Both the position numbers and the translations under genes were made by a program. This document shows, in pieces, positions 1 to 64,000 of a DNA stretch of 64,000 bases (positions are counted from its first letter, which is position 1; the number at the start of each line of letters is the position of its first letter). The DNA lies in assembly GCF_055900595.2 (NCBI RefSeq), contig NZ_CM148325.1, one strand, 5' to 3'. The notes under the pieces were generated by a model. That model worked only from the letters and a program-made list of their open reading frames with translations. It searched no databases and was not told where the DNA came from.

Positions 1-489
1 GACGTTGGGCGGCCTCTTCATAGGCACGGTTTGACAAAGCCTGCGCTTGCTCGGCCAGGTCATCCCCTTTCAGATGAGGATAGGCGGCAATGTTGTACAA
101 CGTGGCCGCATGCAGCCAGTGACGACCACTGAGTTGTGGATCTTCTTCCGCACAAGCTTTTTGTTGCCACACCATCGCCTGGGTGGCCCATTCATAAATC
201 CAGTTGCCGCCGCGGTAGCCAATCACCGTATCGTATAAATCATCGTCGGTACGTTCAGCATCGCTCATCACAATACGCGCCTGAACGTCGAGGATTTCAC
301 GTGGGTCAATGCCGCGCCAGATCCACATCAGACGGTTTATCATGCGATACCAGTGGGGGATGGTTTTACCATCAAGGGCCGACTGCACAGGCGGTTGTGC
401 GCCGTGATTAAAGCGGCGGACTAGCGTCGAGGTTTCAGGATGTTTAAAGCGGGGTTTGAACAGGGTTTCGCTCAGGTTTGCCTGTGTCA
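1..489 (-). CDS. frsA: Fermentation/respiration switch protein FrsA (esterase), N-terminal part; gene continues beyond window start
   Basis: Minus-strand translation from the ATG at 489 reads [30 protein letters not shown]..., recognised as FrsA N-terminus; ORF runs off the window edge so it is absent from the ORF track; expected position next to gpt. Confidence 0.85.
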
Positions 490-581
490 TGGATGCAGCC
501 TCCAGAATACTTACTGGAAACTATTGTAACCTGCCTGAAGTTAAAAAGAACAACGCCCGGCAGTGCCAGGCGTTGAAAAGA

Positions 582-1040
582 TTAGCGCCCGGAGATTGGC
601 GGGACGAATACGACGCCCATATCCCACGGTTGTTCAATCCAGGTATCTTGTGGGATATCAACAACATAATCATCAACCAGCGGACGACCTGCCGGTTTAG
701 CGAAGATGGTGACAAAGTGCGCTTTTGGATACATTTCACGAATCGCAACCGCAGTACCGCCGGTATCCACCAGATCATCAATAACGATGAAGCCTTCGCC
801 ATCGCCTTCTGCGCGTTTCAGCACTTTAAGCTCGCGCTGGTTGTCGTGATCGTAGCTGGAAATACAAACGGTATCGACATGACGAATACCCAGTTCACGC
901 GCCAGTAACGCACCCGGTACCAGACCGCCACGGCTTACGGCAATAATGCCTTTCCATTGTTCAGAAGGCATCAGTCGGCTTGCGAGTTTACGTGCATGGA
1001 TCTGCAACATGTCCCAGGTGACGATGTATTTTTCGCTCAT
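582..1040 (-). CDS. gpt: Xanthine-guanine phosphoribosyltransferase
   Basis: 152-aa [34 protein letters not shown]... recognised as Gpt; PRTase motif [11 protein letters not shown]. Confidence 0.95.
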
Positions 1041-1300
1041 GTGAAGTGTCCCAGCCTGTTTATCTACGGCTTAAAAAGTGTTCGAGGGGAAAATAGGTTG
1101 CGCGAGATTATAGAGATCTGACGCACTAAAAACCAGTATTTCACATGAGTCCGCGTCTTTTTACGCACAGCCTCTCCCTGACGCGGGATAAAGTGGTATT
1201 CTCAAACATATCTCGCAAGCCTGTCTTGTGTTGACAACATTTTCTGCTAACCCTGTGACCTGCAATACTGTTTTGCGGGTGATCGACAAGGAGACTTAAC

Positions 1301-2758
1301 GTGTCTGAACTGTCTCAATTATCTCCACAGCCGCTGTGGGATATTTTTGCCAAAATCTGTTCTATTCCTCACCCGTCCTATCATGAAGAGCAACTCGCTG
1401 AATACATTGTTGGTTGGGCAAAAGAGAAAGGTTTCCATGTCGAACGCGATCAGGTGGGTAATATCCTGATTCGTAAACCTGCTACCGCAGGTATGGAAAA
1501 TCGTAAACCAGTCGTCTTGCAGGCCCACCTCGATATGGTGCCGCAGAAAAATAACGATACCGTGCACGATTTCACTAAAGATCCTATCCAGCCTTATATT
1601 GATGGCGAATGGGTTAAAGCGCGCGGTACCACGCTGGGTGCGGATAACGGCATTGGTATGGCCTCTGCACTGGCGGTTCTGGCTGACGAAAACGTGGTTC
1701 ACGGCCCGCTGGAAGTGCTGCTAACCATGACCGAAGAAGCCGGTATGGACGGGGCGTTCGGCTTACAGAGCAACTGGTTGCAGGCTGACATTCTGATTAA
1801 CACCGACTCCGAAGAAGAAGGTGAAATCTACATGGGTTGTGCTGGGGGTATCGACTTCACCTCCAACCTGCATTTAGATCGTGAAGCGGTTCCAGCTGGT
1901 TTTGAAACCTTCAAGTTAACCTTAAAAGGTCTGAAAGGCGGTCACTCCGGCGGTGAAATCCACGTTGGCCTGGGTAATGCCAACAAACTGCTGGTGCGCT
2001 TCCTGGCGGGTCATGCGGAAGAGCTGGACCTGCGCCTTATCGATTTCAACGGTGGCACACTGCGTAACGCCATCCCGCGTGAAGCCTTTGCGACCATCGC
2101 TGTCGCAGCTGATAAAGTCGACGCCCTGAAAACGCTGGTGAATACCTATCAGGAGATCCTGAAAAACGAGCTGGCAGAGAAAGAGAAAAATCTGGCATTG
2201 CTGCTGGACTCTGTTGCGAACGATAAAGCTGCCCTGATTGCGAAATCTCGCGATACCTTTATTCGTCTGCTGAACGCCACCCCGAACGGTGTGATCCGCA
2301 ACTCCGACGTGGCAAAAGGCGTGGTTGAAACCTCACTGAACGTCGGTGTCGTGACCATGACCGACAACAACGTAGAAATTCACTGCCTGATCCGTTCTCT
2401 GATCGACAGCGGTAAAGACTACGTGGTGAGCATGCTGGATTCGCTGGGTAAACTGGCAGGCGCGAAAACCGAAGCGAAAGGCGCATATCCTGGCTGGCAG
2501 CCGGACGCTAACTCTCCGGTGATGCATCTGGTACGTGAAACCTATCAGCGTCTGTTCAACAAGACGCCGAACATCCAGATTATTCACGCGGGTCTGGAAT
2601 GTGGCCTGTTTAAAAAGCCGTATCCGGAAATGGACATGGTTTCTATCGGGCCAACCATCACCGGTCCACACTCTCCGGATGAGCAAGTTCACATCGAAAG
2701 CGTAGGCCATTACTGGACACTGCTGACAGAACTGCTGAAAGAAATTCCGGCGAAGTAA
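1301..2758 (+). CDS. pepD: Cytosol non-specific dipeptidase (aminoacyl-histidine dipeptidase)
   Basis: 485-aa ORF recognised as PepD (M20 family); divergent from gpt as in E. coli. Confidence 0.95.
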   Translation: MSELSQLSPQPLWDIFAKICSIPHPSYHEEQLAEYIVGWAKEKGFHVERDQVGNILIRKPATAGMENRKPVVLQAHLDMVPQKNNDTVHDFTKDPIQPYIDGEWVKARGTTLGADNGIGMASALAVLADENVVHGPLEVLLTMTEEAGMDGAFGLQSNWLQADILINTDSEEEGEIYMGCAGGIDFTSNLHLDREAVPAGFETFKLTLKGLKGGHSGGEIHVGLGNANKLLVRFLAGHAEELDLRLIDFNGGTLRNAIPREAFATIAVAADKVDALKTLVNTYQEILKNELAEKEKNLALLLDSVANDKAALIAKSRDTFIRLLNATPNGVIRNSDVAKGVVETSLNVGVVTMTDNNVEIHCLIRSLIDSGKDYVVSMLDSLGKLAGAKTEAKGAYPGWQPDANSPVMHLVRETYQRLFNKTPNIQIIHAGLECGLFKKPYPEMDMVSIGPTITGPHSPDEQVHIESVGHYWTLLTELLKEIPAK

Positions 2759-2770
2759 TTTTTTGATTTG

Positions 2771-2805
2771 CTGCCGGATGGCGTTTGATCGCCTTCCGGC
2801 AGTTT
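2771..2805. terminator. Putative bidirectional hairpin between convergent pepD and prfH
   Basis: Inverted repeat ctgccgga...tccggcag immediately after the pepD stop; weak T-run. Confidence 0.35.
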
Positions 2806-2814
2806 CATCCTTTC

Positions 2815-3429
2815 TTATCCTTCGATAAAAGCCATCCCTGTAAACGTCCGTCGCGGGTTGCCACGTTCAATCTGGTGATGGAACATTCGCCGCTGCGATT
2901 TCAGCGCCGCGCTATTTTCCTGTTGCTGTTGCTCCAGCTTCCAGGCAATCAGCAATCGCGCCAGCCGTTTGTTGGCATGTTGGCTGCGCTCTGACTGAAC
3001 CTTCACGCTAATCCCGGATGCCAGATGCGTGGCGCGTACCGCCGAGTCGGTTTTATTGACATGTTGACCGCCCGGCCCCGACGAACGCAGCGTCTCATAA
3101 TGGATCGCATCGGATTGCTCCTGCTCATCTGCAGTAAAACGCCCAATGCCCAGAAACCAGTTTTTGCGCCCATGATGAGGGCGATACGGACTCGGACAAA
3201 TCCACTGGATAGTGCCACACCAGCTTTCGCTTAGTGCCCATGCGTTGTCGCCATCAAGTGAAACCAGCGCCGAACGCAGTGTGTCAGAGTAGCGACCCGT
3301 TTCTGTTTCCAGCACCGTTACCGCGACGTCTTGTCGGGCAGCTTCTTTAATCAGCCTGTCCAGTGCCTTTTTCACTGCGAGACAACATTCTTCCGGCCCC
3401 TGAGCTGAGGAGAGTTGTAGCAAGATCAT
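2815..3429 (-). CDS. prfH: Peptide chain release factor homolog PrfH (full-length form)
   Basis: ORF contains a release-factor domain with the GGQ motif ([16 protein letters not shown]); likely start at the internal Met ([14 protein letters not shown]...) giving ~204 aa; start overlaps the rtcB stop. Confidence 0.85.
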
Positions 3430-4565
3430 CCTTTTTTCCCTCCACTGTTTTTGAGCGTCAGCACCGGACGCAGTCGCGCGACAGGAATAATTAAACCGGC
3501 CTGCACCAGACATTGCACCACACTTTCAGCCGATTTATAGGCTTGTGGCGCTTCTTCAAAGATGAGTTGTTTATCGCGACAAATTACCCGACTGCCAAGT
3601 TCAGTACGTGAGAGTTGCGTCGCCGTGTATTTCGCTGCCAGACGCCCTTTACACTCGGTGCGCCCCCATTTACGCCCTGCCCCATGCGCCAGTGAGTGAA
3701 GCGTTTTTTCGTTCGCAACAGGTTTAACCAGCCAGGAGTAATCACCGCGTGAACCGGGAATAATCACCAGACCGTTGTCATCCGGCGTAGCCCCTTTACG
3801 GTGTAACCATCCTTGTTGATCGCCGATTCGACATGCGCTAACAAAGTTATGCGCCACATCCAGAACCGAATTTCCGTTGGCCTTAACTTGTTGCATTATG
3901 CGCAAAGCGATCAGCTGGCGATTAATACGCGCAAACGCCAGCGCATCATCATGTTCCGCAATATAACTTAGCGCGTCGTCACTGCCTTCCGGCAAACCAT
4001 GATGCGAAAACGAGGCAATATGCCGCTGTAAAATAGACTGCCCTAAACCACGCGAGCCGCTATGGACCAGCAGTTGCAGATGCTGCGCATCCAGACCTGA
4101 CAGTGCAAACAGTTCCGCGTCGATGATTTGATCAATCTGTTGCAGTTCTGCAAAGTGGTTACCGCCACCGATAGAGCCAAGCGCGCAGCGCCACGGATGC
4201 TGTGCAAACGCTGACGGCAGGTTTTCCTCCAGCCAGCTTTCTTCAGCAACGTCATCCAGCGCAGATAATCGCTTTTCAAACTTATCGGCGTTGTATTTAC
4301 GCGCGAGAATATCTGTTTGCCATAGCGCCATACCGCAGCCGATATCATTGCCGACCAGTGCCGGGTAAAAACGGCCTACGGAGAAGAACGCTGCGCCAAT
4401 CGGATAGCCGCGTCCGGGGTGCAAATCTGGCATCCCCACTACGCGCTGCATGTTGGGTAAATTTGCCGTGGTGTGTAATTGTTGGATCGCTGAACTCTCG
4501 ATCCACAGGTCATCAGATGCGATGGTAAATACCGCATCGGATAAGGGACGAATATATTTGCCCAT
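3426..4565 (-). CDS. rtcB: RtcB-family RNA ligase (RtcB2-type, paired with prfH)
   Basis: 379-aa [26 protein letters not shown]...[17 protein letters not shown]... recognised as RtcB family; translationally coupled to prfH. Confidence 0.85.
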
Positions 4566-4810
4566 GTATCATTCCATTTATACTCGTCATACTTCAAGTT
4601 GCATGTACTGCGACTCGAATTATTTAGAGTATATAAATATAAAAATCAGGAAATGGCAGACGAATCCAGGGCAAGAAAAAAAGAATTAATCCTGGAAAGG
4701 TCTGCAAAGAGTCATTGATAAAGGATTTTTCATGATTTACCTCCTTGCAGTTTGTGGAATAAGAAAACGCGCACATATTAGGCGGGCGTTATTTTCATTG
4801 CAAGCTGGAT

Positions 4811-5263
4811 TTAATGTTGCGGTTTATATCGCATATGAAAATTAGTAAACCACGCTCCCCGGCATTCAACGCGTTGCTGCTTAACTGTCTGAAAACCATA
4901 ACGTTCAAAAAAGGGTTTTGCGGTTATGCTGGCGTCCACCGTAAGTTCGGATTCAGACTTAATCAAAGGTTTTAACAAAGCGCTGGCAACCCCACGGCGA
5001 GTATATTCAGGGTCAACAAATAACATATCGATATAATGTTCAATGCGGGAAATAAAACCAACCGGTTGTGCATTAATCACAGCAACTCGCACTTGTGATT
5101 TCGCGAGTTGCTCTTTCCAGCGAGATTCGTCAATCTGCGCCCAGGCGGCAATTTGTTGTGGTGAATAATGCTGACTGGCGGTCATCGTAACCGCTCTAAT
5201 GAAAATAGCGCATAGTTGCTGAAAATCGCAAGGCTGATAGTTTCTTATTTGTATGTTATTCAT
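4811..5263 (-). CDS. yafP: GNAT family N-acetyltransferase YafP
   Basis: 150-aa ORF recognised as YafP; start overlaps dinB stop (operon). Confidence 0.9.
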
Positions 5264-6315
5264 AATCCCAGCACCAGTTGTCTTTCCATTTGCGGATCCA
5301 GCAACGTCACATGCAGCCCCACCAGCCGCACACCGCGCCCGCCACGGCGTTCATCCCAGGTTTTACGCGCAGTGGCGATCAAGTCAGCTTTATTCAGCCG
5401 CGGCCAGACGTGTTCCTGGGTGGTTTGCTGAAAATCGTCGAACTTTAATTTCACCCCCTGGCGGGCAATCAGTAAATCAGGTTTTACCTTTGCCAGACGA
5501 CGTTCAAGTTCCGGGTACAACCGCTCGATGATCGCTTCACATTCAGACCAGTGATGAATATCTTCCGCCATGGTGCGTTCTACACCGACGGATTTTCGCA
5601 ACCTTTCGCTGTTAACGTCGCGCTCGTCAATGCCCTGGCTACGCTCCCACAAAATGCGGCCAAATTTGCCAAAGCGTTTAAGCAACGTCACCAGATCACA
5701 CTTTTGTACATCGCCACAGGTTCGTAGCCCCATCGCTTCCAGTTTTGCCGCCGAGACTTTGCCGACACCGGGAATTTTTGCCAGCGGTAAGGTTTGCAGA
5801 AATGCCGGAACTTCTGCCGGCGTAATCACAAACTGACCGTTGGGTTTATTCATGTCTGAGGCGATTTTGGCGAGAAACTTGACCGGCGCAACGCCCGCAG
5901 ACGCCGTCAGTTGCAGCTCGTTGAAGATCGTCTGGCGGATTTCCTGAGCGATAAGGGTCGCAGAGCCGTGGCAATGGACACTATCGGTGACGTCGAGATA
6001 GGCTTCATCCAGTGACAGCGGCTCAATACGCGATGTGTAGCGAGAGAAGATTTCGCGGATATGATTTGACGCTTCTTTGTAGGCGTCAAAGCGCCCTGGA
6101 AGCAAGGTGAGATGCGGACACAGTTTGAGCGCCATGCCGGTTGGCATTGCGCTACGCACGCCAAATTTACGCGCGGGATAATTGGCGGTGCTGATCACCC
6201 CCCGGCGTTCGCGGCTGCCGCCAATAGCAATAGGGATATCGCGCAGGGCGGGATTGTCGCGCATCTCCACCGCGGCGAAAAAGCAGTCCATATCCACATG
6301 AATGATTTTACGCAT
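5260..6315 (-). CDS. dinB: DNA polymerase IV (Y-family translesion polymerase)
   Basis: 351-aa [36 protein letters not shown]... recognised as DinB. Confidence 0.95.
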
Positions 6316-6385
6316 TGCTCACCTCTCAATACTGGTAAAGTATACAGTGATTTCAGAGTTTGAGAAAAGCGTAAAGATTCAGCAT

Positions 6386-7120
6386 TTAACGCGTTCGCTG
6401 CGAAAGCACCTGCTGCTTATCCAGCTTTTTCACCAGCGGCTGCACCACCTTATCCCCATGCTGACCAAAATATTGATACAACGTATCGGACGCGCTTTTG
6501 GTGAGCACCATAATCTCAATGCGCCGGTTACCCGCGCTTTGTGGGTTTTTGGCATCCAGCAGCATCTGGTCCGCCATCGCGCTTACCTGCATCACTTTAT
6601 CTTCCGGCATCCCGGCGTCTTCCAGCACCCGACGGGCCGAGAGCGCGCGGTCACCCGAAAGGTTCCAGTTGTTGTAGATATTGCTTTTATAGGCCATCGC
6701 ATCGGTATGCCCGGTAATAATAATTTTGTTGTCGAGCGAGTCGAATACCGGCGCGAGTTCCACCAGCAGCGTTTTAAAGAACGGCATAATCTTCGCGCTG
6801 CCGCGTTCAAACATATTGCGGTTCTGGTCATCTTTAATCAGCACGCGTAATCCCTGCGGGACAATCTCCATCTCCAGATTGGCTTCCATATGCGCATCGC
6901 GGGCGATGGTGTTGATACTGGTCGCCAGCTCGCCAAGCTCAGTGGCAGACTTCTTCTTCACTAGCGCCGTTTTCTCGTTGACGTCGCGGGCTTTTTTCTC
7001 CGTCTCTTCCGGCACCGCCACGGTGGCAGGTTTCGGCGGATGCGTCGGGCTGATTTTATTTAACGGCGACAGCCCGCCGCCATTGAAAATCGACTGCCCG
7101 TGCAGCGCGGCGATAATGCT
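6386..7120 (-). pseudogene. lafU: MotB-like lateral flagellar motor protein LafU, 5'-truncated remnant
   Basis: ORF has a MotB/OmpA-like C-terminal peptidoglycan-binding region but lacks the N-terminal transmembrane segment; the ORF-track N-terminus is antisense read-through into lfhA'; boundary approximate. Confidence 0.7.
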
Positions 7121-7139
7121 TTCACGCTCAGATTTACTA

Positions 7140-8855
7140 ACACTGTTGACAATCAACTTTATTGTCGTCACCAAAGGGGCCGAGCGTATTTCCGAGGTTT
7201 CTGCCCGTTTTACCCTGGACGCGATGCCCGGCAAGCAGATGGCGATTGACGCCGATCTTAACGCCGGGTTGATCAACCAGGCGCAGGCGCAGACCCGCCG
7301 CAAAGATGTTGCCAGCGAGGCCGATTTCTACGGCGCGATGGACGGGGCATCGAAGTTTGTGCGCGGGGATGCCATCGCCGGGATGATGATTCTGGCGATC
7401 AACCTGATTGGCGGCGTTTGTATCGGGATCTTCAAATACAACCTGAGCGCCGATGCCGCCTTCCAGCAGTATGTGCTGATGACCATCGGTGACGGCCTGG
7501 TGGCGCAGATCCCTTCCCTGCTGCTCTCCACCGCGGCGGCGATTATCGTCACCCGCGTCAGCGACAACGGCGATATCGCCCATGATGTGCGCCACCAGCT
7601 GCTGGCAAGCCCGTCGGTGCTCTACACCGCCACCGGGATTATGTTCGTGCTGGCGGTGGTGCCGGGAATGCCGCACTTCCCGTTCCTGATGTTCAGCGCC
7701 TTGCTTGGCTTTACCGGCTGGCGAATGAGCAAACGCCCGCAGGCGGCGGAGGCGGAAGAGAAAAGCCTCGAAACGCTGACCCGCACAATCACTGAAACCA
7801 GCGAGCAACAGGTCAGTTGGGAAACCATTCCGCTGATCGAGCCCATCAGTTTAAGCCTCGGTTACAAACTGGTGGCGCTGGTGGATAAAGCGCAGGGCAA
7901 CCCGCTCACCCAGCGTATTCGCGGCGTGCGGCAGGTGATTTCCGACGGCAACGGCGTGCTGCTGCCGGAGATCCGCATTCGCGAAAACTTCCGCCTCAAG
8001 CCCAGTCAGTACGCCATTTTCATCAACGGCATTAAGGCCGATGAAGCGGATATTCCGGCGGATAAGCTGATGGCTCTGCCCTCCAGTGAAACCTACGGTG
8101 AGATTGACGGCGTGCTGGGGAACGACCCGGCGTACGGGATGCCGGTGACCTGGATCCAGCCTGCGCAGAAAGCGAAGGCGCTGAATATGGGGTATCAGGT
8201 GATCGACAGCGCCAGCGTAATTGCCACGCATGTGAATAAGATTGTGCGCAGCTATATTCCTGATTTGTTTAACTATGACGATATTACTCAGCTGCATAAC
8301 CGTTTGTCGTCGATGGCACCGCGCCTGGCGGAGGATTTGAGTGCGGCGCTGAATTACAGCCAGTTGCTGAAAGTGTACCGGGCACTGCTGACCGAAGGCG
8401 TTTCCCTGCGCGATATCGTCACCATCGCCACCGTGCTGGTCGCCAGTAGCACCGTCACCAAAGATCATATTCTGCTGGCGGCCGATGTGCGCCTGGCACT
8501 GCGGCGCAGCATTACCCATCCGTTCGTTCGCAAGCAGGAGCTGGCGGTGTATACGCTGAATAATGAACTGGAAAATCTGCTGACCAACGTGGTGAATCAG
8601 GCGCAACAGGGCGGCAAAGTGATGCTTGATAGCGTGCCAGTGGACCCGAATATGCTCAACCAGTTCCAGAGTACGATGCCGCAGGTAAAAGAGCAGATGA
8701 AAGCGGCGGGGAAAGACCCGGTGCTGCTGGTGCCGCCGCAGCTGCGCCCGTTGCTGGCGCGTTATGCGAAGTTGTTTGCGCCGGGGTTGCATGTGCTGTC
8801 GTATAACGAAGTGCCGGATGAGCTGGAGTTGAAGATAATGGGGGCGTTGATGTAG
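7140..8855 (+). pseudogene. lfhA: FlhA-like lateral flagellar export protein LfhA, N-terminally truncated remnant
   Basis: FlhA homology begins mid-protein at NFIVVTKGAERISEVSARFTLDAMPGKQMAIDADLNAG (about nt 7146); upstream part of the 709-aa ORF is not FlhA-like; boundary approximate. Confidence 0.75.
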
Positions 8856-8856
8856 G

Positions 8857-10990
<2,134 letters not shown>

Positions 10991-11099
10991 AAGGGATGAA
11001 ACAACAGCGCCTGACGGCGCTGTGTCTGGCATGCCTGCAATCCGGGAGACTGGACCAGGAAAAAACTTGCAGGCCGTAACAGTATCTACTGTTAAAGCA

Positions 11100-11247
<148 letters not shown>

Positions 11248-11745
11248 TTATAAAATGATACGCTCTCCGGCACTAAAATCCGTTACGTCCCCCGCCCAAT
11301 CGATGGGATATAACCCTTTCGCGACATCACGATGGAACGTTGAGAATGGCCAATCACTTACCTGCTTTACCCAGCCATGTTTTACTGGATTTATATAAAT
11401 ATAATCAACATGATGGCGATAATCTTTGGTGTTGCGGATGGCATGCTCCCAAAAACGCGGTTGCCAGATATTTTTCAATCCGCAAACATGGGTGAATTGC
11501 TTTTTAATCTCCCGCCAGCGCGAGGAAAAATCATCATCGCTTTCGGGTAATGTCCAGATACAGTGCATATGCTCCGGCAAAACGACCCAGGCGTTAATTT
11601 CAAAAGGCCTGTCTCGCTTAACGTTAATAATGGCGTTACGGAGCATCTGTAACTGAGCGGTCAAAAGTTGGCTTCGACGATTCCGTAAATTTACCGTGAA
11701 AAACCATGTTCCCCCCTTTATATAAAAACGACGATATTCAGACAT
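11248..11745 (-). CDS. rayT: REP-associated tyrosine transposase RayT (TnpA-REP, HUH Y1 family)
   Basis: 165-aa ORF MSEYRRFYIKGGTWFFTVNLRNRR... recognised as RayT/YafM; flanked on both sides by REP arrays. Confidence 0.9.
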   Translation of the reverse strand: MSEYRRFYIKGGTWFFTVNLRNRRSQLLTAQLQMLRNAIINVKRDRPFEINAWVVLPEHMHCIWTLPESDDDFSSRWREIKKQFTHVCGLKNIWQPRFWEHAIRNTKDYRHHVDYIYINPVKHGWVKQVSDWPFSTFHRDVAKGLYPIDWAGDVTDFSAGERIIL

Positions 11746-11809
11746 AGCGACTCCTTTTTCTCAACGGTAAGAAGAAAAGGAAAAGTCGACAATGCGGGTG
11801 TGTTATATC

Positions 11810-11921
11810 GGGAAAGCGGCTCGCAAAATATTCGCAGACTCGTAGGCATGATAAGACGCGCCAGCGTCGCATCAGGCATCGGCGCATAACCGCCGGATGC
11901 GGCGTACACGCCTTATCCGCC
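11810..11921. repeat. REP/BIME array
   Basis: gtaggcatgataagacgcgccagcgtcgcatcaggcatcggcgcat...gccggatgcggcgtacacgccttatcc. Confidence 0.75.
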
Positions 11922-12680
11922 CTACAAAATCGTCTCTTCTGTCAAAATCCTGCGCGCGCCCAAAAAGTGATCCTGCCAGAAAGGTTCAGCTAACCGACTT
12001 ACCCGAATGGTTTCCCCGGTGCGCGGCGACTCGATAAACTGACCGTCTCCCAGATACACGCCCATATGGTCGGCAATCTCGCGGCTGTGAATATGGAAAA
12101 ACAGCAAATCTCCCCGGCGCAGGTCGTTATTTGCCACAATGGTTGCCCGACGGTAGTGATACATCTCATTGGCCGTGCGCGGGAGTTTCGCCTCGAGGAT
12201 CTTGTTGTAGGCATAAAAAACCAACCCGCTACAGTCGAAGCCTTGATCGGGTCGCGTGCCACCCCAGACGTATGGCTTGCCAAGCTGCTGCTCCAGACGG
12301 TGAATCGCCACTTCGGTGATATTATGCAGGTGGTTACTGCTGAGGAAATGATTGTTTTCCGCCAGCGCCTGCCAGCGTCTGTCACTCGCCTTGAGCGGCG
12401 CAGGAAACCATTCTGGATGCTGTTTTATCTGTTCGCGGTTGTGTTGCCGCAGTGCCCTTCTGCTTTCAGCATTGCCTTCCACAATATAGCTGGCCTGCTT
12501 TTTCAGATGAATTTGGTACTGTTTTAATAAACGCGCACGGTTTTGCATCCGCTGGCGGGCGGCGTAGCTGAAAGAGATATGTGATGTGGTGGCGCTGGCG
12601 AGTAAAGGGAGCAAAACGCATAACGAAAACACGCCTGGATGCAGAAATCTGCCGAGCAAGAACGAAGACATGAAGGACAT
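11922..12680 (-). CDS. yafL: NlpC/P60-family lipoprotein peptidase YafL
   Basis: 252-aa ORF with signal peptide and NlpC/P60-type motif (GFDCSGLVFYAY). Confidence 0.85.
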   Translation of the reverse strand: MSFMSSFLLGRFLHPGVFSLCVLLPLLASATTSHISFSYAARQRMQNRARLLKQYQIHLKKQASYIVEGNAESRRALRQHNREQIKQHPEWFPAPLKASDRRWQALAENNHFLSSNHLHNITEVAIHRLEQQLGKPYVWGGTRPDQGFDCSGLVFYAYNKILEAKLPRTANEMYHYRRATIVANNDLRRGDLLFFHIHSREIADHMGVYLGDGQFIESPRTGETIRVSRLAEPFWQDHFLGARRILTEETIL

Positions 12681-12971
12681 AAACCGGCTGAATGAAGGTG
12701 AGAATTTTAAAAGACCGGAGGAGTAAACGGGATTATTAATTGCTTATTTGCATATTACTATTGAGGTTTCATAATCTTAGGAAATAAATGATACATGCGC
12801 TTTTCGGACTAATGAAAACTGCCCTTGTGCTAAATTTGTAAACCCTGCGCCGACAGGCTTGCGTAAAACTCTTTTGGTGATAATGTGAGCCTTCCAAATC
12901 CAGACTATTCCGATTTGGGATCCATTTTGCCGTCCTGGCGTGTGTAACCGTTTTATCAAGGAATAAGCAGT

Positions 12972-13712
12972 ATGCGTAAAATCGCATTAATTCTTGCGAT
13001 GTTGTTGATCCCGTGCGTTTCGTTTGCCGGTTTGCTGGGCAGCAGTAGCTCGACCACGCCAGTGAGCAAAGAGTATAAGCAGCAGTTGATGGGATCCCCT
13101 GTCTACATCCAGATCTTCAAGGAAGAACGTACGCTCGATCTCTACGTCAAAATGGGCGAGCAATATCAACTGCTCGACAGCTATAAAATCTGTAAATATT
13201 CCGGCGGCTTAGGGCCAAAACAGCGTCAGGGCGATTTCAAAAGCCCGGAAGGGTTTTATAGCGTCCAGCGTAATCAGTTAAAACCAGACAGCCGTTACTA
13301 CAAAGCGATTAATATTGGATTCCCCAATGCCTATGACCGTGCGCATGGTTATGAAGGGAAATACCTGATGATCCACGGCGATTGTGTTTCCATCGGCTGC
13401 TACGCGATGACCAATCAAGGTATTGATGAGATCTTCCAGTTCGTTACCGGCGCGCTGGTGTTTGGTCAGCCGAGTGTGCAGGTAAGTATTTATCCGTTCC
13501 GCATGACCGACGCCAACATGCAGCGCCATAAATATTCCAACTTTAAGGACTTCTGGGAGCAACTGAAGCCGGGCTACGACTACTTTGAACAGACCCGTAA
13601 GCCACCGACCGTTTCTGTGGTCAATGGCCGTTACGTCGTCAGCAAACCGTTGAGCCATGAAGTGGTGCAGCCACAGCTGGCATCAAACTACACGCTCCCC
13701 GAGGCAAAATAA
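12972..13712 (+). CDS. yafK: L,D-transpeptidase family periplasmic protein YafK
   Basis: 246-aa ORF with signal peptide and YkuD-type catalytic region ([12 protein letters not shown]). Confidence 0.85.
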
Positions 13713-14465
13713 GCGCCATTCGCCTGGCATAATCTTTTGCCAGGTTTCATTGCCCGTCAGCGGCTGTGTCGCAATCACCGTGACCACATCATTCGGTGTG
13801 GTCTGCGAGCTGAAGTCGATTTCCACATCCTGATCCAGCAACGTTGCCACGCCAAACGGCGCGCGGCGGGTGATCCAGTGCAGATTGGTCGAGCAATACG
13901 CCATTACATAGCGTCCGTCCGAAAGTAGCATGTTGAAAACGCCCTTCTGCCGCAGTTCATCCGCCAGTGAGGCGATATATTTAAACACTGCCGCCATGTT
14001 GCCCGGTGTGCGCGGGTAACGCTGCGTTAATTTATTCAGGAGCCAGCAGAAGGCTTTTTCGCTGTCGGTTTCGCCTACCGGGCGGAAGTTGCCAGTTTCC
14101 AGTGATTTGTAGCCCGTCAGTTGTCCGTTATGGGCATAAGTCCAGTTACGCCCCCATAACTCGCGGGTAAACGGATGAGTATTTTCCAGTGCCACCTCGC
14201 CCCGATTCGCCTGGCGAATATGAGCAATTACCGAGCAGGATTTGATTGGATAGTCCTGGACCAGTTTGGCGATAGGGGAATTAAAGCTGGGTTGCGGATC
14301 TTTAAATGTGCGACAGCCTTTACCTTCGTAAAAGGTAATGCCCCAGCCATCTTTATGTGGCCCGGTTCCACCACCACGCTGCACCAGACCGGTGAAACTA
14401 AAGCAGATATCGGTAGGGACGTTAGCGCTCATCCCGAGCAATTCGCACATGGGTAACCTCCACAA
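13683..14465 (-). CDS. yafJ: Class II glutamine amidotransferase-like protein YafJ
   Basis: ORF begins ...[19 protein letters not shown]..., the Cys-at-N-terminus GATase-2 signature; true start probably the internal MCELLG Met. Confidence 0.85.
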
Positions 14466-14499
14466 CAGCGAGGGCGCATGGCCCCCGGCGAAGATTGAT

Positions 14500-14650
14500 T
14501 TAAGAATTTTCAGGTCGGATGCGGCGTGAACGCATTATTCGGCCTACGGTTCGGGTACAGATTTGTAGGCATGATAAGACGCATCAGCGTCGCATCAGGC
14601 ATCAGCGCACAAGTGCCGGATGCGGCGTAAACGCCTTATCCAGCCTACGC
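14500..14650. repeat. REP/BIME array
   Basis: Repeated gtcggatgcggcg...cgccttatcc / gtaggcatgataagacgc units. Confidence 0.75.
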
Positions 14651-14655
14651 CAGAC

Positions 14656-15234
14656 TTACTTAACCATCTCTTTTTCAATTAACTGGATCAGGATATGGAT
14701 CACTTTAATGTGAATCTCCTGAATGCGGTCGGCATAACCAAAGTGTGGAACGCGAATTTCGATATCCGCCGTGCCAGCCATTTTGCCGCCGTCTTTACCG
14801 GTCAGGGTGATCACTTTCATCCCCTTCTCACGCGCCGCTGCGATCGCTTTGATCACGTTCGCAGAGTTACCGGAAGTGGAGATCCCCAGCAGTACATCGC
14901 CTTCGCGACCTACCGCTTCAACGTAACGGGAGAAAATATCGTTGAAACCAAAATCGTTACCGACGCAGGAAATATGACTAACGTCAGAAATGGCAATCGC
15001 CGGATAGCCCGGACGGTTTTCACGGTAGCGCCCCGTCAACTCTTCGGCAAAGTGCATGGCGTCGCAATGGGAACCGCCGTTGCCGCAGGAAAGCACTTTG
15101 CCACCGGCTTTAAAGCTGTCTGCTAACAGGACCGCCGCGCGCTGAATGGCGTGAATATTGGCGTCATCTTTTAAAAAGTTAGCCAGCGTTTCCGCCGCTT
15201 CGTTCAGTTCGTTACGAATAAGATCCTGGTACAT
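14656..15234 (-). CDS. gmhA: D-sedoheptulose-7-phosphate isomerase (phosphoheptose isomerase)
   Basis: SIS-domain protein; start set at internal Met [20 protein letters not shown]... (192 aa) instead of the longer ORF. Confidence 0.9.
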
Positions 15235-15473
15235 GAGGATATCCTTCAGCATAAATGTAATAGACAAAATGCAGTGTACCGGATACCGCCAAAAGCGAGA
15301 AGTACGGGCAGGTGCGATGACCAGGACTTTTTGACCTGAAGTGCGGATAAAAACAGCAACAATGTGAGCTTTGTTGTAATTATATTGTAAACACATTGCT
15401 AAATATTTTTACATCCACTACAACCATATCATCACAAGTGGTCAGACCTCCTACAAGTAAGGGGCTTTTCGTT

Positions 15474-17918
15474 ATGATGATTTTGAGTATTCTCGCTACG
15501 GTTGTCCTGCTCGGCGCGTTGTTCTATCACCGCGTGAGCTTATTTATCAGCAGTCTGATTTTGCTCGCCTGGACAGCCGCCCTCGGCGTCGCTGGTCTGT
15601 GGTCGGCGTGGGTACTGGTGCCTCTGGCCATTATCCTCGTACCGTTTAACTTTGCGCCTATGCGTAAGTCGATGATTTCTGCGCCGGTATTTCGTGGATT
15701 CCGTAAGGTGATGCCACCGATGTCACGCACTGAAAAAGAAGCGATTGATGCAGGCACTACCTGGTGGGAAGGCGACTTGTTCCAGGGTAAGCCGGACTGG
15801 AAAAAGCTGCATAACTATCCGCAGCCGCGCCTGACCGCAGAAGAGCAAGCGTTTCTCGACGGCCCGGTAGAAGAAGCCTGCCGGATGGCGAATGATTTCC
15901 AGATTACTCATGAGCTGGCGGATCTGCCGCCGGAGTTGTGGGCGTACCTTAAAGAGCATCGTTTCTTCGCGATGATTATCAAAAAAGAGTACGGCGGGCT
16001 GGAGTTCTCGGCTTATGCCCAGTCTCGTGTGCTGCAAAAACTCTCCGGCGTGAGCGGGATCCTGGCGATTACCGTCGGCGTGCCGAACTCATTAGGCCCG
16101 GGCGAGCTGCTGCAACATTACGGCACTGATGAGCAGAAAGATCACTATCTGCCGCGTCTGGCGCGTGGTCAGGAAATCCCTTGCTTTGCACTGACCAGCC
16201 CGGAAGCGGGTTCCGATGCGGGCGCTATCCCGGATACCGGGATTGTCTGCATGGGCGAGTGGCAGGGCCAGCAGGTGCTGGGGATGCGACTGACCTGGAA
16301 CAAACGCTACATTACGCTCGCGCCAATTGCGACCGTGCTTGGGCTGGCGTTTAAACTTTCCGACCCGGAAAAACTGCTGGGTGGCGCAGAAGATTTAGGC
16401 ATTACCTGTGCACTTATCCCGACCACCACGCCAGGCGTGGAAATTGGTCGTCGCCACTTCCCGCTGAACGTACCGTTCCAGAACGGACCGACGCGAGGTA
16501 AAGATGTCTTCGTACCGATCGACTACATTATCGGCGGACCAAAAATGGCCGGGCAAGGCTGGCGGATGCTGGTGGAGTGTCTCTCCGTGGGCCGCGGCAT
16601 CACCCTACCTTCCAACTCAACCGGCGGCGTGAAATCGGTAGCACTGGCAACGGGCGCGTATGCGCACATTCGCCGTCAGTTCAAAATCTCTATCGGTAAG
16701 ATGGAAGGGATTGAAGAGCCGCTGGCGCGTATTGCCGGTAATGCCTACGTGATGGATGCTGCGGCATCGCTGATTACCTACGGAATTATGCTCGGTGAAA
16801 AACCTGCCGTGCTGTCGGCTATCGTTAAGTATCATTGTACCCACCGTGGGCAGCAGTCGATTATTGATGCGATGGATATCACCGGGGGTAAAGGCATTAT
16901 GCTCGGTCAGAGCAACTTCCTGGCACGAGCTTACCAGGGCGCACCGATTGCCATCACCGTTGAAGGGGCCAACATTCTGACCCGCAGCATGATGATCTTC
17001 GGTCAGGGAGCGATTCGTTGCCATCCGTACGTGCTGGAAGAGATGGAAGCGGCGAAGAACAATGACGTTAACGCGTTCGATAAACTGCTGTTCAAACATA
17101 TTGGCCACGTCGGCAGTAACAAAGTTCGCAGCTTCTGGCTGGGCCTGACGCGCGGTTTAACCAGCAGCACACCAACCGGCGATGCCACTAAACGTTATTA
17201 TCAGCACCTGAACCGCCTGAGTGCCAACCTCGCCCTGCTTTCTGATGTCTCGATGGCTGTGCTGGGCGGCAGCCTGAAACGTCGTGAGCGTATCTCGGCA
17301 CGTCTGGGGGATATTTTAAGCCAGCTTTACCTCGCCTCTGCCGTTCTGAAGCGTTATGACGACGAAGGCCGTAATGAAGCCGATCTGCCGCTGGTGCACT
17401 GGGGCGTACAGGATGCGCTGTATCAGGCTGAACAGGCGATGGATGATTTACTGCAAAACTTCCCGAACCGCGTGGTTGCCGGGCTGCTGAATGTGGTGAT
17501 CTTCCCGACCGGACGTCATTATCTGGCACCGTCTGACAAGCTGGATCATAAGGTGGCGAAGATTTTACAAGTGCCGAACGCCACCCGTTCACGTATTGGT
17601 CGCGGTCAGTACCTGACCCCGAGCGAGCATAACCCGGTTGGTTTACTGGAAGAGGCGCTGGTGGATGTGATTGCCGCCGACCCAATTCATCAGCGGATCT
17701 GTAAAGAGCTGGGTAAAAACCTGCCGTTTACCCGTCTGGATGAACTGGCGCATAACGCGCTGGCGAAGGGGCTGATTGATAAAGATGAAGCCGCTATTCT
17801 TGTGAAAGCTGAAGAGAGTCGTCTGCGCAGTATTAACGTTGATGACTTTGATCCGGAAGAGCTGGCGACGAAGCCGGTAAAGTTGCCGGAGAAAGTGCGG
17901 AAAGTTGAAGCCGCATAA
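15474..17918 (+). CDS. fadE: Acyl-CoA dehydrogenase FadE
   Basis: Start set at [21 protein letters not shown]... within the 840-aa ORF (814 aa); acyl-CoA dehydrogenase domains. Confidence 0.9.
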
Positions 17919-17924
17919 TTGAAT

Positions 17925-17952
17925 AACGGAGCCGAAAGGCTCCGTTTCTTTA
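17925..17952. terminator. Bidirectional rho-independent terminator between fadE and ivy
   Basis: Hairpin cggagccgaaaggctccg followed by tttctttat. Confidence 0.7.
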
Positions 17953-17960
17953 TCCGCTAA

Positions 17961-18434
17961 TTATTTAAAATTAAAGCCATCCGGATGATTTTCCAGGCTG
18001 CCGGTCAACGCCGCGAATAGCACCGTTTTACCATCAATCGAAAGCGCATCATTCACATTCAACCAGGTGAGTTTCTCTTGCGAGGTTTTCTCATCAATGG
18101 TCGAGAACAGCCCCGTCATCTGATTAGATTTCTCGGACCACATCACAGCGATACGTTGCGAGCCACAGTCATGCGGTTTGCACGCGCTCATCACCTGATA
18201 CGTCTCATCTCCCAATGTCACGGTTTGTGCGGGGGTATAAGTACCGCCTTTCATCACCCAGGCAGGCAGCTTATGCCCTTGCACCATCTGACTAAACGCA
18301 GCTTTGGTGGTTTCGCCCTTTGCAAGGCTGCTAATGGTTAAATCATCCTGCGCCATTGCACTGGTGGCGATGACCAGTGCGGCGACTGTCGTTATTGCCT
18401 TAAACATCATTCCTCCCGAGCTTATCCTGCCCAT
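17961..18434 (-). CDS. ivy: Inhibitor of vertebrate lysozyme (periplasmic)
   Basis: 157-aa ORF with signal peptide, recognised as Ivy (CKPHDCG loop). Confidence 0.9.
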   Translation of the reverse strand: MGRISSGGMMFKAITTVAALVIATSAMAQDDLTISSLAKGETTKAAFSQMVQGHKLPAWVMKGGTYTPAQTVTLGDETYQVMSACKPHDCGSQRIAVMWSEKSNQMTGLFSTIDEKTSQEKLTWLNVNDALSIDGKTVLFAALTGSLENHPDGFNFK

Positions 18435-18578
18435 GTTATTAACCTCCTAAAGCCTGGCGATAACACGATAATTTGCAAATCAGATATTTCCAATATCAGC
18501 ATTTGTTATCAATTTATTCTGCGCTAAGGCAACTGCCTGATAAGGTGTTAGAGTTATAAAACCCTTCGCATAAAGGAG

Positions 18579-19343
18579 TTGTACACCGTGCCTGGTTTGA
18601 AGATTACGCTTTTACAGCAACCACTGGTGTGGATGGATGGTCCTGCCAACCTGCGTCATTTTGATCGTCAACTGGAAGGTATTACCGGGCGCGATGTGAT
18701 CGTTCTACCGGAGATGTTTACCAGCGGCTTTGCCATGGAAGCGGCAGCTTCGTCGCTAGCACAAGATGACGTAGTGAACTGGATGACAGCTAAAGCGCAG
18801 CAGTGCAATGCGCTGATTGCAGGCAGTGTTGCATTACAAACGGAGTCTGGTTCGGTTAACCGCTTTTTGCTGGTTGAGCCGGGCGGCACGGTACATTTTT
18901 ATGATAAGCGTCATCTGTTCCGAATGGCAGATGAGCATCTGCATTATAAAGCGGGCAATGCGCGAGTGATTGTGGAATGGCGCGGCTGGCGTATTTTGCC
19001 GCTGGTGTGCTACGACTTACGTTTTCCGGTGTGGTCGCGCAATCTCAACGATTATGACCTCGCCCTGTACGTTGCCAACTGGCCTGCTCCGCGCTCTCTG
19101 CACTGGCAGGCATTGCTGACAGCCCGCGCGATTGAGAATCAGGCGTATGTAGCGGGATGTAATCGCGTCGGCAGCGATGGCAACGGCTGCCATTATCGCG
19201 GTGACAGCCGGGTGATTAATCCACAGGGCGAGATTATCGCTACTGCCGACGCGCATCAGGCAACGCGCATTGATGCGGAGCTGTCGATGGCGGTGTTACG
19301 GGAATATAGAGAAAAGTTTCCGGCATGGCAGGATGCGGATTAG
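18579..19343 (+). CDS. yafV: Nitrilase/CN-hydrolase family omega-amidase YafV
   Basis: 254-aa ORF with carbon-nitrogen hydrolase signature; last conserved backbone gene before the island. Confidence 0.85.
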
Positions 19344-19784
19344 TTTAGGTTGTGGTGAGTGGGGGTTGTGTTTAGGGCCGGGGAGAGTTGGGGTATGACT
19401 ACGAAAGCCCGCTCTCCTGCGACCACTTTTATCATAGGAGTGTGGAAGTGCTTTTCCATCAATCGCGATGACGTCTTTGTCATCTGAAGAATGACATTCA
19501 CGCATCCGGTTAATAAAGCATTCGTGAAATTTTGCAGGACTGATACATGATACAACTCTGGCAATAGTATCGTGAACAGGAATACCATTTTCAAAATCAC
19601 CATATTGCTTCAAAAAATCGAGATGAGTTTCCCCGAAATCCTCTATATATTCCCAACCTTCTGCTCCAGAAATAACGGCACAAATAGTCAACAGTAGAAT
19701 ATCCGATAATTTATGTTCCACTTTCCAGGCTTGTCTGTAATCGGGGATAATAGAAATATGTTCCATCAATTTTTTAAGTTCCAT
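19296..19784 (-). pseudogene. H-repeat (ISAs1-family) transposase, N-terminal fragment
   Basis: [80 protein letters not shown]... matches Rhs-associated H-repeat protein N-terminus; C-terminal two-thirds absent. Confidence 0.75.
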
Positions 19785-19968
19785 TTTGTTCTCCTTAATT
19801 ATGTAAGGAGTATTTGATCATGTATAAGCAATAAAAAACAGCTTCAGGTAATGAGGAATATCTCAATTTTTAAACATAAAATGCGAATTGTTTAGTACAA
19901 AAAAGCAGCGTTACGTGATCTTTCCCTGCTAAGGCCGGTAAGGCTAACCTCGTCTGGTTCCGCCACCC

Positions 19969-20487
19969 GTGAGATTAGCCTCTCCGTTGGCGGTATTAAA
20001 ATCACTTAGTGGAGGTTGCCTTATGGCTACAATCCTCCCCCCTGATTATGATTTACTGTCCATTCCTTTCAGTTCTGCCACCGATTTAACTGACCTGGCC
20101 GATCACTGCGATCGTTTCGCTGAAACTCTTATAGAGTGTCACGATCCGGCGCTGAAAATGGCGCTATATGGGCGTCTTCGCGCCTGTCTCGCCATTCTGC
20201 ATCCCACGCTGAACGAGCCGATTCCGTCCCATCTGGTGGACAGCCTGACGCTTGATGATTTGCCGACGTCGTTTCCGCGCTTTGAACCAGATGCAGAACA
20301 GTTGTGTCAGTATTGCCTGACGTTGCTCCAGCTTCTGACGGAACGGGCGCAGGGATCGGAAACACAACAATCCCTTACTGGATTACTGTGCGAACTGGTC
20401 TGGTTCTTTGCAGCAAAACTGAAAGCACCACGCTGGCTGCATACTGCTGATGGCGTGGTCTTTATCGAAGATCTGATCGAACCATAA
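19969..20487 (+). CDS. Hypothetical protein (no recognisable family), within Rhs element tail
   Basis: 172-aa ORF; probable start at internal MATILPPDYDL; no motif recognised. Confidence 0.4.
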   Translation: MRLASPLAVLKSLSGGCLMATILPPDYDLLSIPFSSATDLTDLADHCDRFAETLIECHDPALKMALYGRLRACLAILHPTLNEPIPSHLVDSLTLDDLPTSFPRFEPDAEQLCQYCLTLLQLLTERAQGSETQQSLTGLLCELVWFFAAKLKAPRWLHTADGVVFIEDLIEP

Positions 20488-20653
20488 GATGGATATCCCC
20501 GGATTCTCGCCTGTAAGTGCAGGCAGAGATCCGGGAGAATACCCGCATACATTCAGCGCAAACATTCCTGCCAGACCATCCGCGCGCGGTTCCTCTGTCA
20601 GTCACAGTCCGCATCGTAGATAAACTGATGTTCCGTAGCTGATGTAATTAAAC

Positions 20654-21268
20654 TCATATATCCGTAAGTGATTTAAAATCAGCAACACGGGCAAATTCCT
20701 TTTTCGGTAGTACCAAAGACTCTAGTCGTGCTGATAGCAGTTCAACCATAAACTCTGCCCACCCTAAGTCAAATTCATCACAAAGAGGTCCACGACTTTC
20801 ATTTATAACTATTTTCCAATTACAATTTTTTTCTAATTTCCAGAATAAAACCTCTCCACTATCAGTTATACCAAACGGGAGAACACCATCTTCCGATGGA
20901 AAAAAATTGTATGGGAATTTTTCGCCATGAAGTTTGACCTCAGCAAGAGCCGAATTTATTTCCTTTGCTTGCTCGATTAAATTAATATATGGATTATCAA
21001 CAAACGGGCTAAAGATCCAAAGGAACCCATTTATTCGTCCTATCCCATATTCATCAATAAAGGATTTATAATCTTCTGGCAACAAAATACCTAGCCTAGA
21101 CTCTGCTTTCCGCCAGTCATTGACGCCATTATAATCGTCAATAAGGTTTTTATAATCATTAGACAATTGAATACCGAGTTCAGATTCTAACCGTCCCCAA
21201 TAAGTAGTTATTTTCTCATTAATAACTGCTGGTGGCGGAATTATTTTCTTTATCATATCAATAGACAT
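20654..21268 (-). CDS. SMI1/KNR4 (SUKH-type) family protein, candidate Rhs immunity protein
   Basis: 204-aa ORF with features remembered for SMI1/KNR4 immunity proteins; located downstream of the Rhs C-terminal toxin. Confidence 0.6.
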   Translation of the reverse strand: MSIDMIKKIIPPPAVINEKITTYWGRLESELGIQLSNDYKNLIDDYNGVNDWRKAESRLGILLPEDYKSFIDEYGIGRINGFLWIFSPFVDNPYINLIEQAKEINSALAEVKLHGEKFPYNFFPSEDGVLPFGITDSGEVLFWKLEKNCNWKIVINESRGPLCDEFDLGWAEFMVELLSARLESLVLPKKEFARVADFKSLTDI

Positions 21269-21313
21269 TGTCAGTTCCCTATTGGATTCAGTATAGAATC
21301 ATTAAGCACAGTT

Positions 21314-21511
21314 TCAATTTTCATAATCCAGAATTGGCTCATCTAATGCTTCTGAATAACGAAGAAGATTCTCTCGCAAATCTTCAAGGGATTCACCTCG
21401 CGGAGACACTGGTTTTTCACTATATCCACAAACCTTACCTGCTTCATTATAATATACCTCATAGATAGCAAGCTCCCCTTTAAATTGCATAACTCTATAA
21501 TTCCAAGTCAT
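21314..21511 (-). CDS. Small hypothetical protein immediately downstream of the Rhs toxin; candidate cognate immunity protein
   Basis: 65-aa ORF starting 9 nt after the Rhs stop; position typical of an Rhs immunity gene; weak HicB-like look. Confidence 0.45.
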   Translation of the reverse strand: MTWNYRVMQFKGELAIYEVYYNEAGKVCGYSEKPVSPRGESLEDLRENLLRYSEALDEPILDYEN

Positions 21512-21519
21512 ATCTCCTC

Positions 21520-22383
21520 CTATTTTTTATGATAATCAACAATATCATGAATAATTATTTCATTTTCTGTTTCAGAATATAAAACTCTATCTCCCCCTCT
21601 TCCTTTACCACTTCCTGGTAAGTCGGCTGCTGATTTCCCTTTTAAATCACCATGTAAAGAATGCTGGTTTTTTCCTGACTCACCACGAGAAAGCATAATT
21701 TTAATAGCATCATAGGCTTCAGCTTGTTTTCCTTTGAGCGCATCCCCCTTCTTCGCCGCCAAATCCTCCTCTATGATGGTTTTCATTTGGGTAGGACATT
21801 TTTCACCTGCCAGCCCCCACGGGTCGCACCAACCCACCGGATTATGCACATAAGACTGCGTATCCAGCCCGCCGCTCAGTTTCAGCGGATCCTGGCTTAA
21901 ATACTGCCCCGTCCCGGCGTCGTAGTAGCGGTGTAAATTATACCACAGCCCGCTCTCCTCATCCTGCCACTGGCCCATGAAGCCCGCATCGCAGCTTTCA
22001 CGCTCACTGTCCGGCGAGTCGTTTGCAGCCAGCCCCCACAGGCTGCGGTGTTTCGTCCACACCTTCCGCCCGTTCGCGCAGTACATCTCCTGCGGCGCGC
22101 CGTCCGGGCCGGTCACTACCGGGTAAAAATAACTTCTGTCATCATTCGCCGCCCGGCTTTCCTTCGCCAGCAGTTCAAATCTGCCCCCGGTAGTGCCACT
22201 GCTCCCGTAGCGCCGGGCTGCCGTCTGCATAGCGTTTCTCACTTGTGGAAAGCGCCATCCCAAGCCACTGGTAGCGTACTTCGCTGATGGCGTGCGGGCT
22301 TCGTTTCCACGCTGCCCGGATAACGCAGCGTTTTGCCGTTCGTCTGCCAAAGGCGTCGTAGCTGTACTGCCACACTTCACCAT
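21520..22383 (-). CDS. rhs: Rhs C-terminal segment: end of Rhs core (DPxGL motif) plus YoeB/RelE-like toxin domain; out of frame with the upstream Rhs ORF
   Basis: Contains GLWYNLHRYYDAGTGQYLSQDPLKLSGGLDTQSYVHNPVGWCDPWGL (Rhs core end) followed by ~95 aa ending ...GKGRGGDRVLYSETENEIIIHDIVDYHKK resembling YoeB/RelE toxins; overlaps the main Rhs ORF in another frame over 22175-22383. Confidence 0.7.
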   Translation of the reverse strand: MVKCGSTATTPLADERQNAALSGQRGNEARTPSAKYATSGLGWRFPQVRNAMQTAARRYGSSGTTGGRFELLAKESRAANDDRSYFYPVVTGPDGAPQEMYCANGRKVWTKHRSLWGLAANDSPDSERESCDAGFMGQWQDEESGLWYNLHRYYDAGTGQYLSQDPLKLSGGLDTQSYVHNPVGWCDPWGLAGEKCPTQMKTIIEEDLAAKKGDALKGKQAEAYDAIKIMLSRGESGKNQHSLHGDLKGKSAADLPGSGKGRGGDRVLYSETENEIIIHDIVDYHKK

Positions 22384-25300
22384 CTGGTGTCTTTATCTCG
22401 CGCAGACGGTCGAAGTCATCCCAGCGGTAGCGCCACTCCTGCGGGCGAAAGCCGAGTTTTTGGTCGGTGCGCTTTGTCACCCTGCCGCAGGCGTCGTATC
22501 CGTAGCGGCTGTCACCGGCCTGGTTCACACATTCATTATTGTACTGGTGCTGCGACAGAATACCGTTTATCCGGCTTTCCGCTATCTGCTCATTGACCGT
22601 ATAGCGGTAGCGCTCTTCCTGTGCCGGACCACTGGCGTCCAGCCGCAGTACGCTGGTTATCTGGTCGCGGGCATCGTACTGGTAGCGCGTTTCCCGCTCC
22701 GTACGCGTTTTCGACCACACTTCATGCCCGGTCAGGCGGCCCGATTTATCCCACGCGTAACGGTGTTCGCCCAGCGGTCGCCACGATGCCACGCTCTGGT
22801 GGCTGCCTGCCAGCCGCTCTGCGCCCTGTTTTTGCCATGCCGTACGTCCGCAGGTGTCGTATCCCTGCTCCTGCATATAGACCGCATGGTTCAGCGGCGT
22901 CTGCGCCAGCCAGCTTTCCTCATCCTCCGGGCGGTAACGCCGATTTTTTTCAAGGCCCGCGGGGGAATGACTGAAGTCCATCCGGTGACCGTTGCTGCGG
23001 TAGCCCGTCAGAATGCCCGAAGCGTCGTATTCTCTCTGTGTTTCCCCGTCCGGCGTTGTGGTGCCAGTCAGCCTTCCGGCTTCGTCGTAACGGTACTCCG
23101 TGCGCTGGCCGTCCTGCTCTTCCGCCACCAGACGATGGCGTTCGTCCCACTCCAGTTTTACCTCACTGGTGAGCGTATAGCCTGCTTCACTGCCGTCGCT
23201 GCGCTCATACACCTGCGCACTCACCATCCGGTCATGGCGGTCGTACTGATAGCTGAGTTTCTGATGCTCGCCGCTGATGGTCGCCACCCGGCCATATTCA
23301 TCCCTCGCATAGCGCCATACGCTGCCGTCCGGGCGGTGTTTTTCTGCCAGCCGGCCCTGTTCATCACGGATATAGACGGTTCTGCGTCCCGACCAGTCCT
23401 CCTCCCCGGCCATCTGGCCCGCCGCATCGTAGTACAGCCGCCACTGCTGGTTGCCGCTGCGCGTAAGCTGCGTGAGCCTTGCGGCACCATCGTAGTCGCA
23501 AAGTATCCGCTGCCCGCCCGCGTCCTCCACTTCCCGCAGCAGGTCAAATGCCCCGTGGCGGTAGCGCGTGGTCTGGCCCATGGCCCCGGTGTGGAGAGTG
23601 ATTTTGCCTTCACCATCATAGCGGAAGGTTTCAGCGCCACCGTCGGCCCGGATTACTGCGCTCAGTTTCTCATGCGGGTTATCGGCACCGGGGCGGTACT
23701 GCCAGTTCACGCTGCGCCCTTCAGCATCCACCAGCCCCGTCAGCCGCAGCCAGCGGTCTTCCGTGTAATGGGTTGTGCGGCCTTCACCATCGGTATGGGA
23801 AAGCAGGCCACCGTGAGCGCTGTAGCTCCACTGTTCGTGGCTGCCGTCCGGGTACTGTATCTCCTTGAGCAGACCGTCTTCGGTATGACGGTACTGCCAG
23901 TTCTGCCCGTTCACCTCCCGGCGGATAAGATTCCCTTCGGCGTTATAATGGTACGCCGCCGTGGTGCGGTGGTCCTGGTATGCCGTAACCTGACCAAATT
24001 CATCCCACTGCCATTCACGTTTACGCCCGTTCTCGTCCGTTTCGCTCAGGATACGCCCGGCATAATCGCGTTTTATCTGAGTAATGCGCCCACCCGGCTG
24101 GCGAATACACAGCGGCTGGTCGTATTCGTTACGCTCCCATTCAGTGATACGCCCCAGCGGGTCACGCTGTTTTTTCAGCAGCCAGGACTCATCGAACCAC
24201 AGCGTGGTGGTGGCTCCGGTGGCATCGGTGTAATCGGTTCTGCGCTCCTCCGGGAAGTAGCGGAAGGTGTCGTTATACAGGCCTTCCTGTGTGCCTGTGG
24301 CAGTCACCCGGCCTTCATCGTCATAGCGCAGGTGGAAGTGCGTCGGGCCGTTGTCGCGCCAGGAACTCAGCCAGCCCTGTTCGGTATAGGTATAATGCAA
24401 CGCGCCATTAAAGCGGGTCTGCACATCGCTCAGTCGCTGTTCATCGCCGTGACTGATATAGTCATAGCGCACCAGCTCGCTGCCGTCTGACTCGTCGATC
24501 ACACGGAATATCTGCCCCTGCGGGCCACACATCACCCGCAGATTCAGGCCGCTGCTGTGGGTTACGTTTGTCAGTTGGCCGATGACGTTATAGGTGAAGC
24601 GAATTTCGTTGCGGTTGCGGTCTTTTATTGCCGTTAGCCGCAGGCGGCGTGCGCCGGGGGAGATGGGCGTAAAGATATAACCCAATTGTGAGTATTCGTC
24701 GAAGATAATAGCCCGCTCACGGTTTCCCAGGAGGCGATAGTGCGGGACAAGCAGGTTACGGCTACTGTATGGTGCCTGCTCCGTGGAGTAGGCCAGACAT
24801 AGCCCCTCAGCATCAAAGTAGGTGACGTTTTTCCCGTTGCAATCGAACTCCAGAAACTGCGACCAGTTACACAACCAGCGACTGCCCAGCAAACCACTAA
24901 CCGGATGTCGGCCTGTATAAGCACGTTTCAGCGTCAGCGGTAAAATATGCGGATAGTTGAAATCAGTTCGGTAATCCAGATATTCACCCGTTCCGGTATC
25001 CACCGGATCGCTGAACCCCTGACTGATACGCTCATTTGCGGCTCTGTTTAACTGCTTTGCTCCCCATAGAGCTGTTAACACTTCCAGACTTGATACAACA
25101 GATTGCTCCAGCACCGTCATATCGGCATTAATCGGCCCATACTGTCCGGTCGTCTTATCAGCCGTAATGGTTTTACATCCTTCCTGAATAACTGCCGAGC
25201 AGGTAATTTTATGGCCCTTACGCGCCAGCGGCAGGCTGTTGACGGAAATAATTTTGCTCCCTTCCACTATCTGTGGAGGAGGACTGCCCGGATCCTTACT

Positions 25301-25942
25301 ACATTCAACCGGATCAGTGACGCGAGCTACCGCTTTTCCTTCAAAAAAAACATTAGGAGAGCCTTCTACAATCTGTCCGGTTTCAGATGCCCAGCGGGAA
25401 CCAATTACCATCGCTGCGCCACCGACAAATCCACCAGCTAATCCCCCGGCCCCGGCAGCAACGGTGGCAGCCAGCACACCCAATGCCGCGCCCCCTGTAG
25501 CGACAACCAGAGCTCCCACTGCAATCCCTACAATAAGTCCACCGATTAACCCACCAATAGCACCCAGAAAGGAATTGTTATGAACAATGTGATGACCCAC
25601 ACACGCAGGTATATCTGTTGGGCCGGAAACTGCGTGATCTTTACCCCAGGTATCCATGAACCAGTCACCTGCTTTGGTGCCCAGCCATCCCCCCAGCATC
25701 CCGCCAACCAGTCCGGCAATCAAAGGGCCTCCAAATCCTGCAACAGCTTTGGCTATTCCGGCTGCACAGGTGTTTGCTGCTGCGGCTGCCAGTCCTACCT
25801 TTGCCGTTGCTCCCACCATACTGACAGCCATTATTCCAGTACTGGCAATATGTCCTGTGGTAGCAATACTCTCCACTGTTTCGGCATTACTGTCCCGTTG
25901 ATCCAGCTCCGCTAACTTCTCCTGCGCGCTTTTTTCCGTCAT
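22175..25942 (-). CDS. rhs: prePAAR-TMD-PAAR-Rhs T6SS effector, main ORF (YD-repeat shell)
   Basis: 1255-aa ORF: N-terminal region with Gly-rich transmembrane helices and PAAR-like segment (GSPNVFFEGKAVARVTDPVEC), then many YD repeats; stop at 22175 where another frame continues. Confidence 0.8.
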   Translation of the reverse strand: MTEKSAQEKLAELDQRDSNAETVESIATTGHIASTGIMAVSMVGATAKVGLAAAAANTCAAGIAKAVAGFGGPLIAGLVGGMLGGWLGTKAGDWFMDTWGKDHAVSGPTDIPACVGHHIVHNNSFLGAIGGLIGGLIVGIAVGALVVATGGAALGVLAATVAAGAGGLAGGFVGGAAMVIGSRWASETGQIVEGSPNVFFEGKAVARVTDPVECSKDPGSPPPQIVEGSKIISVNSLPLARKGHKITCSAVIQEGCKTITADKTTGQYGPINADMTVLEQSVVSSLEVLTALWGAKQLNRAANERISQGFSDPVDTGTGEYLDYRTDFNYPHILPLTLKRAYTGRHPVSGLLGSRWLCNWSQFLEFDCNGKNVTYFDAEGLCLAYSTEQAPYSSRNLLVPHYRLLGNRERAIIFDEYSQLGYIFTPISPGARRLRLTAIKDRNRNEIRFTYNVIGQLTNVTHSSGLNLRVMCGPQGQIFRVIDESDGSELVRYDYISHGDEQRLSDVQTRFNGALHYTYTEQGWLSSWRDNGPTHFHLRYDDEGRVTATGTQEGLYNDTFRYFPEERRTDYTDATGATTTLWFDESWLLKKQRDPLGRITEWERNEYDQPLCIRQPGGRITQIKRDYAGRILSETDENGRKREWQWDEFGQVTAYQDHRTTAAYHYNAEGNLIRREVNGQNWQYRHTEDGLLKEIQYPDGSHEQWSYSAHGGLLSHTDGEGRTTHYTEDRWLRLTGLVDAEGRSVNWQYRPGADNPHEKLSAVIRADGGAETFRYDGEGKITLHTGAMGQTTRYRHGAFDLLREVEDAGGQRILCDYDGAARLTQLTRSGNQQWRLYYDAAGQMAGEEDWSGRRTVYIRDEQGRLAEKHRPDGSVWRYARDEYGRVATISGEHQKLSYQYDRHDRMVSAQVYERSDGSEAGYTLTSEVKLEWDERHRLVAEEQDGQRTEYRYDEAGRLTGTTTPDGETQREYDASGILTGYRSNGHRMDFSHSPAGLEKNRRYRPEDEESWLAQTPLNHAVYMQEQGYDTCGRTAWQKQGAERLAGSHQSVASWRPLGEHRYAWDKSGRLTGHEVWSKTRTERETRYQYDARDQITSVLRLDASGPAQEERYRYTVNEQIAESRINGILSQHQYNNECVNQAGDSRYGYDACGRVTKRTDQKLGFRPQEWRYRWDDFDRLREIKTPDGEVWQYSYDAFGRRTAKRCVIRAAWKRSPHAISEVRYQWLGMALSTSEKRYADGSPALREQWHYRGQI

Positions 25943-25972
25943 CTGTTCGTCCTTCCCGCTGAACTGGCTGGG

Positions 25973-26404
25973 TTATTTATCCTGTGGCATTCCAAAACAA
26001 AAATTCAATAATGCTCCCCGCATCGCTTTACGATCCTCCTCTGCCAGCGCCTGCGTTGAGGAATAGGTCAGCGTCAGTACTTGTCGCTCGTTCAGGATTA
26101 CCAGCAGCAACTGCTGTATCATCACCCCCTTGTTATCCCAGCTAAATTCCCAGTATTCCGCCGGGCGCTCCTGCACATGACAGCGTTCTTCTACGGTGAA
26201 CACCATTTTCGACAGTTCGGTACGGAATTTCTTTTTCTGCACCGCCAGATAGTCATCAAACTGCGCGCCTTCCGGCAATATTTCACGAGTGACAACTACA
26301 TTTGCTCCGGCAACCGCACTTAGTACTGGCGTCAGAATATTCATACTGCTGTCCTGCCAGTTTCCCGGCAGAGTGAAATGCCCTTCATTAATGAGATATT
26401 GCAT
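25973..26404 (-). CDS. eagR: DUF1795-family Eag chaperone for PAAR-Rhs effector
   Basis: 143-aa ORF between vgrG and the PAAR-Rhs gene, the canonical position and size of Eag chaperones. Confidence 0.7.
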   Translation of the reverse strand: MQYLINEGHFTLPGNWQDSSMNILTPVLSAVAGANVVVTREILPEGAQFDDYLAVQKKKFRTELSKMVFTVEERCHVQERPAEYWEFSWDNKGVMIQQLLLVILNERQVLTLTYSSTQALAEEDRKAMRGALLNFCFGMPQDK

Positions 26405-26436
26405 TGTTATTTTTCCCTGAAAATTAATGAAATGGA

Positions 26437-28656
26437 TTACTGTGGATTTAGCGCCAGATGGGTGGGTCCATCGAGGGTGATAGTGCCGTCTGAATTCATA
26501 ACAAGAGTGCTTTTTCCGACAGTCAACTTTATCTGCGTTGCTGCGGTAAGGTGTATCGCCCCGGTTTTTGACGTGATGGTGATATTCCCTTCTACCGTCT
26601 CCGTGCAGGTTCCCGTTTCTACCGTCACCTCGCGTTTACCCGTTTTCACCGTCAGAGACTGGTCGCCTTCCGTTACGGTAATATTCCGGTTGCCTTTGAT
26701 GGTTTCGGTATGCTTACCATCAACAAATTCCGTGCGGTCGATTTTTACCGTGGATGTTTCGTTATGAATGATGGTTTTCGTCCGATCTGCCTTTACCGTG
26801 TGTGTTTCGTTATTTTTCACGACGGTATTCAGATCTTTCTCCGCAAGAAACCTCACTTCTTCCGCCCCCGTTTTATCGTCAAAGCGCAGCATGTTTCCGT
26901 TGGTCGCCCCCCCCTGTAACGAGTGGCTGAATATCCCGCTCTGCGACGCCATGCCCGGTAGCCCCCACGGCGGCATGGTGTCCTGGTTGTAGGTGCGCCC
27001 CACGATAATCGGTAGATCCGGGTCGCCATTTTTGAAATCCACCAGCACTTCCTGGCCGATGCGCGGGATCTGGATCATGCCGAATCCTTTACCCGCCCAC
27101 GGATAGCTGACGCGGATCCAGCAGGAGCTGTTTTCGTCATTATTACCGTAACGATCCCAGCCAAACTGCACCTTCACCCGGCCATATTTATCCGTCCAGA
27201 TTTCCTGCCCTACCGGGCCGGTGACGATGGCGCTCTGCGGGCCTTTGGTGTGGGGTTTGCTCAGGGTTCGTTGTGGGCGGTAAACTTCGCGGGTGGGATG
27301 CAGTTCAAACGTGGTGACATAGGTAAAATGCTGATCCTGGCCGCTGTGCTGCGCGTTGTCCCGTAAAAACAGCGTGGTTTGTACCAACAGATATTCCTGA
27401 TTAATTTCTGCCGTCGGGTGATTCATCAACGTAAAGGTGTACCCGGTCATGAGGGTACGGATATGACCGGCCCCATGTGCCCGGCTGCCGGGGCTGCGCT
27501 GCGCTTCCATACGAATGCGCGTCAGCATCTCACCTTCGCCCGTAGTGAAGTAATCACCAGGCCATTCATAATGCTCATATTCAGCATGACCGGTATTACG
27601 CGGACTAGCCACGGTACTTTTAAGCAGCGAACGAGGCTTCATAAAATCAAAATCGTCCATCACCCACTTTCCAGTACGCAGTCTCTCACTGGCCGTAATG
27701 GTGTGGATAAATTCTTTGTCCAGTTTCAGCCCTTCCTGGTGCCACTCCACCAGTGGCGAGTCAGGGCACGCTTTATGACCATTGATGGCATCCGTCAGCA
27801 CCAGCGTATGGCAGTTCTCGCTGTGCTCAAACCACCAGTAGATTCCCCACTCCTGCATCAGGCGCTGGATGAAATCGAAGTCGGTTTCACCATACTGCAC
27901 CTGCCAGACGCGGGGTGGATAATTTTCCACCAGCCGCTTTTCCACCGGAAAGGAATATTCATCCAGTACTTCATCGAGAATATCCACCACGGTTTTGTTC
28001 TGGAACGCTTTGTAGTCGCTGGTATGGGTCAGCAGCTTCAGCCATGGCTCAATGCGTAATTCATACGTTACCGAACGGCCCTCATGGCCGACCACCCTCG
28101 CCGCCGTCACCAGCCCGCTGATATACCGTTTTCCGCCACCGTCCAGTTCGATACTGACGCACAGGTCTTTGCCTACCATGGGCTGAAGCGGCAGGTTGGC
28201 CGCGGGGGAAACGTATCCCAGGTTCAGGGCGTCCGGCGTTTTAAGCTGTACTGTGTAGGAAAACAGATTCCCAAGCCCTTCCGAACCATTCATGCCTGCG
28301 AACAGCAGCATCTGCGGCGGCACCGAACCACCACTTACTGTGACGTTATGCGCCCCCGGACCACCGGCTGCAAGCGACGCCGCCGCATCCTGAACTGCAC
28401 CAGCCATATCCGATATCCCTGCTGCTGCGGCGGCGGCTTGCGCAGCGGCTACTGCGGCTTTAACCAGACCTGACGGTTCCGGCAACGCACCAAACAGGTC
28501 CGCCACTGCCTGTTCTGCCATCTGCTCGGCGGCATCAGCTACATCGGTTGCGGCTGAACCTGTGCTCATACTGCCACTTTCGCCAGCTATTGGTGGTGTG
28601 GTGATGACGGGTCCACCGTTTCCAACTGGTTTATTACCCGTAGATACAAAACTCAT
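26437..28656 (-). CDS. vgrG: T6SS spike protein VgrG (TssI) with ~110-aa Ala/Gly-rich N-terminal extension
   Basis: 739-aa ORF with gp27/gp5-like regions (e.g. [15 protein letters not shown]) and C-terminal beta-helix repeats; canonical VgrG N-terminus begins after residue ~110. Confidence 0.9.
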
Positions 28657-28680
28657 GATATTTGCTCCTTTAATACCGGA

Positions 28681-29067
28681 TTAAAATCTAGCCCCTGGTG
28701 GCCAAAAAATATAAGTAATCACTCTCCATTGCCCGTCTTTATAATGAAACCAACATGTCAGATTCAAATCCCCCTGCAAATTCCAGAACATTTCCTTAAT
28801 AGGAACATTTTGAAATTCAGGATCTGTTATGCGATAAGTTTGATTCAAGCCGATATAATACTCACCAACAAATTTATATCGTGGCCTCACGAACTCATGA
28901 GCAGGCGGCCCATATTTCTTCATAAAAAAGATGTCATTACTTCCATCATGTATATCATTTTCTTCATAATATTTGGTGGATTGAGCAACTGCAGAAGGCG
29001 AGAAAACATTCACTGTAGTTATGTAAGTTATTGAAAGGAAAATCACTATAATACAGAAAAATTTCAT
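28681..29067 (-). CDS. Putative periplasmic immunity protein for the adjacent HExxH effector
   Basis: 128-aa ORF with N-terminal signal-like hydrophobic segment; overlaps effector stop; C-terminal half conserved with the paralog at 30776-31147 (PIKEMFW..GDLNLTC.FHYKDGQWRVI.Y.FWPPGA.F). Confidence 0.6.
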   Translation of the reverse strand: MKFFCIIVIFLSITYITTVNVFSPSAVAQSTKYYEENDIHDGSNDIFFMKKYGPPAHEFVRPRYKFVGEYYIGLNQTYRITDPEFQNVPIKEMFWNLQGDLNLTCWFHYKDGQWRVITYIFWPPGARF

Positions 29068-29765
29068 TTGGTTACATTCAATAAAGTAAATTTAGTTTCA
29101 GGCATTATGACATTCAACGTTATAGTTGCGTTTTTAAGGTATCGTTCCCGAAGCTCCATTCCCACATTCATCAACCCACTAATATCTCCAACATACGGAG
29201 ACGAAGAATCATAATCATCATCTAAGTAACCAAGTACATGTCCGGCTTCATGAGGTATATTTACTTGCAACGTATTATTACAGTTAATACATTTCGCTAC
29301 TTTTTCCAGGTCCGCTGAATCAACATGAACCGTACTGTTTTTAAAATCAACATATGTTCTTAAATCAGCACCAGGCAAAACCTTTGTTGCAATAACCAAC
29401 CAGTCTTCATTCTGAGATGCAGAAATTATTCTTACATCAAAAGGCAAAGCTTTACCCTGAAATTTTTTAGCGAACTCAGATTCACCGGAAACAGAATAAG
29501 TTATTTTCCCATTCCATGCCTGCTGAACAGATAAATATATCGCTCGCATAAAAATAGCTTTTTCCCATATAATCCAGTCATCTGTAACGGTATTATCTTT
29601 ATACCACTCATACTTCCATCTTATCACAGCCGTAATCGAACCAGTATTTTGATTTAATAAATACGTCCTCCTACCATCCTTATGTATAATGATATCGCCA
29701 TCAATATTTGTTTTTTCATAGTATTCGGCCAGCAAACTATTCTCATCATATTTAAGCTTGGTCAT
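29064..29765 (-). CDS. Putative T6SS effector with HExxH zinc-metallopeptidase-like motif
   Basis: 233-aa ORF, no signal peptide, contains NIPHEAGHVLGY; followed by overlapping signal-peptide ORF; sits between vgrG copies. Confidence 0.6.
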   Translation of the reverse strand: MTKLKYDENSLLAEYYEKTNIDGDIIIHKDGRRTYLLNQNTGSITAVIRWKYEWYKDNTVTDDWIIWEKAIFMRAIYLSVQQAWNGKITYSVSGESEFAKKFQGKALPFDVRIISASQNEDWLVIATKVLPGADLRTYVDFKNSTVHVDSADLEKVAKCINCNNTLQVNIPHEAGHVLGYLDDDYDSSSPYVGDISGLMNVGMELRERYLKNATITLNVIMPETKFTLLNVTK

Positions 29766-29831
29766 TTTACTCTCATTAAATACTAATTGTTTGTATCGAA
29801 AATATTATCTGGAAAAATATTATTTTATATA

Positions 29832-30751
29832 TTACGAGTATTGCCCCTTCAGCCGCAGCGCATCCACATACCGTCCTTCACTGCAGGGCAAGATTACGAA
29901 AGCCCGCCCCGCAAGGACTGACGCGAGGTAGTTTCTGTCCATGGCTGCTTTTATCATCTTACGTCTTAACCCTGCCTTGGTTTCGCCGTACTGCACCTGC
30001 CAGGCGCGGGGTGGATAATTTTCCACCAGCCGCTTTTCCACCGGAAAGGAATATTCATCCAGTACTTCATCGAGAATATCCACCACGGTTTTGTTCTGGA
30101 ACGCTTTGTAGTCGCTGGTATGGGTCAGCAGCTTCAGCCATGGCTCAATGCGTAATTCATACGTTACCGAACGGCCCTCATGGCCGACCACCCTCGCCGC
30201 CGTCACCAGCCCGCTGATATACCGTTTTCCGCCACCGTCCAGTTCGATACTGACGCACAGGTCTTTGCCTACCATGGGCTGAAGCGGCAGGTTGGCGGCG
30301 AGGGAGACATATCCGAGGTTCAGGGTGTCCGGGGTTTTAAGCTGTACTATGTAGGAAAACAGGTTTCCAAGCCCTTCCGAACCATTCATGCCTGCAAACA
30401 AAAGCAGCTGCGGCGGCACCGCACTACCACTTACTGTGACGTTATGCCCCCCGGACCACCGGCAGCAAGCGACGCCGCCGCATCCTGAACTGCACCAGCC
30501 ATATCCGAGATCCCTGCTGCGGCGGCTGCGGCTTGCGCAGCAGCTACTGCGGCTTTAACCAGACCTGACGGTTCCGGCAACGCACCAAACAGGTCCGCCG
30601 CGGCCTGTTCTGCCATCTGCTCGGCTGCATCAGCTACATCGGTTGCGGCTGAACTGGCGCTTACAGCACTACTTTCTCCGGCTATCGGTGGCGTGGAGAT
30701 AGCTGGCCCACCGTTACTGCCAGATTTATTACCCGTAGATACAAAACTCAT
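29832..30751 (-). pseudogene. vgrG: Truncated, frameshifted vgrG duplicate fused to H-repeat and tagF 3' remnants
   Basis: Two ORFs (30431-30751 and 29832-30419) match the first ~270 aa of the full vgrG; frame broken at a C-run near 30445-30455; 3' end reads ...[24 protein letters not shown] (H-repeat protein C-terminus) then ...[10 protein letters not shown] (tagF C-terminus). Confidence 0.75.
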
Positions 30752-30775
30752 GATATTTATTCCTTTAATATCGGA

Positions 30776-31147
30776 TTAAAATTTTGCGCCCGGCGGCCAG
30801 AAAAAATAAGAAATAACCCGCCACTGTCCATCTTTATAATGAAAAAAACATGTCAGATTTAAATCCCCCCGCAAATGCCAAAACATTTCTTTGATGGGGA
30901 TATTTCTGAATTCAGGATTCGTTGAGCGATAGACATTTTCAATCTCTATATAATACTCACCGACTAATTTATAACGAGGCTTTATAAATTCATACGCTGG
31001 CTGACCATAGTTATTTAATAGAACATTCTCTTCAACTCCATTATACACACCACTCGCATTCAGATAAGCATACCCAGGAATATCAGACATGCTATTTTTC
31101 GCCCCACCCACTATCAAAAAAATAATCACAGCGTATATTAGTTTCAT
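30776..31147 (-). CDS. Putative periplasmic immunity protein (paralog of 28681-29067)
   Basis: 123-aa ORF with N-terminal hydrophobic signal-like segment; C-terminal half conserved with the other immunity paralog. Confidence 0.6.
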   Translation of the reverse strand: MKLIYAVIIFLIVGGAKNSMSDIPGYAYLNASGVYNGVEENVLLNNYGQPAYEFIKPRYKLVGEYYIEIENVYRSTNPEFRNIPIKEMFWHLRGDLNLTCFFHYKDGQWRVISYFFWPPGAKF

Positions 31148-31160
31148 TTTTTTACGCTTT

Positions 31161-31882
31161 TCACAAAAAATTAGAACCCGGAACCATTCTATTTAACCGC
31201 TCAATGACATTTCCCATATAACGAGAGCGCAGTTCCATACCAATATTCATTAACGCACTGGCATCCCCGGAGAATGGTGTAGTTGCTTTATCTGCATCAT
31301 CACTATAGTATTCATCGGTAAGATATCCAATAATATGCCCAAGCTCATGAGACAGCCCCATTTGCTTAGAGCAAACTTTTGATGAACCAAGACATTTAGC
31401 TGCTGCAACTATATCTTTAGAGTCAAGTTCAACGTATCGACTATTCCAGACAATGGAACTCTGACGAAAACTATTTGGATCATCATTATCAATTTTAAAC
31501 ACCACCACATCCCAATACCCATGACGATCAGTCTGAATTATTTCTATTGTGAAAGATAAATCCTTACCATTAAACTTACTGACAAACTCAGACTTCCCAG
31601 AAACGGATAAAAAAACCTTATTATTCCATGTTTGATTAATGACAAAAATAACTTTTCCATGAAAGGCTTTTTTTCCATATCTGTCCAATCAGTTTTTGCA
31701 TCCCATCTTTTTATCCAATTATATTTCCATCTCAGCAACAATGAGATTGCACCATTTTCACGGTCAATTCTTAAATCTCCCCAGGCATCATTGTCCCTGA
31801 TATATCGTTTATCCAGCATTAAGTCGTCATAAGCATCGTATGCCTGCTGAATAGCCTCATCATGAGAGTCACCCATGTTCAC
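31161..31882 (-). pseudogene. HExxH-motif putative effector, paralog of 29064-29765, apparently frameshifted
   Basis: Two overlapping ORFs (31544-31882 N-terminal part, 31161-31688 C-terminal part with HELGHIIGY and LMNIGMELRSRY); frame break near a T/A homopolymer at ~31660-31690. Confidence 0.6.
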
Positions 31883-32068
31883 CTCCTTATATTGCTATAT
31901 ATCCAATAAACCTGAAGATGCTTGCTTACCCACCAACGCAGACGGGACCAAGGGTAGCCTGAAGTCAACAGATAGCAATCAACTTGAAGTTCATGGGGAT
32001 ATTTGTTTCCCCATCTACACGTTTATCGTCATATTTTTGTATAGCTATTCTCAGCATTCGTGGGTAGA

Positions 32069-32190
32069 TTATTTTTTTTCCAACCGCAGCGCATCCACAT
32101 ACCGCCCCTCGCTGTTCTGCTGCCACAACCAGCCCAGCCCCTGCTGCGCCTGCGTTAACATTTTTGCTAGCCAGCACGGTCACGGCAGGC
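32069..32190. repeat. Remnant of tagF 3' end
   Basis: Minus-strand reading gives [26 protein letters not shown], matching the C-terminus of the intact TagF at 33163-33260 ([31 protein letters not shown]). Confidence 0.75.
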
Positions 32191-32206
32191 AATTCTATGA
32201 CAGGTA

Positions 32207-32680
32207 CTACTCATCCGTACAACCCAGCCCCCGGCGCTGAACCACTTCACTGGCAAACGTAGCTCCGGTTTTTTTCATTATTCCTTTTTGTATTTTTTGC
32301 AGCGCGGGAAATGAGATTCTCCTGCATGAATCCTCTTCCCATATATCACCAGTTACAGGGCTAACTGAAAATAGTCCCCACACATCTGTCGCTCCGGCGG
32401 AAGGAGAATCATAACCTACCCCAAAACTAAAATACCCAGGATGATACAGGTTACCTTTTTTATCTTTCAGAGAACCGTCAAGAAAAAACCCAGACAATTC
32501 CACATTATATTTTTCATTTTTTAGTGAAAAAACCAATAATGCCTGCGCCTGTATTTCAGTAAGACCTGACTGGTTAACAGTCGTTAGATCAAACCGCGGC
32601 ACATTCCTGATAAGAATTTCAGCACAACAATTCACGGACACGACCATGAAAAGCAATACTGATATTAATTTACAGGACAT
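32207..32680 (-). CDS. Putative periplasmic immunity protein for the adjacent GH73-like effector
   Basis: 157-aa ORF with signal-like N-terminus MSCKLISVLLFMVVSVNCCA; overlaps effector stop. Confidence 0.5.
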   Translation of the reverse strand: MSCKLISVLLFMVVSVNCCAEILIRNVPRFDLTTVNQSGLTEIQAQALLVFSLKNEKYNVELSGFFLDGSLKDKKGNLYHPGYFSFGVGYDSPSAGATDVWGLFSVSPVTGDIWEEDSCRRISFPALQKIQKGIMKKTGATFASEVVQRRGLGCTDE

Positions 32681-33135
32681 GTTATTCTCCGCTTAACCAT
32701 ATTAATCACCCCCACTAACTCACTAGCATAACCGGTATGGCCGCCATTACTGTTTTTACCTGAATTAAAACCAGAATCAATCAATGCCTGCGCAAATTGC
32801 TCCGGAGATTTTTTATTTCTGACCGCATTACCAAATCGGATTGCAAAGGACTTTCCGCTAGTTGAAAAAGAGGTATAAGTGGCAACCCACACTTGATTAC
32901 TCCCCAGCGGGTGAACCTGTCCTGACTGTAAAGGTGCCGGACCATGCATGGAAAAGTAGTTATTGTATTCTGTCGCGATTCTACCCTGCCCGTAAAAGGA
33001 CTCCTTTGCAGCAAGCCCCAGGATATTTTCCACAGGCACATCAAGTTGCTTAGCGATTAATTCACATTCTTTCAGATATTGCTGTACAAACCTGACTGCA
33101 CCAGTGTTATTACAGGCTTTATCATAAGACCCCAT
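32665..33135 (-). CDS. Putative T6SS glycoside-hydrolase effector (GH73/FlgJ-like glucosaminidase motif)
   Basis: 156-aa ORF without signal peptide; LGLAAKESFYGQGRIATEYNNYFSMHG resembles the GH73 catalytic-Glu region (A-x-E-S-x-x-G ... NN-x-F-G) as remembered; directly downstream of tagF. Confidence 0.5.
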   Translation of the reverse strand: MGSYDKACNNTGAVRFVQQYLKECELIAKQLDVPVENILGLAAKESFYGQGRIATEYNNYFSMHGPAPLQSGQVHPLGSNQVWVATYTSFSTSGKSFAIRFGNAVRNKKSPEQFAQALIDSGFNSGKNSNGGHTGYASELVGVINMVKRRITCPVN

Positions 33136-33162
33136 GATTCACTACTCCTTGTCTGATTATTT

Positions 33163-33933
33163 TTAATGCGGCCGGATATCCAGCCGCAACGCATCCACAT
33201 ACCGCCCCTCGCTGTTCTGCTGCCAGAACCAGCCCTGCCCCTGCTGCGCCTGCGTCAGCATTTTGTCCGGCCAGCCCGGCCACGGCAGGTGGCGCACACC
33301 GGGCAGTTCCACTACCGGCACGTCCGGCAGGCCGGTGAGTTCCCGGCTACGCTGCGGTACACGTCGTAAGCCGCGTAGCCACTGCGCCCAGCGCGGCCCC
33401 GGTCGCCACATCGCCCAGAGCTGGTCTGTCTGCTCCGCCAGTCGACCGCAGCGTTCTGTCTGTGGTGAGACATGAGCTGCCGTCAACTGCGCCAGCCAGT
33501 ACAGCCAGCCCTGTGTGTCATCCAGGCTCTCTTCCAGCCATTCCCGCCCGACACGCTGGTAAATCACCAGTGGCCACGGCCTGCCCGTACTGTCACGCGA
33601 GGCGGTCAGCACCCCGGTCAGCCACTCATCGCGCCCGCCAATGGGGAGAAATCCCGGCGACAGCACAAAACTCCACGGCAATGGGTGGTGCTCCGGTAGT
33701 GCCGTTTTCTCACGTGGTGACAGGTGCATCCAGCCGTCATTTGTTCCGGCCTTCTCGGCATCCGCGCCGTCCGGCACCACGATATGCCGCCCCTGTCCCA
33801 GCCACGTCTGCTGGTTCAGCCACGCCTGCCACACCTGCCCTTCGTTCGCGCTCACCCGCCAGCGCACGTAGTCCCGCTGGTCCGGCAGTCTGCCGAACAT
33901 CGCCGGAGCCGATACCTCTGCCCGGCGCATCAC
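33163..33933 (-). CDS. tagF: T6SS-associated protein TagF
   Basis: 256-aa ORF translationally coupled to the tssM stop (ATGA overlap); region PWSFVLSPGFLPIGGRDEWLTGVLTASRDSTGRPWPLVIY resembles TagF as remembered. Confidence 0.7.
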   Translation of the reverse strand: MMRRAEVSAPAMFGRLPDQRDYVRWRVSANEGQVWQAWLNQQTWLGQGRHIVVPDGADAEKAGTNDGWMHLSPREKTALPEHHPLPWSFVLSPGFLPIGGRDEWLTGVLTASRDSTGRPWPLVIYQRVGREWLEESLDDTQGWLYWLAQLTAAHVSPQTERCGRLAEQTDQLWAMWRPGPRWAQWLRGLRRVPQRSRELTGLPDVPVVELPGVRHLPWPGWPDKMLTQAQQGQGWFWQQNSEGRYVDALRLDIRPH

Positions 33934-36900
33934 AGCGCTCGCTCCGGGCAGGCGAAGCGTTGCAATAGCCCGCGGTTCACCGGGTCAAAATCCCGTCCGG
34001 CGGTGATTTCCAGCACCACCCGCCGCCCGTCAAAACTGTACTCCACCTGCTGTGTTCCCCGTACCACCGTCTCCTGCGCGTTACCCGCATCCAGCAGGTG
34101 AAACAGCGCCCATGGCCCGTTAGTCAGCAACGTCGAGGTGTCCTGGCGGATGCGCGGGCTGGCGGTGATTTCCGCCATTGAGCCGTTGCGCGGCCCCGGC
34201 CAGTTCACTTTCAGCGGCCTGACCGGGCCGTGAGCGTAGCGAAGCACCTGGCCGTCAATGTCAATCACCAGTTCGGTGATGGCAGGGTCCATATCCACCA
34301 CCCGCACCTGCATCGCCCAGGAAAACTTTTTCCCGCCTTCCCCATTAAAAAAAACGCTGCGGATCTGTTTCGCCTCCTGAAACGGTGTCAGGTCCGGCCC
34401 AAGCAACGTCATGTTGCCTTCGGTCGGTTTGTAGCGCCACGGGTTGCTGGCGGTGTCCGCCAGTGGGGCCAGTTGCTTCGTCCAGAACGCATCCAGCACG
34501 CCGCCGCTGGCAAAGATATGGTTAAAATCGTCCGCGCTGACTTCCTGCGGGCTGTCGGTGAAGGGGTAGCGCCCGTCGATGGCGTCGCGGCACTCATCAC
34601 CGATCACCGCTTCCATCTGCGCGTTCAGCACTTCACCGGTGCCGGCGTTGATTTTTCGCGTTCCCTGCTGCGTGAGATCCAGCAGAATATTTTTCAGTGG
34701 CGCGGGCAGTTTTGCCGCCTCCAATTGCAGTTTATCCGCCGCAGAAATGCGGCCAGGTAATGTGCTCGCTGCCAGTGCACTATCAGCGATGGTGAGCTGG
34801 GTGTAATACTCATTGAGCATCGTCAGCAGCGAATTTAACTGCGGCGCGCCGCCGCCCTGCCCGCTGTCTGTCCGCCCGGAAACCACTTCCCGCAAGGCGG
34901 CGAAACGGTCATCCACCAGTGATTTCTCTAGCCGCTCTTCCGGGTGGATGTCCTGCAATAGCTTTGCCGTCTGCACTGCTTTTCCCACATTGCCGGAGAG
35001 CCGGTCCTGCGTGCGCTGGGCCATCTGCTTTTGTCTGGCCTGCGCATCCAGCGGCGGCACCAGCGTGGTCTGCTCCACCACCGCTTTACTCAGGCGCATC
35101 AGCGGGGAATCCGGCGAGGCCAGGGTACGCAGCACCTGAAGGTCATACGCCAGCCCGGGACTGCCGTCTTCCCCGGCACTGTTGATGCTGTGAATACTGG
35201 CCAGAAAATCCTGCCAGCGGCGGGCATATTCAGCCAGGTACAGGCGGCGTACCTCACGGGTAACCGGGAGTTCCTGCCCCGGCAACTGGCTCATCACAAT
35301 ATCCGTCGTTTTTTTTTGCGTGTTTTCCCGGCCCATCACCCAGGCGTCGTCCGCTGATGCGGCTGCGACAAACTCCGACAGCCGTTTGTCGAACAGTTCC
35401 CGGTAGCCTTCGCGAGTGAAGATGCCGGGCACGCCCCGATCCAGCGGCGCGCCATCCGTGCGGACAAAAACCGTTCCCGCATCCGCGCCCACAGCGCGAA
35501 CCAGCGAAAACTCCTGCGGTGCTTCGCTCTCCATGGAAGCCAGGGCTCGAGTGTAGATACGCTCGGTGCTGGTATGGCCGTCAAGGAAAGCTCGCGCCTG
35601 GCGGATCAGCCCCTCATCTTTTTCCCAGGGCAAATGCACCACGCGGCTGCCGTCAAACAGGGCATCGATATGCTCCAGCACGGCGGCGCGACCGCCGAAC
35701 TCCGCCACGCTGTCGCGGTTGCCCAGGTCGTTCAGCACCCAGGCGTGGATCTCCGCCGCGTTGTATTTATCCTCGTGGTCCTTATCGAGGTTCAGCAACA
35801 GATAAACATGCAGGGCGTCATAGGCGGCTTTGCTGTCCTGACGCGCAATCGCATCCGAAAGCACGTATTCCATGCGTTTCACCAGCGGTGGCAGCAGTAA
35901 CTGGTCCAGCAGACGGTCATACAGGGATGCGACGCTCTCCATCACCGGCGGAACGCTGTAAAGACCATAACACCAGGCCAGCGGCGGCGAGTCCGGGTCC
36001 AGTCCCGGCCATGCAGAGAGCGCCCGTGCCTGGTTCAGCAGGGCCGGAACAGGCTGCATAGCAGGTTTTCCGGTATAGGCTTTGACATCACCATCCAGTT
36101 GGGTCGTCCGGCTGGCGATTTCATTCAGATAACCGCTGTTCCCCTGCTGGCTACCCTGCATGCCCTGCCACAACCAGAAAGCCAGCGCCAGTACCAGCAG
36201 ATGCCCGCCAGTACGCAGCAGGCGATAACGCCAGGCCCATTGAAGATTCGGCTCCACCAGGTGCGCTTCGCGGAAGATAAACTGCGTCAGTAGATCGTGC
36301 AGGAAATAGCTGCGGTTGCCGTCCGGCAGGGTATGGGATGGGGAATCAGCCTTCCCTTTGATCGCCCGGACAAAACGCTGCCAGATGCCCGACTGGTCAG
36401 CCACGGCGTCTGCCTGCGCCTGCGCGGCGCTGGTAAAAAATACGCCGCGCAGGGTGTTGTTAAGCTGGGTGGCGTCAAATTTTGAGTCGAGGAAAATCTG
36501 CTCAATGGCTTCCAGCAGCGGCGCACCCAGCGCGGCAAATTCACGCGGGAAGCGGTAGAGCCGCTGGCGGCTTTGAAGGTCGTACTCTTCCTGCAACCGG
36601 GTATCCAGCCCCTGATCCAGCCGCAGCGTCAGGTTTGCCAGTTCCCGGCCACAGAGCGCATGCAGCGACTGCGGATCGCTGGCGTGACGCCTGCGGCTGT
36701 AAGGCAGGGTGAAGCCCCAAACCTGGGCGCGCAGGTGGCTGGTCAGCCCGTGGAAATACTCCGTAAAGCCCGGCAGCAGATCCATTTTGGTGACGACCAG
36801 ATAGACCGGAAAACGAATACCCAGCGTCTCCCGCAGTTCCGCCAGCCGCGCACGCAGGGCCGCACAGGCAGCCAGTCGTTCCGCCGGGGACTGCGCGGTC

Positions 36901-37796
36901 AGATCCGCCACGTTCAGCGTCAGGATCACACCGTTGAGCGGTGCGCCAGGGCGGTGCTTACGCAGCAGCCCAAGAAACCCCTGCCACTCCCCGGCGTTAC
37001 GCTGAGTCGCGCTGATTTCGCCGCCGTCATCGTGGCGGGCATAGCGCCCGGCGGTATCGATGAGTACAGCCTCGTTGGTGAACCACCAGTCACAGTGCAG
37101 CGTGCCGCCGCCCGGCACGGTGAGGATATGCGCGGTCTGCTCCATCTGCTCCGCCAGCGGAAACTGTAGCCCGGTGTTAAGTAGCGCGGTGGTTTTGCCA
37201 TCGCCGGGGCTGCCGATAACCATAAACCACGGCAGTTCGTACAGGAAGCGCTTCCCTTCCAGGACCTTACGCCAGCCGGGCAGGTCCACCCGCAGTTGTT
37301 TCAGTTGCCGGATGGCACGGGTGACAATATGGCTGACCGTGCGCAGGTCGGCTTTAATTTCCCCGGCCACCGGCACGTCTTCCCCGCGCGGATGCAGGAA
37401 ACGGCGCAGCAGTTGTTCATCCAGGCGCAGCGCCCGCCACAGTCGGTACAGGCCATAAAGCGCATAAGTCAGCAGGATCAGGCCGATAAGCGTCAGACGC
37501 AGCCACAGCGGCGCAAACGGGCGAACGTCACCGAAGGCCAGCAGGGGTGAAACAAAACCGATGACCAGGCACAGAACCGTTACGCCAATGATGCTCATCG
37601 ACCAGTTCACCAGCCACAGGGCGAGGAACATCAGTAACAGAACGATGGTGACTACCCGGCTCCCCACAGATGCCAGCGGATGCAGGGTATCAAACGCCAC
37701 CAGCGGCCCGATAAACCAGACCAGCAACGCCAGCATCACCACGCCGACAACGGCCAGCGCGCGGCGGGAAAACAGCATACTGAGAAATTTTTGCAT
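33930..37796 (-). CDS. tssM: T6SS membrane core protein TssM (IcmF)
   Basis: 1288-aa ORF with N-terminal transmembrane helices, Walker A (GSPGDGKTT) and long periplasmic region. Confidence 0.9.
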   Translation of the reverse strand: MQKFLSMLFSRRALAVVGVVMLALLVWFIGPLVAFDTLHPLASVGSRVVTIVLLLMFLALWLVNWSMSIIGVTVLCLVIGFVSPLLAFGDVRPFAPLWLRLTLIGLILLTYALYGLYRLWRALRLDEQLLRRFLHPRGEDVPVAGEIKADLRTVSHIVTRAIRQLKQLRVDLPGWRKVLEGKRFLYELPWFMVIGSPGDGKTTALLNTGLQFPLAEQMEQTAHILTVPGGGTLHCDWWFTNEAVLIDTAGRYARHDDGGEISATQRNAGEWQGFLGLLRKHRPGAPLNGVILTLNVADLTAQSPAERLAACAALRARLAELRETLGIRFPVYLVVTKMDLLPGFTEYFHGLTSHLRAQVWGFTLPYSRRRHASDPQSLHALCGRELANLTLRLDQGLDTRLQEEYDLQSRQRLYRFPREFAALGAPLLEAIEQIFLDSKFDATQLNNTLRGVFFTSAAQAQADAVADQSGIWQRFVRAIKGKADSPSHTLPDGNRSYFLHDLLTQFIFREAHLVEPNLQWAWRYRLLRTGGHLLVLALAFWLWQGMQGSQQGNSGYLNEIASRTTQLDGDVKAYTGKPAMQPVPALLNQARALSAWPGLDPDSPPLAWCYGLYSVPPVMESVASLYDRLLDQLLLPPLVKRMEYVLSDAIARQDSKAAYDALHVYLLLNLDKDHEDKYNAAEIHAWVLNDLGNRDSVAEFGGRAAVLEHIDALFDGSRVVHLPWEKDEGLIRQARAFLDGHTSTERIYTRALASMESEAPQEFSLVRAVGADAGTVFVRTDGAPLDRGVPGIFTREGYRELFDKRLSEFVAAASADDAWVMGRENTQKKTTDIVMSQLPGQELPVTREVRRLYLAEYARRWQDFLASIHSINSAGEDGSPGLAYDLQVLRTLASPDSPLMRLSKAVVEQTTLVPPLDAQARQKQMAQRTQDRLSGNVGKAVQTAKLLQDIHPEERLEKSLVDDRFAALREVVSGRTDSGQGGGAPQLNSLLTMLNEYYTQLTIADSALAASTLPGRISAADKLQLEAAKLPAPLKNILLDLTQQGTRKINAGTGEVLNAQMEAVIGDECRDAIDGRYPFTDSPQEVSADDFNHIFASGGVLDAFWTKQLAPLADTASNPWRYKPTEGNMTLLGPDLTPFQEAKQIRSVFFNGEGGKKFSWAMQVRVVDMDPAITELVIDIDGQVLRYAHGPVRPLKVNWPGPRNGSMAEITASPRIRQDTSTLLTNGPWALFHLLDAGNAQETVVRGTQQVEYSFDGRRVVLEITAGRDFDPVNRGLLQRFACPERAL

Positions 37797-38083
37797 TATT
37801 GTTCAGAACTCCATGCGAGAATCAGTAATAGCAAAATGCCGCAAGCTGAAAAAATCCTTCCAGTACGGGCTACTGAAAGAAAATAAAGAGCAATCTGAAC
37901 AATTATCAAAATAAAATAAATCAACATTTTGATTATTTCTCTGTTCCCATTTCCCTGAGGCAACGTTGTCATTGAAGGATCCATATCCTGCATCCATTGA
38001 TACTCATTCCCGGAAAAAAGCATGATGATGATCAGACCCATAATGAATAACAACCATCCTGATATCTGAATTATTCTTCTCAC
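37796..38083 (-). CDS. Small predicted membrane protein (2-3 TM helices), unknown function
   Basis: 95-aa ORF dominated by hydrophobic helices; between the 227-aa ORF and tssM. Confidence 0.45.
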   Translation of the reverse strand: MRRIIQISGWLLFIMGLIIIMLFSGNEYQWMQDMDPSMTTLPQGNGNREIIKMLIYFILIIVQIALYFLSVARTGRIFSACGILLLLILAWSSEQ

Positions 38084-38091
38084 GAAGACTC

Positions 38092-38775
38092 CTAATGGGC
38101 GATGAGTAAATTAGAGAAATGCAACCAGTTGTTGACAATAAAATTGCCATAGCTGGTATCTTCCTTTATTTTCTCCAGAGTAAGCGACATACCCCGGTTA
38201 TAACGGGCACCAATAATTCTTATCTGCTCTTTCGTCAGGTGTGGTAAGGAGGACTGAAATTCATCTCTTTCAGCTAATTGATAAAGATGTCTGGCCACAA
38301 GTTGAATATTAAAAATATCATGCTGGAGGCAATTTGCCAGTTCACGCAATTGAGAGGTATCCATTTTTGACTCATCAAGCCCAAGCGTTCTGGCTGCGGT
38401 TCGCAATTGCATACTCACTGCACCAAAAGATGTTTTTTCTGGTCTCGAAGTTATTGTGATATGTTCATCAATCCACTCAGGCCCACTCCAGTCAATAGTC
38501 CGAGCATCAAATGCCAGCATATCTACAATACTGGGATCCCCCCCGACTTCTATCCAACACACACCTGCCAGTAAAGGTGCTGGCAAATTATATGTATTGG
38601 CAGCCGATGTTATCAGAAGATGGTTATGTTTTACCCAGCCATCTTTGAAATAACGCCCAAACGGTACACCACCGCCCCATTTTTTTGGCGCTAATTTCCA
38701 GAAAAGAAATTCGGTCACGCCCCATACCGGTGAATGATTCGATGCATTGCAGTCCAGATTATTCATTTTTCTCAC
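38092..38775 (-). CDS. Hypothetical T6SS-embedded protein (227 aa), unknown function
   Basis: ORF overlapping the tssL stop; no signal peptide; no family recognised. Confidence 0.5.
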   Translation of the reverse strand: MRKMNNLDCNASNHSPVWGVTEFLFWKLAPKKWGGGVPFGRYFKDGWVKHNHLLITSAANTYNLPAPLLAGVCWIEVGGDPSIVDMLAFDARTIDWSGPEWIDEHITITSRPEKTSFGAVSMQLRTAARTLGLDESKMDTSQLRELANCLQHDIFNIQLVARHLYQLAERDEFQSSLPHLTKEQIRIIGARYNRGMSLTLEKIKEDTSYGNFIVNNWLHFSNLLIAH

Positions 38776-40088
38776 TCCACCACCAGAATTTCCACCCGAC
38801 GGTTCTGCGCCCGTCCGGTTTTAGTGCTGTTATCGGCCACCGGTACGGTATCTCCTTTCCCGACGACCCGAATCCGGCTGACCGGAACACCACCGGACGT
38901 CAGCAGTGAAGCCACTTCCGTCGCCCGTTTTTCCGACAACACCTGGTTGGAGGGGAATTCAGCGGAGTGGATCGGCTGACTGTCGGTGTGTCCGGTCACC
39001 GTCACCGCGCCGCCCACACGCGCAATCTCTCGCGCGGCCTTATCAATCACCGGGCTTAGCGCATCATTCACGGTTTTCTGCCCTGGTATAAACATCGTAT
39101 CGCCACGAAAGATTACACGGCTGTGATGGTCATCTTCCTCCACCGTCAGCAGGCCACGGGCGATTTCGTTCGCCAGCAGGATTTTCAGCCGCAGTTTATG
39201 CACTGGAACGGGTGGCGGCGGTAGATTTTTACCAATGGCGTCGATACGCTGTTGTACGGTTTCGATAGCGAGGTTCATCCGGTGGCTGTAAAGGCCAAAC
39301 AGCGTCAGCATCACCAGCAGGGCGATTCCGGCACTCAGCCAGACCGGCACGCGGCGCATCCGTCGCATTCGCCCACTGACGGCACCGGCAAAACCCGGCG
39401 AGAGCGTCGGCGTGATCGGATCGCGACGCTGGACCAGTTGAGTCAGCAGTTGCTGACGAATATCGTCCAGTTGTTTACGTCCGTCAGGCCGTACACTGTA
39501 GCGGCCTTCAAAACCCAGCCCCAGAATGTGGTAAATGATCTCCAGTACATCGTTGTGCTCCTGGAAGCTTGCGGCCAGACGCCCAATTATCTGAAACAGC
39601 TTGATGCCGCCTTCACTTTCGCCATGAAAAGTGACCAGCAGGCTTTTTCCAGCCCAGACACCGCGCCGCCCCCAGGTGGTGTTGTTGGCGGCTTCGTCCA
39701 GCGAAGTGCATAGGCAATAACGCACAGCCAGCACATGTTCGCGGCGAAGGTTTGCCTGATCGCATAACGTCTGATATCGACGAACTTCACGCTCCAGTAG
39801 GGCACGATAATGTTCGACAAAACCAGGGGATAGTTCACGGGGCATTTGCGCCAGCGCGCACAGCAGAGGGCTTGCCGCCGCTAAAAGGGGATTCACGGCA
39901 GCGGTGATTTCAGCCAGCCGGATCTTCACATCCGGGCCGTCTTCAACCACCACCTTTATATCTTCCCTGCGAAGGTTGTCCTGTATTGCCGTATCGTAAC
40001 CGTCACTGTCGGGCAGTTTTACTCCCCCGGCTGATGGCTGGAAGGGCAGGGTATTCGCCGCAGGCGGCGTCAGGATCTCATCGGTCAT
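38772..40088 (-). CDS. tssL: T6SS membrane protein TssL (DotU) fused to C-terminal OmpA-like peptidoglycan-binding domain
   Basis: 438-aa ORF: DotU-like cytoplasmic domain, one TM segment, C-terminal OmpA-type region (TVTGHTDS...NRRVEILV). Confidence 0.85.
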   Translation of the reverse strand: MTDEILTPPAANTLPFQPSAGGVKLPDSDGYDTAIQDNLRREDIKVVVEDGPDVKIRLAEITAAVNPLLAAASPLLCALAQMPRELSPGFVEHYRALLEREVRRYQTLCDQANLRREHVLAVRYCLCTSLDEAANNTTWGRRGVWAGKSLLVTFHGESEGGIKLFQIIGRLAASFQEHNDVLEIIYHILGLGFEGRYSVRPDGRKQLDDIRQQLLTQLVQRRDPITPTLSPGFAGAVSGRMRRMRRVPVWLSAGIALLVMLTLFGLYSHRMNLAIETVQQRIDAIGKNLPPPPVPVHKLRLKILLANEIARGLLTVEEDDHHSRVIFRGDTMFIPGQKTVNDALSPVIDKAAREIARVGGAVTVTGHTDSQPIHSAEFPSNQVLSEKRATEVASLLTSGGVPVSRIRVVGKGDTVPVADNSTKTGRAQNRRVEILVVE

Positions 40089-41428
40089 TTATCGCGAACT
40101 CCCCACAGCTCCAGCTCCAGCCCTGGAAACTCTCCGGCGGTATGCATTGCCATACCACCATAGCGGGCGATATGTTCCCACAACACGCCGTCGCGGCGGA
40201 TGTCGTAATAGATGTAACCGGACTGGAACGGGATCTGACGCGGCGGCACCGGCAATACCTGTAAAGCAAGACCCGGCAGGTGCGAGCGAATCAGTTCCGG
40301 CAGGCGTTCTGACGGCCCTATTTTGGTCTGAGCCGAAAAATGTTGTAGTAAGGTGTCGGCGGACATCTGTGCCTTCACCGCCAATACTAACGAGCTGAAA
40401 TCTGACAGTTCGGTAGGTTCAACCACCGCATTGAGAATACCGTAAATTCCCTCTTCCAGAGGGATTCGCTGCGCCCCACGTATTAGCACAGCATTCAGCA
40501 GATACTGAACCTCGTCCACCACCGATTTCAGCCCGGCATAGGGCGTCAAATGCTTATATTCTTTATATTCTTCCGGACGGCGTGTTTGCGGGCGCACGTA
40601 GGTAGAGAGTTCTCCGGCAAGTGCGCAGAGGTTACGATACAGCACCTCAGGCGACAGCGGTGTTTTCGACATATGGATCAGTAAGGGGCCGAAACGATTA
40701 AGAACTTGCAGAAGCAGGTAATCAGACACTTCCGCCGCTTCATGACCGTGTTTGTCGCTCCCCGTCAATCGTTCCGCCAGTGAATTTGCACGCATTTTTA
40801 TCAGATCGTTAATCCACGATAGCCAGGTACATATCAGCGTACTGGCCTGGTAGTTCGCTACTGGCGGGATCAACTCTTTGTCTATATCGACCCGACCATC
40901 GGGATGCAGCGCCGTGATGCGTGTCAGCGGCAGGCCGATCCACGCGTCTGTCACCGCCTTTTCAGGTAACAGTCGCAAGCGCAGGTGGCTAAGTTGCAGT
41001 AGTTGCGCGCCTCGCCCCAGCGAATTGGCATCACGGATTTCACTTTCATGTACCGAAAAACGTGCCAGTGATTCAGGGTTATTGTCGAAACTGGTTTCTT
41101 CACTGTTCGGCGTGCGTATTGGCACAGCCAGATAAATCAACTGGTTAAGATGCTCAGGAAGGATGGTCAGAGGCGGCGGGAGTGGTGTGTGCCCCGGCGC
41201 ATTAAAAGGTGTACCGTCAGCAAATACCCCGGAAGCCTTCGTTAGTACCAGCTTTCCGATGTTCAGCGCCTCACTACCAATACCATACTCATTGAAGCCC
41301 CAGAAAAAAGGTGAAAGAGGCAAACTGCGATAATGAATGACATGTTCCAGATAGCGTTCCTGCTGCTGAAACATCTGTGGCAGCAAAAATTGTCCTTCAC
41401 TCCAGACCACCCGGTTATTCCAACTCAT
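40085..41428 (-). CDS. tssK: T6SS baseplate protein TssK
   Basis: 447-aa ORF MSWNNRVVWSEGQFLLPQMFQQQERYLEH... recognised as TssK. Confidence 0.9.
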   Translation of the reverse strand: MSWNNRVVWSEGQFLLPQMFQQQERYLEHVIHYRSLPLSPFFWGFNEYGIGSEALNIGKLVLTKASGVFADGTPFNAPGHTPLPPPLTILPEHLNQLIYLAVPIRTPNSEETSFDNNPESLARFSVHESEIRDANSLGRGAQLLQLSHLRLRLLPEKAVTDAWIGLPLTRITALHPDGRVDIDKELIPPVANYQASTLICTWLSWINDLIKMRANSLAERLTGSDKHGHEAAEVSDYLLLQVLNRFGPLLIHMSKTPLSPEVLYRNLCALAGELSTYVRPQTRRPEEYKEYKHLTPYAGLKSVVDEVQYLLNAVLIRGAQRIPLEEGIYGILNAVVEPTELSDFSSLVLAVKAQMSADTLLQHFSAQTKIGPSERLPELIRSHLPGLALQVLPVPPRQIPFQSGYIYYDIRRDGVLWEHIARYGGMAMHTAGEFPGLELELWGVRDK

Positions 41429-41431
41429 AAT

Positions 41432-41965
41432 TTACTCATCCCGTTCTTTAATCACTATGGCGCTTTGCTCTATGCCTGCATCCAGTTCGACTTTTTTCTT
41501 TGGCATAAAGCGGCTGTACCAACTTTTTTCCGGTGGATCAGGAATTTTATATGTAGCCCGCCAGACCGATTTTCCCAGATTGCGGTATCCGGCGAGGATC
41601 CCCAGCGTGGTGGTTTCCTTATTGAGGGAGCGGCGCAATTTTTTCTCCTCGCCCGGACGCAGAATAAAGCTGTCGCGGTGGAGTAAATCATCAGCAAGAA
41701 CAGCCTTGTCATTGTCCTGAAGGGACCACCAGTCCGCCGCCGTGAAAGCTGCATCATTTTTCAGTTCATAAACGCGTATCTCTATGGGCGCGGCTTTTTT
41801 CTGATTGTCAGGATTCACCTTATCGGAAGCCTTCATCACCAGATCGAGTCTTTGTGACATCAGGTCCGGCACGTCGTCGCTGTCAATGCTGCACCCGGAA
41901 AGCAGGCAGACAAAAGACAAAGCTACCGCACATAACCACCCACCGGGGTTACGCCATTTATTCAC
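41432..41965 (-). CDS. tssJ: T6SS outer-membrane lipoprotein TssJ
   Basis: GTG start at 41965 preceded by aggaaa; lipobox LLSGC after signal peptide. Confidence 0.8.
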   Translation of the reverse strand: MNKWRNPGGWLCAVALSFVCLLSGCSIDSDDVPDLMSQRLDLVMKASDKVNPDNQKKAAPIEIRVYELKNDAAFTAADWWSLQDNDKAVLADDLLHRDSFILRPGEEKKLRRSLNKETTTLGILAGYRNLGKSVWRATYKIPDPPEKSWYSRFMPKKKVELDAGIEQSAIVIKERDE

Positions 41966-42032
41966 TGTAATTTCCTTTAAAATCAAATGATAAAAACCGG
42001 CCTGGCTATTTGCCGGGCCGGAAAAGTACCGC

Positions 42033-42524
42033 TTAAATTTCTTTATTGGCCTTGAAGTCGTAGCCTGCGGTGATGGTGCCGCCGCTGCCACCTTGCTGGT
42101 TTTGCACCACGTATTCCTGCTTCACGGTGCTGAAAGAGAGTTCGACTGTTTCACGGGAGGCAATTTCACCTTCTTTACTGCCGCTGGGCGATACAACCGC
42201 CACAATCAGGTCAGTGAAGGTATATTTGAGATATTCCAGCGGATTGCCGCCTGCTTTACGCATGGTCAGCACAGCTTTCGGAATGTGTTTGCCAGAGGCG
42301 CAGTACTTGAACAGGTTCGGACTGGCGCGATCGATATAGTGGTCAAAGTCCAGGTTAGTCACGGAGACTTTACCGGATCCCAGACCGCTGCCCGCGTGCA
42401 TGGTGGATTCCTGGTGGATATTCCAGCGCCAGCTCAGCACCTCAATTTCATTTTTATGTTTGTCATCCATTGACTCGCCGTCAATACCGTCAATTTTCAG
42501 AAAAATGTCATAAGCCATTTTCAT
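42033..42524 (-). CDS. hcp: T6SS tube protein Hcp (TssD)
   Basis: 163-aa ORF; MAYDIFLKIDGIDGES... typical Hcp N-terminus. Confidence 0.95.
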   Translation of the reverse strand: MKMAYDIFLKIDGIDGESMDDKHKNEIEVLSWRWNIHQESTMHAGSGLGSGKVSVTNLDFDHYIDRASPNLFKYCASGKHIPKAVLTMRKAGGNPLEYLKYTFTDLIVAVVSPSGSKEGEIASRETVELSFSTVKQEYVVQNQQGGSGGTITAGYDFKANKEI

Positions 42525-42753
42525 TTCCTTATTTAGAATTACTTAAAAATAACCTCTGATTTATCTGTACATCTGGATACAGGTAAACCATTGCCGTACA
42601 GAACCCCCTCTCCTTAATTTCAGAAGAACAGAAGGCTGTATAATTTCCGGTACTGAAATACCGGGAAGATATTTATTTACCTTATAAATAAATCATCAAA
42701 ACAATAATTTTAGCCCTGCGTTTCTCACTCAATATATTCACAAAATAAATAAA

Positions 42754-44268
42754 TTAGGCATTACCCTGTTTTACTGACGGCAGTTTTGTGACCAGGCGCA
42801 GCGACCCCGTTAATCCCTCAAGCTGAAAATGCGGGCGCAGGAAGAATTTGGCATCGTAATAACCCGGATTACCTTCCACCTCTTCCACCACCACTTCGGC
42901 AGCTGCTAGTGGGCGACGAGCTTTGGTTTCCTGTGAGGAGTTCACCGGATCGGCATCGACGTAGTTCATGATCCACTCATTGAGCCAGCGCTGCATATCT
43001 TCGCGCTCTTTGAACGAGCCGATCTTGTCGCGCACGATGCATTTGAGGAAGTGTGCAAATCTTGAACAGGCGAACAAATAGGGCAACCGGGCGGAGAGAT
43101 TGGCGTTGGCCGTGGCGTCCGGATCGTAATAATCCTGCGGTTTTTGCAGCGACTGTGCGCCAATAAAGGCGGCATAATCAGAGTTTTTGCGGTGGATCAG
43201 CGGGATAAAACCGTTTTTGGCCAGTTCAGCTTCACGGCGATCAGAGATGGCAATTTCCGTCGGGCATTTCATGTCCACGCCGCCGTCATCGGTCGGGAAG
43301 GTATGACAGGGCAGATTTTCCACCGCGCCACCAGATTCCACACCACGGATCAACGTACACCAACCATAATGTTTGAAAGAACGGTTGATATTTACACCCA
43401 TCGCATAGGCGGCATTGCTCCAGACATATTTGCTGTGATCTGCGCCATCCGCATCTTCTTCAAAATCAAACTCATCGACAGGGTTTGTTTTCGCACCATA
43501 AGGCAAACGGGAGAGAAAACGTGGCATCGTCAGGCCAATGTAGCGAGAATCCTCACTTTTTCGCAGCGAGTTCCACGGTGCGTATTCGAGGTTTTGGGTC
43601 ACGATTTTGGTCAAATCACGCGGGTTAGCCAGTTCCTGCCAGGAGTCCATCTGCAACACTGACGGAGAGGCACCGGCAATAAACGGCGCATGGGCTGAGG
43701 CTGCTACTTTGGCAATGGAACCGAGCAGATCCACATCCGGTGGCGTGTGATCAAAATAATAATCCGCAATAATACAACCGTAAGGTTCTCCACCTAACTG
43801 TCCATATTCAGCTTCATACAGCTTTTTGAACATGGGGCTTTGATCCCAGGCTATCCCTTTGTAACGTTTCATATTTTTCCGCAATTCATCCTTCGAAAGG
43901 TTCATAAAGCGGATTTTTAATTTTTCATCGGTTTCAGTGTTGTAAACCAAATGTTCCATCCCACGCCAGGAGGACTCCAGTTTCTGAAATTCCGGATGAC
44001 TCAGGATGAGTTTGATCTGCTCGGTTAATTTGAAATCAATCTGCTCAATAATCGCAGCAATACTTTTATAAGCGTCGTCACTGACGGTGACGGTATTTGT
44101 CAGAGCCTGTTGGGCCAGCGTCTGAACTGCTGCCTCAACAGCCTTTGCTGCCTGAGGTGTCTTGGGACGGAAGGCTTTATCCAGGAGCGAATCAAATTCA
44201 GTGTCCTGATAGGCAGTGGTTTGCGCAGCAGAGAGATCGCCAGTCGCCAGAAGAGTATCGTTTACCAT
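42754..44268 (-). CDS. tssC: T6SS contractile sheath large subunit TssC (VipB)
   Basis: 504-aa ORF recognised as TssC. Confidence 0.95.
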   Translation of the reverse strand: MVNDTLLATGDLSAAQTTAYQDTEFDSLLDKAFRPKTPQAAKAVEAAVQTLAQQALTNTVTVSDDAYKSIAAIIEQIDFKLTEQIKLILSHPEFQKLESSWRGMEHLVYNTETDEKLKIRFMNLSKDELRKNMKRYKGIAWDQSPMFKKLYEAEYGQLGGEPYGCIIADYYFDHTPPDVDLLGSIAKVAASAHAPFIAGASPSVLQMDSWQELANPRDLTKIVTQNLEYAPWNSLRKSEDSRYIGLTMPRFLSRLPYGAKTNPVDEFDFEEDADGADHSKYVWSNAAYAMGVNINRSFKHYGWCTLIRGVESGGAVENLPCHTFPTDDGGVDMKCPTEIAISDRREAELAKNGFIPLIHRKNSDYAAFIGAQSLQKPQDYYDPDATANANLSARLPYLFACSRFAHFLKCIVRDKIGSFKEREDMQRWLNEWIMNYVDADPVNSSQETKARRPLAAAEVVVEEVEGNPGYYDAKFFLRPHFQLEGLTGSLRLVTKLPSVKQGNA

Positions 44269-44292
44269 GAAAGTTCCTTAATAAAATCGCAG

Positions 44293-44838
44293 TTAGTCTG
44301 CTGTTCCTGTTTCACCTGATAAGACACTTTCCTGTTGAGCGACAGGTTTTGGCGCACTGGCCAGAGCTTTCAGTAACGTAGGGTCTTGTAATAGTTTGTT
44401 GATAAGATTTTCTGCTCCCGCTTTACCATCCATATACGTTTGTAGGTTGGCAAGCTGAGTACGCGCTTCCAGCAGCTGGTTCAGGGCATCCACCTTACGG
44501 GCAATTTGCGCAGGCGAAAAATCGTCCATATTCTCCAGCGTGATATCGACCATTAACTGCCCTTCGCCCGTCAGCGTATTGGGGACAGCAAACGCCACGC
44601 GCGGCGCAATGGCTTTCATCCGCTCGTTGAAGTTATCGATATCAATATCAAGGAATTTACGATCGGTGACCGGTGGCAGCTCTTCGCGTGGTTTACCGGC
44701 CAGATCGGCCAGCACTGCCATGACAAACGGTAGTTCGATTTTTTTCTCGGAGCCATAAATCTCAACGTCATACTCAATCTGCACGCGGGGCGCGCGGTTG
44801 CGGGCAATAAACTTCTGCGCGCTGTTGTTGATAGCCAT
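44293..44838 (-). CDS. tssB: T6SS contractile sheath small subunit TssB (VipA)
   Basis: 181-aa ORF recognised as TssB. Confidence 0.9.
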   Translation of the reverse strand: MAINNSAQKFIARNRAPRVQIEYDVEIYGSEKKIELPFVMAVLADLAGKPREELPPVTDRKFLDIDIDNFNERMKAIAPRVAFAVPNTLTGEGQLMVDITLENMDDFSPAQIARKVDALNQLLEARTQLANLQTYMDGKAGAENLINKLLQDPTLLKALASAPKPVAQQESVLSGETGTAD

Positions 44839-44899
44839 AATCCTTCATTTCCTTATCAGTGAGCCGACGACCACCAGGGGAGCGGTTCGACGGTACAGT

Positions 44900-45190
44900 T
44901 TAAAAATCATACGCAGAGAGTATTTTTATAATCTCTTTGTTTTCTTTGTACTTTTCCCGCAGCACAGGGAGTGATTTCTTCGCTGGAGGACACCAGGTAT
45001 CAACCCCCTTTTCGATGTCTCTTTTATCCTTCTCTGGTAAAGAACTGTCCCATTCACCAGCAAGATGCTGGCACATTTCCGCATTACTCAGAAAATGCTG
45101 CACATCCTGTGGTAAAGACGGTTCCCCCTGAACACTGAAAGCGAACATCATTAACAGGAATGTCCACAACACCGGATAACGAAATGTCAT
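44900..45190 (-). CDS. Small predicted secreted protein of unknown function within the T6SS operon
   Basis: 96-aa ORF with signal peptide (MTFRYPVLWTFLLMMFAFSVQG) and paired cysteines; between clpV and tssB. Confidence 0.45.
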   Translation of the reverse strand: MTFRYPVLWTFLLMMFAFSVQGEPSLPQDVQHFLSNAEMCQHLAGEWDSSLPEKDKRDIEKGVDTWCPPAKKSLPVLREKYKENKEIIKILSAYDF

Positions 45191-45408
45191 ACTTAATGTC
45201 CATCAATTGACCAGTGCATGAGATATGCTCTGGCGGGAGGGCGATATGTTGCAGAGATACTGCCCCTTGCACGCGCATTACCAAGCGCGCGCAAAAAATT
45301 TTCTACCGATGCACGAAAAGTCCCCTGCAAATCATTAGTGGAAGAACTTACAGGAAAGCGACTGACCCACATTGCGCCACTTAATTCTTTTGCCATAAGG
45401 ATGCTCCA

Positions 45409-48042
45409 TTAATCCGTTTCAAAAATAATCTGTTCATCCTCATCAACACGAATGCGGATTTGCGTGATGGCCGTTTTCTCTGTCATCGCCTGCAACCAAT
45501 AACGGGACAGTTGTGGGAGGATATGTTGTTCGATATAGCCGATGAGCAAACGAGCGCCGGTTTCGTGCATCGGGCAGCGCGACACAATATGCGTAATCAG
45601 TTCATCGCCATACACCAGTGAAACGCCATGCTGCTCCGCCATCCGAGCCATCAATCTGCCAAGATGCAGGCGGGCAATAACACCACGCGCGGTCTCATCC
45701 AGCGGTAAATAAGGAATAACCGTCACACGCCCCAGGAAAGCCGCCGGGAAGTGTTTACGTAACTCCGGCATTAACGCCTCTTTTAGTCCTGCCGAATCAG
45801 GCATCAGCGCCGGATCCTCACAGAGCTGGCTGATAAGTTCCGCCCCCGCGTTAGTAGTCAACAACAGCGTGGTATTTTTGAAATCGATGTGGACACCTTC
45901 GCCGTCCTCCATCGCGCCTTTATCGAATACCTGGTAGAACAACTCGTGGACGTCGTGATGGGCTTTTTCAATTTCATCCAACAGCACTACACTCCAGGGG
46001 TGACGGCGTACGGCTTCCGTCAACACACCGCCTTCGCCATAGCCGACGTAGCCGGGCGGCGCGCCTTTCAGCGTGGAGACGGTGTGAGACTCCTGAAACT
46101 CGCTCATGTTGATGGTGATCAGGTTCTGCTCACCGCCGTAAATAGATTCCGCCAGCGCCAGCGCGGTCTCGGTCTTGCCGACACCGGACGGCCCGGCCAG
46201 CAGAAAGACGCCCATCGGTTTACGCGGGTCGCCTAACCCCGCCCGCGCGGTCTGAATACGCTCGCCAATCTGCGCCAGCGCATCCATCTGCCCGGTAACA
46301 CGCTGCGCCAAACGGGTGGGCAATTCCAGTATCTGACTGGCTTCATCTTTCACCATCCGTCCGGCGGGAATACCGGTCCAGTCAGAGACAATCTCTGCCA
46401 CCACGGTTGCACTGACTTCCGGGTACACGACGGGGTTTTCACCCTGCCAGCCTCTTAATGCCGTTTCTGCCTGTTGTAGAGTGATTTCGTCGCGCTCGCC
46501 AGGCGCTGCGCCGCGTTGCTCCTGTAAACTGCGAACCAACTCCAGTTCCTGCTGCCACCGCGCTTCGGTGTCAGAAAGATCGGCATTAAGCGATATAATC
46601 CGCGCCGTCAGTACATCGCCCCGCTCCGAGCGGATACCCATTTTTTCCTGCTTTAATAACAACTCCTGCTCCAGTTCGGCAGCGTTGAGCTGCTGGCGCA
46701 GATACTGGACTCTCGCAGGCGGGGTATGCAGCGACAGCGCTACACGGGCCGCCGCCGTATCCAGCAGGCTGATGGCCTTATCCGGTAGTTGCCGGGCCGG
46801 AATGTAACGGTGAGAAAGCTGTACGGCGGCACGCACGGCCTCATCAAGGATCAGCACGTCATGGTGTTTTTCAAGCGTGGTGACTAACCCGCGTACCATC
46901 TCAACAGCCGCAACCTCTTCCGGCTCAGCAACCTGCAATACCTGAAAACGCCGGGTCAGCGCCGGATCCTTTTCGATATGGCGTTTGTACTCGCTCCAGG
47001 TGGTTGCGCCGATGGTGCGCAGGGTGCCACGCGCCAGCGCCGGTTTCAGCAGGTTGGCAGCATCCCCCGTACCGGATGTACCACCAGCGCCCACCAGCGT
47101 GTGAACTTCATCAACAAAAAGGATCACCGGCTGCGGCGAGCGCGCGGCCTCTTCCAGCAACGCTTTCAGGCGGGATTCAAATTCACCCTTCATGGAGGCC
47201 CCAGCCAGCAGCGCTCCAACATCCAGTGACAGCAATCGCACGTTACGCAGTGACGGCGGTACTTCCCCCCCGGCAATCGCCAGCGCGAATCCTTCCACCA
47301 CTGCCGTTTTCCCGACCCCCGCTTCGCCGGTCAGTAGCGGGTTGTTCTGGCGACGGCGCAGCAGAATATCCGTCATAGTACGGATCTCGTGTTCGCGACC
47401 GGTGACCGGATCGATATTGCCTTCACGGGCCAGCGCAGTCATGTCCTGGCAGTATTTCGCCAGCGCGGATTTGCTTCCGGTTGATTCGCCGGCAAAGACC
47501 TGGCTAGCTTCCCCCGGTACTGCAGAATTTAAATCCGAGCCGTCATAAGGCATTTCTGTTAATTCAGGAGATGAAGTGATTAAAGACGGAAGAATATCTA
47601 ATAGTTCATCTACCGGTAGCTCTGCCAATGGCGCACAAATATTTTTTAACACCCGACACAATTCTGGCGTGGTTAACCAGGCAAGTAATAACCATCCACT
47701 ACGAATTTTTTGATCGCCAAAGCGGATACTTGCTAACATCCAGGCTTTTTCAACTGAAAGATCGATATGATGGGAAAAATCGTTAATTACACTCGCTCCG
47801 GCAGGCAATATATTCAATTGCTGAATTAACGCCTTCTCAACATCAGCAGATGTTATTTGATAATGTCGAAGCACATTGTGAATGTCATTCTCTGGTTGTT
47901 GTATTAACTGATGCAACCAATGCGTCAGTTCGACATAAGGGTTAGCGCGTAATTTACAGAACGTCGTCGCAGATTCCAAAGATCTAAACAAAGATTTGGT
48001 TAGCTTTCCATACAGTGCACTGCGCGAAACAGGAGTGTCCAT
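45409..48042 (-). CDS. clpV: T6SS AAA+ ATPase ClpV (TssH)
   Basis: 877-aa ORF with two AAA+ modules (Walker A GEAGVGKTA and GPSGVGKTE). Confidence 0.95.
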   Translation of the reverse strand: MDTPVSRSALYGKLTKSLFRSLESATTFCKLRANPYVELTHWLHQLIQQPENDIHNVLRHYQITSADVEKALIQQLNILPAGASVINDFSHHIDLSVEKAWMLASIRFGDQKIRSGWLLLAWLTTPELCRVLKNICAPLAELPVDELLDILPSLITSSPELTEMPYDGSDLNSAVPGEASQVFAGESTGSKSALAKYCQDMTALAREGNIDPVTGREHEIRTMTDILLRRRQNNPLLTGEAGVGKTAVVEGFALAIAGGEVPPSLRNVRLLSLDVGALLAGASMKGEFESRLKALLEEAARSPQPVILFVDEVHTLVGAGGTSGTGDAANLLKPALARGTLRTIGATTWSEYKRHIEKDPALTRRFQVLQVAEPEEVAAVEMVRGLVTTLEKHHDVLILDEAVRAAVQLSHRYIPARQLPDKAISLLDTAAARVALSLHTPPARVQYLRQQLNAAELEQELLLKQEKMGIRSERGDVLTARIISLNADLSDTEARWQQELELVRSLQEQRGAAPGERDEITLQQAETALRGWQGENPVVYPEVSATVVAEIVSDWTGIPAGRMVKDEASQILELPTRLAQRVTGQMDALAQIGERIQTARAGLGDPRKPMGVFLLAGPSGVGKTETALALAESIYGGEQNLITINMSEFQESHTVSTLKGAPPGYVGYGEGGVLTEAVRRHPWSVVLLDEIEKAHHDVHELFYQVFDKGAMEDGEGVHIDFKNTTLLLTTNAGAELISQLCEDPALMPDSAGLKEALMPELRKHFPAAFLGRVTVIPYLPLDETARGVIARLHLGRLMARMAEQHGVSLVYGDELITHIVSRCPMHETGARLLIGYIEQHILPQLSRYWLQAMTEKTAITQIRIRVDEDEQIIFETD

Positions 48043-48374
48043 CTGTTACACCTAATGATGTAATAACATATAAATGATACATAAAAATAACTGTATCGAT
48101 TAAAACTTCTAATTAATAGAATTATCAAAAAGGCAGAATAAAACAATGATGCATATCACAGAACACAATGTAATATAGCAGGTAGTATCTTTTTCATGGT
48201 GATATTCAATAGAGCAAGCCAATTTCATACGCACCGTGAATATATTAAATTGTAAATCGCCACTATATATTTCCGTGAAAACTTATATTGATAAAGTAAA
48301 TTGATCAGCTTTGCTTATCTAAAAATTTAGAAAACTTATTCTTTTGAAAGAAACACTCTACACAGTGATACGCA
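48043..48374. promoter_or_regulatory. AT-rich divergent promoter region between the clpV-led and tagH-led T6SS operons
   Basis: ~330-bp strongly AT-rich non-coding stretch between divergently oriented operons; one GATC site near 48300. Confidence 0.5.
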
Positions 48375-49286
48375 ATGAAACCAAATATTACGTGGGAACT
48401 CCAAAAAATACAGGCGCATGGGATCGCCGATAACACAATTTACGCGACTGAAGGAACACAAATTATCTTCACCGTTACCTCTCCCTGGATTCCTGTTTTT
48501 GATGTGAATGATGATGTAAAGATTGCGCTCAGACTGACCCGCCACGAAGAAGCATGGTGGATTATCAATCAGTCTACCGAATATTGCTGTACGGTAAACG
48601 ACCAGATTGTGGAACCTCATCACCGTATGCGTCTGAATGAAGGCGACCTGATAGAATGGGGATTATCTTCATGGTGCCTTGTGCATGGCAATCCATCATC
48701 TCCGAACCTAAGCGCAGTAAAGACATCGCAGACTGCCACCACGTCGGAAACAATAACCGAATATCTGGATCTGGATTGGTTCAGGCAGCAGCATCTGACA
48801 TCACAAAATCCATTCGATATCATTCCTGTTCATGGAGCCTCCTCCACCGGAGAAGATGCGGAAAAAGAAAATGCCCTGACCCGACTTTATCAGGAATACC
48901 GCGAAGCGTTGTTATCTCCCGAACAAGATCTTCATCGCCATGCTGATCCTTTTCCCTTTAACGAAGAACCCTCCTCGCAGGATCTGGATTCATTGCGTGA
49001 CCTGGTCACCGAAGCCGAGACATTGCAGGATATGGTCACTGGCGGGTTAAGCATTGACGCTATTCTCAATGTACTGGATGCCACCGGCGAAGATGAAACT
49101 ATCTGGCCTGTCGAAAACACTCCCCCTGACATCCTGCATTTACTTTCCCCGGAATACGCCCCGGAAACAGCGCATAACACCGTTCTGCCCGACCTGACAC
49201 GCAAAGAGCATCGCATCATTGGCATTGACAGCCATTACCGGATAAACCCGGCACAACACGGAGATACCTCTCATGATAAACAATAA
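48375..49286 (+). CDS. tagH: T6SS FHA-domain protein (TagH-like)
   Basis: 303-aa ORF with FHA-like N-terminal segment. Confidence 0.65.
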   Translation: MKPNITWELQKIQAHGIADNTIYATEGTQIIFTVTSPWIPVFDVNDDVKIALRLTRHEEAWWIINQSTEYCCTVNDQIVEPHHRMRLNEGDLIEWGLSSWCLVHGNPSSPNLSAVKTSQTATTSETITEYLDLDWFRQQHLTSQNPFDIIPVHGASSTGEDAEKENALTRLYQEYREALLSPEQDLHRHADPFPFNEEPSSQDLDSLRDLVTEAETLQDMVTGGLSIDAILNVLDATGEDETIWPVENTPPDILHLLSPEYAPETAHNTVLPDLTRKEHRIIGIDSHYRINPAQHGDTSHDKQ

Positions 49287-50103
49287 CGAGCTACCGGCTA
49301 CCCTGTCGGCGCTGCTGCGGGATTATTCCGTGGCGGAAGGCATTCAGATGGCCGAGCAGCAGGTCAGGATGCTCCCAGCGCAGACCTTCCGCCGCCACAG
49401 TCTATTTCAGTTATTGTGCGTGGCAGGCGACTGGTCGCGGGCACTGCAACAGATCCAGCTATGCGCCCGGATGGACGCAAATTATACCCGCGAAGCGCAG
49501 GTATTTGGCGAGCTGATCCGCTGTGAGATATACCGCCACGCCTGCTTTCAGGGAGAACAACGGCCCGATTTTATTCTTCCGCCGCCCGCCTGGATGGAGG
49601 ATCTGCTGACCGCCCTCGCCTGTAACGCCCGTGGTGAAGCGCAGGAAGCTGACGCCCACCGCAGCCGCGCACTTGAGGCCATAACAGATACTGCAGGGCA
49701 GTGGAATGGCGGCGCATTTGACTGGATTAGCGACAGCGACTCCCGTATCGGTCCGGTACTCGAACTGATCGCGGGCGGGGTATATATCTGGCTGCCGTTT
49801 TCACAAATCTGTTCGCTGAAATCGCCGCGGCCTGCGCATCTGACCGATTTGCTCTGGAAACCCGTCAACGTCACCCTGCACAACGGTGACACGCACAGCG
49901 CCTGGCTGTTTCCCCGCTACAGCGGCTCTGAAAAGGCCGCCGATACCCTGCGTCTGTGCCGGGAAACGGTCTGGCAGGACGGGCCGGGAGAGACGCTGGT
50001 ACAGGCGCAGGGTCAGAGGGTGTGGCTCACCAGCCAGGGCGATATCAGCCTGCTGGATTTGTCCACCTGTACCTTTAATACCTCCGAAGGAAGCGACGCG
50101 TGA
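49273..50103 (+). CDS. tagJ: T6SS accessory protein TagJ (ImpE/SciE family)
   Basis: 276-aa ORF resembling ImpE-family proteins; position between fha and tssE. Confidence 0.65.
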   Translation: MINNNELPATLSALLRDYSVAEGIQMAEQQVRMLPAQTFRRHSLFQLLCVAGDWSRALQQIQLCARMDANYTREAQVFGELIRCEIYRHACFQGEQRPDFILPPPAWMEDLLTALACNARGEAQEADAHRSRALEAITDTAGQWNGGAFDWISDSDSRIGPVLELIAGGVYIWLPFSQICSLKSPRPAHLTDLLWKPVNVTLHNGDTHSAWLFPRYSGSEKAADTLRLCRETVWQDGPGETLVQAQGQRVWLTSQGDISLLDLSTCTFNTSEGSDA

Positions 50104-50594
50104 GCACCTCCCGCCAGCGTCCGGGCAGCCACCTGCTGCCCACACTGTTTGACCGCCTGTGCGATGACGCCCCAGACCAGAAGCGCGACCACGATATCAG
50201 CGTCAGCCCGGTTCAGCTTAAGGAGATCATCCGCCGGGATTTGTCGTTTCTGCTCAACACCGTCAGCCATGAAGATGATATTGATGCCGCACGTTACCCA
50301 CACGCGGCGGCATCCGTACTGAACTATGGCCTGCCGCCACTGGCGGGCAGCTTTCTGTACGAACACAAATGGGACGATATTCGCAGGGCCATTTTGCGTA
50401 CCATCATCCGGTTTGAACCCCGGCTGCAAGCGTCCACCCTGCAAATCATCCCACTTCAGGATGAGCGCCACCAGAGCGGCCATAACACATTACAGTTTGA
50501 AATTCGCGGCGAGATCCTCACGCAGCCCTACCCGATGGCATTCCGGGTACGCAGCGCGCTGGATATGGAACAGAGCCGCATTACGTTTTTTTAA
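50100..50594 (+). CDS. tssE: T6SS baseplate protein TssE (gp25-like)
   Basis: 164-aa ORF recognised as TssE. Confidence 0.85.
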   Translation: MSTSRQRPGSHLLPTLFDRLCDDAPDQKRDHDISVSPVQLKEIIRRDLSFLLNTVSHEDDIDAARYPHAAASVLNYGLPPLAGSFLYEHKWDDIRRAILRTIIRFEPRLQASTLQIIPLQDERHQSGHNTLQFEIRGEILTQPYPMAFRVRSALDMEQSRITFF

Positions 50595-50609
50595 TTCAGA
50601 GAGAAACCG

Positions 50610-52493
50610 ATGGATCCACGGCTACTGGAATACTACAACCGCGAACTGAGCTATCTGCGGGAAACGGGAGCCGAATTTGCCGCCCGTCATCCTAAAGTCG
50701 CCGCCAGACTGGGTATGCAGGGAACGGATATTGCCGATCCGTATGTGGAGCGTATGGTCGAAGCCTTTAGCTTCCTGACCGCCCGCACGCAGCTAAAAAT
50801 TGACGCTGAATTCCCCCGTTTCACCCAGCGCCTGCTGGAAGTAGTCAGCCCCAATTACGTCACCCCCACGCCCTCAATGAGCGTGGCGCAGCTCCATCCC
50901 GACCCGGAAGAAGGCGATCTGGCGAAGGGATTTACCGTCCCGCGCGACACGGCCTTTTTTTCCGCCATTCCGGAAGGCGAAAGTACCGCCTGTCAGTTTC
51001 GCAGCAGCCAGGATGTAACGCTGTGGCCGCTCGCCATCGAAGAGGTGCGACTGACCGCCGCACCGCCGGATATGCCTGCCCTGCACCGCTCTCTGCCAGC
51101 CAACATTCACGTCGCTGGTGCGCTGCGTATTACCCTGCGCACCTTTGGTGAACTGACATTCAGTCAGCTTGCAGGGCTGGACAGGCTTCCGTTTTATCTC
51201 TGTGGCGAGGAGCGCACGGCCTCACACCTGTTCGAACTGCTACATACCAGCGCCATCGCGACCCTGGCTGGCATTCCGGGGCATTTTGACGGTGCGCTGG
51301 ATGTGAATCTGCAACATCCCGTTATGTACGAAGGCCTGGAGCTGGATCAGGGGCTGCTGCCGCTGGCGTGGAACGTGTTTCACGGTCATAACCTGCTGCA
51401 TGAATATTTTGCCTGTCCAGAACGCTTTTATTTTTTCACCCCGACAGGCCTGTCTGCCGGGTTACAGAAAATTGACGGTGGCGTGGCGGAGATTGTTATC
51501 CTGCTGAACCGCCTGCCGCCGGACTGGCTGATCCACCAGACAAACGCGGCACAGTTCAGCCTGTTCTGTACCCCGATTATCAACCTGTTTCCCCGCGTCA
51601 CCGCACGGATCGATGTCACGCACAGCACGACGGAACAGCATCTGGTGGTAGACAGAACCCATCCACTGGATTATGAGGTGTTCTCGGTCCAGGAAGTGGA
51701 AGGGCTGGAAACCGACACCACACGGAAGATGGCCTTTCGCCCGCTCTACCACACCCGCAATAATGATGAAGGCAATCACGGACGTTATTTTTCCCTGCGC
51801 CGGGAGCCCCGCCGCTTATCAGAAAACGCCCGCCGTTACGGCACCCGTACCCCCTATACGGGCTCGGAAGTGTTCCTGTCGCTGGTTGACCAATATGAAG
51901 CGCCGTACCCAGAAAATCTGCGCCACATCACCATCACGGCCATGGTCACTAACCGCGATCTGCCCTGTCTTATTGCACGTAATGGCCGGGACGATCTAAC
52001 CGTGGATGCGGCAATCCCAGTGGCGGGCGTAGGGCTTATCCGCCCGCCGCGCTCGCCGCAGCCCCCGCTGGCTGAACGTGAGATGGCCTGGCGTTTGATC
52101 CGCCAGTTATCCTTTAATTATCTGCCGCTGGCCGATCTGGATCACCGTACCGGCGGCCAGGCGCTGCGCGATCTGCTTAACCTGTTTATTCCGGCGCATG
52201 ACAGCCCACAGTCGCGCCAGGTACGCAGTCTGATTGGCTGCAACACCACCCCGGTCACCCGCCGTCTGCCCGGTACCGGGCTGCTGGTCTATGGACGCGG
52301 CGTCAGTTGTGAACTGACGGTGGATGAGGAAGGGTTCTCCGGTATCAGTCCGTATCTGTTCGGCCTGGTGCTGGAGCACTATATCGCCCGTCATGTTTCC
52401 ATTAATACCTTCTCGCAGATGACGCTGCACAGCATGCAGCGCGGCAAAATTATGACCTGGCCTGTCAGGGCGGGACAGCGGGGAAGCGTATGA
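50610..52493 (+). CDS. tssF: T6SS baseplate protein TssF
   Basis: 627-aa ORF recognised as TssF. Confidence 0.9.
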   Translation: MDPRLLEYYNRELSYLRETGAEFAARHPKVAARLGMQGTDIADPYVERMVEAFSFLTARTQLKIDAEFPRFTQRLLEVVSPNYVTPTPSMSVAQLHPDPEEGDLAKGFTVPRDTAFFSAIPEGESTACQFRSSQDVTLWPLAIEEVRLTAAPPDMPALHRSLPANIHVAGALRITLRTFGELTFSQLAGLDRLPFYLCGEERTASHLFELLHTSAIATLAGIPGHFDGALDVNLQHPVMYEGLELDQGLLPLAWNVFHGHNLLHEYFACPERFYFFTPTGLSAGLQKIDGGVAEIVILLNRLPPDWLIHQTNAAQFSLFCTPIINLFPRVTARIDVTHSTTEQHLVVDRTHPLDYEVFSVQEVEGLETDTTRKMAFRPLYHTRNNDEGNHGRYFSLRREPRRLSENARRYGTRTPYTGSEVFLSLVDQYEAPYPENLRHITITAMVTNRDLPCLIARNGRDDLTVDAAIPVAGVGLIRPPRSPQPPLAEREMAWRLIRQLSFNYLPLADLDHRTGGQALRDLLNLFIPAHDSPQSRQVRSLIGCNTTPVTRRLPGTGLLVYGRGVSCELTVDEEGFSGISPYLFGLVLEHYIARHVSINTFSQMTLHSMQRGKIMTWPVRAGQRGSV

Positions 52494-53485
52494 GCGACGA
52501 TTTCACTCAGGCGCAGGAAACCCCATGGCGTTACGGTTTTCTGAACCTGATGCGCCGCGTGGATGTGCAGTTGTGTACCGTTCTGGCGGGCAACACCTGG
52601 CAACCACGGATGGAAAAATTTCGCCTCGGACAAACGCCCACGCTGACCTTTGCGCCACGGGAAATCGCCAGTGTGAGCTGGCAGGAAGGACGCCTGCACA
52701 TCAGCCTGTACAGTCTCGGGCTGTGGGGGCCGAACGGCCCGCTGCCGCTGCACTACACCGAACTGGCGCGTAACCGGACCGAAAGCCGCCGCGATCCGAC
52801 GCTGACCCGTTTTTCCGATCTTTTTCATCACCGCTGGCTGACGCAGTTTTACCAGGCCTGGCGCAGCGCCCAGTCCGCCGGAGGCGGTCTGGATAAACCG
52901 CAACATGACCGCTTTGCCTTTTATGTCGCCAGCCTCAGCGGGCAGGATTTGCGGGAGAGCGCCGACAGCCCGCTGCCGGATCACGTTCGCCTGGCAGCAT
53001 CGGCGCATCTGGTGCGTGAGTCCCGCAACCCCGACGGGCTGGCCGCCACGCTGGCTCACTATTTCGGCGTGCCTTTCCGGATACAAGAGTATGTCCTGCA
53101 CTGGATAGCCGTGGCGGACGATGAGATCACCCGGCTGGGGATGCCTGCTTCCTCTTCCGTTATTGGCAATGGCGCACTCATCGGCCAGGCGGTGCCGGAT
53201 ATGCAGTATAAATTCCGGCTGGTGATTGGCCCGCTGACGCTGGCCGATTATCAGCGTTTTCTGCCTGGCGGCAATAACCTGCCAGTCCTGACGGAACTGG
53301 TTCGCGCTTTCACCGGTTTTGAATACTGCTGGGAAATTGAGCTACAGCTTAAACCACATGCTGCCCCTCCGGCTGTTACCGGTGGCCCATACCAGCTTGG
53401 CTGGACCGCCTGGGCCGGTAAAGCCATGCACGACAACCCGGTGACGGGCATGATTTTCGAACCTGAACACTATCTGGCGCACTGA
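52490..53485 (+). CDS. tssG: T6SS baseplate protein TssG
   Basis: 331-aa ORF, translationally coupled to tssF. Confidence 0.9.
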   Translation: MSDDFTQAQETPWRYGFLNLMRRVDVQLCTVLAGNTWQPRMEKFRLGQTPTLTFAPREIASVSWQEGRLHISLYSLGLWGPNGPLPLHYTELARNRTESRRDPTLTRFSDLFHHRWLTQFYQAWRSAQSAGGGLDKPQHDRFAFYVASLSGQDLRESADSPLPDHVRLAASAHLVRESRNPDGLAATLAHYFGVPFRIQEYVLHWIAVADDEITRLGMPASSSVIGNGALIGQAVPDMQYKFRLVIGPLTLADYQRFLPGGNNLPVLTELVRAFTGFEYCWEIELQLKPHAAPPAVTGGPYQLGWTAWAGKAMHDNPVTGMIFEPEHYLAH

Positions 53486-53495
53486 GGATAATTTT

Positions 53496-54542
53496 ATGGA
53501 TACATCCCTGTCTGACCCTGTTTCGGCGGAATGCCCCTGCGGCCCGGATCTGGAGTACGATCCCGAGTACCTGCTGCTGTTCACCCGCGCCGCACCGCGT
53601 GAAGAAGCGCAATATGGCGATTTTGTCAGTACGCCGGAAATCATTAACTGGGCGGAGCTTGAGCGGGATGCCCGCCGCCTGCTGACGCGCAGTAAAGATA
53701 TCCGTATTCTGGTTGTCCTGCTGCGCTGCCGTATCCAGCAGGCCGGTGCCAGGGGACTGGCGGAGGTACTCACGCTGCTGGAAACGTTGTGCGCCACGTA
53801 CCCGGACGCCATCCACCCGCAACTGCTCGCGACTGAAGATATCACCGCCGAAGAGGCGGCTGTGGCACGCAGTAACGCGCTGGCGGCGTTGCTGGACCAC
53901 GAAGGCGTAATGGCGGATATCCGGGGTATCACGCTGTCAAATAATGTCGCCATGCGCCTTCAGGTACGGGATGTGGAGCGTTCGCTGTCTGCATCACGCC
54001 CGGCGGATGCGCTGGCACCGGAATCGGTACGCCAGCAACTGGCCGACCTGGAAGCGCGCGGCGCACTGCCACTTGACGCCTTTCGCCAGGCCGCAGAGAC
54101 CACTGAGCGGCTGCAACGCCATGCGCGTGAAACGCTGAATGAACAGGCACCGAACCTATCCCGTCTGACACAATTGCTGGCTCTGTTGCCGGGAGCGATA
54201 CGGACCACCACGCCGGAGATCCTGCCACAACCAGTGGTTGAACAGCCGGAGAGCACCGCCATCGTTCATACTGAACAGATATCGTCAGAGCAGATTGCGC
54301 TACCGGTGCATATCGCGGAGGAAATATCACCGATGTCCGGCGCAGAACCCAGGCAGATCCGCGACCGGAACGACGCGCTGGAACGCCTGCGTGTCATCCG
54401 TCGCTGGTTTGAGCACAGCGAACCGAGCAGCCCGACCATTCCTTTGCTGCGCCAGGCAGAGCGCCTGGTCGGAAAACGCTTCTCGGAGGTTATAAATGAA
54501 ATTCCAGTAGAACTGCTGGAAAAATGGGATGCGCTGGAGTAA
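53496..54542 (+). CDS. tssA: T6SS TssA-like protein (ImpA N-terminal domain)
   Basis: 348-aa ORF with ImpA_N-like N-terminus; last gene before aspV. Confidence 0.75.
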   Translation: MDTSLSDPVSAECPCGPDLEYDPEYLLLFTRAAPREEAQYGDFVSTPEIINWAELERDARRLLTRSKDIRILVVLLRCRIQQAGARGLAEVLTLLETLCATYPDAIHPQLLATEDITAEEAAVARSNALAALLDHEGVMADIRGITLSNNVAMRLQVRDVERSLSASRPADALAPESVRQQLADLEARGALPLDAFRQAAETTERLQRHARETLNEQAPNLSRLTQLLALLPGAIRTTTPEILPQPVVEQPESTAIVHTEQISSEQIALPVHIAEEISPMSGAEPRQIRDRNDALERLRVIRRWFEHSEPSSPTIPLLRQAERLVGKRFSEVINEIPVELLEKWDALE

Positions 54543-54547
54543 CAGAA

Positions 54548-54580
54548 GTGGCCAGAATTTATAATGTCTGGCCATTTTTT
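54548..54580 (+). terminator. Rho-independent terminator after the tssA-like gene
   Basis: Hairpin tggccagaatttataatgtctggcca followed by tttttt. Confidence 0.75.
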
Positions 54581-54674
54581 AAATCATATTCGTTTTACTT
54601 CCTGAGTGAAAAAATTCTCGCTTCACCAAAACGACGAAAGCCCGAATCATTACTGATTCGGGCTTTCTGAATAT

Positions 54675-54751
54675 TGGCGGAACGGACGGGACTCGAACCC
54701 GCGACCCCCTGCGTGACAGGCAGGTATTCTAACCGACTGAACTACCGCTCC
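54675..54751 (-). tRNA. aspV: tRNA-Asp (GUC)
   Basis: Exact reverse complement of the E. coli tRNA-Asp sequence as remembered; downstream of dnaQ; T6SS island abuts its 3' end. Confidence 0.95.
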
Positions 54752-54883
54752 GCGTTGTGTTCCGTTGGGAACGAGGCGAATATTACGGATTGCCTCACCC
54801 TTCGTCAACGGTTTTTCTCATCTTTTGAATCGTTTGCTGCAAAAATCGCCCAAGTCGCTATTTTTAGCGCCTTTTACAGGTAT

Positions 54884-55615
54884 TTATGCCCGCCAGAGGC
54901 AGCTTCCGCCCTTTTTCTGCACCAGATCGAGACGGGCTTCATGTGCCGCAAGCTCTTCATCTGTCGCAAAAACAACGCGTAACTTACTTGCCTGACGCAC
55001 AATGCGCTGAATTGTTGTTTCACCTTGTTGCTGCTGTGTCTCTCCTTCCATCGCAAAAGCCATCGACGTTTGACCACCGGTCATCGCCAGATAAACTTCC
55101 GCAAGGATCTGGGCATCGAGTAATGCCCCGTGCAGCGTTCGTTTACTGTTATCTATTTCGTAGCGGGCACATAACGCATCGAGGCTGTTACGTTTACCGG
55201 GAAACATTTTCCTCGCCACCGCAAGGCTATCGGTGACCTTACAGAAGGTATTGGTCTTCGGAATATCGCGCTTAAGTAACGAGAACTCGTAGTCCATAAA
55301 GCCGATATCGAACGCTGCGTTATGGATCACCAACTCAGCGCCGCGAATATAGTCCATGAACTCATCGGCTACCTCGGCAAACGTGGGCTTATCGAGCAAA
55401 AACTCATCGGCAATACCATGTACGCCAAAGGCTTCAGGATCCACCAGCCGATCGGGTTTGAGATAAACATGGAAGTTATTGCCCGTCAGACGACGGTTCA
55501 CTACTTCAACGGCACCAATCTCAATGATCTTGTGGCCTTCATAGTGCGCACCAATCTGGTTCATGCCGGTGGTTTCGGTATCGAGAACGATCTGGCGTGT
55601 AATTGCAGTGCTCAT
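54884..55615 (-). CDS. dnaQ: DNA polymerase III epsilon subunit (3'-5' proofreading exonuclease)
   Basis: Start set at [20 protein letters not shown]... (243 aa). Confidence 0.95.
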
Positions 55616-55679
55616 AGCGGTCATTTATGTCAGACTTGTCGTTTTACAGTTCGATTCAATTACAGGAAGTCTACCAGAG

Positions 55680-56147
55680 ATGCTTAAACAGGTAGAAATT
55701 TTCACCGATGGTTCGTGTCTGGGTAATCCTGGACCTGGTGGTTACGGCGCTATTTTACGCTATCGCGGACGCGAGAAAACCTTTAGCGCTGGCTACACCC
55801 GCACCACCAACAACCGTATGGAGTTGATGGCCGCTATTGTCGCGCTGGAGGCGTTAAAAGAACATTGCGAAGTCATTTTGAGTACCGACAGCCAGTATGT
55901 CCGCCAGGGTATCACCCAGTGGATCCATAACTGGAAAAAACGTGGCTGGAAAACAGCAGACAAAAAACCAGTAAAAAATGTCGATCTCTGGCAACGTCTT
56001 GATGCTGCATTGGGGCAGCATCAAATCAAATGGGAATGGGTTAAAGGCCATGCCGGACACCCGGAAAACGAACGCTGTGATGAACTGGCTCGTGCTGCGG
56101 CGATGAATCCCACACTGGAAGATACAGGCTATCAAGTCGAAGTTTAA
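55680..56147 (+). CDS. rnhA: Ribonuclease HI
   Basis: Start set at internal [26 protein letters not shown]... (155 aa); divergent from dnaQ. Confidence 0.95.
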
Positions 56148-56884
56148 GCCTGTGGTTTACGACATTGCCGGGTGGCACCAACCGCCTGGCGAATTCGTGG
56201 CTTGTTTTTACTCTGTTTCATCGGATTTAGCGTTAAAGGAATAGTCCGTTTCCGGGCAACGATAAGTTGTAAGCAACCAAGCGCAGGAATATGCGCATTC
56301 AATAGTTTTCCACCGTGTTTGTTCCACGGGAGAACGTGGAAACGGCTGGCGTGCAGCACTTCAAAATTCAACAAAGAGAGCCAGTCCAGTTGCCGCATCA
56401 GAGTAAACATCCGGCTGTTATAGGGCGAGTTTTTTCGCAATACCGGCACAAGTTTGCGTAATCCCATTAAACTGATGGGATTGAAGCCGCTAATGACCAA
56501 CCAACCATCATCAATCAATACCCGATCGGCTTCACGTAATAAACGATGCGGATCGGTGCACCACGGCAATGTATGTGCCAATAGACAAACATCAACGGAT
56601 TTATCGGCAAAAGGAAGATGAAGTGGGTCCGCCTGTACCTGGACGGGCATTCCTTGCGCAGAAACATTCACTTGATGAGAAACCGCGCACGCTTCGCAAT
56701 TGATTTCTGCGCTTAAATTGCCAATCTTAAGCAGATGAAAACCATACATTTTAGTGAACCACGGGTTGAGCTGGCGCTCCAGCGCTTTGCGATAAAGCTC
56801 TCCCCAGGGCAAATCGCCCCAGCGATCAGGAGCCACGACAGTTTGAGGGACTCTTGCCGGTTTCATCACAACCTTCCGTTTCAC
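56144..56884 (-). CDS. yafS: SAM-dependent methyltransferase-like protein YafS
   Basis: 246-aa ORF; true start may be the internal Met at 56866 (MKPARVPQT...). Confidence 0.8.
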
Positions 56885-56896
56885 ACTGAGAGGTAA

Positions 56897-57655
<759 letters not shown>

Positions 57656-57726
57656 TAAAACTTTCTTGTCATCGGCTCCGTTCGCCGTTATGATCGGTCG
57701 TCTTTTAAGCAACTATTGACACACAC

Positions 57727-59085
57727 ATGAAGGCAAAAGCGATATTACTCGCCTCTGTCCTGCTCGTGGGTTGCCAGAGTACCGGCAACGTTCAACAGCA
57801 CGCACAGAGCCTTTCTGCAGCTGGTCAAGGGGAAGCAGCAAAGTTTACAAGTCAGGCACGATGGATGGACGATGGGACGTCTATCGCGCCAGATGGTGAC
57901 TTGTGGGCTTTCATTGGCGACGAGCTAAAGATGGGAATTCCGGAAAATGACCGGATTCGCGAACAGAAACAGAAATATTTACGCAATAAGAGCTATCTCC
58001 ACGATGTAACTTTACGGGCAGAGCCGTATATGTACTGGATAGCCGGGCAAGTTAAAAAACGTAACATGCCTATGGAACTGGTACTACTACCCATAGTGGA
58101 GAGCGCTTTTGATCCTCACGCAACGTCTGGCGCCAATGCCGCAGGCATCTGGCAGATCATTCCGAGCACGGGGCGCAATTATGGTTTGAAACAGACCCGT
58201 AATTATGACGCGCGTCGCGATGTTGTTGCTTCAACAACTGCCGCGCTGAACATGATGCAGCGTCTGAACAAGATGTTTGACGGCGACTGGCTTCTGACCG
58301 TAGCGGCTTATAACAGCGGCGAAGGTCGGGTCATGAAGGCAATTAAAACGAACAAAGCGCGTGGGAAATCCACGGACTTCTGGTCATTACCATTGCCGCA
58401 GGAAACGAAGCAATACGTGCCTAAAATGCTGGCATTGAGTGATATTCTCAAAAACAGCAAGCGTTATGGTGTACGTCTGCCAACGACTGATGAAAGCCGT
58501 GCTCTGGCGCGTGTGCACCTGAGCAGCCCGGTTGAAATGGCGAAGGTTGCAGATATGGCGGGGATTTCCGTCAGCAAGCTGAAGACATTCAACGCTGGCG
58601 TGAAAGGCTCCACGCTGGGCGCAAGTGGCCCGCAGTACGTGATGGTGCCAAAGAAGCATGCAGATCAACTGCGTGAATCTCTGGCTTCTGGCGAAATTGC
58701 TGCCGTACAGTCGACACTGGTTGCCGACAATACGCCGCTTAACAGCCGTGTTTACACCGTACGCTCTGGCGACACGCTTTCAAGCATCGCTTCACGTCTC
58801 GGCGTAAGCACCAAAGATTTGCAGCAGTGGAACAAACTGCGGGGATCTAAGCTGAAAGCAGGCCAAAGTTTGACGATTGGCGCAGGTAGTAGCGCACAGC
58901 GGTTGGCAAACAACAGCGATAGCATTACGTATCGTGTACGCAAAGGCGATTCGCTTTCAAGCATTGCTAAACGCCACGGCGTGAACATCAAAGATGTGAT
59001 GCGCTGGAACAGCGACACTGCGAATCTGCAACCAGGCGATAAGCTGACGTTGTTTGTGAAAAACAACAACATGCCAGATTCCTGA
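57727..59085 (+). CDS. mltD: Membrane-bound lytic murein transglycosylase D (LysM-containing lipoprotein)
   Basis: 452-aa ORF with lipoprotein signal (LLVGCQS), SLT-like domain and C-terminal LysM repeats. Confidence 0.95.
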   Translation: MKAKAILLASVLLVGCQSTGNVQQHAQSLSAAGQGEAAKFTSQARWMDDGTSIAPDGDLWAFIGDELKMGIPENDRIREQKQKYLRNKSYLHDVTLRAEPYMYWIAGQVKKRNMPMELVLLPIVESAFDPHATSGANAAGIWQIIPSTGRNYGLKQTRNYDARRDVVASTTAALNMMQRLNKMFDGDWLLTVAAYNSGEGRVMKAIKTNKARGKSTDFWSLPLPQETKQYVPKMLALSDILKNSKRYGVRLPTTDESRALARVHLSSPVEMAKVADMAGISVSKLKTFNAGVKGSTLGASGPQYVMVPKKHADQLRESLASGEIAAVQSTLVADNTPLNSRVYTVRSGDTLSSIASRLGVSTKDLQQWNKLRGSKLKAGQSLTIGAGSSAQRLANNSDSITYRVRKGDSLSSIAKRHGVNIKDVMRWNSDTANLQPGDKLTLFVKNNNMPDS

Positions 59086-59100
59086 CAAACCAGATAATAA

Positions 59101-59132
59101 AAAGGCACCGATTCCCCCGGTGCCTTTTTTAT
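59101..59132. terminator. Bidirectional terminator between mltD and yafE
   Basis: Hairpin aaaggcaccg...cggtgcctttttt. Confidence 0.7.
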
Positions 59133-59903
59133 TTATGCTGCTTTATGTGCTTCTACCATGATGATATCACTGGTGAAAGAGCCATCATTCTGCAAGGCAA
59201 AATACGTTTTCACCTCTGTCGATGCGCTCTGTTGGTAAACGCGAATAGCGTCTACTAACGTTTCTGGCGTACGCATTCTCGCGACCCATGAAGAAAATTC
59301 CAGCGGTAACTTATCTGTAATTAAATTATCAACTATCAGATTGGCTTCATTGATTAACGCCAACCACTCACCGCAGGCGTAATTACGCACATGTGATGTA
59401 TCGCGTAACGCTTCTACCGTCTGTAACCAGATATCACGTACCGGATGTCCTGGCGACATGACGTCCATCACAATCAGCTTACCGCCAGGTTTCAATATCC
59501 GATTCACTTCACGCAGTGCTGCACCAACATCATGCCAGTGATGGGCAGAATAACGGCTGATAACAATATCAAATGCGTTATCGGCAAATGGCAGACTTTC
59601 GGCATATCCCTGGCGGGTGGTGATATTTTTCAGTTGCCGGGCTTCGGCAGCTTGTGCCACGACATCCAGCATATGGGCAGATAAGTCATACGCCACCACC
59701 GTGCTCACGTTTTGCGCAGCGACAAAGCTGGCATGCCCTGCTCCGCAGCCCATATCAAGTACACTTGCATCAGGATAATCAGCCAGACGCTCCGCCAGGC
59801 GCTGTAAATCTCGTCCGGATGCATGTACGGTACTGGTCAGATATTCGCTGGCTTGAGAGCTAAACTGCTTTTCTACGTGGTCATGGTGGGATTGTGTTGT
59901 CAT
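59133..59903 (-). CDS. yafE: Class I SAM-dependent methyltransferase YafE
   Basis: 256-aa ORF with methyltransferase motif VLDMGCGAGH. Confidence 0.85.
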   Translation of the reverse strand: MTTQSHHDHVEKQFSSQASEYLTSTVHASGRDLQRLAERLADYPDASVLDMGCGAGHASFVAAQNVSTVVAYDLSAHMLDVVAQAAEARQLKNITTRQGYAESLPFADNAFDIVISRYSAHHWHDVGAALREVNRILKPGGKLIVMDVMSPGHPVRDIWLQTVEALRDTSHVRNYACGEWLALINEANLIVDNLITDKLPLEFSSWVARMRTPETLVDAIRVYQQSASTEVKTYFALQNDGSFTSDIIMVEAHKAA

Positions 59904-59980
59904 TGCGCTGTCCTTTTGTTATTTGAGTATAAAAGGGCAGCGCCAAACGTTGGTCTGCCCTGTGGCAGACCTGACATACC

Positions 59981-60832
<852 letters not shown>

Positions 60833-61021
60833 CTACTGTTATAGGGATTTTAGCTCACTCTTTCAACGAGCAATTGTATATTGTTATGTAAGCAAGTGCT
60901 TACACCGGTCAGAAATTTGCTCATTATTGAGAACATTAAATCGGATGACATATCACGCATCCCGATGGTTTAATGACAAATAAATTCAAAATATCTCATC
61001 TATTTTGCAACAGGAGCAAAA

Positions 61022-61936
61022 ATGAAAGCCACGTCGGAAGAACTCGCCATTTTTGTTTCGGTCGTCGAAAGCGGCAGCTTTAGCCGGGCAGCGGAACAAT
61101 TAGGGCAAGCAAACTCAGCGGTAAGCCGGGCGGTGAAAAAGCTGGAGATGAAACTTGGCGTTAGCCTGCTTAATCGGACCACGCGGCAACTTAGCCTGAC
61201 GGAAGAAGGCGAGCGTTATTTTCGTCGCGTACAGTCAATTTTGCAGGAGATGGCAGCGGCAGAATCAGAAATTATGGAGACGCGTAATACGCCGCGTGGA
61301 CTGTTACGGATCGATGCTGCAACCCCTGTGGTGCTGCACTTCCTGATGCCGTTGATTAAGCCTTTCCGTGAACGCTATCCGGAAGTCACTTTATCGCTAG
61401 TCTCCTCCGAAACGATTATTAATTTGATTGAACGAAAAGTGGATGTCGCGATTCGCGCTGGTACGTTAACAGATTCCAGCTTACGAGCCAGGCCATTGTT
61501 TAACAGTTATCGAAAAATTATCGCCTCCCCCGATTATATTTCCCGCTACGGGAAGCCAGAAACGATCGACGATTTAAAGCAACATGTTTGCCTGGGATTC
61601 ACTGAACCCGCTTCCCTCAATACCTGGCCGATAGCCTGTAGTGATGGACAATTACATGAGGTAAAGTACGGTTTGTCATCCAATAGTGGGGAAACACTGA
61701 AACAGCTTTGCCTGAGTGGCAACGGGATTGCGTGTTTGTCCGACTACATGATCGACAGAGAAATCGCTCGCGGAGAATTGGTGGAGTTAATGGCAGATAA
61801 AGTGTTGCCAGTGGAAATGCCATTCAGTGCAGTCTATTACAGCGACCGTGCGGTAAGTACGCGCATCCGGGCTTTTATCGATTTCCTTAGCGAGCATGTA
61901 AAAACAGCTCCCAGAGGAGCTGTCAGAGAGGCTTAA
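61022..61936 (+). CDS. yafC: LysR-family transcriptional regulator YafC
   Basis: 304-aa ORF with N-terminal HTH and LysR substrate-binding domain; divergent from yafD. Confidence 0.9.
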
Positions 61937-62736
61937 TCCCATTCAGGAGCCAGACCTGCCGGGCTAACCAGGCGGTCGTTGCAATCCAGTGCGGCGATCG
62001 CTTTTTTATCTTCGGCATCAAACTGTAAATTTTGTGCCTTAAGATTACTCTCCAGGTTTTCACGTTTAGTAGAAGAAGGAATTACTGAGTAACCTTCCCC
62101 CATAGCCCACGCCAGAATCACTTGTGCCGGAGTCGCATTGTGTTTAGCTGCGATACGAGCAATAACCTCATTTTTCAGTGCATTACCATAAGCCAGCGTC
62201 ATATAGGAAGTAATATGGATGCCGTGCTGTTTAGCCCAATCAACCACTTTACGGTTTTGCAGATAAGGAGAGAGTTCAATCTGGTTAGTAGCGATGTTTT
62301 CAGCGCCAACAGCAGCAATCGCTTTTTCCATCAATGGGATCGTGAAGTTGGAAATACCGATCTCACGCGTCAGACCTTGTTTTTTCGCTTCCAGCAGCGC
62401 CTGCATAAACTCTTCAACAGAGACTTCATCGTTTGGTGACGGCCAGTGGATTAGCGTCAGATCAACATAATCGGTACGCAATTTTTGCAGGCTCTCTTTC
62501 AGACTTGGGGTCAATTTATCTTTGCTGAGATTTTCAATCCAGATTTTAGTGGTGATGTAGAGTTCATTACGTGGCACGCCACTTTCTGCAATCGCCTGAC
62601 CTACTGCGGCTTCGTTATCATAGATTTGTGCGGTATCAATTGCGCGATAACCAAGTTCAAGCGCCGTTTTCACAGATGAAATAACAACGTCGTCTTTCAG
62701 ACGAAAAGTACCTAAACCAAATGCAGGAATAGCCAT
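61933..62736 (-). CDS. dkgB: 2,5-diketo-D-gluconate reductase B (aldo-keto reductase)
   Basis: 267-aa [24 protein letters not shown]... recognised as DkgB/YafB. Confidence 0.95.
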
Positions 62737-62894
62737 AATATGCCTCTTTTAATGCTATGTTCGTTAACTGAGATGATTATGGACTTTAGACTGTTGCGGA
62801 AAAAGGGCATAAAATGCAGAGGATTTTTGCAATTATGGCAACAATAAACATACAGACGAAAATAAATATCCTCCGGCATAGCCGGAGGTTTTTC

Positions 62895-63530
62895 AAATGC
62901 GCCTGTAAGGCTCTGTTACCAGCCGCGCCCTAACAGGCGCATACGATCTGACATTTGCATTCAACTTCGTTACTTACGGCCCGTAAACGGGCTGCCCGGA
63001 TATGGAATCGATAACTGCTCCCCCATTTTATCCTCTTCAAGCTGGTGCTTTATGTAGTCCTGTATCTTCGCCGTGTTCTTACCCACCGTATCGACATAGT
63101 ACCCTCGGCACCAGAACTCCCTGTTTCTGTATTTGAATTTCAAATCCCCAAACTGCTCGTAAAGCATCAGACTGCTTTTCCCTTTCAGATATCCCATAAA
63201 GCCGGATACGCTCATTTTGGGTGGGATTTCCACAAGCATATGGATATGATCTGCGCAGCACTCTGCTTCCAGAATCCGTACGCTTTTCCACTCACACAGC
63301 TTTCTCAAAATACTGCCTATCGCCCTACGCTTCTCTCCGTAAAACGCCAGTCTTCGGTATTTCGGCGCAAAAACTATGTGATATTTACAGTTCCAGCGGG
63401 TGTGCGCTAAGCTCTTTTCGTCCCCCATTGGGACCCCCTTTTGATTTCTTGTTTGACACTTGCAGTTGCCAGACCGCAAGGTGTTTTAACAAATCAAAAG
63501 GGGTTTTAATAACTGGCTCAAAGCTGAAAG
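62895..63530 (-). mobile_element. IS200/IS605-family (IS200-like) insertion sequence; boundaries approximate
   Basis: Single small transposase gene with HUH Y1 motifs; stem-loop over the translation start region (ccccttttgatttc...caaatcaaaagggg) and a hairpin near the 3' end. Confidence 0.75.
62970..63428 (-). CDS. tnpA: IS200-family Y1 (HUH) transposase TnpA
   Basis: Start set at MGDEKSLAHTRWNCKYHIVFAPKYRR...; HxH motif in ADHIHMLVEIPP. Confidence 0.85.
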   Translation of the reverse strand: MGDEKSLAHTRWNCKYHIVFAPKYRRLAFYGEKRRAIGSILRKLCEWKSVRILEAECCADHIHMLVEIPPKMSVSGFMGYLKGKSSLMLYEQFGDLKFKYRNREFWCRGYYVDTVGKNTAKIQDYIKHQLEEDKMGEQLSIPYPGSPFTGRK

Positions 63531-63535
63531 CTTTC

Positions 63536-63606
63536 CGGAACCCCCAGCCTAGCCGGGGGTTTTCTGTGCACAAAAAAACCTCGAGCGTTAACTCGAGGCT
63601 TCTTAA
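63536..63606 (-). terminator. rrnH operon terminator hairpins downstream of aspU
   Basis: Minus-strand hairpin gcctcgagttaacgctcgaggc + T-run, followed by a second hairpin aaacccccggctaggctgggggtt. Confidence 0.75.
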
Positions 63607-63610
63607 TAAG

Positions 63611-63687
63611 TGGCGGAACGGACGGGACTCGAACCCGCGACCCCCTGCGTGACAGGCAGGTATTCTAACCGACTGAACTACCGCTCC
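63611..63687 (-). tRNA. aspU: tRNA-Asp (GUC), distal gene of the rrnH operon
   Basis: Second exact copy of the tRNA-Asp reverse complement, just downstream of the 5S rRNA. Confidence 0.95.
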
Positions 63688-63739
63688 ACCGAATTCTTTT
63701 ACAACCACCGGTTTTATGACCGGCTTACTGCTTAATTTG

Positions 63740-63859
63740 ATGCCTGGCAGTTCCCTACTCTCGCATGGGGAGACCCCACACTACCATCGGCGCTACGGCG
63801 TTTCACTTCTGAGTTCGGCATGGGGTCAGGTGGGACCACCGCGCTAAGGCCGCCAGGCA
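63740..63859 (-). rRNA. rrfH: 5S ribosomal RNA
   Basis: 120-nt match to the E. coli 5S rRNA reverse complement (atgcctggcagttccctactctcgcatgggg...). Confidence 0.95.
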
Positions 63860-63952
63860 AATTCTGTTTCATCAGACCGCTTCTGCGTTCTGATTTAATC
63901 TGTATCAGGCTGAAAATCTTCTCTCAATCCGCCAAAACATCTTCGGCGTTGT

Positions 63953-64000
63953 AAGGTTAAGCCTCACGGTTCATTAGTACCGGTTAGCTCAACGCATCGC
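63953..64000 (-). rRNA. rrlH: 23S ribosomal RNA, 3' end only (gene continues beyond window)
   Basis: aaggttaagcctcacggttcattagtaccggttagctcaacgcatcgc is the reverse complement of the 23S rRNA 3' terminus. Confidence 0.9.

Follow-up and report, generated by a model that had tools for sequence, protein, structure and literature searches.

Salmonella uses its SPI-6-type T6SS in gut colonisation. The VgrG of this system in S. Typhimurium, VgrS (SPI-6 VgrG, STM0289 / SL1344_0284), is an ortholog of the protein studied here and has been described at the structural level. According to a 2025 preprint (bioRxiv 10.1101/2024.12.20.629533), full-length VgrS was insoluble; the authors removed residues 1-80, termed "a region of predicted disorder". 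The tail-less protein folds and trimerises. It shows an unusually wide cup and a domain-swapped open base that was judged incompatible with Hcp binding, and no binding of Hcp2 was observed in vitro (same preprint). The respective structure, PDB 9mlp, covers VgrS residues 81-729 and is the closest solved structure to our query. Neither the preprint nor the Salmonella T6SS reviews that we searched assign a function to the tail.

Other solved VgrGs, i.e., P. aeruginosa VgrG1 (4mtk, 4uhv, 6h3l), P. protegens VgrG1 (7q5p), E. coli c3393 (2p5z) and EAEC VgrG (6sjl), have the hub, the OB domain and the beta-helix in common with our protein (E from 1e-121 to 1e-21). None of them shows a comparable N-terminal tail, since their chains have only 1-34 residues before the aligned point. 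Evolved VgrGs, e.g., V. cholerae VgrG1-ACD, do carry extensions, and these are C-terminal, folded and enzymatic. The VgrG-pyocin of Salmonella SPI-21 likewise has an extra segment fused to the VgrG core, but again at the C-terminus. In contrast, the tail described below lies at the N-terminus, has low complexity and could be assigned neither to a family nor to a confident fold; that is, the recognisable folded effector or effector-binding domain that defines an evolved or specialised VgrG was not found in it.

Our literature search for VgrG N-terminal extensions returned, beside the VgrS preprint and unrelated uses of the phrase, one case only. Francisella IglG, a PAAR-like protein of the T6SS spike complex, has a lineage-specific N-terminal extension (PMC5014421). 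IglG is a different protein (PAAR-like, at the tip) whose extension has no sequence relationship to the VgrG tail.

The window, i.e., the whole 64,000-nt stretch of contig NZ_CM148325.1 (GCF_055900595.2) that was analysed, is an E. coli-type chromosome segment with a T6SS cluster between tRNA-Asp (aspV) and yafV. A RefSeq locus of 98% identity (E. coli R32_14_1F) is annotated with a tssA-like gene and tssB, C, E, F, G, H, J, K, L and M as well as with hcp, tagF, tagJ, tagK, vgrG, a DcrB/Eag-type chaperone and a PAAR-Rhs toxin. Judged by this locus, T6SS core genes surround vgrG, which is the genomic context expected of a VgrG/TssI. The encoded protein belongs to this family also by its domains, since all three Pfam domains and TIGR03361 (551 bits vs. 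a cut-off of 186) score above their curated cut-offs. The coordinates of all features are given in Table 1.

Table 1. Features of the vgrG gene, its product and its truncated second copy (nucleotide positions refer to the window, aa to residues of VgrG).
Feature	Position	Strand	Basis and remarks
vgrG	26437-28656	minus	ORF, 739 aa, VgrG spike protein
Shine-Dalgarno site of vgrG	28661..28670	minus	AAAGGAGCAA; AAGGAG core, 7 nt spacing to the ATG (28656-28654)
VgrG N-terminal extension, codons 1-100	28357..28656	minus	no family match; motifs invariant in orthologs
Hinge and first canonical VgrG segment, aa 101-114	28315..28356	minus	homology to other VgrGs starts here
Canonical VgrG body	26437..28314	minus	Pfam, TIGR03361, PDB 9mlp (E=0)
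gp27-like hub (Phage_GPD)	aa 126-434		Pfam E=2.9e-100
OB domain (Phage_base_V)	aa 488-556		Pfam 7e-14
gp5-like beta-helix (Gp5_trimer_C)	aa 573-680		Pfam 2.2e-26; followed by a short C-terminal part
Extension of second vgrG copy	30431-30751	minus	106-aa ORF; 1-bp deletion at codon 102, stop 5 codons later
Remainder of second vgrG copy, to vgrG nt 773	29979..30430	minus	blastn vs. vgrG alleles and tagF; direct repeats D1, D2

A sequence-only reading of the window had proposed that the canonical VgrG N-terminus is preceded by an Ala/Gly-rich extension at 28330-28656, i.e., codons 1-109. We confirm that about 100 residues come before it and place the extra part at residues 1 to ~100 (28357-28656). 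This follows from several sources: the first Pfam domain starts at residue 126, TIGR03361 matches from residue 112, and the alignments to solved VgrG structures begin at query residues 99-120. Only the alignment to PDB 9mlp starts earlier, namely at query residue 90.

Within residues 1-111, Ala makes up 26%, Gly 14% and Ser 10%; there is no Arg and only 2 Lys, and the net charge is -7. While the segment is thus rich in Ala and Gly as had been proposed, a supposed richness in acidic residues does not hold, with D+E at 8% vs. 12% in the core. The segment is instead depleted in basic residues. The first 35 residues form a head rich in Gly, Ser, Thr and Pro. Alignment of 12-25 orthologs reveals conserved islands within an otherwise variable background, namely MSFVSTxNK (residues 1-9), TTPPI (19-23), AAExxxEQA (42-50), a 16-residue motif at 54-69, QD (89-90) and the segment 99-114, each of which is invariant or nearly so.

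AlphaFold2 places low-confidence helices in the Ala-rich segments aa 38-56, 64-78 and 86-96 when run on residues 1-142, where the pLDDT of ~45 can be read as helical propensity only and no confident fold emerges. A prediction of full-length VgrG was discarded, with a mean pLDDT of 36.6 and poor values even in the core; the underlying alignment of 25 sequences was too shallow. The maximum 19-residue Kyte-Doolittle mean within the extension is 1.49 and does not reach the value commonly taken to indicate a transmembrane segment. The combination of low complexity, a weakly predicted fold and short invariant motifs looks like the pattern expected of a flexible region that binds partners via linear motifs.

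The extension is already annotated and noted in VgrS and is hence not new as a sequence feature. VgrS is ~82% identical over its full length, and its extension is 62-68% identical to that of E. coli and shows the same motifs. Further Salmonella sequences of the SPI-6 type, both fragments and full-length proteins, align from residue 1 onwards with 60-86% identity. Salmonella Q81 corresponds to the QD motif that aligns with Q89-D90 of the E. coli protein, i.e., the segment that was removed from VgrS is exactly this tail. The synteny is shared as well, with tagF upstream and the DcrB/Eag chaperone and PAAR-Rhs genes downstream. VgrS differs in the length of its Ala tract and in the head sequence (in-frame indels), and the genes between tagF and vgrG are not the same, as Salmonella has an unrelated 279-aa gene there. 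The extra truncated vgrG copy of the E. coli locus is not part of the VgrS locus.

We also assessed how far the extension is distributed. Its DNA was found in 144/5426 complete E. coli genomes and, where complete, always within an annotated Vgr CDS. In Salmonella, Citrobacter and Escherichia, VgrGs of 723-748 aa align over their full length (98-100% coverage, 80-91% identity). The long form is very common in Salmonella enterica, for which a single exact sequence accounts for 5093 indexed blocks of the collection, and is also present in Citrobacter koseri, C. amalonaticus, Enterobacter sp. and E. ruysiae; the loci of C. amalonaticus and Enterobacter sp. match residues 1-309.

Outside of this VgrG family, phmmer detected no homologs of residues 1-111 among 1.84 billion representatives. 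A word-indexed search of a set of 5.8 billion proteins, both with the single sequence and with a 12-sequence profile, returned the same VgrG family only. Comparisons with Pfam, NCBIfam and PDB sequences gave no match to the extension, nor did it resemble any other protein encoded in the 64-kb window. A match to P0083, a repetitive protein of 487 aa, was rejected as resulting from low complexity. Among the PHROGs, the best match was phrog_3336, which is not significant (E=0.17, 11 bits); the phage tail tape-measure identity that it would imply found no support in a tblastn search of 50,697 phage records, which yielded two short unannotated records only, both matching vgrG itself.

Judged by these searches, the tail is an appendage specific to one family, confined to the VgrGs of Escherichia, Salmonella, Citrobacter and Enterobacter. 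The sequence-only reading had called an N-terminal extension unusual for a VgrG. This stands insofar as the named specialised VgrG domains in the T6SS papers searched are C-terminal. It fails insofar as the extension is no oddity of one locus but the norm for the whole SPI-6/aspV-type VgrG family, in which RefSeq annotates it from the same start.

To what extent the segment is translated can be judged from its start region and from its pattern of substitutions. The Shine-Dalgarno (SD) site lies 24 nt beyond the stop codon of the upstream gene, as read from the sequence. We compared eight orthologs, which represent four genera; three are from E. coli and one each from Escherichia sp. E1V33, E. 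ruysiae, Citrobacter amalonaticus, Enterobacter sp. and Salmonella enterica. The arrangement AAGGAG/AAGGAA-N7-ATG at codon 1 is kept in 8/8 of them; Salmonella retains both SD and ATG though its upstream gene is unrelated. RefSeq (PGAP) annotates the identical start in all three E. coli genomes inspected. Internal in-frame ATG, GTG or TTG codons (30, 46, 51, 58, 84, 112, 116 and 122), on the other hand, have no comparable SD, and M84 and M116 are not conserved among the orthologs. A short isoform from an internal start was therefore rejected, since neither a conserved start codon nor an SD could be found for it.

The annotated frame is the only one that is free of stops in all 8 orthologs. When the 333 nt are shuffled, just 1.25% of the resulting sequences are open. 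Gaps between orthologs reflect differences in the length of the Ala tract, and the downstream reading frame is kept in every case. Variable sites are distributed 41/37/76 over codon positions 1/2/3 (88 ungapped codons, 8 orthologs). For cross-genus pairs, dS is ~1 or higher and the frame of the extension is still open. Nei-Gojobori estimates of dN/dS range from 0.08 to 0.32 for the extension vs. 0.04 to 0.12 for residues 101-425, with medians of 0.26 (residues 1-35), 0.15 (residues 36-100) and 0.07 (core). That is, the extension shows 2-4 times the core value and is under weaker constraint.

Given these observations, the extension is coding and predicted to be translated from the ATG at 28656. 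The earlier view that it is coding and not 5' UTR is thus borne out by the SD/ATG conservation, dN/dS, the third-position bias and the openness of the annotated frame, which goes beyond chance and holds across orthologs; the duplicated copy, which had been put forward in its favour, is not the best evidence.

Taking the above into account, we consider it probable that the segment is the genuine translated N-terminus of the main-cluster VgrG of an aspV-island (SPI-6-like) T6SS and serves as a flexible, motif-bearing assembly tail. Translation would begin at the ATG behind its own SD and would yield ~100 residues ahead of the gp27-like hub. These residues would form a flexible, acidic, Ala/Gly-rich tail of helical propensity that is broken by a few invariant short motifs. 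We infer that the tail joins the first strand of the gp27-like hub, which would place three copies of it at that base of the spike trimer which faces Hcp. There, the short motifs may contact a T6SS-internal partner during assembly. Contact might be made with the first Hcp ring or within its lumen, inside the hollow cup of gp27, or with baseplate/TssA components. Assembly, rather than action as a toxin or membrane anchor, is most likely the role of the tail.

An orphan paralog provides a natural comparison. E. coli encodes an orphan VgrG of 664 aa that starts with MSFTATDYPSGALVGSGTHNVTLSG, does without ~83 tail residues and resumes homology at GSGTHNVTLSGSAVP, such that 19 residues precede HNVT vs. 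102 in the long form. With 81% identity in the hub (residues 99-309), it falls into the same clade, and it also has the MSF start and the GxGxHNVTxSGSAVP segment. Its gene is part of a vgrG-eagR-rhs island near ansP/yncE, outside the main T6SS cluster, and is followed by genes for a DcrB/Eag chaperone and Rhs. The orphan is present in 225/5426 E. coli genomes, including VCSW7, which also carries the long form. Since a paralog without the tail exists in the same genomes, a VgrG of this clade can exist without it, and basic spike function does not depend on it.

The window also contains a second vgrG copy, which had been said to keep the extension in frame. With regard to the extension itself this is correct, since its ORF is open and 89% identical to that of copy 1 over the extension. 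It is, however, no longer joined to a core: at codon 102, a G run has lost 1 bp (GGGGGCGCAT -> GGGGGGCAT), and the resulting frameshift splits the extension from the core, which is itself truncated. According to blastn, the remainder of copy 2 is followed by a short 3' fragment of tagF. RefSeq labels the equivalent copy in E. coli R32_14_1F as frameshifted and incomplete.

Over the first 300 nt, copies 1 and 2 show 32 differences, which fall into 13 synonymous and 11 non-synonymous codons, i.e., the pattern is not strongly synonymous. The first 180 nt of copy 2 match E. coli VCSW7 at 59-60 of 60 positions per block. Together with its upstream 400 nt, copy 2 matches the VCSW7 allele and its upstream region at 95-97%, the upstream 400 nt alone at 97%; copy 1, again taken together with the upstream region, resembles Escherichia sp. 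E1V33 (95%). Judged from these matches, copy 2 is a pseudogene remnant of a different allele and not one maintained by selection; it was left behind when a second effector cassette was stacked together with a vgrG 5' end. As an argument for coding the duplicate is hence weak: being a remnant of another allele, it offers no independent evidence of selection on the tail.

These data relate directly to a further reading, which we regard as possible but tentative. It states that the duplicated vgrG 5' end and its DNA-level conservation reflect a homology arm for the swapping of cassettes between tagF and vgrG, without protein selection on copy 2. The cassettes are indeed flanked by 3' fragments of tagF and a 5' fragment of vgrG, the allele matches of the two copies are split between VCSW7 and E1V33 as given above, and identity within vgrG is mosaic, with dS=0 in the head vs. 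0.26-0.47 downstream. A homology arm does not account for the protein-level constraint on the intact gene across genera, though. It thus complements the assembly-tail explanation and is no alternative to it, as it explains the existence of copy 2 and why the in-frame argument is weak.

The assembly-tail explanation can be taken one step further, which we put forward as a rather doubtful idea: the tail may fold back into the wide gp27 cup or reach into the first Hcp ring and thereby govern both the switch of the hub from open to closed and the onset of Hcp tube assembly. If so, the removal of residues 1-80 would be the cause of the domain-swapped open base in the crystal structure of tail-less VgrS and of the missing Hcp2 binding, and the family would represent an N-terminally specialised class of VgrGs with a built-in assembly regulator or lumen plug. 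The data on tail-less VgrS would be compatible with a role of the tail in hub closure or Hcp docking.

That the extension is instead an N-terminal effector or specialisation domain, i.e., a toxin, a membrane-active peptide or a dock for the small HExxH effectors encoded upstream, is in our view unlikely. The idea itself is reasonable, as add-ons of VgrGs are usually effector or effector-loading modules and effector/immunity-like cassettes are located directly upstream. Furthermore, the first 35 residues co-segregate with the cassette allele, which is explained by linkage and recombination. The Ala/Gly-rich helices superficially resemble small-xxx-small packing motifs. Hydropathy stays short of transmembrane values, and Q, D and E occur in the segment. 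Neither an enzymatic or toxin family nor a confident fold was matched. The idea is also opposed by the conservation of the tail across genera with wholly different upstream cassettes (in Salmonella, the unrelated 279-aa gene). Moreover, the tail-less orphan vgrG also has an upstream HExxH + lipoprotein pair, i.e., upstream cassettes do not track the tail.

Two related candidates were discarded. Regions of the prePAAR/TMD type are hydrophobic transmembrane helices bound by an Eag chaperone, and the prePAAR motif, reportedly described by Ahmad et al. 2020, is AARxxDxxxH; the tail has no Arg, its sole His is in the HNVT segment, and its hydropathy peaks at the 1.49 given above. A signal peptide or transmembrane anchor was rejected on account of composition and hydropathy.

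That the start is mis-annotated, i.e., that the true start is GTG codon 112 or ATG 84/116 and the upstream frame a leader or a chance ORF in GC-rich DNA, is highly improbable: while an ORF finder picks the GTG (codon 112) in the truncated copy, richness in Ala codons lowers the stop frequency (1.25% of shuffles are open) and VgrS without residues 1-80 folds and trimerises (bioRxiv 10.1101/2024.12.20.629533), the SD is conserved at codon 1 only with poor internal sites and unconserved M84 and M116, stop codons are absent from the frame in 8 orthologs, which also show dN/dS of 0.08-0.32 and a third-position bias, the motifs are invariant at the protein level, and a start at codon 112 would cut the HNVTVSG strand, which aligns with solved VgrGs.

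The main spike of the SPI-6-type T6SS carries ~100 conserved residues under purifying selection. The sole structure of an SPI-6-type spike was solved without this tail and shows an atypical open base that is incompatible with Hcp. If the tail acts in hub closure or in the nucleation of the Hcp tube, it would be relevant to the initiation of tube assembly at the spike.

Within the Ala/Gly-rich N-terminal extension of vgrG we observe a recombination mosaic on the minus strand, which separates 28552-28656 from 28357-28551 (comparison loci L004 and L014). The first 35 codons show a dS of 0, i.e., their synonymous sites are the same as in Escherichia sp. E1V33 and E. ruysiae, whereas for the rest of vgrG the dS is 0.26-0.47. 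The head of the extension co-segregates with the upstream cassette allele. The extension also differs in base composition: in the window (28357-28656, minus strand) and its orthologs, third-position GC is 0.34-0.55 compared to 0.61-0.73 for the rest of vgrG, and it is clearly lower in the extension for all eight orthologs (8/8). A repeat-avoiding choice of Ala codons could account for this, as could weak mRNA structure near the start. The Ala tract itself varies in length in frame, both in the truncated vgrG copy (about 30555) and in the Salmonella proteins P0040 and P0053. For the truncated copy, the tract differs by 21 nt between the window and the E. coli strain R32_14_1F, while AAAAGMAQ units are duplicated or deleted among the Salmonella variants. 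These length changes suggest that the GCN-rich tract undergoes slippage.

The PAAR-Rhs gene (21520-25942), which lies downstream of the Eag chaperone, is broken into two overlapping ORFs by the insertion of one nucleotide near 22188, as seen in comparison with the RefSeq locus that is 98% identical. The homology between the two loci stops at about 21815, such that the C-terminal toxin differs from the one encoded there. In a number of E. coli genomes (H36-H40, one of which is NZ_AP021896.1), vgrG is reduced to its first 71 nt, which are joined directly to the C-terminal part of an Rhs gene; in the resulting protein P0073, the sequence after the junction begins with AITGRGESQKIWYYHTDL. This fusion is the scar of a deletion across vgrG, eag and most of rhs. 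The extension sequence is also present in two phage-labelled records of a phage collection, OR851151.1 and OR845378.1. Both are very short (2.7-2.9 kb) and carry no annotation, and they look like host chromosomal fragments rather than phage genes.

The interval between tagF and vgrG (28657-33160, minus strand) holds effector cassettes in a stacked array, whose members are listed in the table together with the PAAR-Rhs ORFs.

Members of the tagF-vgrG array, in order from tagF, and ORFs of the PAAR-Rhs gene
Feature	Position	Strand	Remark
Glucosaminidase-domain protein	32665-33135	minus	
Partner of glucosaminidase-domain protein	32207-32680	minus	157 aa
tagF 3' fragment	32079-32189	minus	89% identity to 33179-33289
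HExxH gene	31161-31882	minus	
Signal-peptide protein	30776-31147	minus	123 aa; paired with HExxH gene 31161-31882
Truncated vgrG		minus	
Another short tagF 3' fragment		minus	follows truncated vgrG
HExxH gene	29064-29765	minus	233 aa
Signal-peptide protein	28681-29067	minus	128 aa; paired with 233-aa HExxH gene
Intact vgrG		minus	last member, after the 233-aa/128-aa pair
PAAR-Rhs ORF	22175-25942	minus	
PAAR-Rhs ORF	21520-22383	minus	

The two HExxH proteins are paralogs with the motifs HEAGHVLGY and HELGHIIGY, and each is followed by its small signal-peptide protein. Together with these partners, they look like zinc-metallopeptidase effector/immunity pairs. However, neither paralog has a match in NCBIfam, and the 233-aa protein has none in Pfam. 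Compared to R32_14_1F, the copy nearer to tagF is frameshifted in the window by 1-nt deletions near 31675 and 31171.

Given its layout, the tagF-vgrG interval suggests that cassettes are exchanged by recombination, with the 3' end of tagF and the 5' end of vgrG serving as homology arms.

Follow-up and report, generated by a model that had tools for sequence, protein, structure and literature searches.

A predicted metzincin-like zinc peptidase and a BamE/BLIP-like partner protein form candidate effector-immunity cassettes in an E. coli T6SS cluster

Results

Two related gene pairs occupy the tagF-vgrG interval

The window, a 64,000-nucleotide stretch of E. coli DNA, contains a complete T6SS cluster in the order tssM-tagF ... 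vgrG-DcrB-Rhs, and between its tagF and vgrG genes lie two minus-strand gene pairs, E1-I1 and E2-I2, each combining a candidate effector gene (E) with a putative immunity gene (I; Table 1). The initial annotation had described two divergent paralogous cassettes beside vgrG copies, one of them with a frameshifted effector gene, and all four open reading frames as well as both vgrG copies were indeed recovered. Both HExxH motifs that it had named were likewise found, HEAGHVLGY in E1 and, after repair of the frame, HELGHIIGY in E2. With a GC content of 0.35-0.375, compared to 0.55 for vgrG and 0.62-0.66 for tssM and tagF, the cassettes are also richer in AT than the T6SS core, as had been noted, which indicates horizontal acquisition.

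Table 1 Cassettes, their lesions and neighbouring genes, in window coordinates
Feature	Position	Strand	Description
vgrG, full length	26437-28656	-	VgrG spike gene; TIGR03361, E = 2e-165; directly 3' of E1-I1
I1	28681-29067	-	putative immunity protein, 128 aa; 4-nt overlap with E1 (ATGA)
E1	29064-29765	-	intact candidate effector, 233 aa, 26.7 kDa; predicted metzincin-like zinc peptidase, no signal peptide
E1 motif HEAGHVLGYLDDDY	~29211-29252 (encoded)	-	extended zinc-binding motif HExxHxxG plus Asp third ligand
vgrG 5' copy	29832-30751	-	truncated and frame-disrupted; between the two cassettes; duplicates ~27737-28656
I2	30776-31147	-	intact putative immunity paralogue, 123 aa; adjoins the dead E2
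E2	31161-31882	-	pseudogene of second candidate effector; split ORFs 31544-31882 and 31161-31688; likely ATG at 31876
E2 second homopolymer contraction	31164-31171	-	T6 versus T7; C-terminus ...NFFVKSVKK* becomes ...NFL*
E2 frameshift site	31667-31676	-	coding-strand A7; A8 in nearest relative; other intact alleles GAGAAAAATGCC
tagF 3'-end remnant	32079-32189	-	89% identity to 33179-33289; just 5' of E2
Tgi2PP-like immunity gene	32207-32680	-	named as in RefSeq relatives; pairs with Tge2-like gene, first cassette of array
Tge2-like glucosaminidase	32665-33135	-	named from RefSeq annotation of relatives; first cassette of array
tagF	33163-33933	-	TIGR03373; upstream border of the variable region carrying the cassettes

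In relatives, the slot between tagF and vgrG holds other pairs, namely Tae4/Tai4 or Tge2/Tgi2. The final ~17 codons of the vgrG fragment (29832-29882) are a remnant of the tagF C-terminus, and the second tagF remnant, upstream of E2, marks a cassette junction. Repeats of the tagF 3' end and the vgrG 5' end served as recombination sites in the growth of the array, and the locus illustrates cassette accretion at these sites. The Rhs gene near the cassettes is disrupted, as is the vgrG fragment. The full-length VgrG is a likely carrier of E1 as a cargo effector; no gene for an adaptor dedicated to E was seen at the locus, and the probable client of the neighbouring DcrB/DUF1795 gene is the PAAR-Rhs encoded downstream. 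Carriage of the cassettes is rare, with 34/5426 and 18/5426 genomes (0.3-0.6% of complete E. coli genomes), whereas the same T6SS type is far commoner in E. coli.

Addition of one A to the A7 run of E2 restored a single frame of 240 aa, and E2 is intact in relatives, with 244 aa. An overlap of effector and immunity genes had been proposed for both pairs; it holds for E1/I1 only, because the T7-to-T6 change shifted the E2 stop in the window, and intact relatives retain a 4-nt E2/I2 overlap. E2 is inactivated here, which leaves I2 as a retained orphan immunity gene. Decay of an effector gene with its immunity gene kept is the behaviour of an accessory cassette, as are the low GC content and the rarity in E. 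coli.

E1 carries the predicted active site of an Asp-ligand metzincin

E1 and the repaired E2 share 34% identity over 222 aa (E = 7e-46), far above chance. The HEAGHVLGY motif spans E1 residues 172-180, and the extended motif aligns with HEFGHSFGGLADEY of M64 peptidases (HEFGHxxGxLxDEY); in E1, as in M64, the Asp third ligand is shifted by one residue towards the C-terminus relative to the canonical HExxHxxGxxD. Among 71 homologues that share only 20-30% identity, H172, E173, H176, D183, and G202 are invariant (71/71), and Y185 and R208 (70/71 each), M199 (61/71), and G179 (56/71) are conserved. Such strict invariance of the H, E, H, and D residues in highly divergent sequences suggests that catalysis has been retained. 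E1 shows the fold of a metzincin catalytic domain, with a five-stranded sheet, an active-site helix, and a C-terminal helix, and the segment [IL]-M-N-x-G, which includes M199 and G202 and lies at the expected distance ahead of the C-terminal helix, is the probable Met-turn. H172, H176, and D183 would coordinate the zinc, in a geometry that we infer from the sequence, and E173 would act as the general base. The alignment yields the effector signature RWKYxW ... HExGHxxG ... DEY ... D..S[IL]MNxG..LRxR[HY].

Searches of E1, E2, I1, and I2 against Pfam, NCBIfam, PADLOC, and PHROGs returned no family match, and E1 had no Pfam match even at E <= 10. Peptidase_M64 was matched at E <= 1e-3 by 1/71 family members and Reprolysin_4 by 0/71; the E family is a separate, unmodelled branch. 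In a hydropathy check (highest-scoring 15-residue Kyte-Doolittle window among the N-terminal 40 residues, which is not a signal-peptide predictor), E1 scored -0.32 compared to 2.53 for I1 and 2.30 for I2, in line with the earlier view that the larger protein lacks a signal peptide and the smaller ones have signal-like N-termini. At 27 kDa, E1 is large for the Hcp lumen.

I1 and I2 share a conserved BamE/BLIP-like domain

I1 is built of a hydrophobic N-terminus, an AVA-Q cleavage-like site, a linker, a BamE/BLIP-like C-terminal domain, and a terminal Phe; in its AF2 model, residues 2-20 form an N-terminal helix, and the protein itself matched nothing in Pfam or NCBIfam. I1 and I2 are 51% identical overall (E = 1e-49), likewise far above chance, and identical at 57/80 positions (71%) of the C-terminal domain, so that the shared C-terminal half described in the initial annotation was borne out. 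Its further suggestion that the immunity proteins are diversifying did not hold for the folded domain, whose motifs persist across phyla; the variable portion consists of signal and linker. For a T6SS immunity protein, the conservation of this domain is unusually high. The fold recurs in T6SS immunity proteins of solved structure and in enzyme inhibitors, and the alignment gave the immunity signature ...EFR.EL.N ... I.E.TW ... N.T.W[FY] ... W ... [ED]F-COOH.

The gene pair is conserved in three phyla and recurs beside Hcp and VgrG genes

A word-indexed homologue search for E1 found only 8 close enterobacterial clusters, and the family emerged by exhaustive profile search, which yielded at least 327 representatives at 50% clustering (E <= 1e-3), most of them without a signal peptide. 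Loci were collected by a genome scan with the pattern HEFGH[ATS]xGN, a sample biased to that subgroup and away from Enterobacteriaceae. The E-I pair is conserved in Proteobacteria, Bacteroidota, and Acidobacteriota, and many of the hosts are free-living environmental bacteria. A downstream partner ORF adjoined E in 39/42 loci from three phyla, commonly with a 4-nt overlap, and 33/39 of these ORFs were matched by an HMM built from enterobacterial I proteins alone. The partner proteins carry a lipobox-like motif in 25/39 cases and a terminal Phe in 35/39. Among the scanned loci, VgrG lay directly 3' of the pair in 15, which belong to Bacteroidota, and Hcp 5' in 14; Rhs genes recurred in 4 loci, as did TssG-like genes. 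The order Hcp-E-I-VgrG is common in Bacteroidota, and a Mesorhizobium pair seemingly follows tssG-clpV, as judged by eye from N-terminal sequences. No published secretion, toxicity, or protection experiments for any family member were found in a literature search, and T6SS surveys of E. coli STEC and Enterobacter do not describe the E protein.

Discussion

E1-I1 and E2-I2 are probably effector-immunity cassettes of an SPI-6-like T6SS, in which E would be a periplasmic zinc peptidase and I its cognate periplasmic inhibitor. The cargo effector and immunity reading of the initial annotation gains support from the invariant active site, the conserved partner, the Hcp and VgrG neighbours, and the immunity fold. 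The fusion of some E homologues to peptidoglycan-binding modules further links the family to the cell wall. All of these features, like the gene anatomy and the E2 pseudogene, are seen in the sequences; secretion, toxicity, compartment of action, substrate, and mode of inhibition we infer as follows. The cytoplasmic E protein of ~27 kDa, devoid of a signal peptide, would ride as non-covalent cargo on the VgrG spike or in the Hcp tube and be injected into the periplasm of adjacent Gram-negative bacteria. There, as a minimal metzincin-type catalytic domain with the HExxHxxG...DEY motif seen in M64 igalysins, it would cut a peptide bond within some conserved part of the envelope, be it peptidoglycan peptides or peptidoglycan-associated proteins or lipoproteins. 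The I protein would be exported to the producer's periplasm by a Sec-type signal or anchor, in most other phyla as a lipoprotein, where its BamE/BLIP-like domain would bind incoming E tightly and so neutralise it; speculatively, its conserved C-terminus (...E/D-F-COOH) could enter the active-site cleft of E. Since conservation of both the active site and the immunity domain reaches from E. coli to Flavobacteria, the target is probably a universal envelope component.

A wider version of this proposal is tentative, and we consider it rather doubtful as a whole. It holds that E-I pairs form a phylum-spanning effector superfamily of T6SS-i (Proteobacteria) and T6SS-iii (Bacteroidota), in which a minimal Asp-ligand metzincin would attack a universally conserved envelope target new to T6SS toxins, for instance Lpp, OmpA, or Pal tethers or a stem-peptide bond. 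The toxin would be blocked by an inhibitor of a new type, a BamE/BLIP-fold lipoprotein whose invariant C-terminal Phe carboxylate plugs the active site. Given the high conservation of the immunity domain, one immunity protein might also protect against a divergent effector, such as I2 against E1.

It is improbable that E and I represent a general module of a cell-wall peptidase, secreted or linked to lysis, and its inhibitor, which would not be specific to T6SS, with the T6SS-adjacent copies as passengers in a recombination hot spot. About half of the distant loci have no T6SS gene within 10 kb, so that T6SS delivery may not apply to the whole family. This is the case for Snodgrassella and for the Rhodobacteraceae copies, which sit in an elongasome neighbourhood beside mreB/PBP2/rodA. 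In addition, some E homologues are fused to peptidoglycan-binding modules (LysM, PG_binding_1, or OmpA-like) typical of autolysins. Nearly all E members, however, are without a signal peptide, which places the cell's own wall and periplasm out of reach by Sec or Tat. Moreover, the arrangements Hcp-E-I-VgrG (Bacteroidota T6SS-iii) and tagF-E-I-vgrG (enterobacterial T6SS-i) recur independently, orphan effector-immunity pairs distant from the apparatus are normal for T6SS, and the family was seen in diderm phyla only among the scanned loci.

We judge it very unlikely that E is a non-catalytic binding effector like BteO, or an anti-eukaryotic protease, with an HExxH motif that is vestigial or host-directed. 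The I fold does resemble BtiO, the partner of a non-enzymatic effector, and many metzincins and M91/NleD-type effectors target eukaryotic proteins. Against this stand the invariant H, E, H, and D residues and the free-living, environmental nature of many hosts, as well as a periplasmic partner that is strictly co-inherited, which points to a bacterial periplasmic target. BteO itself, an OmpA binder (PMC12541434), was rejected as a relative of E, as the likeness is confined to the immunity fold; Tox-HopH1/M91 (Rhs-fused, SPI-19) was rejected as the identity of E because it is a different, Rhs-linked domain.

There is slightly less room still for the view that the ORF pairs are non-functional remnants or that the frameshift in E2 arose as an artefact of assembly. 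The two E2 lesions do both fall within homopolymers, the classic pattern of sequencing errors, and the vgrG fragment and Rhs nearby are broken as well. Yet in a 34-kb alignment to the nearest genome (98.0% identity), the two in E2 were the only 1-nt homopolymer indels, and the identical frameshifted E2 product occurs in an independent assembly (P0042). These two observations indicate that the frameshift is real, and sequencing error was judged an unlikely source of it. In addition, E1-I1 is intact and 100% identical to a copy in another strain, and the family is conserved across phyla. Least probable of all is a self-acting peptidoglycan remodeller for T6SS assembly (like TagX or MltE) with I as its regulator, for which the position inside the cluster beside tagF and vgrG, the peptidase fold, and the links to peptidoglycan-binding modules would speak, but against which stand the rarity of E relative to its T6SS type, the exchange of the slot for Tae4/Tai4 or Tge2/Tgi2, the decay of E2 next to intact apparatus genes, the low GC content, and the lack of a signal peptide to reach the producer's periplasm.

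If E and I are an effector and its immunity protein, they would add to Tpe/VgrG2b a second, unrelated family of zinc-peptidase T6SS toxins that act in the periplasm, and one with an unusually wide spread (at least 327 clusters at 50% identity, at least three phyla, and two T6SS subtypes). Finding the target of E could expose a new vulnerability of the Gram-negative envelope, and the inhibitor-like I fold is conserved enough for structural study. For annotation, the alignment signatures define both proteins, which are now "hypothetical" and covered by no Pfam or NCBIfam model. The novelty suggested in the initial annotation, of what may be a poorly described periplasm-acting class, was overstated since the Tpe/Tpi class (PMC6899460) and candidates in Salmonella (PMC10469887) were known.

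Among metzincins with an Asp third ligand, the M64 igalysins (3P1V, 4DF9, T. ramosa IgA protease) and M7 snapalysin (1C7K, 4HX3) are the nearest parallels to E1. The sequence similarity extends over only ~25 residues (E = 0.03-0.3), and E1, unlike M64 and M7 members, carries an additional beta-rich segment at its N-terminus that includes the RWKYxW motif; moreover, the known members are secreted proteases rather than contact-delivered toxins. The I proteins resemble periplasmic proteins of the BamE/OsmE/BLIP fold such as BtiO (9UU1), TsiN (9J9W), and the beta-lactamase inhibitors BLIP/BLP, but with only 8-16% sequence identity and unrelated partners, and no known member of that set inhibits a metallopeptidase.

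E-I probably works like the Tpe-Tpi class, which comprises A. baylyi Tpe1/Tpi1 and the C-terminal metallopeptidase of P. aeruginosa VgrG2b with PA0261 (PDB 6H56; Wood et al. 2019, PMC6899460). The effectors of this class are T6SS-delivered HExxH zinc peptidases whose toxicity is restricted to the periplasm, and Tpi-type immunity proteins bind them directly and are periplasm-exposed, either soluble, as lipoproteins, or membrane-anchored (PMC6899460). A homology test of E against the VgrG2b C-terminal domain and Tpe1 detected no relationship.

The closest counterparts lie in Salmonella, and as a prediction E-I is not new, since orthologues were already listed among candidate cargo effectors of SPI-6 VR2 catalogued in silico in 2023 (Blondel et al., PMC10469887). 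These include 243-aa 'Reprolysin_4' proteins (e.g. SESEF3709_03438, SEES3845_018655, CS349_18880) and the 'Peptidase_M64' protein NCTC7411_03656, each with a downstream immunity gene. The Salmonella pair (243 and 144 aa) that we compared occupies the same slot, tssM-tagF-E-I-vgrG-DcrB-Rhs. Its effector (L007:6273-7004) is 45.7% identical to E1 (E = 2e-81) and 46.9% identical to E2 (E = 8e-68), and its immunity protein is 72% identical to I1 over 78% of I1. This effector was equated with the published locus tags by size, position, serovar, and Pfam affinities rather than by a direct accession match; weak Reprolysin_4/M64 affinities occur in E family members as in the Salmonella candidates. The SPI-6 candidates and E are taken to be the same protein family. 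The Salmonella orthologues are probably STox_19, listed as 'metallopeptidase, cargo, antibacterial' with the representative EOV2532878.1 (PMC12994826). The label 'peptidoglycan hydrolase (amidase)' given to them is an annotation guess, in support of which we found nothing. Unlike the Salmonella pair, the E. coli copies are paralogues in a tandem array, one of which has decayed.

Two paralogous cassettes in the variable region of an E. coli T6SS cluster

The window is a segment of an E. coli chromosome with 95-98% identity to several complete genomes. It carries a complete T6SS cluster (TssB, TssC, TssK, TssL, TssM, TagF, VgrG, PAAR-Rhs), which in the nearest genome is bordered by tRNA-Asp, dnaQ and rnhA. 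Both cassettes, each comprising a putative HExxH effector (E1, E2) and its downstream putative immunity protein (I1, I2), had been described from sequence with coordinates and HExxH motifs that all agreed with the ORFs in the window, and their AT-richness relative to the T6SS core was confirmed (GC 0.35-0.375 compared to 0.62-0.66 for tssM/tagF and 0.55 for vgrG). The proposed paralogy was likewise borne out: E1 is 34% identical to repaired E2 over 222 residues (E = 7e-46), and overall identity between I1 and I2 is 51% (E = 1e-49), with 57 of 80 residues identical in the C-terminal domain.

Features of the effector region in order of transcription; all relevant genes lie on the minus strand
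Feature	Coordinates	Strand	Remarks
tssM	33930-37796	-	
tagF	33163-33933	-	
Tge2-like glucosaminidase	32665-33135	-	156 aa; weak FlgJ-type match
Tgi2PP-like immunity gene	32207-32680	-	157 aa, signal-bearing; RefSeq name in relatives 'Tgi2PP family T6SS immunity protein'
tagF 3' remnant	32079-32189	-	
E2	31161-31882	-	frameshifted
I2	30776-31147	-	
vgrG 5' fragment	29832-30751	-	terminates in another tagF C-terminal remnant
E1	29064-29765	-	intact
I1	28681-29067	-	4-nt overlap with E1
vgrG	26437-28656	-	full length
DcrB/DUF1795 gene	25973-26404	-	
PAAR-Rhs	22175-25942	-	

In the same variable region, the Tge2-like/Tgi2PP-like pair (32207-33135, minus strand) is the first cassette, and its position is occupied by Tae4/Tai4 in other strains. 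Downstream of vgrG/DcrB, PAAR-Rhs is split into two out-of-frame overlapping ORFs (22175-25942 and 21520-22383, minus strand), with several small indels relative to strain R32_14_1F, the nearest relative, at 21873-22302 within the divergent C-terminal toxin region; the split may mark a junction left by recombination, or PAAR-Rhs may be a second pseudogene. Directly downstream of the Rhs C-terminal region, a stretch of low GC (20500-21500, 0.36-0.41) holds a 204-aa ORF (20654-21268, minus strand) at the position expected for an Rhs immunity gene.

E proteins resemble metzincins at the motif level

E1 had no match in Pfam, NCBIfam, PADLOC or PHROGs. An exhaustive profile search retrieved 327 cluster representatives (E <= 1e-3), 168 of them with E <= 1e-10, and most family members are standalone proteins of ~215 aa with a hydrophilic N-terminus. 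In a 71-sequence alignment (mean column identity 20%), H172, E173, H176, D183 and G202 (E1 numbering) were invariant and W64, Y185, R208, K128, W122, D194 and M199 nearly so (61-70 of 71); the signature reads RWKYxW ... HExGHxxG ... DEY ... D..S[IL]MNxG..LRxR[HY]. The profile search suggested in the initial annotation for placing the HExxH fold did yield a motif match among PDB sequences, albeit at the motif level only: the best matches were M64 igalysins, whose HEFGHSFGGLADEY pairs residue for residue with HEFGHxxGxxxDEY of the family. We conclude that E belongs to the metzincin clan, as a remote branch not covered by any family model, with Asp183 probably serving as third zinc ligand and Glu173 as catalytic base; metal geometry and Met-turn are inferred from sequence.

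I proteins combine a putative export signal with an inhibitor-like fold

No family matches were obtained for I1 and I2. Their N-termini, noted as signal-like, are indeed strongly hydrophobic, followed in I1 by an AVA-Q site. In the AlphaFold model of I1 (pLDDT 86.9; >90 at residues ~40-120), a flexible linker connects an N-terminal helix to a small alpha/beta domain, whose fold is one found in periplasmic lipoproteins and in enzyme inhibitors that bind tightly. The family shows an invariant Glu (I-K-E-x-x-W), conserved Trp residues and a C-terminal Phe, which is present in 35 of 39 distant partners (loci L014-L057) as in I1 (residue 128) and I2 (residue 123). The last residue of I proteins is nearly always aromatic and follows an acidic or small residue (EF, DF, VF; in E. 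coli RF/KF). It is unusual for a free C-terminus to be conserved, and this one may be important for inhibition; because the acidic-Phe end is conserved, one might speculate that it plugs the effector active site.

The E-I pair is ancient and T6SS-linked

Scanning species-representative genomes with a sub-alignment of the E family revealed 48 loci in Bacteroidota (the majority), Alpha-, Beta- and Gammaproteobacteria and Acidobacteriota, all of them diderm. An E ORF was callable in 42 loci, 39 of which had an adjacent downstream ORF of ~125-170 aa, often with a 4-nt overlap. An HMM built from enterobacterial I proteins only matched 33 of these 39 partner ORFs (E <= 6e-5), and 25 of the 39 carried a lipobox-like motif. 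Neighbour-ORF clustering placed VgrG directly downstream in 15 loci, Hcp/TssD upstream in 14, and Rhs and a TssG-like protein in 4 each; a Mesorhizobium locus seems to come after tssG-clpV, as judged by eye from N-terminal sequences. The E-I-vgrG order of the window therefore recurs in a different phylum and T6SS subtype, and Salmonella SPI-6 shows exactly the same architecture and also retains a second E copy in degraded form. The E-I pair is thus ancient and T6SS-linked, and its reading as effector and immunity protein is well supported computationally.

In about half of the distant loci, e.g. that of Snodgrassella and those of the Rhodobacteraceae copies fused to LysM, the surrounding 10 kb contain no T6SS gene. 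Such loci may represent islands of orphan effector-immunity pairs, and in their case T6SS delivery is only an extrapolation. The Rhodobacteraceae effector and immunity genes (L040:9779-11022; also L035 and L038) lie between mreB and PBP2/rodA on the opposite strand, and this location in a cell-elongation cluster could reflect an insertion hot spot or hint at a non-T6SS role.

Given export or lipid anchoring of the immunity protein, E should exert its toxicity in the periplasm. Three kinds of peptidoglycan-binding module (LysM, PG_binding_1/SleB-like and OmpA-C-like) occur fused to members of the E family, which places the site of action at the cell wall. The substrate may be either the peptide of peptidoglycan or a protein associated with the wall; nothing specific supports the label "amidase" published for Salmonella, and the characterised analogue VgrG2b C-ter showed no activity as a peptidoglycan hydrolase, its action possibly being the release of lipoproteins (PMC6899460). 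Overall, we consider it likely that E and I are a T6SS-delivered periplasmic zinc peptidase and its cognate inhibitor.

E2 is a pseudogene beside an intact immunity gene

E2 is intact in five related genomes, as a 244-aa ORF with a 4-nt overlap with I2. As the initial annotation had it, the copy in the window is frameshifted, owing to two homopolymer contractions (A7 and T6, compared to A8 and T7 in R32_14_1F). Assembly error as the source of these lesions is unlikely, since along 34 kb aligned to R32_14_1F (98.0% identity, 642 mismatches) the two in E2 are the sole single-base homopolymer indels, ~25 kb of core genes contain zero indels, and the same frameshifted product (110 aa) is encoded by an independent assembly (P0042). 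E2 is hence a genuine pseudogene. I2 is intact and therefore an orphan immunity gene beside a dead toxin. Further truncated N-terminal fragments from the family form separate database clusters (P0034, P0035, P0038), so that effector decay seems common.

At the frameshift site (31667-31676), most intact E2 alleles (relatives' loci L001, L002 and L003 compared) read GAGAAAAATGCC, and in R32_14_1F and the lineage of the window the A run has no interruption (A8 or A7). A point change created a slippage-prone A tract that contracted later, which makes on/off switching of E2 conceivable. The 90%-identity cluster of intact E2 proteins also holds I2-type proteins of 104 and 123 aa, probably a clustering artefact of fused or overlapping gene calls, and E2 cluster sizes therefore need caution.

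The array likely arose by successive recombination

Each cassette is immediately preceded by a tagF C-terminus remnant and followed by a vgrG 5' end, of which ~920 nt are duplicated at a spacing of 2095-2096 nt; in single-cassette genomes, the E-I pair lies directly between tagF and vgrG. Successive events of homologous recombination at the 3' end of tagF and the 5' end of vgrG therefore offer the best explanation of the array. This variable region is the counterpart of "VR2" in Salmonella SPI-6 (PMC10469887). Both pairs are rare, with E1-I1 in 34 and E2-I2 in 18 of 5426 complete E. coli genomes. Identity to R32_14_1F is 100% for E1-I1 and 99.4% for E2-I2, compared to just 98.0% for the surrounding 34 kb, and cassette exchange may be more recent than that of the core cluster.

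Between the cassettes, the reading frame of the vgrG 5' fragment is itself broken into two ORFs (30431-30751 and 29832-30419), and the fragment differs from R32_14_1F by a 21-nt indel at ~30526, in the Ala-rich N-terminal region. In SPI-6 (L008:7387-7761, L007:7615-7761), a decayed second effector remnant (…HEIGHTLLYLEDEY…GVMNIGTELREHY…) lies just downstream of the immunity gene; tandem accretion and decay thus also occurred in Salmonella.

Relation to known systems

The novelty initially attributed to these proteins was too high. By descent, E matches two 243-aa SPI-6 VR2 candidates identified in silico, "Reprolysin_4" and "Peptidase_M64", whose immunity partners have a signal peptide or TM (Blondel et al. 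2023; PMC10469887). The family is very probably also STox_19 ("metallopeptidase, cargo, antibacterial"; in 164 of 10k Salmonella genomes, PMC12994826). The class, periplasmic T6SS metallopeptidases, was already known, and the family had been catalogued, although it has no name in Pfam or NCBIfam. Our literature search found no experimental work on any E family member, nor any description in E. coli. New, so far as searchable literature shows, are how widely the family extends over phyla and T6SS subtypes, its assignment to the metzincin fold, an immunity protein with a BamE/BLIP-like fold and a C-terminal Phe, the fusions to peptidoglycan-binding modules, and, for this locus, the history of its cassettes and pseudogene.

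BteO, the effector of the T6SS immunity protein BtiO, which the I domain resembles, was ruled out as a relative of E, as it is non-enzymatic and unrelated. Among characterised systems, the Tpe-Tpi class (Tpe1/Tpi1, VgrG2b C-ter/PA0261) is the nearest by function: its HExxH peptidases exert their toxicity in the periplasm, and a periplasmic immunity protein neutralises them by binding (PMC6899460). E has no detectable homology to the Tpe-Tpi effectors and would therefore work like a Tpe without being a member of that family.

Follow-up and report, generated by a model that had tools for sequence, protein, structure and literature searches.

The tagF–vgrG interval

We analyzed the interval between tagF and vgrG of a type VI secretion system (T6SS) island from E. 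coli in a contiguous stretch of 64,000 nucleotides (here referred to as the window, to which all coordinates refer). The interval is composed of three stacked effector–immunity cassettes and, according to the ORF list of the window, every gene is located on the minus strand. The same three-cassette layout was common to eight complete E. coli genomes, which excludes an assembly artefact.

The upstream conserved core gene is tssM (33930-37796), a 1288-aa ORF for an IcmF-type membrane subunit that is annotated as tssM in locus L001, a 98.8% identical record. An intact tagF (33163-33933) is placed directly after tssM. It was assigned by the profile TIGR03373 (41.5 bits against a cut-off of 41.2, E=1.4e-10), and its homologues carry PF09867. 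The conserved coding part of tagF stops at 33181 (...YVDALRL). The following codons DIRPH (33166-33180) and the stop codon are contributed by the first cassette.

This first cassette consists of a Tge2-family peptidoglycan glucosaminidase gene (32665-33135), whose homologues carry PF01832 and which is annotated as a glucosaminidase domain protein, and of the Tgi2-family immunity gene paired with it (32207-32680). Orthologues of the latter carry PF21576 (T6SS_Tgi2PP), and it is annotated in L029 as 'Tgi2PP family T6SS immunity protein'. A few nucleotides past the Tgi2 stop begins a remnant of the tagF 3' end (32081-32198), which is decayed and contains an in-frame stop.

The effector of the second cassette (31144-31876) is an HExxH-motif protein for which no match was found in Pfam or NCBIfam. 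When aligned with its counterparts in L003 and L001, which are intact and 735 nt long, the gene of the window shows two disrupting 1-nt deletions, both in homopolymer runs. The pairing of this effector with its immunity candidate (30776-31147, 123 aa), which has a signal-peptide-like N-terminus, is conserved in L003 and L012. Displaced together with this cassette is a frameshifted 5' fragment of vgrG (29980-30751), comprising approximately the first 772 nt of the gene. A 96-nt 3' fragment of an ISAs1-family (ISEc1-like) transposase gene (29884-29979) bridges the vgrG fragment and a third piece of tagF (29850-29883).

The third cassette again carries an HExxH-motif effector (29064-29765), which is 35% identical to that of cassette 2, and a 128-aa immunity candidate (28681-29067) with 70% nucleotide identity to the cassette 2 immunity gene. 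The right-hand conserved flank is formed by an intact vgrG (26437-28656), a 739-aa ORF annotated as TssI/VgrG in L001.

The gene order tssM-tagF-(effector/immunity)-vgrG-DcrB-like-Rhs near tRNA-Asp corresponds to the SPI-6-type VR2 synteny; tRNA-Asp is present in the window at 54675-54751 and 63611-63687. Furthermore, the Tge2/Tgi2 pair found in the slot, recognized by PF01832 and PF21576 in the homologues, is known VR2 cargo. The tagF–vgrG stretch is the hypervariable effector-immunity slot of the aspV/SPI-6-type T6SS, named VR2 in Salmonella. A degenerate island adjoining tRNA-Asp was seen in L007.

Three tagF tails and their common boundary

Each of the three cassettes sits behind tagF 3' sequence: cassette 1 behind the intact tail, cassettes 2 and 3 behind remnants of about 118 and 34 nt, respectively. 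The tails stand out as G+C-rich islands; the cassettes around them have about 35% G+C, the core genes about 60%. A preliminary description had noticed tagF 3' ends ahead of all three cassettes, and self-comparison of the window at the nucleotide level confirmed this with one end point. The intact 3' segment (33181-33340) is repeated downstream. Positions 32079-32189 align with 33179-33289 over 111 nt at 89% identity, and fainter homology extends to about 32198; decayed traces of greater age may go all the way to the Tgi2 stop. This second copy translates to 35 residues (E=1e-16), and PGAP labels it in L002 and L029 as a TagF pseudogene (partial). The third copy shares 88% identity with the other two, translates to 11 residues and was recovered by BLAST against other tagF tails (E=6e-9 to 3e-6). 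It had been placed at about 29855-29905, but it extends from 29850 to 29883 and the sequence from 29884 onward belongs to the ISAs1 fragment.

All three copies end immediately past the CTG (L) of ...YVDALRL, at 33181, 32081 and 29850. Past this nucleotide only cassette-specific sequence was found. In the C-terminal alignment, TagF is conserved through ...YVDALRL (L251) across Enterobacteriaceae and hypervariable afterwards.

The remnants lie 25-110 nt 5' of the start codon of the next effector. Their 3' half is better kept than the 5' half, and the last ~60 nt of several are nearly unchanged. Gene conversion with the intact tail or some function could account for this pattern. If the remnants were kept for the downstream cassette as a promoter, a transcript-processing or a translation signal, their part in recombination would be incidental; the position ahead of the effector and the decay confined to the 5' part would fit such a signal. 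However, no promoter- or terminator-like site was found in the tails, with region counts at the level of shuffled sequence. The remnants are heavily decayed in L012, L026b/L027 and the third copy of L023, none occur in the stack of L010, and the 34-nt copy is too short, most of its sequence being gone. Gene conversion would equally preserve the 3' half. Altogether, we regard a retained signal as improbable.

The wider comparison was based on a sample of about 35 loci (labelled L001 etc.) rather than a full survey, with two founding duplications visible within Escherichia. In E. coli, one nucleotide behind ...ALRL is the common starting point of at least five unrelated cassettes, each bringing the last 2-25 codons of tagF plus the stop. 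In total, differing sequences were found downstream of this one boundary in 18 E. coli loci and additionally in Salmonella, Citrobacter and Enterobacter. The tagF-like stretches are junctions of variable content, as had been supposed. Each cassette type was seen directly behind an intact tagF in some genome with a single cassette (L003, L004, L008), and 102 of the 114 E. coli genomes with this tagF carried one BLAST-detectable tail.

Could the stack have arisen in place, without foreign DNA, by unequal crossing-over of a tail-effector-immunity(-vgrG 5') unit and later divergence? Cassettes 2 and 3 are homologous with immunity genes 70% identical, the vgrG fragment is 99% identical to the intact vgrG over 300 nt (29979-30278), and two tandem Tge2-Tgi2 units, each followed by a remnant, were found in L026. 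However, the effectors of cassettes 2 and 3 share merely 35% protein identity, while each shares 95-98% nucleotide identity with cassettes in other genomes, where these stand alone after an intact tagF or are otherwise placed. The stack was therefore built from different alleles and not by in-place duplication. The closest relatives of the cassettes were found in other genomes among the few loci compared, cassette 1 is unrelated to cassettes 2 and 3, and an ISAs1 fragment lies within the junction. Kirchberger et al. argued likewise against duplication for the arrays of V. cholerae (PMC5361080). Duplication in place is hence a quite unlikely origin of the stack.

The third junction has a structure of its own, in the order vgrG nt ~772, ISAs1 fragment and tagF at -34. 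The vgrG duplicate matches 27883-28652 in two stretches at 99% and 89%. It is annotated as a partial pseudogene in L001, and in L002, whose vgrG is intact, collinearity with the duplicate extends to about nt 772. Thousands of E. coli genomes contain copies of the ISAs1 fragment at 94-96% identity. The whole junction recurs in L006, L007 and L028 with differing upstream contexts. In L008 an intact tagF heads an orthologue of cassette 3 with the same sequence downstream. The third copy had been taken for a displaced tagF tail. Its match to the tail stands, but it is part of a separate junction whose vgrG and ISAs1 fragments had both been missed. Since it lies behind these two fragments, remnants derive from the vgrG flank as well, and an IS element was involved. 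An unrelated class 1 integron is inserted upstream of tssM in L028.

Tail remnants also head displaced cassettes in Salmonella SPI-6 (L022-L025), L026/L027, Citrobacter L012 and Escherichia sp. L009. An independent tail duplicate of 263 nt (91.6%) is present in Snodgrassella alvi L014; its relative L013 has no extra cassette. Over all loci the remnants measured 34, 52, ~54, ~118, ~160 and 263 nt. In Enterobacter sp. L010 four modules follow tagF with no clear tail remnant between them, and the junction of one new module lies within an older effector, which is truncated. Hence a retained tail is no rule but one of several possible results, and the expectation that cargo always begins right after a tagF 3' end does not hold universally.

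Crossovers within the tails and the origin of the stack

Among near-isogenic E. coli, locus L029 was compared with L030 and L032, whose flanks are 99.1-99.4% identical to it over ~13 kb. The sole structural difference is a 1.1-kb Tge2-Tgi2 unit plus one tail, bordered by 111-nt repeats. The single tails are chimeric, with a 5' part of the intact type and a 3' part of the remnant type. Crossovers were located between tail positions 70-92 in L032, 98-116 in L030 and 70-80 in L003, L006, L034 and L035. The last chimera carries the substitution F236L at a position where 19 TagF sequences show no variation, as would be expected of a tail that came from a remnant in decay. The chimeric tails could alternatively stem from exchange with foreign DNA anchored in the remnant instead of intrachromosomal deletion. 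By both routes, a crossover within the tail is still required.

Based on these comparative data, we consider the 3' end of tagF to be a recombination anchor, which is overall the best explanation of the locus (probability roughly 0.75). The left edge of the slot is a fixed nucleotide in tagF just past codon L251. Ordinary allele exchange would rely on homologous stretches in the two flanking genes, tagF (left) and vgrG (right), and one tail would remain. Occasionally, a new cassette would arrive with a tagF 3' segment and enter by an illegitimate join upstream of the tail already present. The older cassette would retain its old tail of 34-263 nt, and each cassette would therefore be flanked by direct tagF-tail repeats. 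These repeats could then serve homologous recombination, presumably dependent on RecA, by which one cassette is precisely removed; the reverse reaction, or an exchange anchored in a remnant, would add or swap a cassette. Which of the observed differences are losses and which are gains can be read either way in this scheme. The preliminary description had proposed that cassettes are swapped by homologous recombination anchored on tagF. The anchor and the crossovers in the tails speak for this part. Since no remnant is left by homologous exchange alone, a rare illegitimate join would be needed in addition for each stack.

For the window, this suggests an old addition of Tge2-Tgi2 that left the ~118-nt remnant and would be shared with other Escherichia and probably also with Salmonella. 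In another event, 96 nt of ISAs1 would have linked a truncated vgrG to the final 34 nt of a tagF tail, putting a third tail-effector-immunity-vgrG unit behind the second unit. With respect to the older join, the Tgi2 end ...GATGA(A/G)TAG abuts tagF sequence from ~160 nt before the end of that gene, and tagF reads GATGA(A) at this point. The two may have been joined through microhomology, which is of 5-6 nt only and read in decayed sequence.

An array that reads repeat-cassette-repeat with a fixed boundary nucleotide resembles an integron, whose linear promoterless cassettes are likewise each bounded by a repeat, the newest nearest the conserved end. The tail could accordingly be an attachment site and a dedicated recombinase could insert and excise tail-plus-cassette units. 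One unit may have moved in this way in Enterobacter L010, where a 52-nt tail remnant with its own module is located in another variable region, between tssL and tssM. However, neither in the window nor in the annotated loci is there an integrase or recombinase ORF in or beside the tagF–vgrG slot, and the lone trace of a mobile element is the ISAs1 fragment at one junction. Unlike integron repeats, the tails are pieces of a protein-coding gene and of variable length, and crossovers occurred in three different intervals, not at one point. The fixed boundary is more simply the last selectively constrained codon of tagF. A site-specific system of this kind is highly improbable.

A reading that goes further than the anchor would be that the tagF 3' end is a selected recombination handle which travels with the cassettes, in an integrase-free, RecA-driven array whose units circle out, reinsert, change slots and cross genera. 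It would fit the tail and module between tssL and tssM in Enterobacter, the post-Tgi2 remnant junction, which is identical in kind in Escherichia and Salmonella, and the independent recurrence in Snodgrassella. The tails also show a somewhat higher third-codon-position identity between genera, which fits as well. We nevertheless consider such a handle rather unlikely.

The effector-immunity repertoires of the T6SS decide on the coexistence of strains, and how they change therefore matters for gut ecology and the competition of pathogens. The tagF-tail repeats offer a concrete, testable mechanism and would supply the missing explanation for the variability of the SPI-6/aspV-type region. In addition, annotators can use them as a simple sign of where cassettes begin and end and of modules that were displaced but may still protect. 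The partial TagF pseudogenes of genome records are not noise but scars that carry information.

Comparison with known displacement systems

Our search of the literature found no prior description of tagF in such a displacement, in agreement with the preliminary description. The VR2 region of Salmonella SPI-6 (Blondel et al. 2009; PMC10469887) has the same order tssM-tagF-(modules)-vgrG-Rhs at tRNA-Asp and comparable modules (Tge2/Tgi2, Tlde1-type, TseH-like and HExxH), and loci L022-L025 show the same remnants. However, these published accounts catalogue the cargo without mentioning tagF or remnants. The reason for the hot spot was left unclear because no mobile elements flank it (PMC10469887).

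For T6SS modules of V. cholerae, sequential displacement by homology-facilitated illegitimate recombination has been proposed (Kirchberger et al. 2017, PMC5361080). In both systems, a conserved gene upstream of the variable module is the homologous anchor and different modules start at one point. New modules enter at the anchor and older ones are shifted downstream; plain homologous replacement is commonest and stacks are rarer, with stacked modules derived from different strains and not from duplication. The arrays of V. cholerae usually lose the displaced effector and pile up orphan immunity genes only, whereas here whole pairs survive. Both displaced cassettes of the window retain effector and immunity genes, the cassette 2 effector with its two 1-nt frameshifts only. 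The Vibrio-like outcome, a truncated effector with an orphan immunity gene, does occur in Enterobacter L010. Furthermore, the anchor here is the accessory gene tagF, not vgrG, tap-1 or PAAR, part of it is itself duplicated into direct repeats that recombine, and the crossovers between these are directly visible.

In Rhs and CdiA toxins, C-terminal displacement produces orphan modules (Jackson et al. 2009; Poole et al. 2011; Koskiniemi et al. 2014). In these systems, displaced modules retain a conserved upstream piece that recombines between main and orphan copy, comparable to the chimeric tails, and the outcome is a change of the expressed toxin. There, the conserved piece lies within the toxin ORF and recombination creates a new fusion protein. 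In contrast, the piece described here comes from a separate gene, each effector is an independent cargo ORF that has a start codon of its own, and the change to TagF is limited to its last few non-conserved codons and the stop. The case of the tagF tails is a variation on the displacement mechanism described for Rhs, CDI and the T6SS modules of Vibrio cholerae.

Organization of the tagF–vgrG slot and its tail copies

The relevant genes of the window were all called on the minus strand. Following tssM (33930-37796) and tagF (33163-33933; TIGR03373 match), cassette 1 consists of a glucosaminidase-type effector gene (Tge2, 32665-33135; PF01832 on the effector family) and its immunity gene (Tgi2, 32207-32680; PF21576, T6SS_Tgi2PP, on immunity orthologues). 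A first remnant of the tagF tail (32081-32198) separates it from cassette 2, which is composed of an HExxH-motif effector gene (Eff2, 31144-31876) and an immunity candidate (Imm2, 30776-31147). Further downstream a truncated vgrG 5' fragment (29980-30751), a 96-nt ISAs1-family transposase fragment (29884-29979) and a second tail remnant (29850-29883) precede cassette 3 with a second HExxH-motif effector gene (Eff3, 29064-29765) and an immunity candidate (Imm3, 28681-29067). The intact vgrG (26437-28656), a DcrB-like gene (25973-26404) and an Rhs gene (22175-25942) complete the arrangement. In profile searches the HExxH effectors and several other cargo proteins had no NCBIfam or Pfam match.

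The G+C content was ~60% in the core genes and ~35% in the cassettes, the tail remnants forming G+C-rich islets. Two tRNA-Asp genes are located further along the window. Salmonella SPI-6 is the counterpart of the island, and its variable region 2 that of the tagF–vgrG slot. A 94-nt tRNA-His called by ARAGORN (52276-52369, plus strand) looks doubtful; it overlaps a long-ORF region (50610-52493 plus, 52391-53101 minus). When compared to intact copies in the loci L001 and L003 of other genomes, the Eff2 gene was one base shorter in each of two homopolymer runs (A8 to A7 at ~31645 and T7 to T6 at ~31150), reflecting either a real pseudogene or homopolymer sequencing errors.

The preliminary description had placed a tagF 3' copy ahead of each of the three cassettes, which was confirmed by a repeat finder and by the nucleotide at which the copies end. 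A 111-nt repeat with 89% identity was found at 32079-32189 and 33179-33289, and a three-copy family (88%) at 29850-29883, 32081-32114 and 33181-33214. In all three copies the match ends directly after TATGTGGATGCGYTGCGGYTG, encoding YVDALRL, and is followed by a different sequence in each. Chance or artefact as the source of the repeats was ruled out, since these were strongly significant and the layout is present in eight complete E. coli genomes.

An alignment of 19 TagF sequences, including those of E. coli, Salmonella, Enterobacter, Pseudenterobacter and Snodgrassella, revealed an 18-residue C-terminal stretch kept across Enterobacteriaceae, followed by 2-10 unrelated residues. On the DNA level the same divergence nucleotide was found in 18 E. 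coli loci, four Salmonella loci, Citrobacter, Enterobacter and two further enterobacterial loci. tagF thus does not possess a conserved stop codon, and each cassette provides both the final codons and the stop. Third-position identity between genera was 75-85% in the tail, which is somewhat higher than in most of tagF and similar to other conserved blocks.

A perfect Chi site (GCTGGTGG) at the tagF/cassette boundary was restricted to two cassette types, the E. coli type represented by L004 and that of the Salmonella locus L022; it was present neither in the three tails of the window nor in the other cassette types compared, which makes Chi an unlikely reason for the hot-spot. The boundary of both loci (L004 ~4955, L022 ~4946) reads CGGCTGGTGG, with the perfect Chi on the gene strand. 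The L004 type is the commonest E. coli cassette type. A regulatory role of the remnants is not supported and seems unlikely: a promoter and terminator scan yielded nothing in the tails, with counts at shuffle level, and the remnants are decayed in several lineages.

The third copy had been assigned to ~29855-29905. A tail copy is indeed present here, 34 nt in length (29850-29883), but the proposed interval was too long, because 29884-29979 stems from a transposase gene of the ISAs1/ISEc1 type, with 94-96% identity to thousands of copies. This 3' fragment comprises the final ~88 nt of the transposase CDS and 10 additional nt, and separates the truncated vgrG from the 34-nt tail; the same junction was found in L001, L006, L007 and L028. 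Should the end of the fragment prove to be the genuine terminus of the element, an IS would once have inserted into the tagF tail. The truncated vgrG upstream of it is a frameshifted duplication of ~772 nt of the vgrG 5' part (29980-30751 versus 27883-28652), identical to the intact gene by 99% over 300 nt (29979-30278) and by 89% over 300 nt near the 5' end of the gene. A Chi site on the gene strand is located at 30023-30030, ~44 nt before the truncation point of vgrG, and the same Chi is found in the intact vgrG at 27927.

Cassette arrangements in E. coli and other genera

The tagF tail was present in 114 of 5,426 complete E. coli genomes, of which 102 carried one and 12 carried two copies detectable by BLAST. 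Five arrangements could be distinguished. These were: type A, tssM-tagF-Eff-Imm-vgrG (L004); type B, tagF-Tge2-Tgi2-tail-Eff-Imm-vgrG (L002, L005 and L029); type C, tssM-Tai4-Tae4-tagF-Eff2-Imm2-vgrG (L003); type D, the full window layout (L001 and L028); and type E, type C with an additional unit of truncated vgrG, ISAs1 fragment, 34-nt tail and Eff3 (L006). Furthermore, in a decayed island of ~28 genomes (L007) only this unit together with Imm3 was left, adjoining tRNA-Asp. In L028 (isolate 23S01245-7) a class 1 integron fragment (intI1, dfrA17) and an IS1 are located at 12088-14151, just upstream of a tssM annotated as frameshifted.

Each cassette type of the window was also found directly behind an intact tagF in some locus. 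For Eff2 this was the case in L003, L030 and L032 and for Eff3 in L008, in each instance with identical downstream sequence. Duplication of a cassette in place with subsequent divergence does not fit these data: Eff2 and Eff3 share only 35% identity, yet copies of each with 95-98% identity exist in other genomes.

Other species and genera show the pattern too, with three tail copies in Escherichia sp. E1V33 (L009). Since the species-wide TagF-alignment scan comprised only 13 loci, the Salmonella contexts were obtained through Tge2 homologues. Four of these (L022-L025) had a remnant directly behind Tgi2 and ahead of the next effector as well as more decayed copies downstream. Apart from the Salmonella loci, L026 carried the Tge2-Tgi2 unit twice in tandem with a remnant behind each, and L027 a single decayed remnant. 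In an alignment of the post-Tgi2 junctions the start of the remnant corresponded to a position ~160 nt ahead of the tagF end; the sequence at this position is GATGA(A)GCACCGGTAG in tagF, and the last nucleotides of Tgi2 are GATGA(A/G)TAG. By sequence, this junction seems to be common to E. coli and Salmonella, with later internal deletions making the difference between them.

In Citrobacter amalonaticus (L012) a decayed remnant lies between a TseH-like and an Eff2-type cassette. Snodgrassella alvi App4-8 (L014), whose TagF shares only 43% identity with the query, carried an independent 263-nt tail duplicate (91.6%) behind its first cassette, and its second cassette sits directly behind tagF in S. 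alvi Nev4-2 (L013). A counter-example is Enterobacter sp. ENT03 (L010) with four modules behind tagF and no clear remnants. Here, the junction behind Tgi2 leads into the 3' part of an older effector; an orphan immunity gene and a short vgrG 5' fragment come next. This is the classic form of V. cholerae-type displacement. Ahead of its TseH-like cassette only a 10-nt exact match and weak similarity to the tail were found, leaving a tail trace unproven. The same locus carried a 52-nt tail remnant between tssL and tssM (2401-2452), ~7 kb upstream of the tagF 3' end, with 92% identity to the tails of the window and L012 and 93% over 46 nt to the tail of L010 itself. It directly precedes an unannotated two-gene module, whose two proteins had no Pfam or NCBIfam match.

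The tssL–tssM interval of the window likewise harbors an extra two-gene module (38092-38775 and 37796-38083), here not preceded by a tagF tail. Its 227-aa protein shares 63% identity with the first cassette behind tagF in S. alvi (L014 9752-10429), so that one cargo type occupies different slots depending on the taxon. In the tssL–tssM variable region no duplication of the tail or of the tssL tail was found. In L029 (E. coli VCSW5) a Tlde1 cassette is followed by a ~56-nt immunity-gene 3' remnant (11647-11976, Tldi-like gene to tssM), originating from an older 95-aa immunity gene that resides at the same position in the window, which suggests that displacement has also occurred at the tssL–tssM slot. 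Additionally, in E. coli a duplicated junction flanks Tai4-Tae4 between tssM and tagF (L003 5402-5552 and 7005-7155; also in L006, L008 and L031), where tssM is followed by ~60 nt from a decayed tagF 5' part and tagF is preceded by ~45 nt from a decayed tssM 3' part. It is a scar of the same kind as the tagF tails at another gene boundary.

Crossovers within the tail and a proposed mechanism

The type B locus L029 and the single-cassette loci L030 and L032 have flanks of 99.1-99.4% identity over ~13 kb; what distinguishes them is one unit of 1.1 kb made up of Tge2-Tgi2 and one tail. The overlap of the two alignment blocks is precisely the 111-nt repeat. In L032, the sequence of the single tail is that of the intact L029 tail on the 5' side and that of the L029 remnant on the 3' side, with the switch in GGGCTGGTTCTGGCAGCAGAA. 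In L030 the switch is located further downstream, inside GAAGGGCGGTATGTGGATGC. A third chimera (L003, L006, L034 and L035) combines an intact-type 5' part with the 3' part of a window-type remnant, and carries F236L, a change at a position where all aligned TagF sequences agree. As judged from these comparisons, three independent crossovers among 18 loci show that the tails serve as substrates of homologous recombination. The outcome of recombination between tails is the precise loss of a cassette or, if the comparison is read in the reverse direction, gain or swap. An integron-like site-specific system is unlikely, since no recombinase gene was found in the annotated loci, the remnants vary in length and the crossovers are scattered.

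The proposal that tagF acts as the anchor of cassette exchange was largely right, given the boundary shared across loci, the cassettes found behind intact tagF elsewhere and the crossovers in the tail. That the remnants were left by homologous recombination holds in so far as the tails do recombine, but the account was incomplete, since each stack would additionally require one non-homologous join. Homologous exchange alone, via tagF on one side and vgrG on the other, would replace a cassette without a scar, which fits the single-tail majority. For the stack, the simplest account would be homology-facilitated illegitimate recombination, the mechanism put forward for the T6SS modules of V. cholerae (PMC5361080), with incoming DNA pairing via tagF or vgrG and its other end joined at a microhomology. 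A join upstream of the resident tail would duplicate the tail and keep the old cassette whole; a join inside the old effector would keep only the immunity gene, as in L010. The third unit of the window would stem from a different join involving the truncated vgrG and the ISAs1 fragment, which would make vgrG a second remnant-leaving flank. Once formed, the direct repeats recombine with each other, as shown by the chimeric tails. The sharp common boundary would be best explained by the last tagF codon under selection and need not be a recognition site.

Relation to known displacement systems

Papers on the SPI-6 variable regions list the cargo and do not mention tagF in their text, and in one of them the cause of the hot-spot was called unclear (PMC10469887). 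tagF is likewise absent from the text of a large E. coli T6SS survey and of a STEC T6SS preprint, and a full-text literature search found no mention of tagF remnants or of tagF as a recombination anchor. Some remnants are already labelled as partial TagF pseudogenes by NCBI's pipeline; as far as found, these sequences were annotated before but apparently not interpreted in the literature. The tagF tails account for a noted but unexplained hot-spot and the finding is easy to test; it does not overturn current ideas.

The displacement of Rhs and CDI C-termini and of V. cholerae modules follows the same logic as the tagF tails. In contrast to these systems, the repeated anchor piece is derived here from a separate accessory gene, tagF, whole effector-immunity pairs are preserved, and the repeats visibly mediate the loss of single cassettes.

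Follow-up and report, generated by a model that had tools for sequence, protein, structure and literature searches.

The chimeric sequence at 30751-29832 (minus strand) is best read as a non-functional relic, marking the point where a second effector-immunity-vgrG module (cassette C) came to stand behind an older module (cassette B) within the aspV-linked T6SS variable region of an E. coli chromosome. We give this reading a probability of roughly 0.8. The relic lies in a stretch of DNA of 64,000 nucleotides, the whole of which we call the window, and it joins a 5' piece of vgrG (vgrG'), the end of an ISEc1 element (ISEc1') and the 3' end of tagF (tagF''). We regard it as an unremarkable scar of a type already known, which RefSeq flags as a pseudogene, and as a new example of T6SS cassette stacking.

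Gene map and anatomy of the relic

The region from 26400 to 34000 (7.6 kb) is 98.8% identical over its full length to E. coli strain R32_14_1F, and collinearity between the window and this strain extends over approximately 39 kb. The counterpart in R32_14_1F is a T6SS island flanked by tRNA-Asp/dnaQ and yafV. The T6SS island of EHEC is also associated with aspV (PMC5363993). All relevant genes lie on the minus strand, as follows.

37796-33930, minus: tssM
33163-33933, minus: resident, intact tagF (TIGR03373; RefSeq annotation)
33135-32665, minus: glucosaminidase-type effector
32680-32207, minus: immunity gene of the glucosaminidase-type effector
32079-32189, minus: tagF', 111 nt left over from a tagF 3' end, with 89% identity to 33179-33289
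31161-31882, minus: effB of cassette B, a paralogue of effC (35% amino acid identity)
30776-31147, minus: immB of cassette B, a putative immunity protein of 123 aa
30751-29832, minus: the whole chimeric relic vgrG'-ISEc1'-tagF''
29979-30751, minus: vgrG', codons 1-258 with its own ATG and RBS, 773 nt, by alignment to 27883-28656
30447-30452, minus: frameshift site, C6 on the plus strand (G6 on the coding strand), by comparison with the full copy
29883-29979, minus: 3'-terminal fragment of ISEc1 (H-repeat, ISAs1 family), about 30 transposase codons and the IS terminus
29832-29882, minus: tagF'', the last 16 codons and TAA stop, in frame with the chimeric ORF
29766-29831, minus: native tagF-effC intergenic spacer, collinear with the spacer of strain 06-00048
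29064-29765, minus: effC of cassette C, a putative T6SS effector of 233 aa, HExxH metzincin-like
28681-29067, minus: immC, a putative immunity protein of 128 aa
26437-28656, minus: full-length vgrG, 739 aa (TIGR03361)
26404-25973, minus: DcrB/EagR-like chaperone
from 25942, minus: rhs

An additional C in a C-run at about 22184 divides the main rhs gene (21520-25942, minus) into two ORFs, 22175-25942 and 21520-22383. R32_14_1F lacks this base, which puts the C-terminal toxin region out of frame. Over the 39 kb compared with R32_14_1F, every indel falls in rhs, effB or vgrG', and none in the T6SS core genes.

The sequence-only reading had described a near-identical direct repeat of the 5' part of vgrG, broken by a homopolymer frameshift and running into H-repeat and tagF remnants. 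A truncated 5' copy is indeed present (773 nt, codons 1-258, with a partial TIGR03361 match), and the direct repeat stands, with limits that the alignment places at 29979/27883 rather than 29990/27895. Positions 29979-30751 (773 nt) align to the first 774 nt of vgrG (27883-28656) at 93.3% identity, in 774 columns with 51 substitutions and one 1-nt gap. The vgrG part ends at 258 codons and not after about 270 aa as first described. The differences are spread unevenly: 49 lie within the first 456 nt, the 292 nt that follow have none, and 3 come shortly before the break, and "near-identical" holds for the distal ~315 nt but not for the rest. The perfect 292-nt tract equates 28200-27909 with 30296-30005.

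Both copies are on the minus strand, with the same ATG start and a similar Shine-Dalgarno sequence. Upstream of the ATG the homology is weaker (68-84%) and reaches about 250 nt into the immunity genes. The whole effector-immunity-vgrG module repeats with a period of 2,095-2,096 nt. VgrG proteins of the class found here carry an Ala-rich N-terminal extension of about 110 aa before the TIGR03361 core, which starts at residue 112; the extension is encoded at 28326-28656 and 30431-30751 (minus). The length of the Ala-rich repeat varies, the window and R32_14_1F differing by a 21-nt indel at 30526.

As claimed, vgrG' carries a 1-nt frameshift, but it is no plain change of homopolymer length: the single G of the plus-strand atgcGcccccgg (28352 in the full copy) is missing, leaving C6 at 30447-30452 where the full copy reads gcgccccc (28350-28357). 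The loss at codon ~102 gives two ORFs, 30431-30751 (106 aa) and 29832-30419 (195 aa). The frameshift is common to the window and R32_14_1F only, being absent from PapRG-06-5 and AR_0077, and is therefore a late mutation of one lineage and no part of the original joining event.

Against NCBIfam TIGR03361, vgrG' scores 96 bits (cut-off 186.35) over profile positions 10-145 of 513, and the full vgrG scores 551 bits for residues 112-626 over profile positions 7-513. As regards membership of the VgrG/TssI family (TIGR03361, TIGR01646), vgrG' has neither a core match above the cut-off nor an uninterrupted frame. By its sequence, vgrG' is derived from this family without being an intact member. RefSeq (PGAP) calls the homologue of the relic a pseudogene in five genomes examined, under the label 'phage late control D family protein; frameshifted; incomplete' or, elsewhere, 'VgrG/Pvc8 family'. 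A promoter and terminator scan of 28600-32300 returned nothing above shuffled expectation.

ISEc1/H-repeat (ISAs1-family) elements are associated with Rhs regions of E. coli. The fusion to an H-repeat transposase C-terminus is borne out at 29883-29979, which matches the transposase 3' ends of ISEc1/ISAs1-family copies (yhhI, ydcC) at about 93-95% in 5,238 of the 5,426 complete E. coli genomes, with 94.9% identity to the yhhI copy. All these matches end at one base, 29883/4. In the alignment with the yhhI copy this base is the end of the element, whose terminus reads ...CTTGCCCTG (…CTTTCGTAATCTTGCCCTG), and the joint between IS and tagF is therefore a genuine insertion boundary. The joint between vgrG and the IS, on the other hand, is internal to both genes, approximately 97-99 nt inside the IS, with a single nt of microhomology; such a joint is an illegitimate one and no transposition end. 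ISEc1 transposition as the maker of the vgrG joint is ruled out on the same grounds. By identity the scrap is ISEc1, but what is left are the final 97-99 nt with the right terminus, rather than a complete element that has both termini and a transposase gene. The window, R32_14_1F and AR_0077 share a 2-nt deletion within the scrap that PapRG-06-5 lacks; through it the stop codon of the transposase is lost and the ORF extends to the tagF stop.

Elsewhere in the island, a second ISEc1 remnant at 19410-19903 holds about 500 nt of the transposase 5' part. It sits at the distal border beside yafV and is oriented like the 97-nt scrap (29883-29979). In strain Rb-50 (locus L009, 1509-4409), vgrG is cut after about 430 nt by two tandem full-length ISEc1 copies, with nothing left between the pair and yafV. 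The Rb-50 state is an independent ISEc1-associated truncation of vgrG. Judged from the Rb-50 copies and the remnant at 19410-19903, ISEc1 is active in this island.

The fusion to a tagF tail also proved correct. Positions 29832-29882 (51 nt) are collinear with the last 16 codons and stop of the intact tagF in strain 06-00048, where tagF is followed by the same spacer and then by an effC-like gene, in a cassette with 87.5% DNA identity. The piece partially matches the 3' end of the resident tagF as well. It has no match to the TagF domain (TIGR03373), and its origin is read from the collinearity with 06-00048. Since tagF'', the spacer and cassette C are collinear with that strain, they form one contiguous piece of a 'tagF-effC-immC-vgrG' locus. 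The IS end abuts tagF'', so the source DNA had ISEc1 in tagF, 51 nt before the stop, upstream of effC-immC-vgrG.

A further tagF remnant, tagF' (32079-32189), separates the glucosaminidase/immunity cassette from effB; in RefSeq it carries the label 'TagF domain-containing protein; incomplete; missing N-terminus'. The breakpoints of tagF' and tagF'' in tagF differ (111 nt vs 51 nt). The tagF' piece is a second, older scar, which indicates that a similar additive event with another breakpoint put the glucosaminidase cassette before cassette B.

Occurrence of the junction and exchange between the vgrG copies

The 227-nt junction (29766-29992) occurs with identical breakpoints, at 96.9-100% identity, in 32 of 5,426 complete E. 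coli genomes, and a variant of it in one further genome. The listed sources of the carriers include goat, baboon, poultry, pigs, cattle, wildebeest, migratory bird, frog, humans, wastewater and sediment. Eight complete genomes have the same architecture over at least 80% of the 7.6-kb region. Because the breakpoints are identical in the 32 genomes, the joint of vgrG and ISEc1 must have arisen once. The effC-immC pair at 97% identity or more is found in 33 complete E. coli genomes, with the scar adjacent in all of them. Its sole other occurrence is the 87.5%-identical native tagF-effC-immC-vgrG in 06-00048. The chief value of the scar is as a marker: it shows a single entry of the metallopeptidase-like effector/immunity cassette into the E. 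coli population sampled, followed by its spread. Our literature search found no description of this scar or of vgrG relics in the aspV island.

In strain ETEC1730 (locus L010, 4027-8832) the T6SS core is deleted, leaving tssA'-tssM'-vgrG'-ISEc1'-tagF''-effC-immC-vgrG''-rhs'. Carriers of this type have an apparently intact toxin/immunity pair without a secretion machine; the state is known from one genome examined and a metagenome contig (L014) that is 99.9% identical. The persistence of cassette C in strains without the secretion machinery is consistent with selection for retaining immunity.

Comparison of alleles bears on where vgrG' came from. The sequence-only reading had taken the relic for a duplicate of the resident vgrG, and the alleles speak otherwise: over its first 150 nt, vgrG' has 98.7% identity to the lone vgrG of strain VCSW7, which sits after a cassette B, but only 82.7% to the full vgrG of the window. 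In AR_0077, the relic agrees with the lone vgrG of strain E04 at 99.3-100% over its first 455 nt. These matches show vgrG' to be the relic of a different vgrG allele, one belonging to the upstream cassette. Meanwhile, effB and effC share 35% amino acid identity, and immB and immC 51%. Taken with the allele matches, these values make the two modules alleles of one polymorphic toxin-immunity-spike unit, now standing in series.

The two vgrG copies share identical tracts that lie at different places in the five double-copy genomes (vgrG coordinates).

Window: nt 457-748, 292 nt
R32_14_1F: nt 457-764, 308 nt
PapRG-06-5: nt 244-470, 227 nt
AR_0077: nt 99-458, 360 nt
GF4-3: nt 118-282, 165 nt

When the observed differences were placed at random 20,000 times, the tract length was matched in 0 of 20,000 permutations for the window, R32_14_1F, PapRG-06-5 and AR_0077, and in 3.8% for GF4-3. 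The tracts are more than conserved sequence, for PapRG-06-5 shows 15 differences where the window shows 0. The pattern fits independent gene conversions between the vgrG copies, and suggests that the DNA of the relic is still recombinationally active.

The single vgrG of E04 is a mosaic. It consists of the AR_0077 relic (nt 1-150), the tract common to both AR_0077 copies (151-455) and the full AR_0077 gene (456 onward). Such a mosaic is exactly what a crossover between the AR_0077 repeats would produce or, alternatively, what would have seeded the double arrangement. In principle, the 0.77-kb direct repeat could make its two copies uniform or remove the 1.3-kb ISEc1'-tagF''-effC-immC segment. 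Loss of effC-immC through the repeat seems a reasonable candidate process because of the tracts, the E04 mosaic and the precedent of Salmonella rhs. We further speculate, and hold it to be a long shot, that the vgrG 5' and tagF 3' ends act as standing anchors on which cassettes are stacked and later shed, with vgrG'/vgrG as a frequent, possibly reversible switch for effC-immC. If so, the switch would yield subpopulations with and without effC-immC, like the rearrangements of main and orphan rhs.

Origin of the scar and competing explanations

The simplest route to the relic is a single event of homology-facilitated illegitimate recombination. The donor DNA would have been tagF::ISEc1-effC-immC-vgrG, that is, tagF 5' part-ISEc1(full)-CAGTGAAGGACGG…effC. 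Incoming DNA would have been anchored through homology in vgrG or in genes downstream, and its other end, inside ISEc1, joined illegitimately to nt 773/774 of the resident vgrG. Several later changes may then have followed: the 2-nt deletion in the IS scrap, lengthening the ORF to the tagF stop; the 1-nt frameshift of the window and R32_14_1F; gene conversion, more than once, from one vgrG 5' copy to the other; and, in the majority of carriers, deletion of the T6SS core. The joint is non-homologous and bears no site-specific recombination signature, and the older immunity gene is retained (immB is intact), as additive stacking predicts. The consequence of the event would be that two toxin/immunity pairs were kept.

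Direction and number of steps are inferred, because the donor state is absent from the genomes and metagenome contigs examined. No full ISEc1 in tagF upstream of effC occurs among the 5,426 complete genomes or the metagenome contigs examined, and a metagenome scan for the joint of IS end and tagF tail, made in search of the donor, returned one contig only, of the ETEC1730 type and 99.9% identical. The position of the anchoring crossover is blurred, because later recombination reshuffled the vgrG alleles.

The chief competitor is a route in two steps, which we consider possible but doubtful. Here, homologous recombination between the donor ISEc1 (in tagF) and an ISEc1 copy common at the distal island border would have added cassette C and its vgrG-rhs region downstream of the resident rhs region. 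A deletion of approximately 8-10 kb would then have begun at vgrG nt 774 and stopped 99 nt short of the IS end, taking out the 3' part of the old vgrG together with eagR, rhs and the bulk of the IS. The ISEc1 remnant of the same orientation at the distal border, here (19410-19903) and in relatives, speaks for this route, as do the full ISEc1 copies abutting a truncated vgrG in Rb-50 and the frequency of large deletions in this island. The final joint would be identical under both routes. However, two rare events are needed instead of one, and the intermediate, a full IS beside the tagF tail, was not found in the 5,426 genomes or the metagenome scan. A local tandem duplication of one effector-immunity-vgrG 5' unit in this genome, followed by divergence, would explain why the units are in register (2,095-2,096 nt) and why homology reaches into the immunity genes. 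Yet the effectors and immunity proteins have diverged to 35% and 51% identity while parts of vgrG are 100% identical, the 5' end of vgrG' is nearer to the alleles of single-copy strains than to the neighbouring full copy, and the IS and tagF sequences in the joint are unexpected from a simple unequal crossover. We find this explanation very improbable, and in its simple in-situ form the allele comparisons (the VCSW7 match and the effector and immunity identities) rule it out.

A truncated or chimeric VgrG might also be a functional small protein, for example a decoy, an adaptor or a regulator, or its G-run a phase-variation switch. The RBS and ATG of vgrG' are intact, the frameshift lies near the border of the Ala-rich extension and the VgrG core, and in AR_0077 a single 306-aa ORF stays open through all three unrelated gene pieces. 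Against this, the ORF is broken in the window and R32_14_1F, its C-terminus varies by lineage (286 aa to the transposase stop in PapRG-06-5, 306 aa to the tagF stop in AR_0077), and the N-terminus is deleted in the ETEC1730-type carriers, which are the commonest. As for a switch, the run has six bases, short for slippage, the change is the loss of an interrupting base, and there are two run states only, the frameshifted one in 2 of the 5 double-copy genomes. Restoring the frame gives a truncated chimera still, with just a quarter of the VgrG core. A working fragment is thus barely credible to us. The chimeric protein, which keeps about a quarter of that core, most likely has no function, and the frameshift here, the varying ends and the N-terminus lost in the ETEC1730-type remnant suggest that the ORF is under no selection. 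That the repeat is an assembly artefact, mis-joined or falsely duplicated, has next to no probability. Repeats carry this risk in general, and the window has several homopolymer indels; but the architecture recurs in 8 complete genomes and the junction in 32 independent ones, from unrelated hosts and laboratories, and the copies differ at 52 positions and do not represent a single collapsed sequence. On this population evidence an assembly error is ruled out, and the repeat structure survives the objection.

The cassettes and comparison with known systems

Searches with effC and the immunity proteins gave no significant match in Pfam, NCBIfam, PADLOC or PDB sequences, and effB was likewise unmatched. 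A profile search collected 379 representatives of the effC/effB family at 50% clustering. In an alignment of 87 sequences, H172, E173, H176 and G202 are invariant, and D183, E184, Y185, D194, R206 and R208 nearly so. The AlphaFold model of effC built from this alignment has a pLDDT of 93.5; a first model from 13 sequences was unusable (pLDDT 50.7) and was discarded. The best PDB fold matches of the model are all metzincins (MMP-1, karilysin, ADAMs, serralysin), and these matches are weak (E 4e-3, TM 0.3-0.4). Weak matches to reprolysin, M6 or M64 models occur in some relatives, and LysM or PG_binding_1 domains in a few. Both immB and immC have a hydrophobic, signal-peptide-like N-terminus. We infer that effC and effB are putative zinc peptidase effectors acting in the periplasm, possibly directed at the cell wall; the family is probably an undescribed one of predicted periplasm-acting T6SS effectors.

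In the window, effB is broken by two 1-nt homopolymer deletions on the coding strand, A8 to A7 near 31667 and T7 to T6 near 31164, which five relatives lack; immB (30776-31147) is intact. These deletions could be real decay or homopolymer sequencing errors.

Growth by homology-facilitated illegitimate recombination has been proposed for the T6SS arrays of V. cholerae (Kirchberger et al., 2017; PMC5361080). As in the orphan immunity and effector-remnant arrays described there, the new module here stands beside the old one, with a presumed homologous anchor at one end and an illegitimate join at the other; truncated gene pieces are left behind and old immunity genes are kept. In contrast to those arrays, the proposed conserved anchors here would be the 3' end of tagF and the 5' end of vgrG, and what remains as a relic comes from the structural spike gene rather than from an effector 3' end. 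The old effector is also kept here (it is intact in relatives), and the joint contains an IS fragment. That fragment is about 95% identical to the 3' end of ISEc1 copies (yhhI/ydcC), terminus included; unlike ISEc1, it holds approximately 8% of the element, one end and no transposase, and is a scar and not a mobile element.

A second parallel is the Salmonella T6SS rhs locus, where 522 bp at 95% identity suffices for recombination between main and orphan rhs (Koskiniemi et al., 2014; PMC3967940). There, too, a partial direct copy lies beside a full gene, with several hundred bp at about 95% identity, and recombination between the copies alters the toxin/immunity content. The Salmonella orphan, however, is a 3' piece that can be re-activated by fusion to the main gene, whereas the relic described here is a 5' piece upstream of the full vgrG, and a crossover would be predicted to delete effC-immC and rebuild one vgrG. 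Set beside these two systems, the scar offers an E. coli example in which T6SS toxin cassettes were stacked additively and a relic underwent gene conversion with the working spike gene, with no new mechanism.

Follow-up and report, generated by a model that had tools for sequence, protein, structure and literature searches.

The gene pair and the secretion cluster around it

The stretch of DNA analysed here ("the window") comprises 64,000 nt of contig NZ_CM148325.1 (GCF_055900595.2), from Escherichia coli. Near its middle, two overlapping genes on the minus strand occupy positions 32207-33135. The first, tge2 (32665..33135), encodes a 156-aa protein that begins MGSYDKACNN and contains the motifs LAAKESFYGQG and EYNNYFSMHG; it is predicted to be a GH73-like peptidoglycan glycoside hydrolase and a T6SS cargo effector, with Glu45 as the predicted catalytic residue. 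[quoted passage not shown] The two frames share 16 nt where tge2 ends and tgi2 begins, and each gene is preceded by a Shine-Dalgarno sequence (AAGGAG, 9 nt before the ATG of tge2; GGAG, 6 nt before the ATG of tgi2). RefSeq annotates identical coordinates for the two genes in the copy of strain R32_14_1F, which is 100% identical, and to judge from the PDB matches of the two products (E=2e-46 for the effector and 5e-36 for the immunity protein) the pair of reading frames is far beyond chance. A sequence-only reading of the window had proposed two overlapping frames of these lengths, had quoted both motifs and had placed the pair directly downstream of tagF. All of this is borne out: both frames are found on the minus strand, the motifs are present as written in the 156-aa protein, and the gap between the tagF stop and the tge2 start is 27 nt.

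The gene immediately upstream, tagF (33163..33933, minus strand), is a T6SS accessory gene (TIGR03373, E=1.4e-10), and its start overlaps the end of tssM (33930..37796, minus strand), which encodes a membrane-complex subunit. The latter gene is named tssM in a near-identical record, and the Salmonella orthologue at this position carries the IcmF Pfam families. Also on the minus strand are hcp (tssD; 42033..42524; TIGR03344, E=2.5e-16), which encodes the tube protein, and vgrG (tssI; 26437..28656; TIGR03361, E=2e-165), which encodes the spike protein and lies downstream of the effector cassettes. Altogether, the window holds a complete T6SS, with TssA, B, C, E, F, G, J, K, L and M, Hcp, ClpV, TagF, TagK, VgrG and a PAAR-Rhs protein, and 13 of 13 core T6SS genes are long open reading frames. 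Hcp is the putative carrier of Tge2 as a small cargo effector, and loading into the Hcp tube is probable because the effector is only a 17-kDa protein.

Two further cassettes, paralogous to each other and both on the minus strand, lie between tge2-tgi2 and vgrG. One consists of an effector-like gene at 31161-31882 and a partner at 30776-31147, and the other of an effector-like gene at 29064-29765 and a partner at 28681-29067. Each encodes a 233-244-aa protein with a conserved, metallopeptidase-like HE.GH…D(D/E)EY motif (hence HExxH) and, as its partner, a signal-peptide-bearing protein of 123-128 aa. The HExxH cassette proteins gave no Pfam or NCBIfam hit (the 233-aa protein was the one tested by Pfam), and the HExxH proteins align with 243-aa candidate effectors of Salmonella variable region 2, which have been described as Reprolysin_4/M64-like (PMC10469887). 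The two cassettes probably represent another type of T6SS effector-immunity pair that acts in the periplasm. Relative to R32_14_1F, the window lacks one base each in an A-run and a T-run (31164 and 31667), and these single-nucleotide losses split the second HExxH effector gene into overlapping frames of 175 aa and 112 aa. The frameshifts are either real pseudogenisation or homopolymer sequencing errors; decay of part of the T6SS cluster and homopolymer errors in the assembly are both possible.

Downstream of vgrG and a DcrB-related gene, the PAAR-Rhs gene (21520-25942, minus strand) is likewise split into two overlapping frames, the first (1255 aa) covering the PAAR domain and the YD repeats, the second (287 aa) covering the end of the RHS-associated core and a C-terminal tail. 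This split may also be a frameshift.

Family and fold of the two proteins

The effector matches the Pfam family PF01832 (Glucosaminidase/GH73) with E=5.5e-9 and 37.2 bits over model positions 7-121 of 123, and the same hit is precomputed for all full-length effector homologues. Its closest match of known structure is 4KT3_A, the crystal structure of Tge2 from Pseudomonas protegens (E=2.2e-46; 54% identity over 148 aa, query residues 6-153). A PDB sequence search at E<=1 returned nothing besides this chain, and a PDB profile search at E<=10 returned 4KT3_A and GH73 enzymes only, with no other T6SS effector structure. Membership of Tge1, the Tse3 muramidase group, was rejected, as the PDB searches gave no match to Tse3. 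Among the NCBIfam models, only FlgJ and GsmA produced matches to the effector, all sub-threshold. An identity as FlgJ or a FlgJ paralogue was also rejected, since its score for TIGR02541 is 20 bits, below the cut-off of 193, only residues 11-59 (the region of the catalytic Glu) match, and the protein is a single domain of 156 aa.

The AlphaFold model of the effector (built on 28 homologues; pLDDT 92.7, pTM 0.88) points the same way as these searches. Its best Foldseek match is again 4KT3_A (E=1e-15; TM 0.86/0.95), followed by GH73 N-acetylglucosaminidases with E=5e-6 to 8e-4, namely Sphingomonas FlgJ (2ZYC, 3K3T and 3VWO; for 2ZYC, E=5e-6 and TM 0.72), Salmonella FlgJ (5DN4 and 5DN5), Listeria Auto (3FI7), Thermotoga TM0633 (4QDN) and Enterococcus AtlA (7QFU). 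Matches to goose-type lysozymes and lytic transglycosylases rank lower (15-30) and all have E>0.1, and the Pfam family SLT_2 matches the effector marginally (E=0.13). Glu45, within LAAK-E-SFYG, is invariant across the 28 effector homologues, and in the PDB profile search its column aligns with Glu185 of Sphingomonas FlgJ, the catalytic general acid. We located the latter residue as the sole difference between 2ZYC (AALETGWG) and 3K3T, the E185A variant (AALATGWG). The second GH73 catalytic residue (E224 in Sphingomonas FlgJ) lies in a hairpin insertion that has no aligned counterpart in the Tge2 profile.

By sequence and by modelled structure, the 156-aa protein is thus a close homologue of Tge2, with the fold of GH73 (FlgJ-type N-acetylglucosaminidases) and an intact catalytic Glu. 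The sequence-only reading had assigned it to a GH73-like family from its motifs alone, had taken LAAKESFYGQG for the region of the catalytic Glu, and had proposed a profile search against GH73 and the Tge families; the assignment now stands on 115 of 123 PF01832 model positions together with the GH73 fold of the model, the motif reading on the alignment of Glu45 with E185, and the search narrows the family to Tge2/Tgi2. That the effector has no signal peptide, as that reading also held, agrees with its hydropathy profile, which shows no hydrophobic N-terminal segment (within the first 50 aa, no 12-mer exceeds a Kyte-Doolittle value of 1.13).

The effector resembles the GH73 enzymes (FlgJ C-terminal domain, Listeria Auto, Enterococcus AtlA) in its fold and in the position of its catalytic Glu, but it shares only 15-24% identity with them and does not have the rod-binding N-terminal domain of FlgJ. 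It also differs from the GH73 autolysins in having neither a signal peptide nor cell-wall-binding repeats, and its proposed role is that of an injected toxin with a dedicated inhibitor rather than that of a housekeeping autolysin. We rejected the latter identity, like that of a FlgJ paralogue, on three grounds: the effector lacks a signal peptide, it has Tgi2 as an obligatory partner, and its gene is rare among E. coli. The glycan-strand cleavage chemistry and the toxicity of the E. coli effector we infer by homology. The N-acetylglucosaminidase activity of P. protegens Tge2 was itself reportedly deduced by Whitney et al. in 2013 from the structure rather than from a muropeptide assay.

The immunity protein matches Pfam PF21576 (T6SS_Tgi2PP; E=1.4e-13, model positions 1-99 of 102) and 4KT3_B (E=4.7e-36; 47% identity over 123 residues), and two C-terminal cysteines, C119 and C154, are both also present in Tgi2PP; in the NCBIfam search, no family was reached. 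Its N-terminus is hydrophobic over residues 5-16 (Kyte-Doolittle 2.98 for the 12-mer) and is followed by a C-C-A|E site that fits signal peptidase I. A hydrophobic leader is likewise found at the start of five of five Tgi2 homologues read from genomic loci. On sequence grounds, then, the downstream gene encodes a signal-peptide-bearing homologue of Tgi2, and both earlier suggestions about it, that the overlapping 157-aa protein has a signal peptide and that it is the immunity protein of the effector, hold up against the hydrophobic N-terminus with its signal-peptidase-I-type site and against the PF21576 and 4KT3_B matches, respectively.

Relatives, distribution and proposed action

Tge2/Tgi2 is an already described family, which is structurally solved (4KT3) and annotated in databases, with PF21576 as the immunity family, and we regard the pair in the window, with high confidence, as its E. 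coli member. In P. protegens Pf-5, Tge2PP-Tgi2PP has the same two-gene layout, an effector of the same length class, a GH73-like fold and the invariant catalytic Glu, and the immunity proteins of both species have an export signal and the conserved Cys pair (47% identity). The two systems differ in that E. coli has the pair immediately downstream of tagF, within its main T6SS cluster. They also differ in residue 136 of the effector, which is Tyr in E. coli and Phe in Tge2PP, and in the leader of the immunity protein: that of E. coli has a signal-peptidase-I-type site and no obvious lipobox, whereas the 4KT3_B entry of P. protegens is named "putative lipoprotein". P. protegens Tge2 reportedly mediates competition against P. 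putida, and Tgi2 neutralises it (cited in PMC11114119).

The closest parallel in gene order is variable region 2 (VR2) of Salmonella SPI-6, where Tge2/Tgi2 is a known peptidoglycan-targeting pair downstream of tssM (PMC10469887, PMC12288458). As in the window, the order there is tssM-tagF-tge2-tgi2, at the orthologous position, with a copy of the tagF 3′ end after tgi2; beyond tgi2 follow a 243-aa metallopeptidase-like candidate effector, vgrG, DcrB and PAAR-Rhs (cf. PMC10469887). The Salmonella and window effectors share 62-74% protein identity, and the immunity proteins 58%. Salmonella enterica and Enterobacter both have the order tssM-tagF-Glucosaminidase-Tgi2PP, and a PF21576 gene follows every Tge2 homologue examined, including one orphan pair away from T6SS genes.

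The two genera differ in how often they carry the effector, as Tge2 is widespread in Salmonella (150-240 serotypes, PMC10469887) and rare in E. coli, where the pair is present in 12 of 5426 complete genomes. Of these 12, eight carry the allele found in the window (98.7-100% DNA identity) and the other four a second allele (about 74% DNA identity); between the two alleles, protein identity is 63% for the effector and 58% for the immunity protein. The exact effector sequence occurs on 344 contigs in a larger collection, and R32_14_1F, which is 100% identical across the pair, came from a goat in Nebraska. NCBI lists the exact proteins as Escherichia coli, the effector as "glucosaminidase domain-containing protein" and the immunity protein mostly as "hypothetical protein", while two soil isolates with an allele about 99% identical in DNA have the latter named "Tgi2PP family T6SS immunity protein". 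In the second allele group (genomes H34-H37; e.g., L003 6130-7046), the N-terminal sequences look closer to those of the Salmonella pair (L004). Full-text searches of the literature turned up no paper on Tge2 from E. coli. The two E. coli alleles may not cross-protect, and if they do not, within-species competition would be allowed.

We propose that the pair acts as follows. Tge2 would be harmless in the cytoplasm of the producer because it has no Sec signal, and would be loaded onto the T6SS, probably in the Hcp tube, and delivered to the periplasm of Gram-negative neighbours. Once inside, it would hydrolyse the glycan backbone of peptidoglycan, with GlcNAc-beta-1,4-MurNAc as the predicted bond and Glu45 as the general acid, and cleavage would weaken the sacculus and lead to lysis. 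Tgi2 would be exported to the periplasm, where it would bind the effector and occlude its active site, by analogy with the 4KT3 complex, and the producer and its kin would thereby be protected. Through the 16-nt overlap of the two genes, synthesis of the antidote would be translationally coupled to synthesis of the toxin.

The choice of bond is one point at which a different version of this scheme can be considered, with a Tge2-family effector that acts as a muramidase or lytic transglycosylase and cuts between MurNAc and GlcNAc. Specificity here is deduced only from similarity to the GH73 fold, for which the second catalytic residue has no aligned counterpart, and the fold also bears a weaker similarity to goose-type lysozymes and lytic transglycosylases, alongside the marginal SLT_2 match. 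We nevertheless consider this version unlikely, since the best matches other than Tge2 are all GH73 N-acetylglucosaminidases, with E-values well removed from the E>0.1 of the other folds, and the PF01832 match spans nearly the whole GH73 domain. The gene pair might alternatively be intact but silent in an inactive or decaying T6SS cluster, with tgi2 kept mainly as a defence against competitors armed with Tge2. The broken frame of the adjacent HExxH gene, with its 1-nt homopolymer differences from R32_14_1F, and the division of the PAAR-Rhs gene into two frames would fit such a history, although the homopolymer indels could be sequencing errors. Against this, neither tge2 nor tgi2 is truncated, both retain every residue that is invariant in the family and match the R32_14_1F copy at 100%, and all 13 core T6SS genes accompany them as long frames; we judge a silent cassette to be quite unlikely.

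Secretion systems can encode or recruit wall-cutting enzymes for their assembly, as with MltE in the T6SS of enteroaggregative E. coli. Given this precedent, and the location of tge2 directly after tssM-tagF, the protein could in principle be the producer's own wall-remodelling enzyme for TssJLM assembly rather than an exported toxin. We hold this to be highly improbable. The effector has no signal peptide and therefore cannot reach its own periplasm by Sec, and it is always paired with the periplasmic Tgi2 inhibitor. Of the complete E. coli genomes, 99.8% lack it, among them M18, which keeps the tagF 3′ end and has a single cassette flanked by tssM, tagF and a (partial) vgrG. An orphan pair, moreover, exists away from T6SS genes, and the homologous P. 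protegens effector is reported to act in interbacterial competition (PMC11114119).

The analysis confirms the presence of the Tge2/Tgi2 cell-wall toxin pair in some E. coli strains, in the same place as in Salmonella SPI-6, which in itself adds little that is new. It helps to catalogue strain-specific T6SS weapons and to predict which gut strains kill or resist each other, and E. coli Tge2 would offer an easy system for settling the bond specificity predicted for Tge2.

Repeats and possible cassette capture between tagF and vgrG

The tge2-tgi2 cassette is bounded downstream by a non-coding duplicate of the 3′ end of tagF (32079..32189, minus strand; 111 nt), which begins 17 nt after the tgi2 stop. 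Its partner lies inside tagF at 33179-33289, so that the two form a direct repeat with 89% identity and a spacing of 1100 nt; in R32_14_1F, RefSeq marks the duplicate as a partial pseudogene. A third copy of the tagF end (29850-29883; 34 nt, 88%) lies just after a fragment of the vgrG 5′ end. This 770-nt fragment (29979-30747) sits between the two HExxH cassettes and is 99% and 89% identical to 27883-28652 of the intact vgrG; its counterpart in R32_14_1F is annotated by RefSeq as "phage late control D family protein", frameshifted and partial. The order across the interval is therefore tagF, tge2-tgi2, tagF′, HExxH effector-immunity, vgrG′, tagF′, HExxH effector-immunity and vgrG (primes denoting the partial copies), in which a tandem unit of about 2.1 kb, made up of a tagF remnant, an effector, an immunity gene and a 5′ part of vgrG, can be discerned.

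Copies of the tagF end recur in related loci. LHM10-1, which carries the divergent E. coli allele, has the same repeat at the same junction (copy at L003 5999-6112), and Salmonella SPI-6 VR2 has two extra copies of the tagF end (L004 6953-7014 and 8627-8744), making three in all, which separate the cassettes. No extra tagF-end copies were found in E. coli M18, with its single cassette, or in the Enterobacter locus.

The base composition of the cassette also sets it apart, with a GC content of 42-43% against 66% for tagF and 62-66% across tssM and tagF. This low GC content, together with the bracketing by the tagF 3′-end duplicate, suggests that the tge2-tgi2 cassette was acquired horizontally by recombination. 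We go one step further only tentatively, at somewhat less than even confidence, in reading the whole tagF-vgrG interval as a cassette array built by repeated recombinational capture, for which the 3′ end of tagF and the 5′ end of vgrG would have served as homology arms; the reason is that the repeat pattern is what homologous recombination at conserved flanks would leave. A 2023 survey of Salmonella remarked that, with no mobile elements present, a recombination hot-spot was not supported (PMC10469887). The tagF-end duplications suggest a simple way in which effectors could be gained by recombination, and if this route is general, recombinational capture would explain the turnover of effectors in the SPI-6-type clusters of Enterobacteriaceae without mobile elements. 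No description of tagF-end duplicates bracketing cassettes was found in the literature searched, and the bracketing may be a new observation.

Comparison of the window with R32_14_1F shows variation that is unevenly spread over the cluster. The tge2-tgi2 pair is identical in the two and the neighbouring cassettes differ at a few positions only, whereas SNPs are dense in parts of vgrG (26770-28060) and in the 5′ third of tssM (36550-37660). This mosaic is consistent with recombination within the T6SS cluster. Upstream of about position 23980, within the Rhs gene, the window diverges from R32_14_1F, and the toxin tip therefore differs between the strains.
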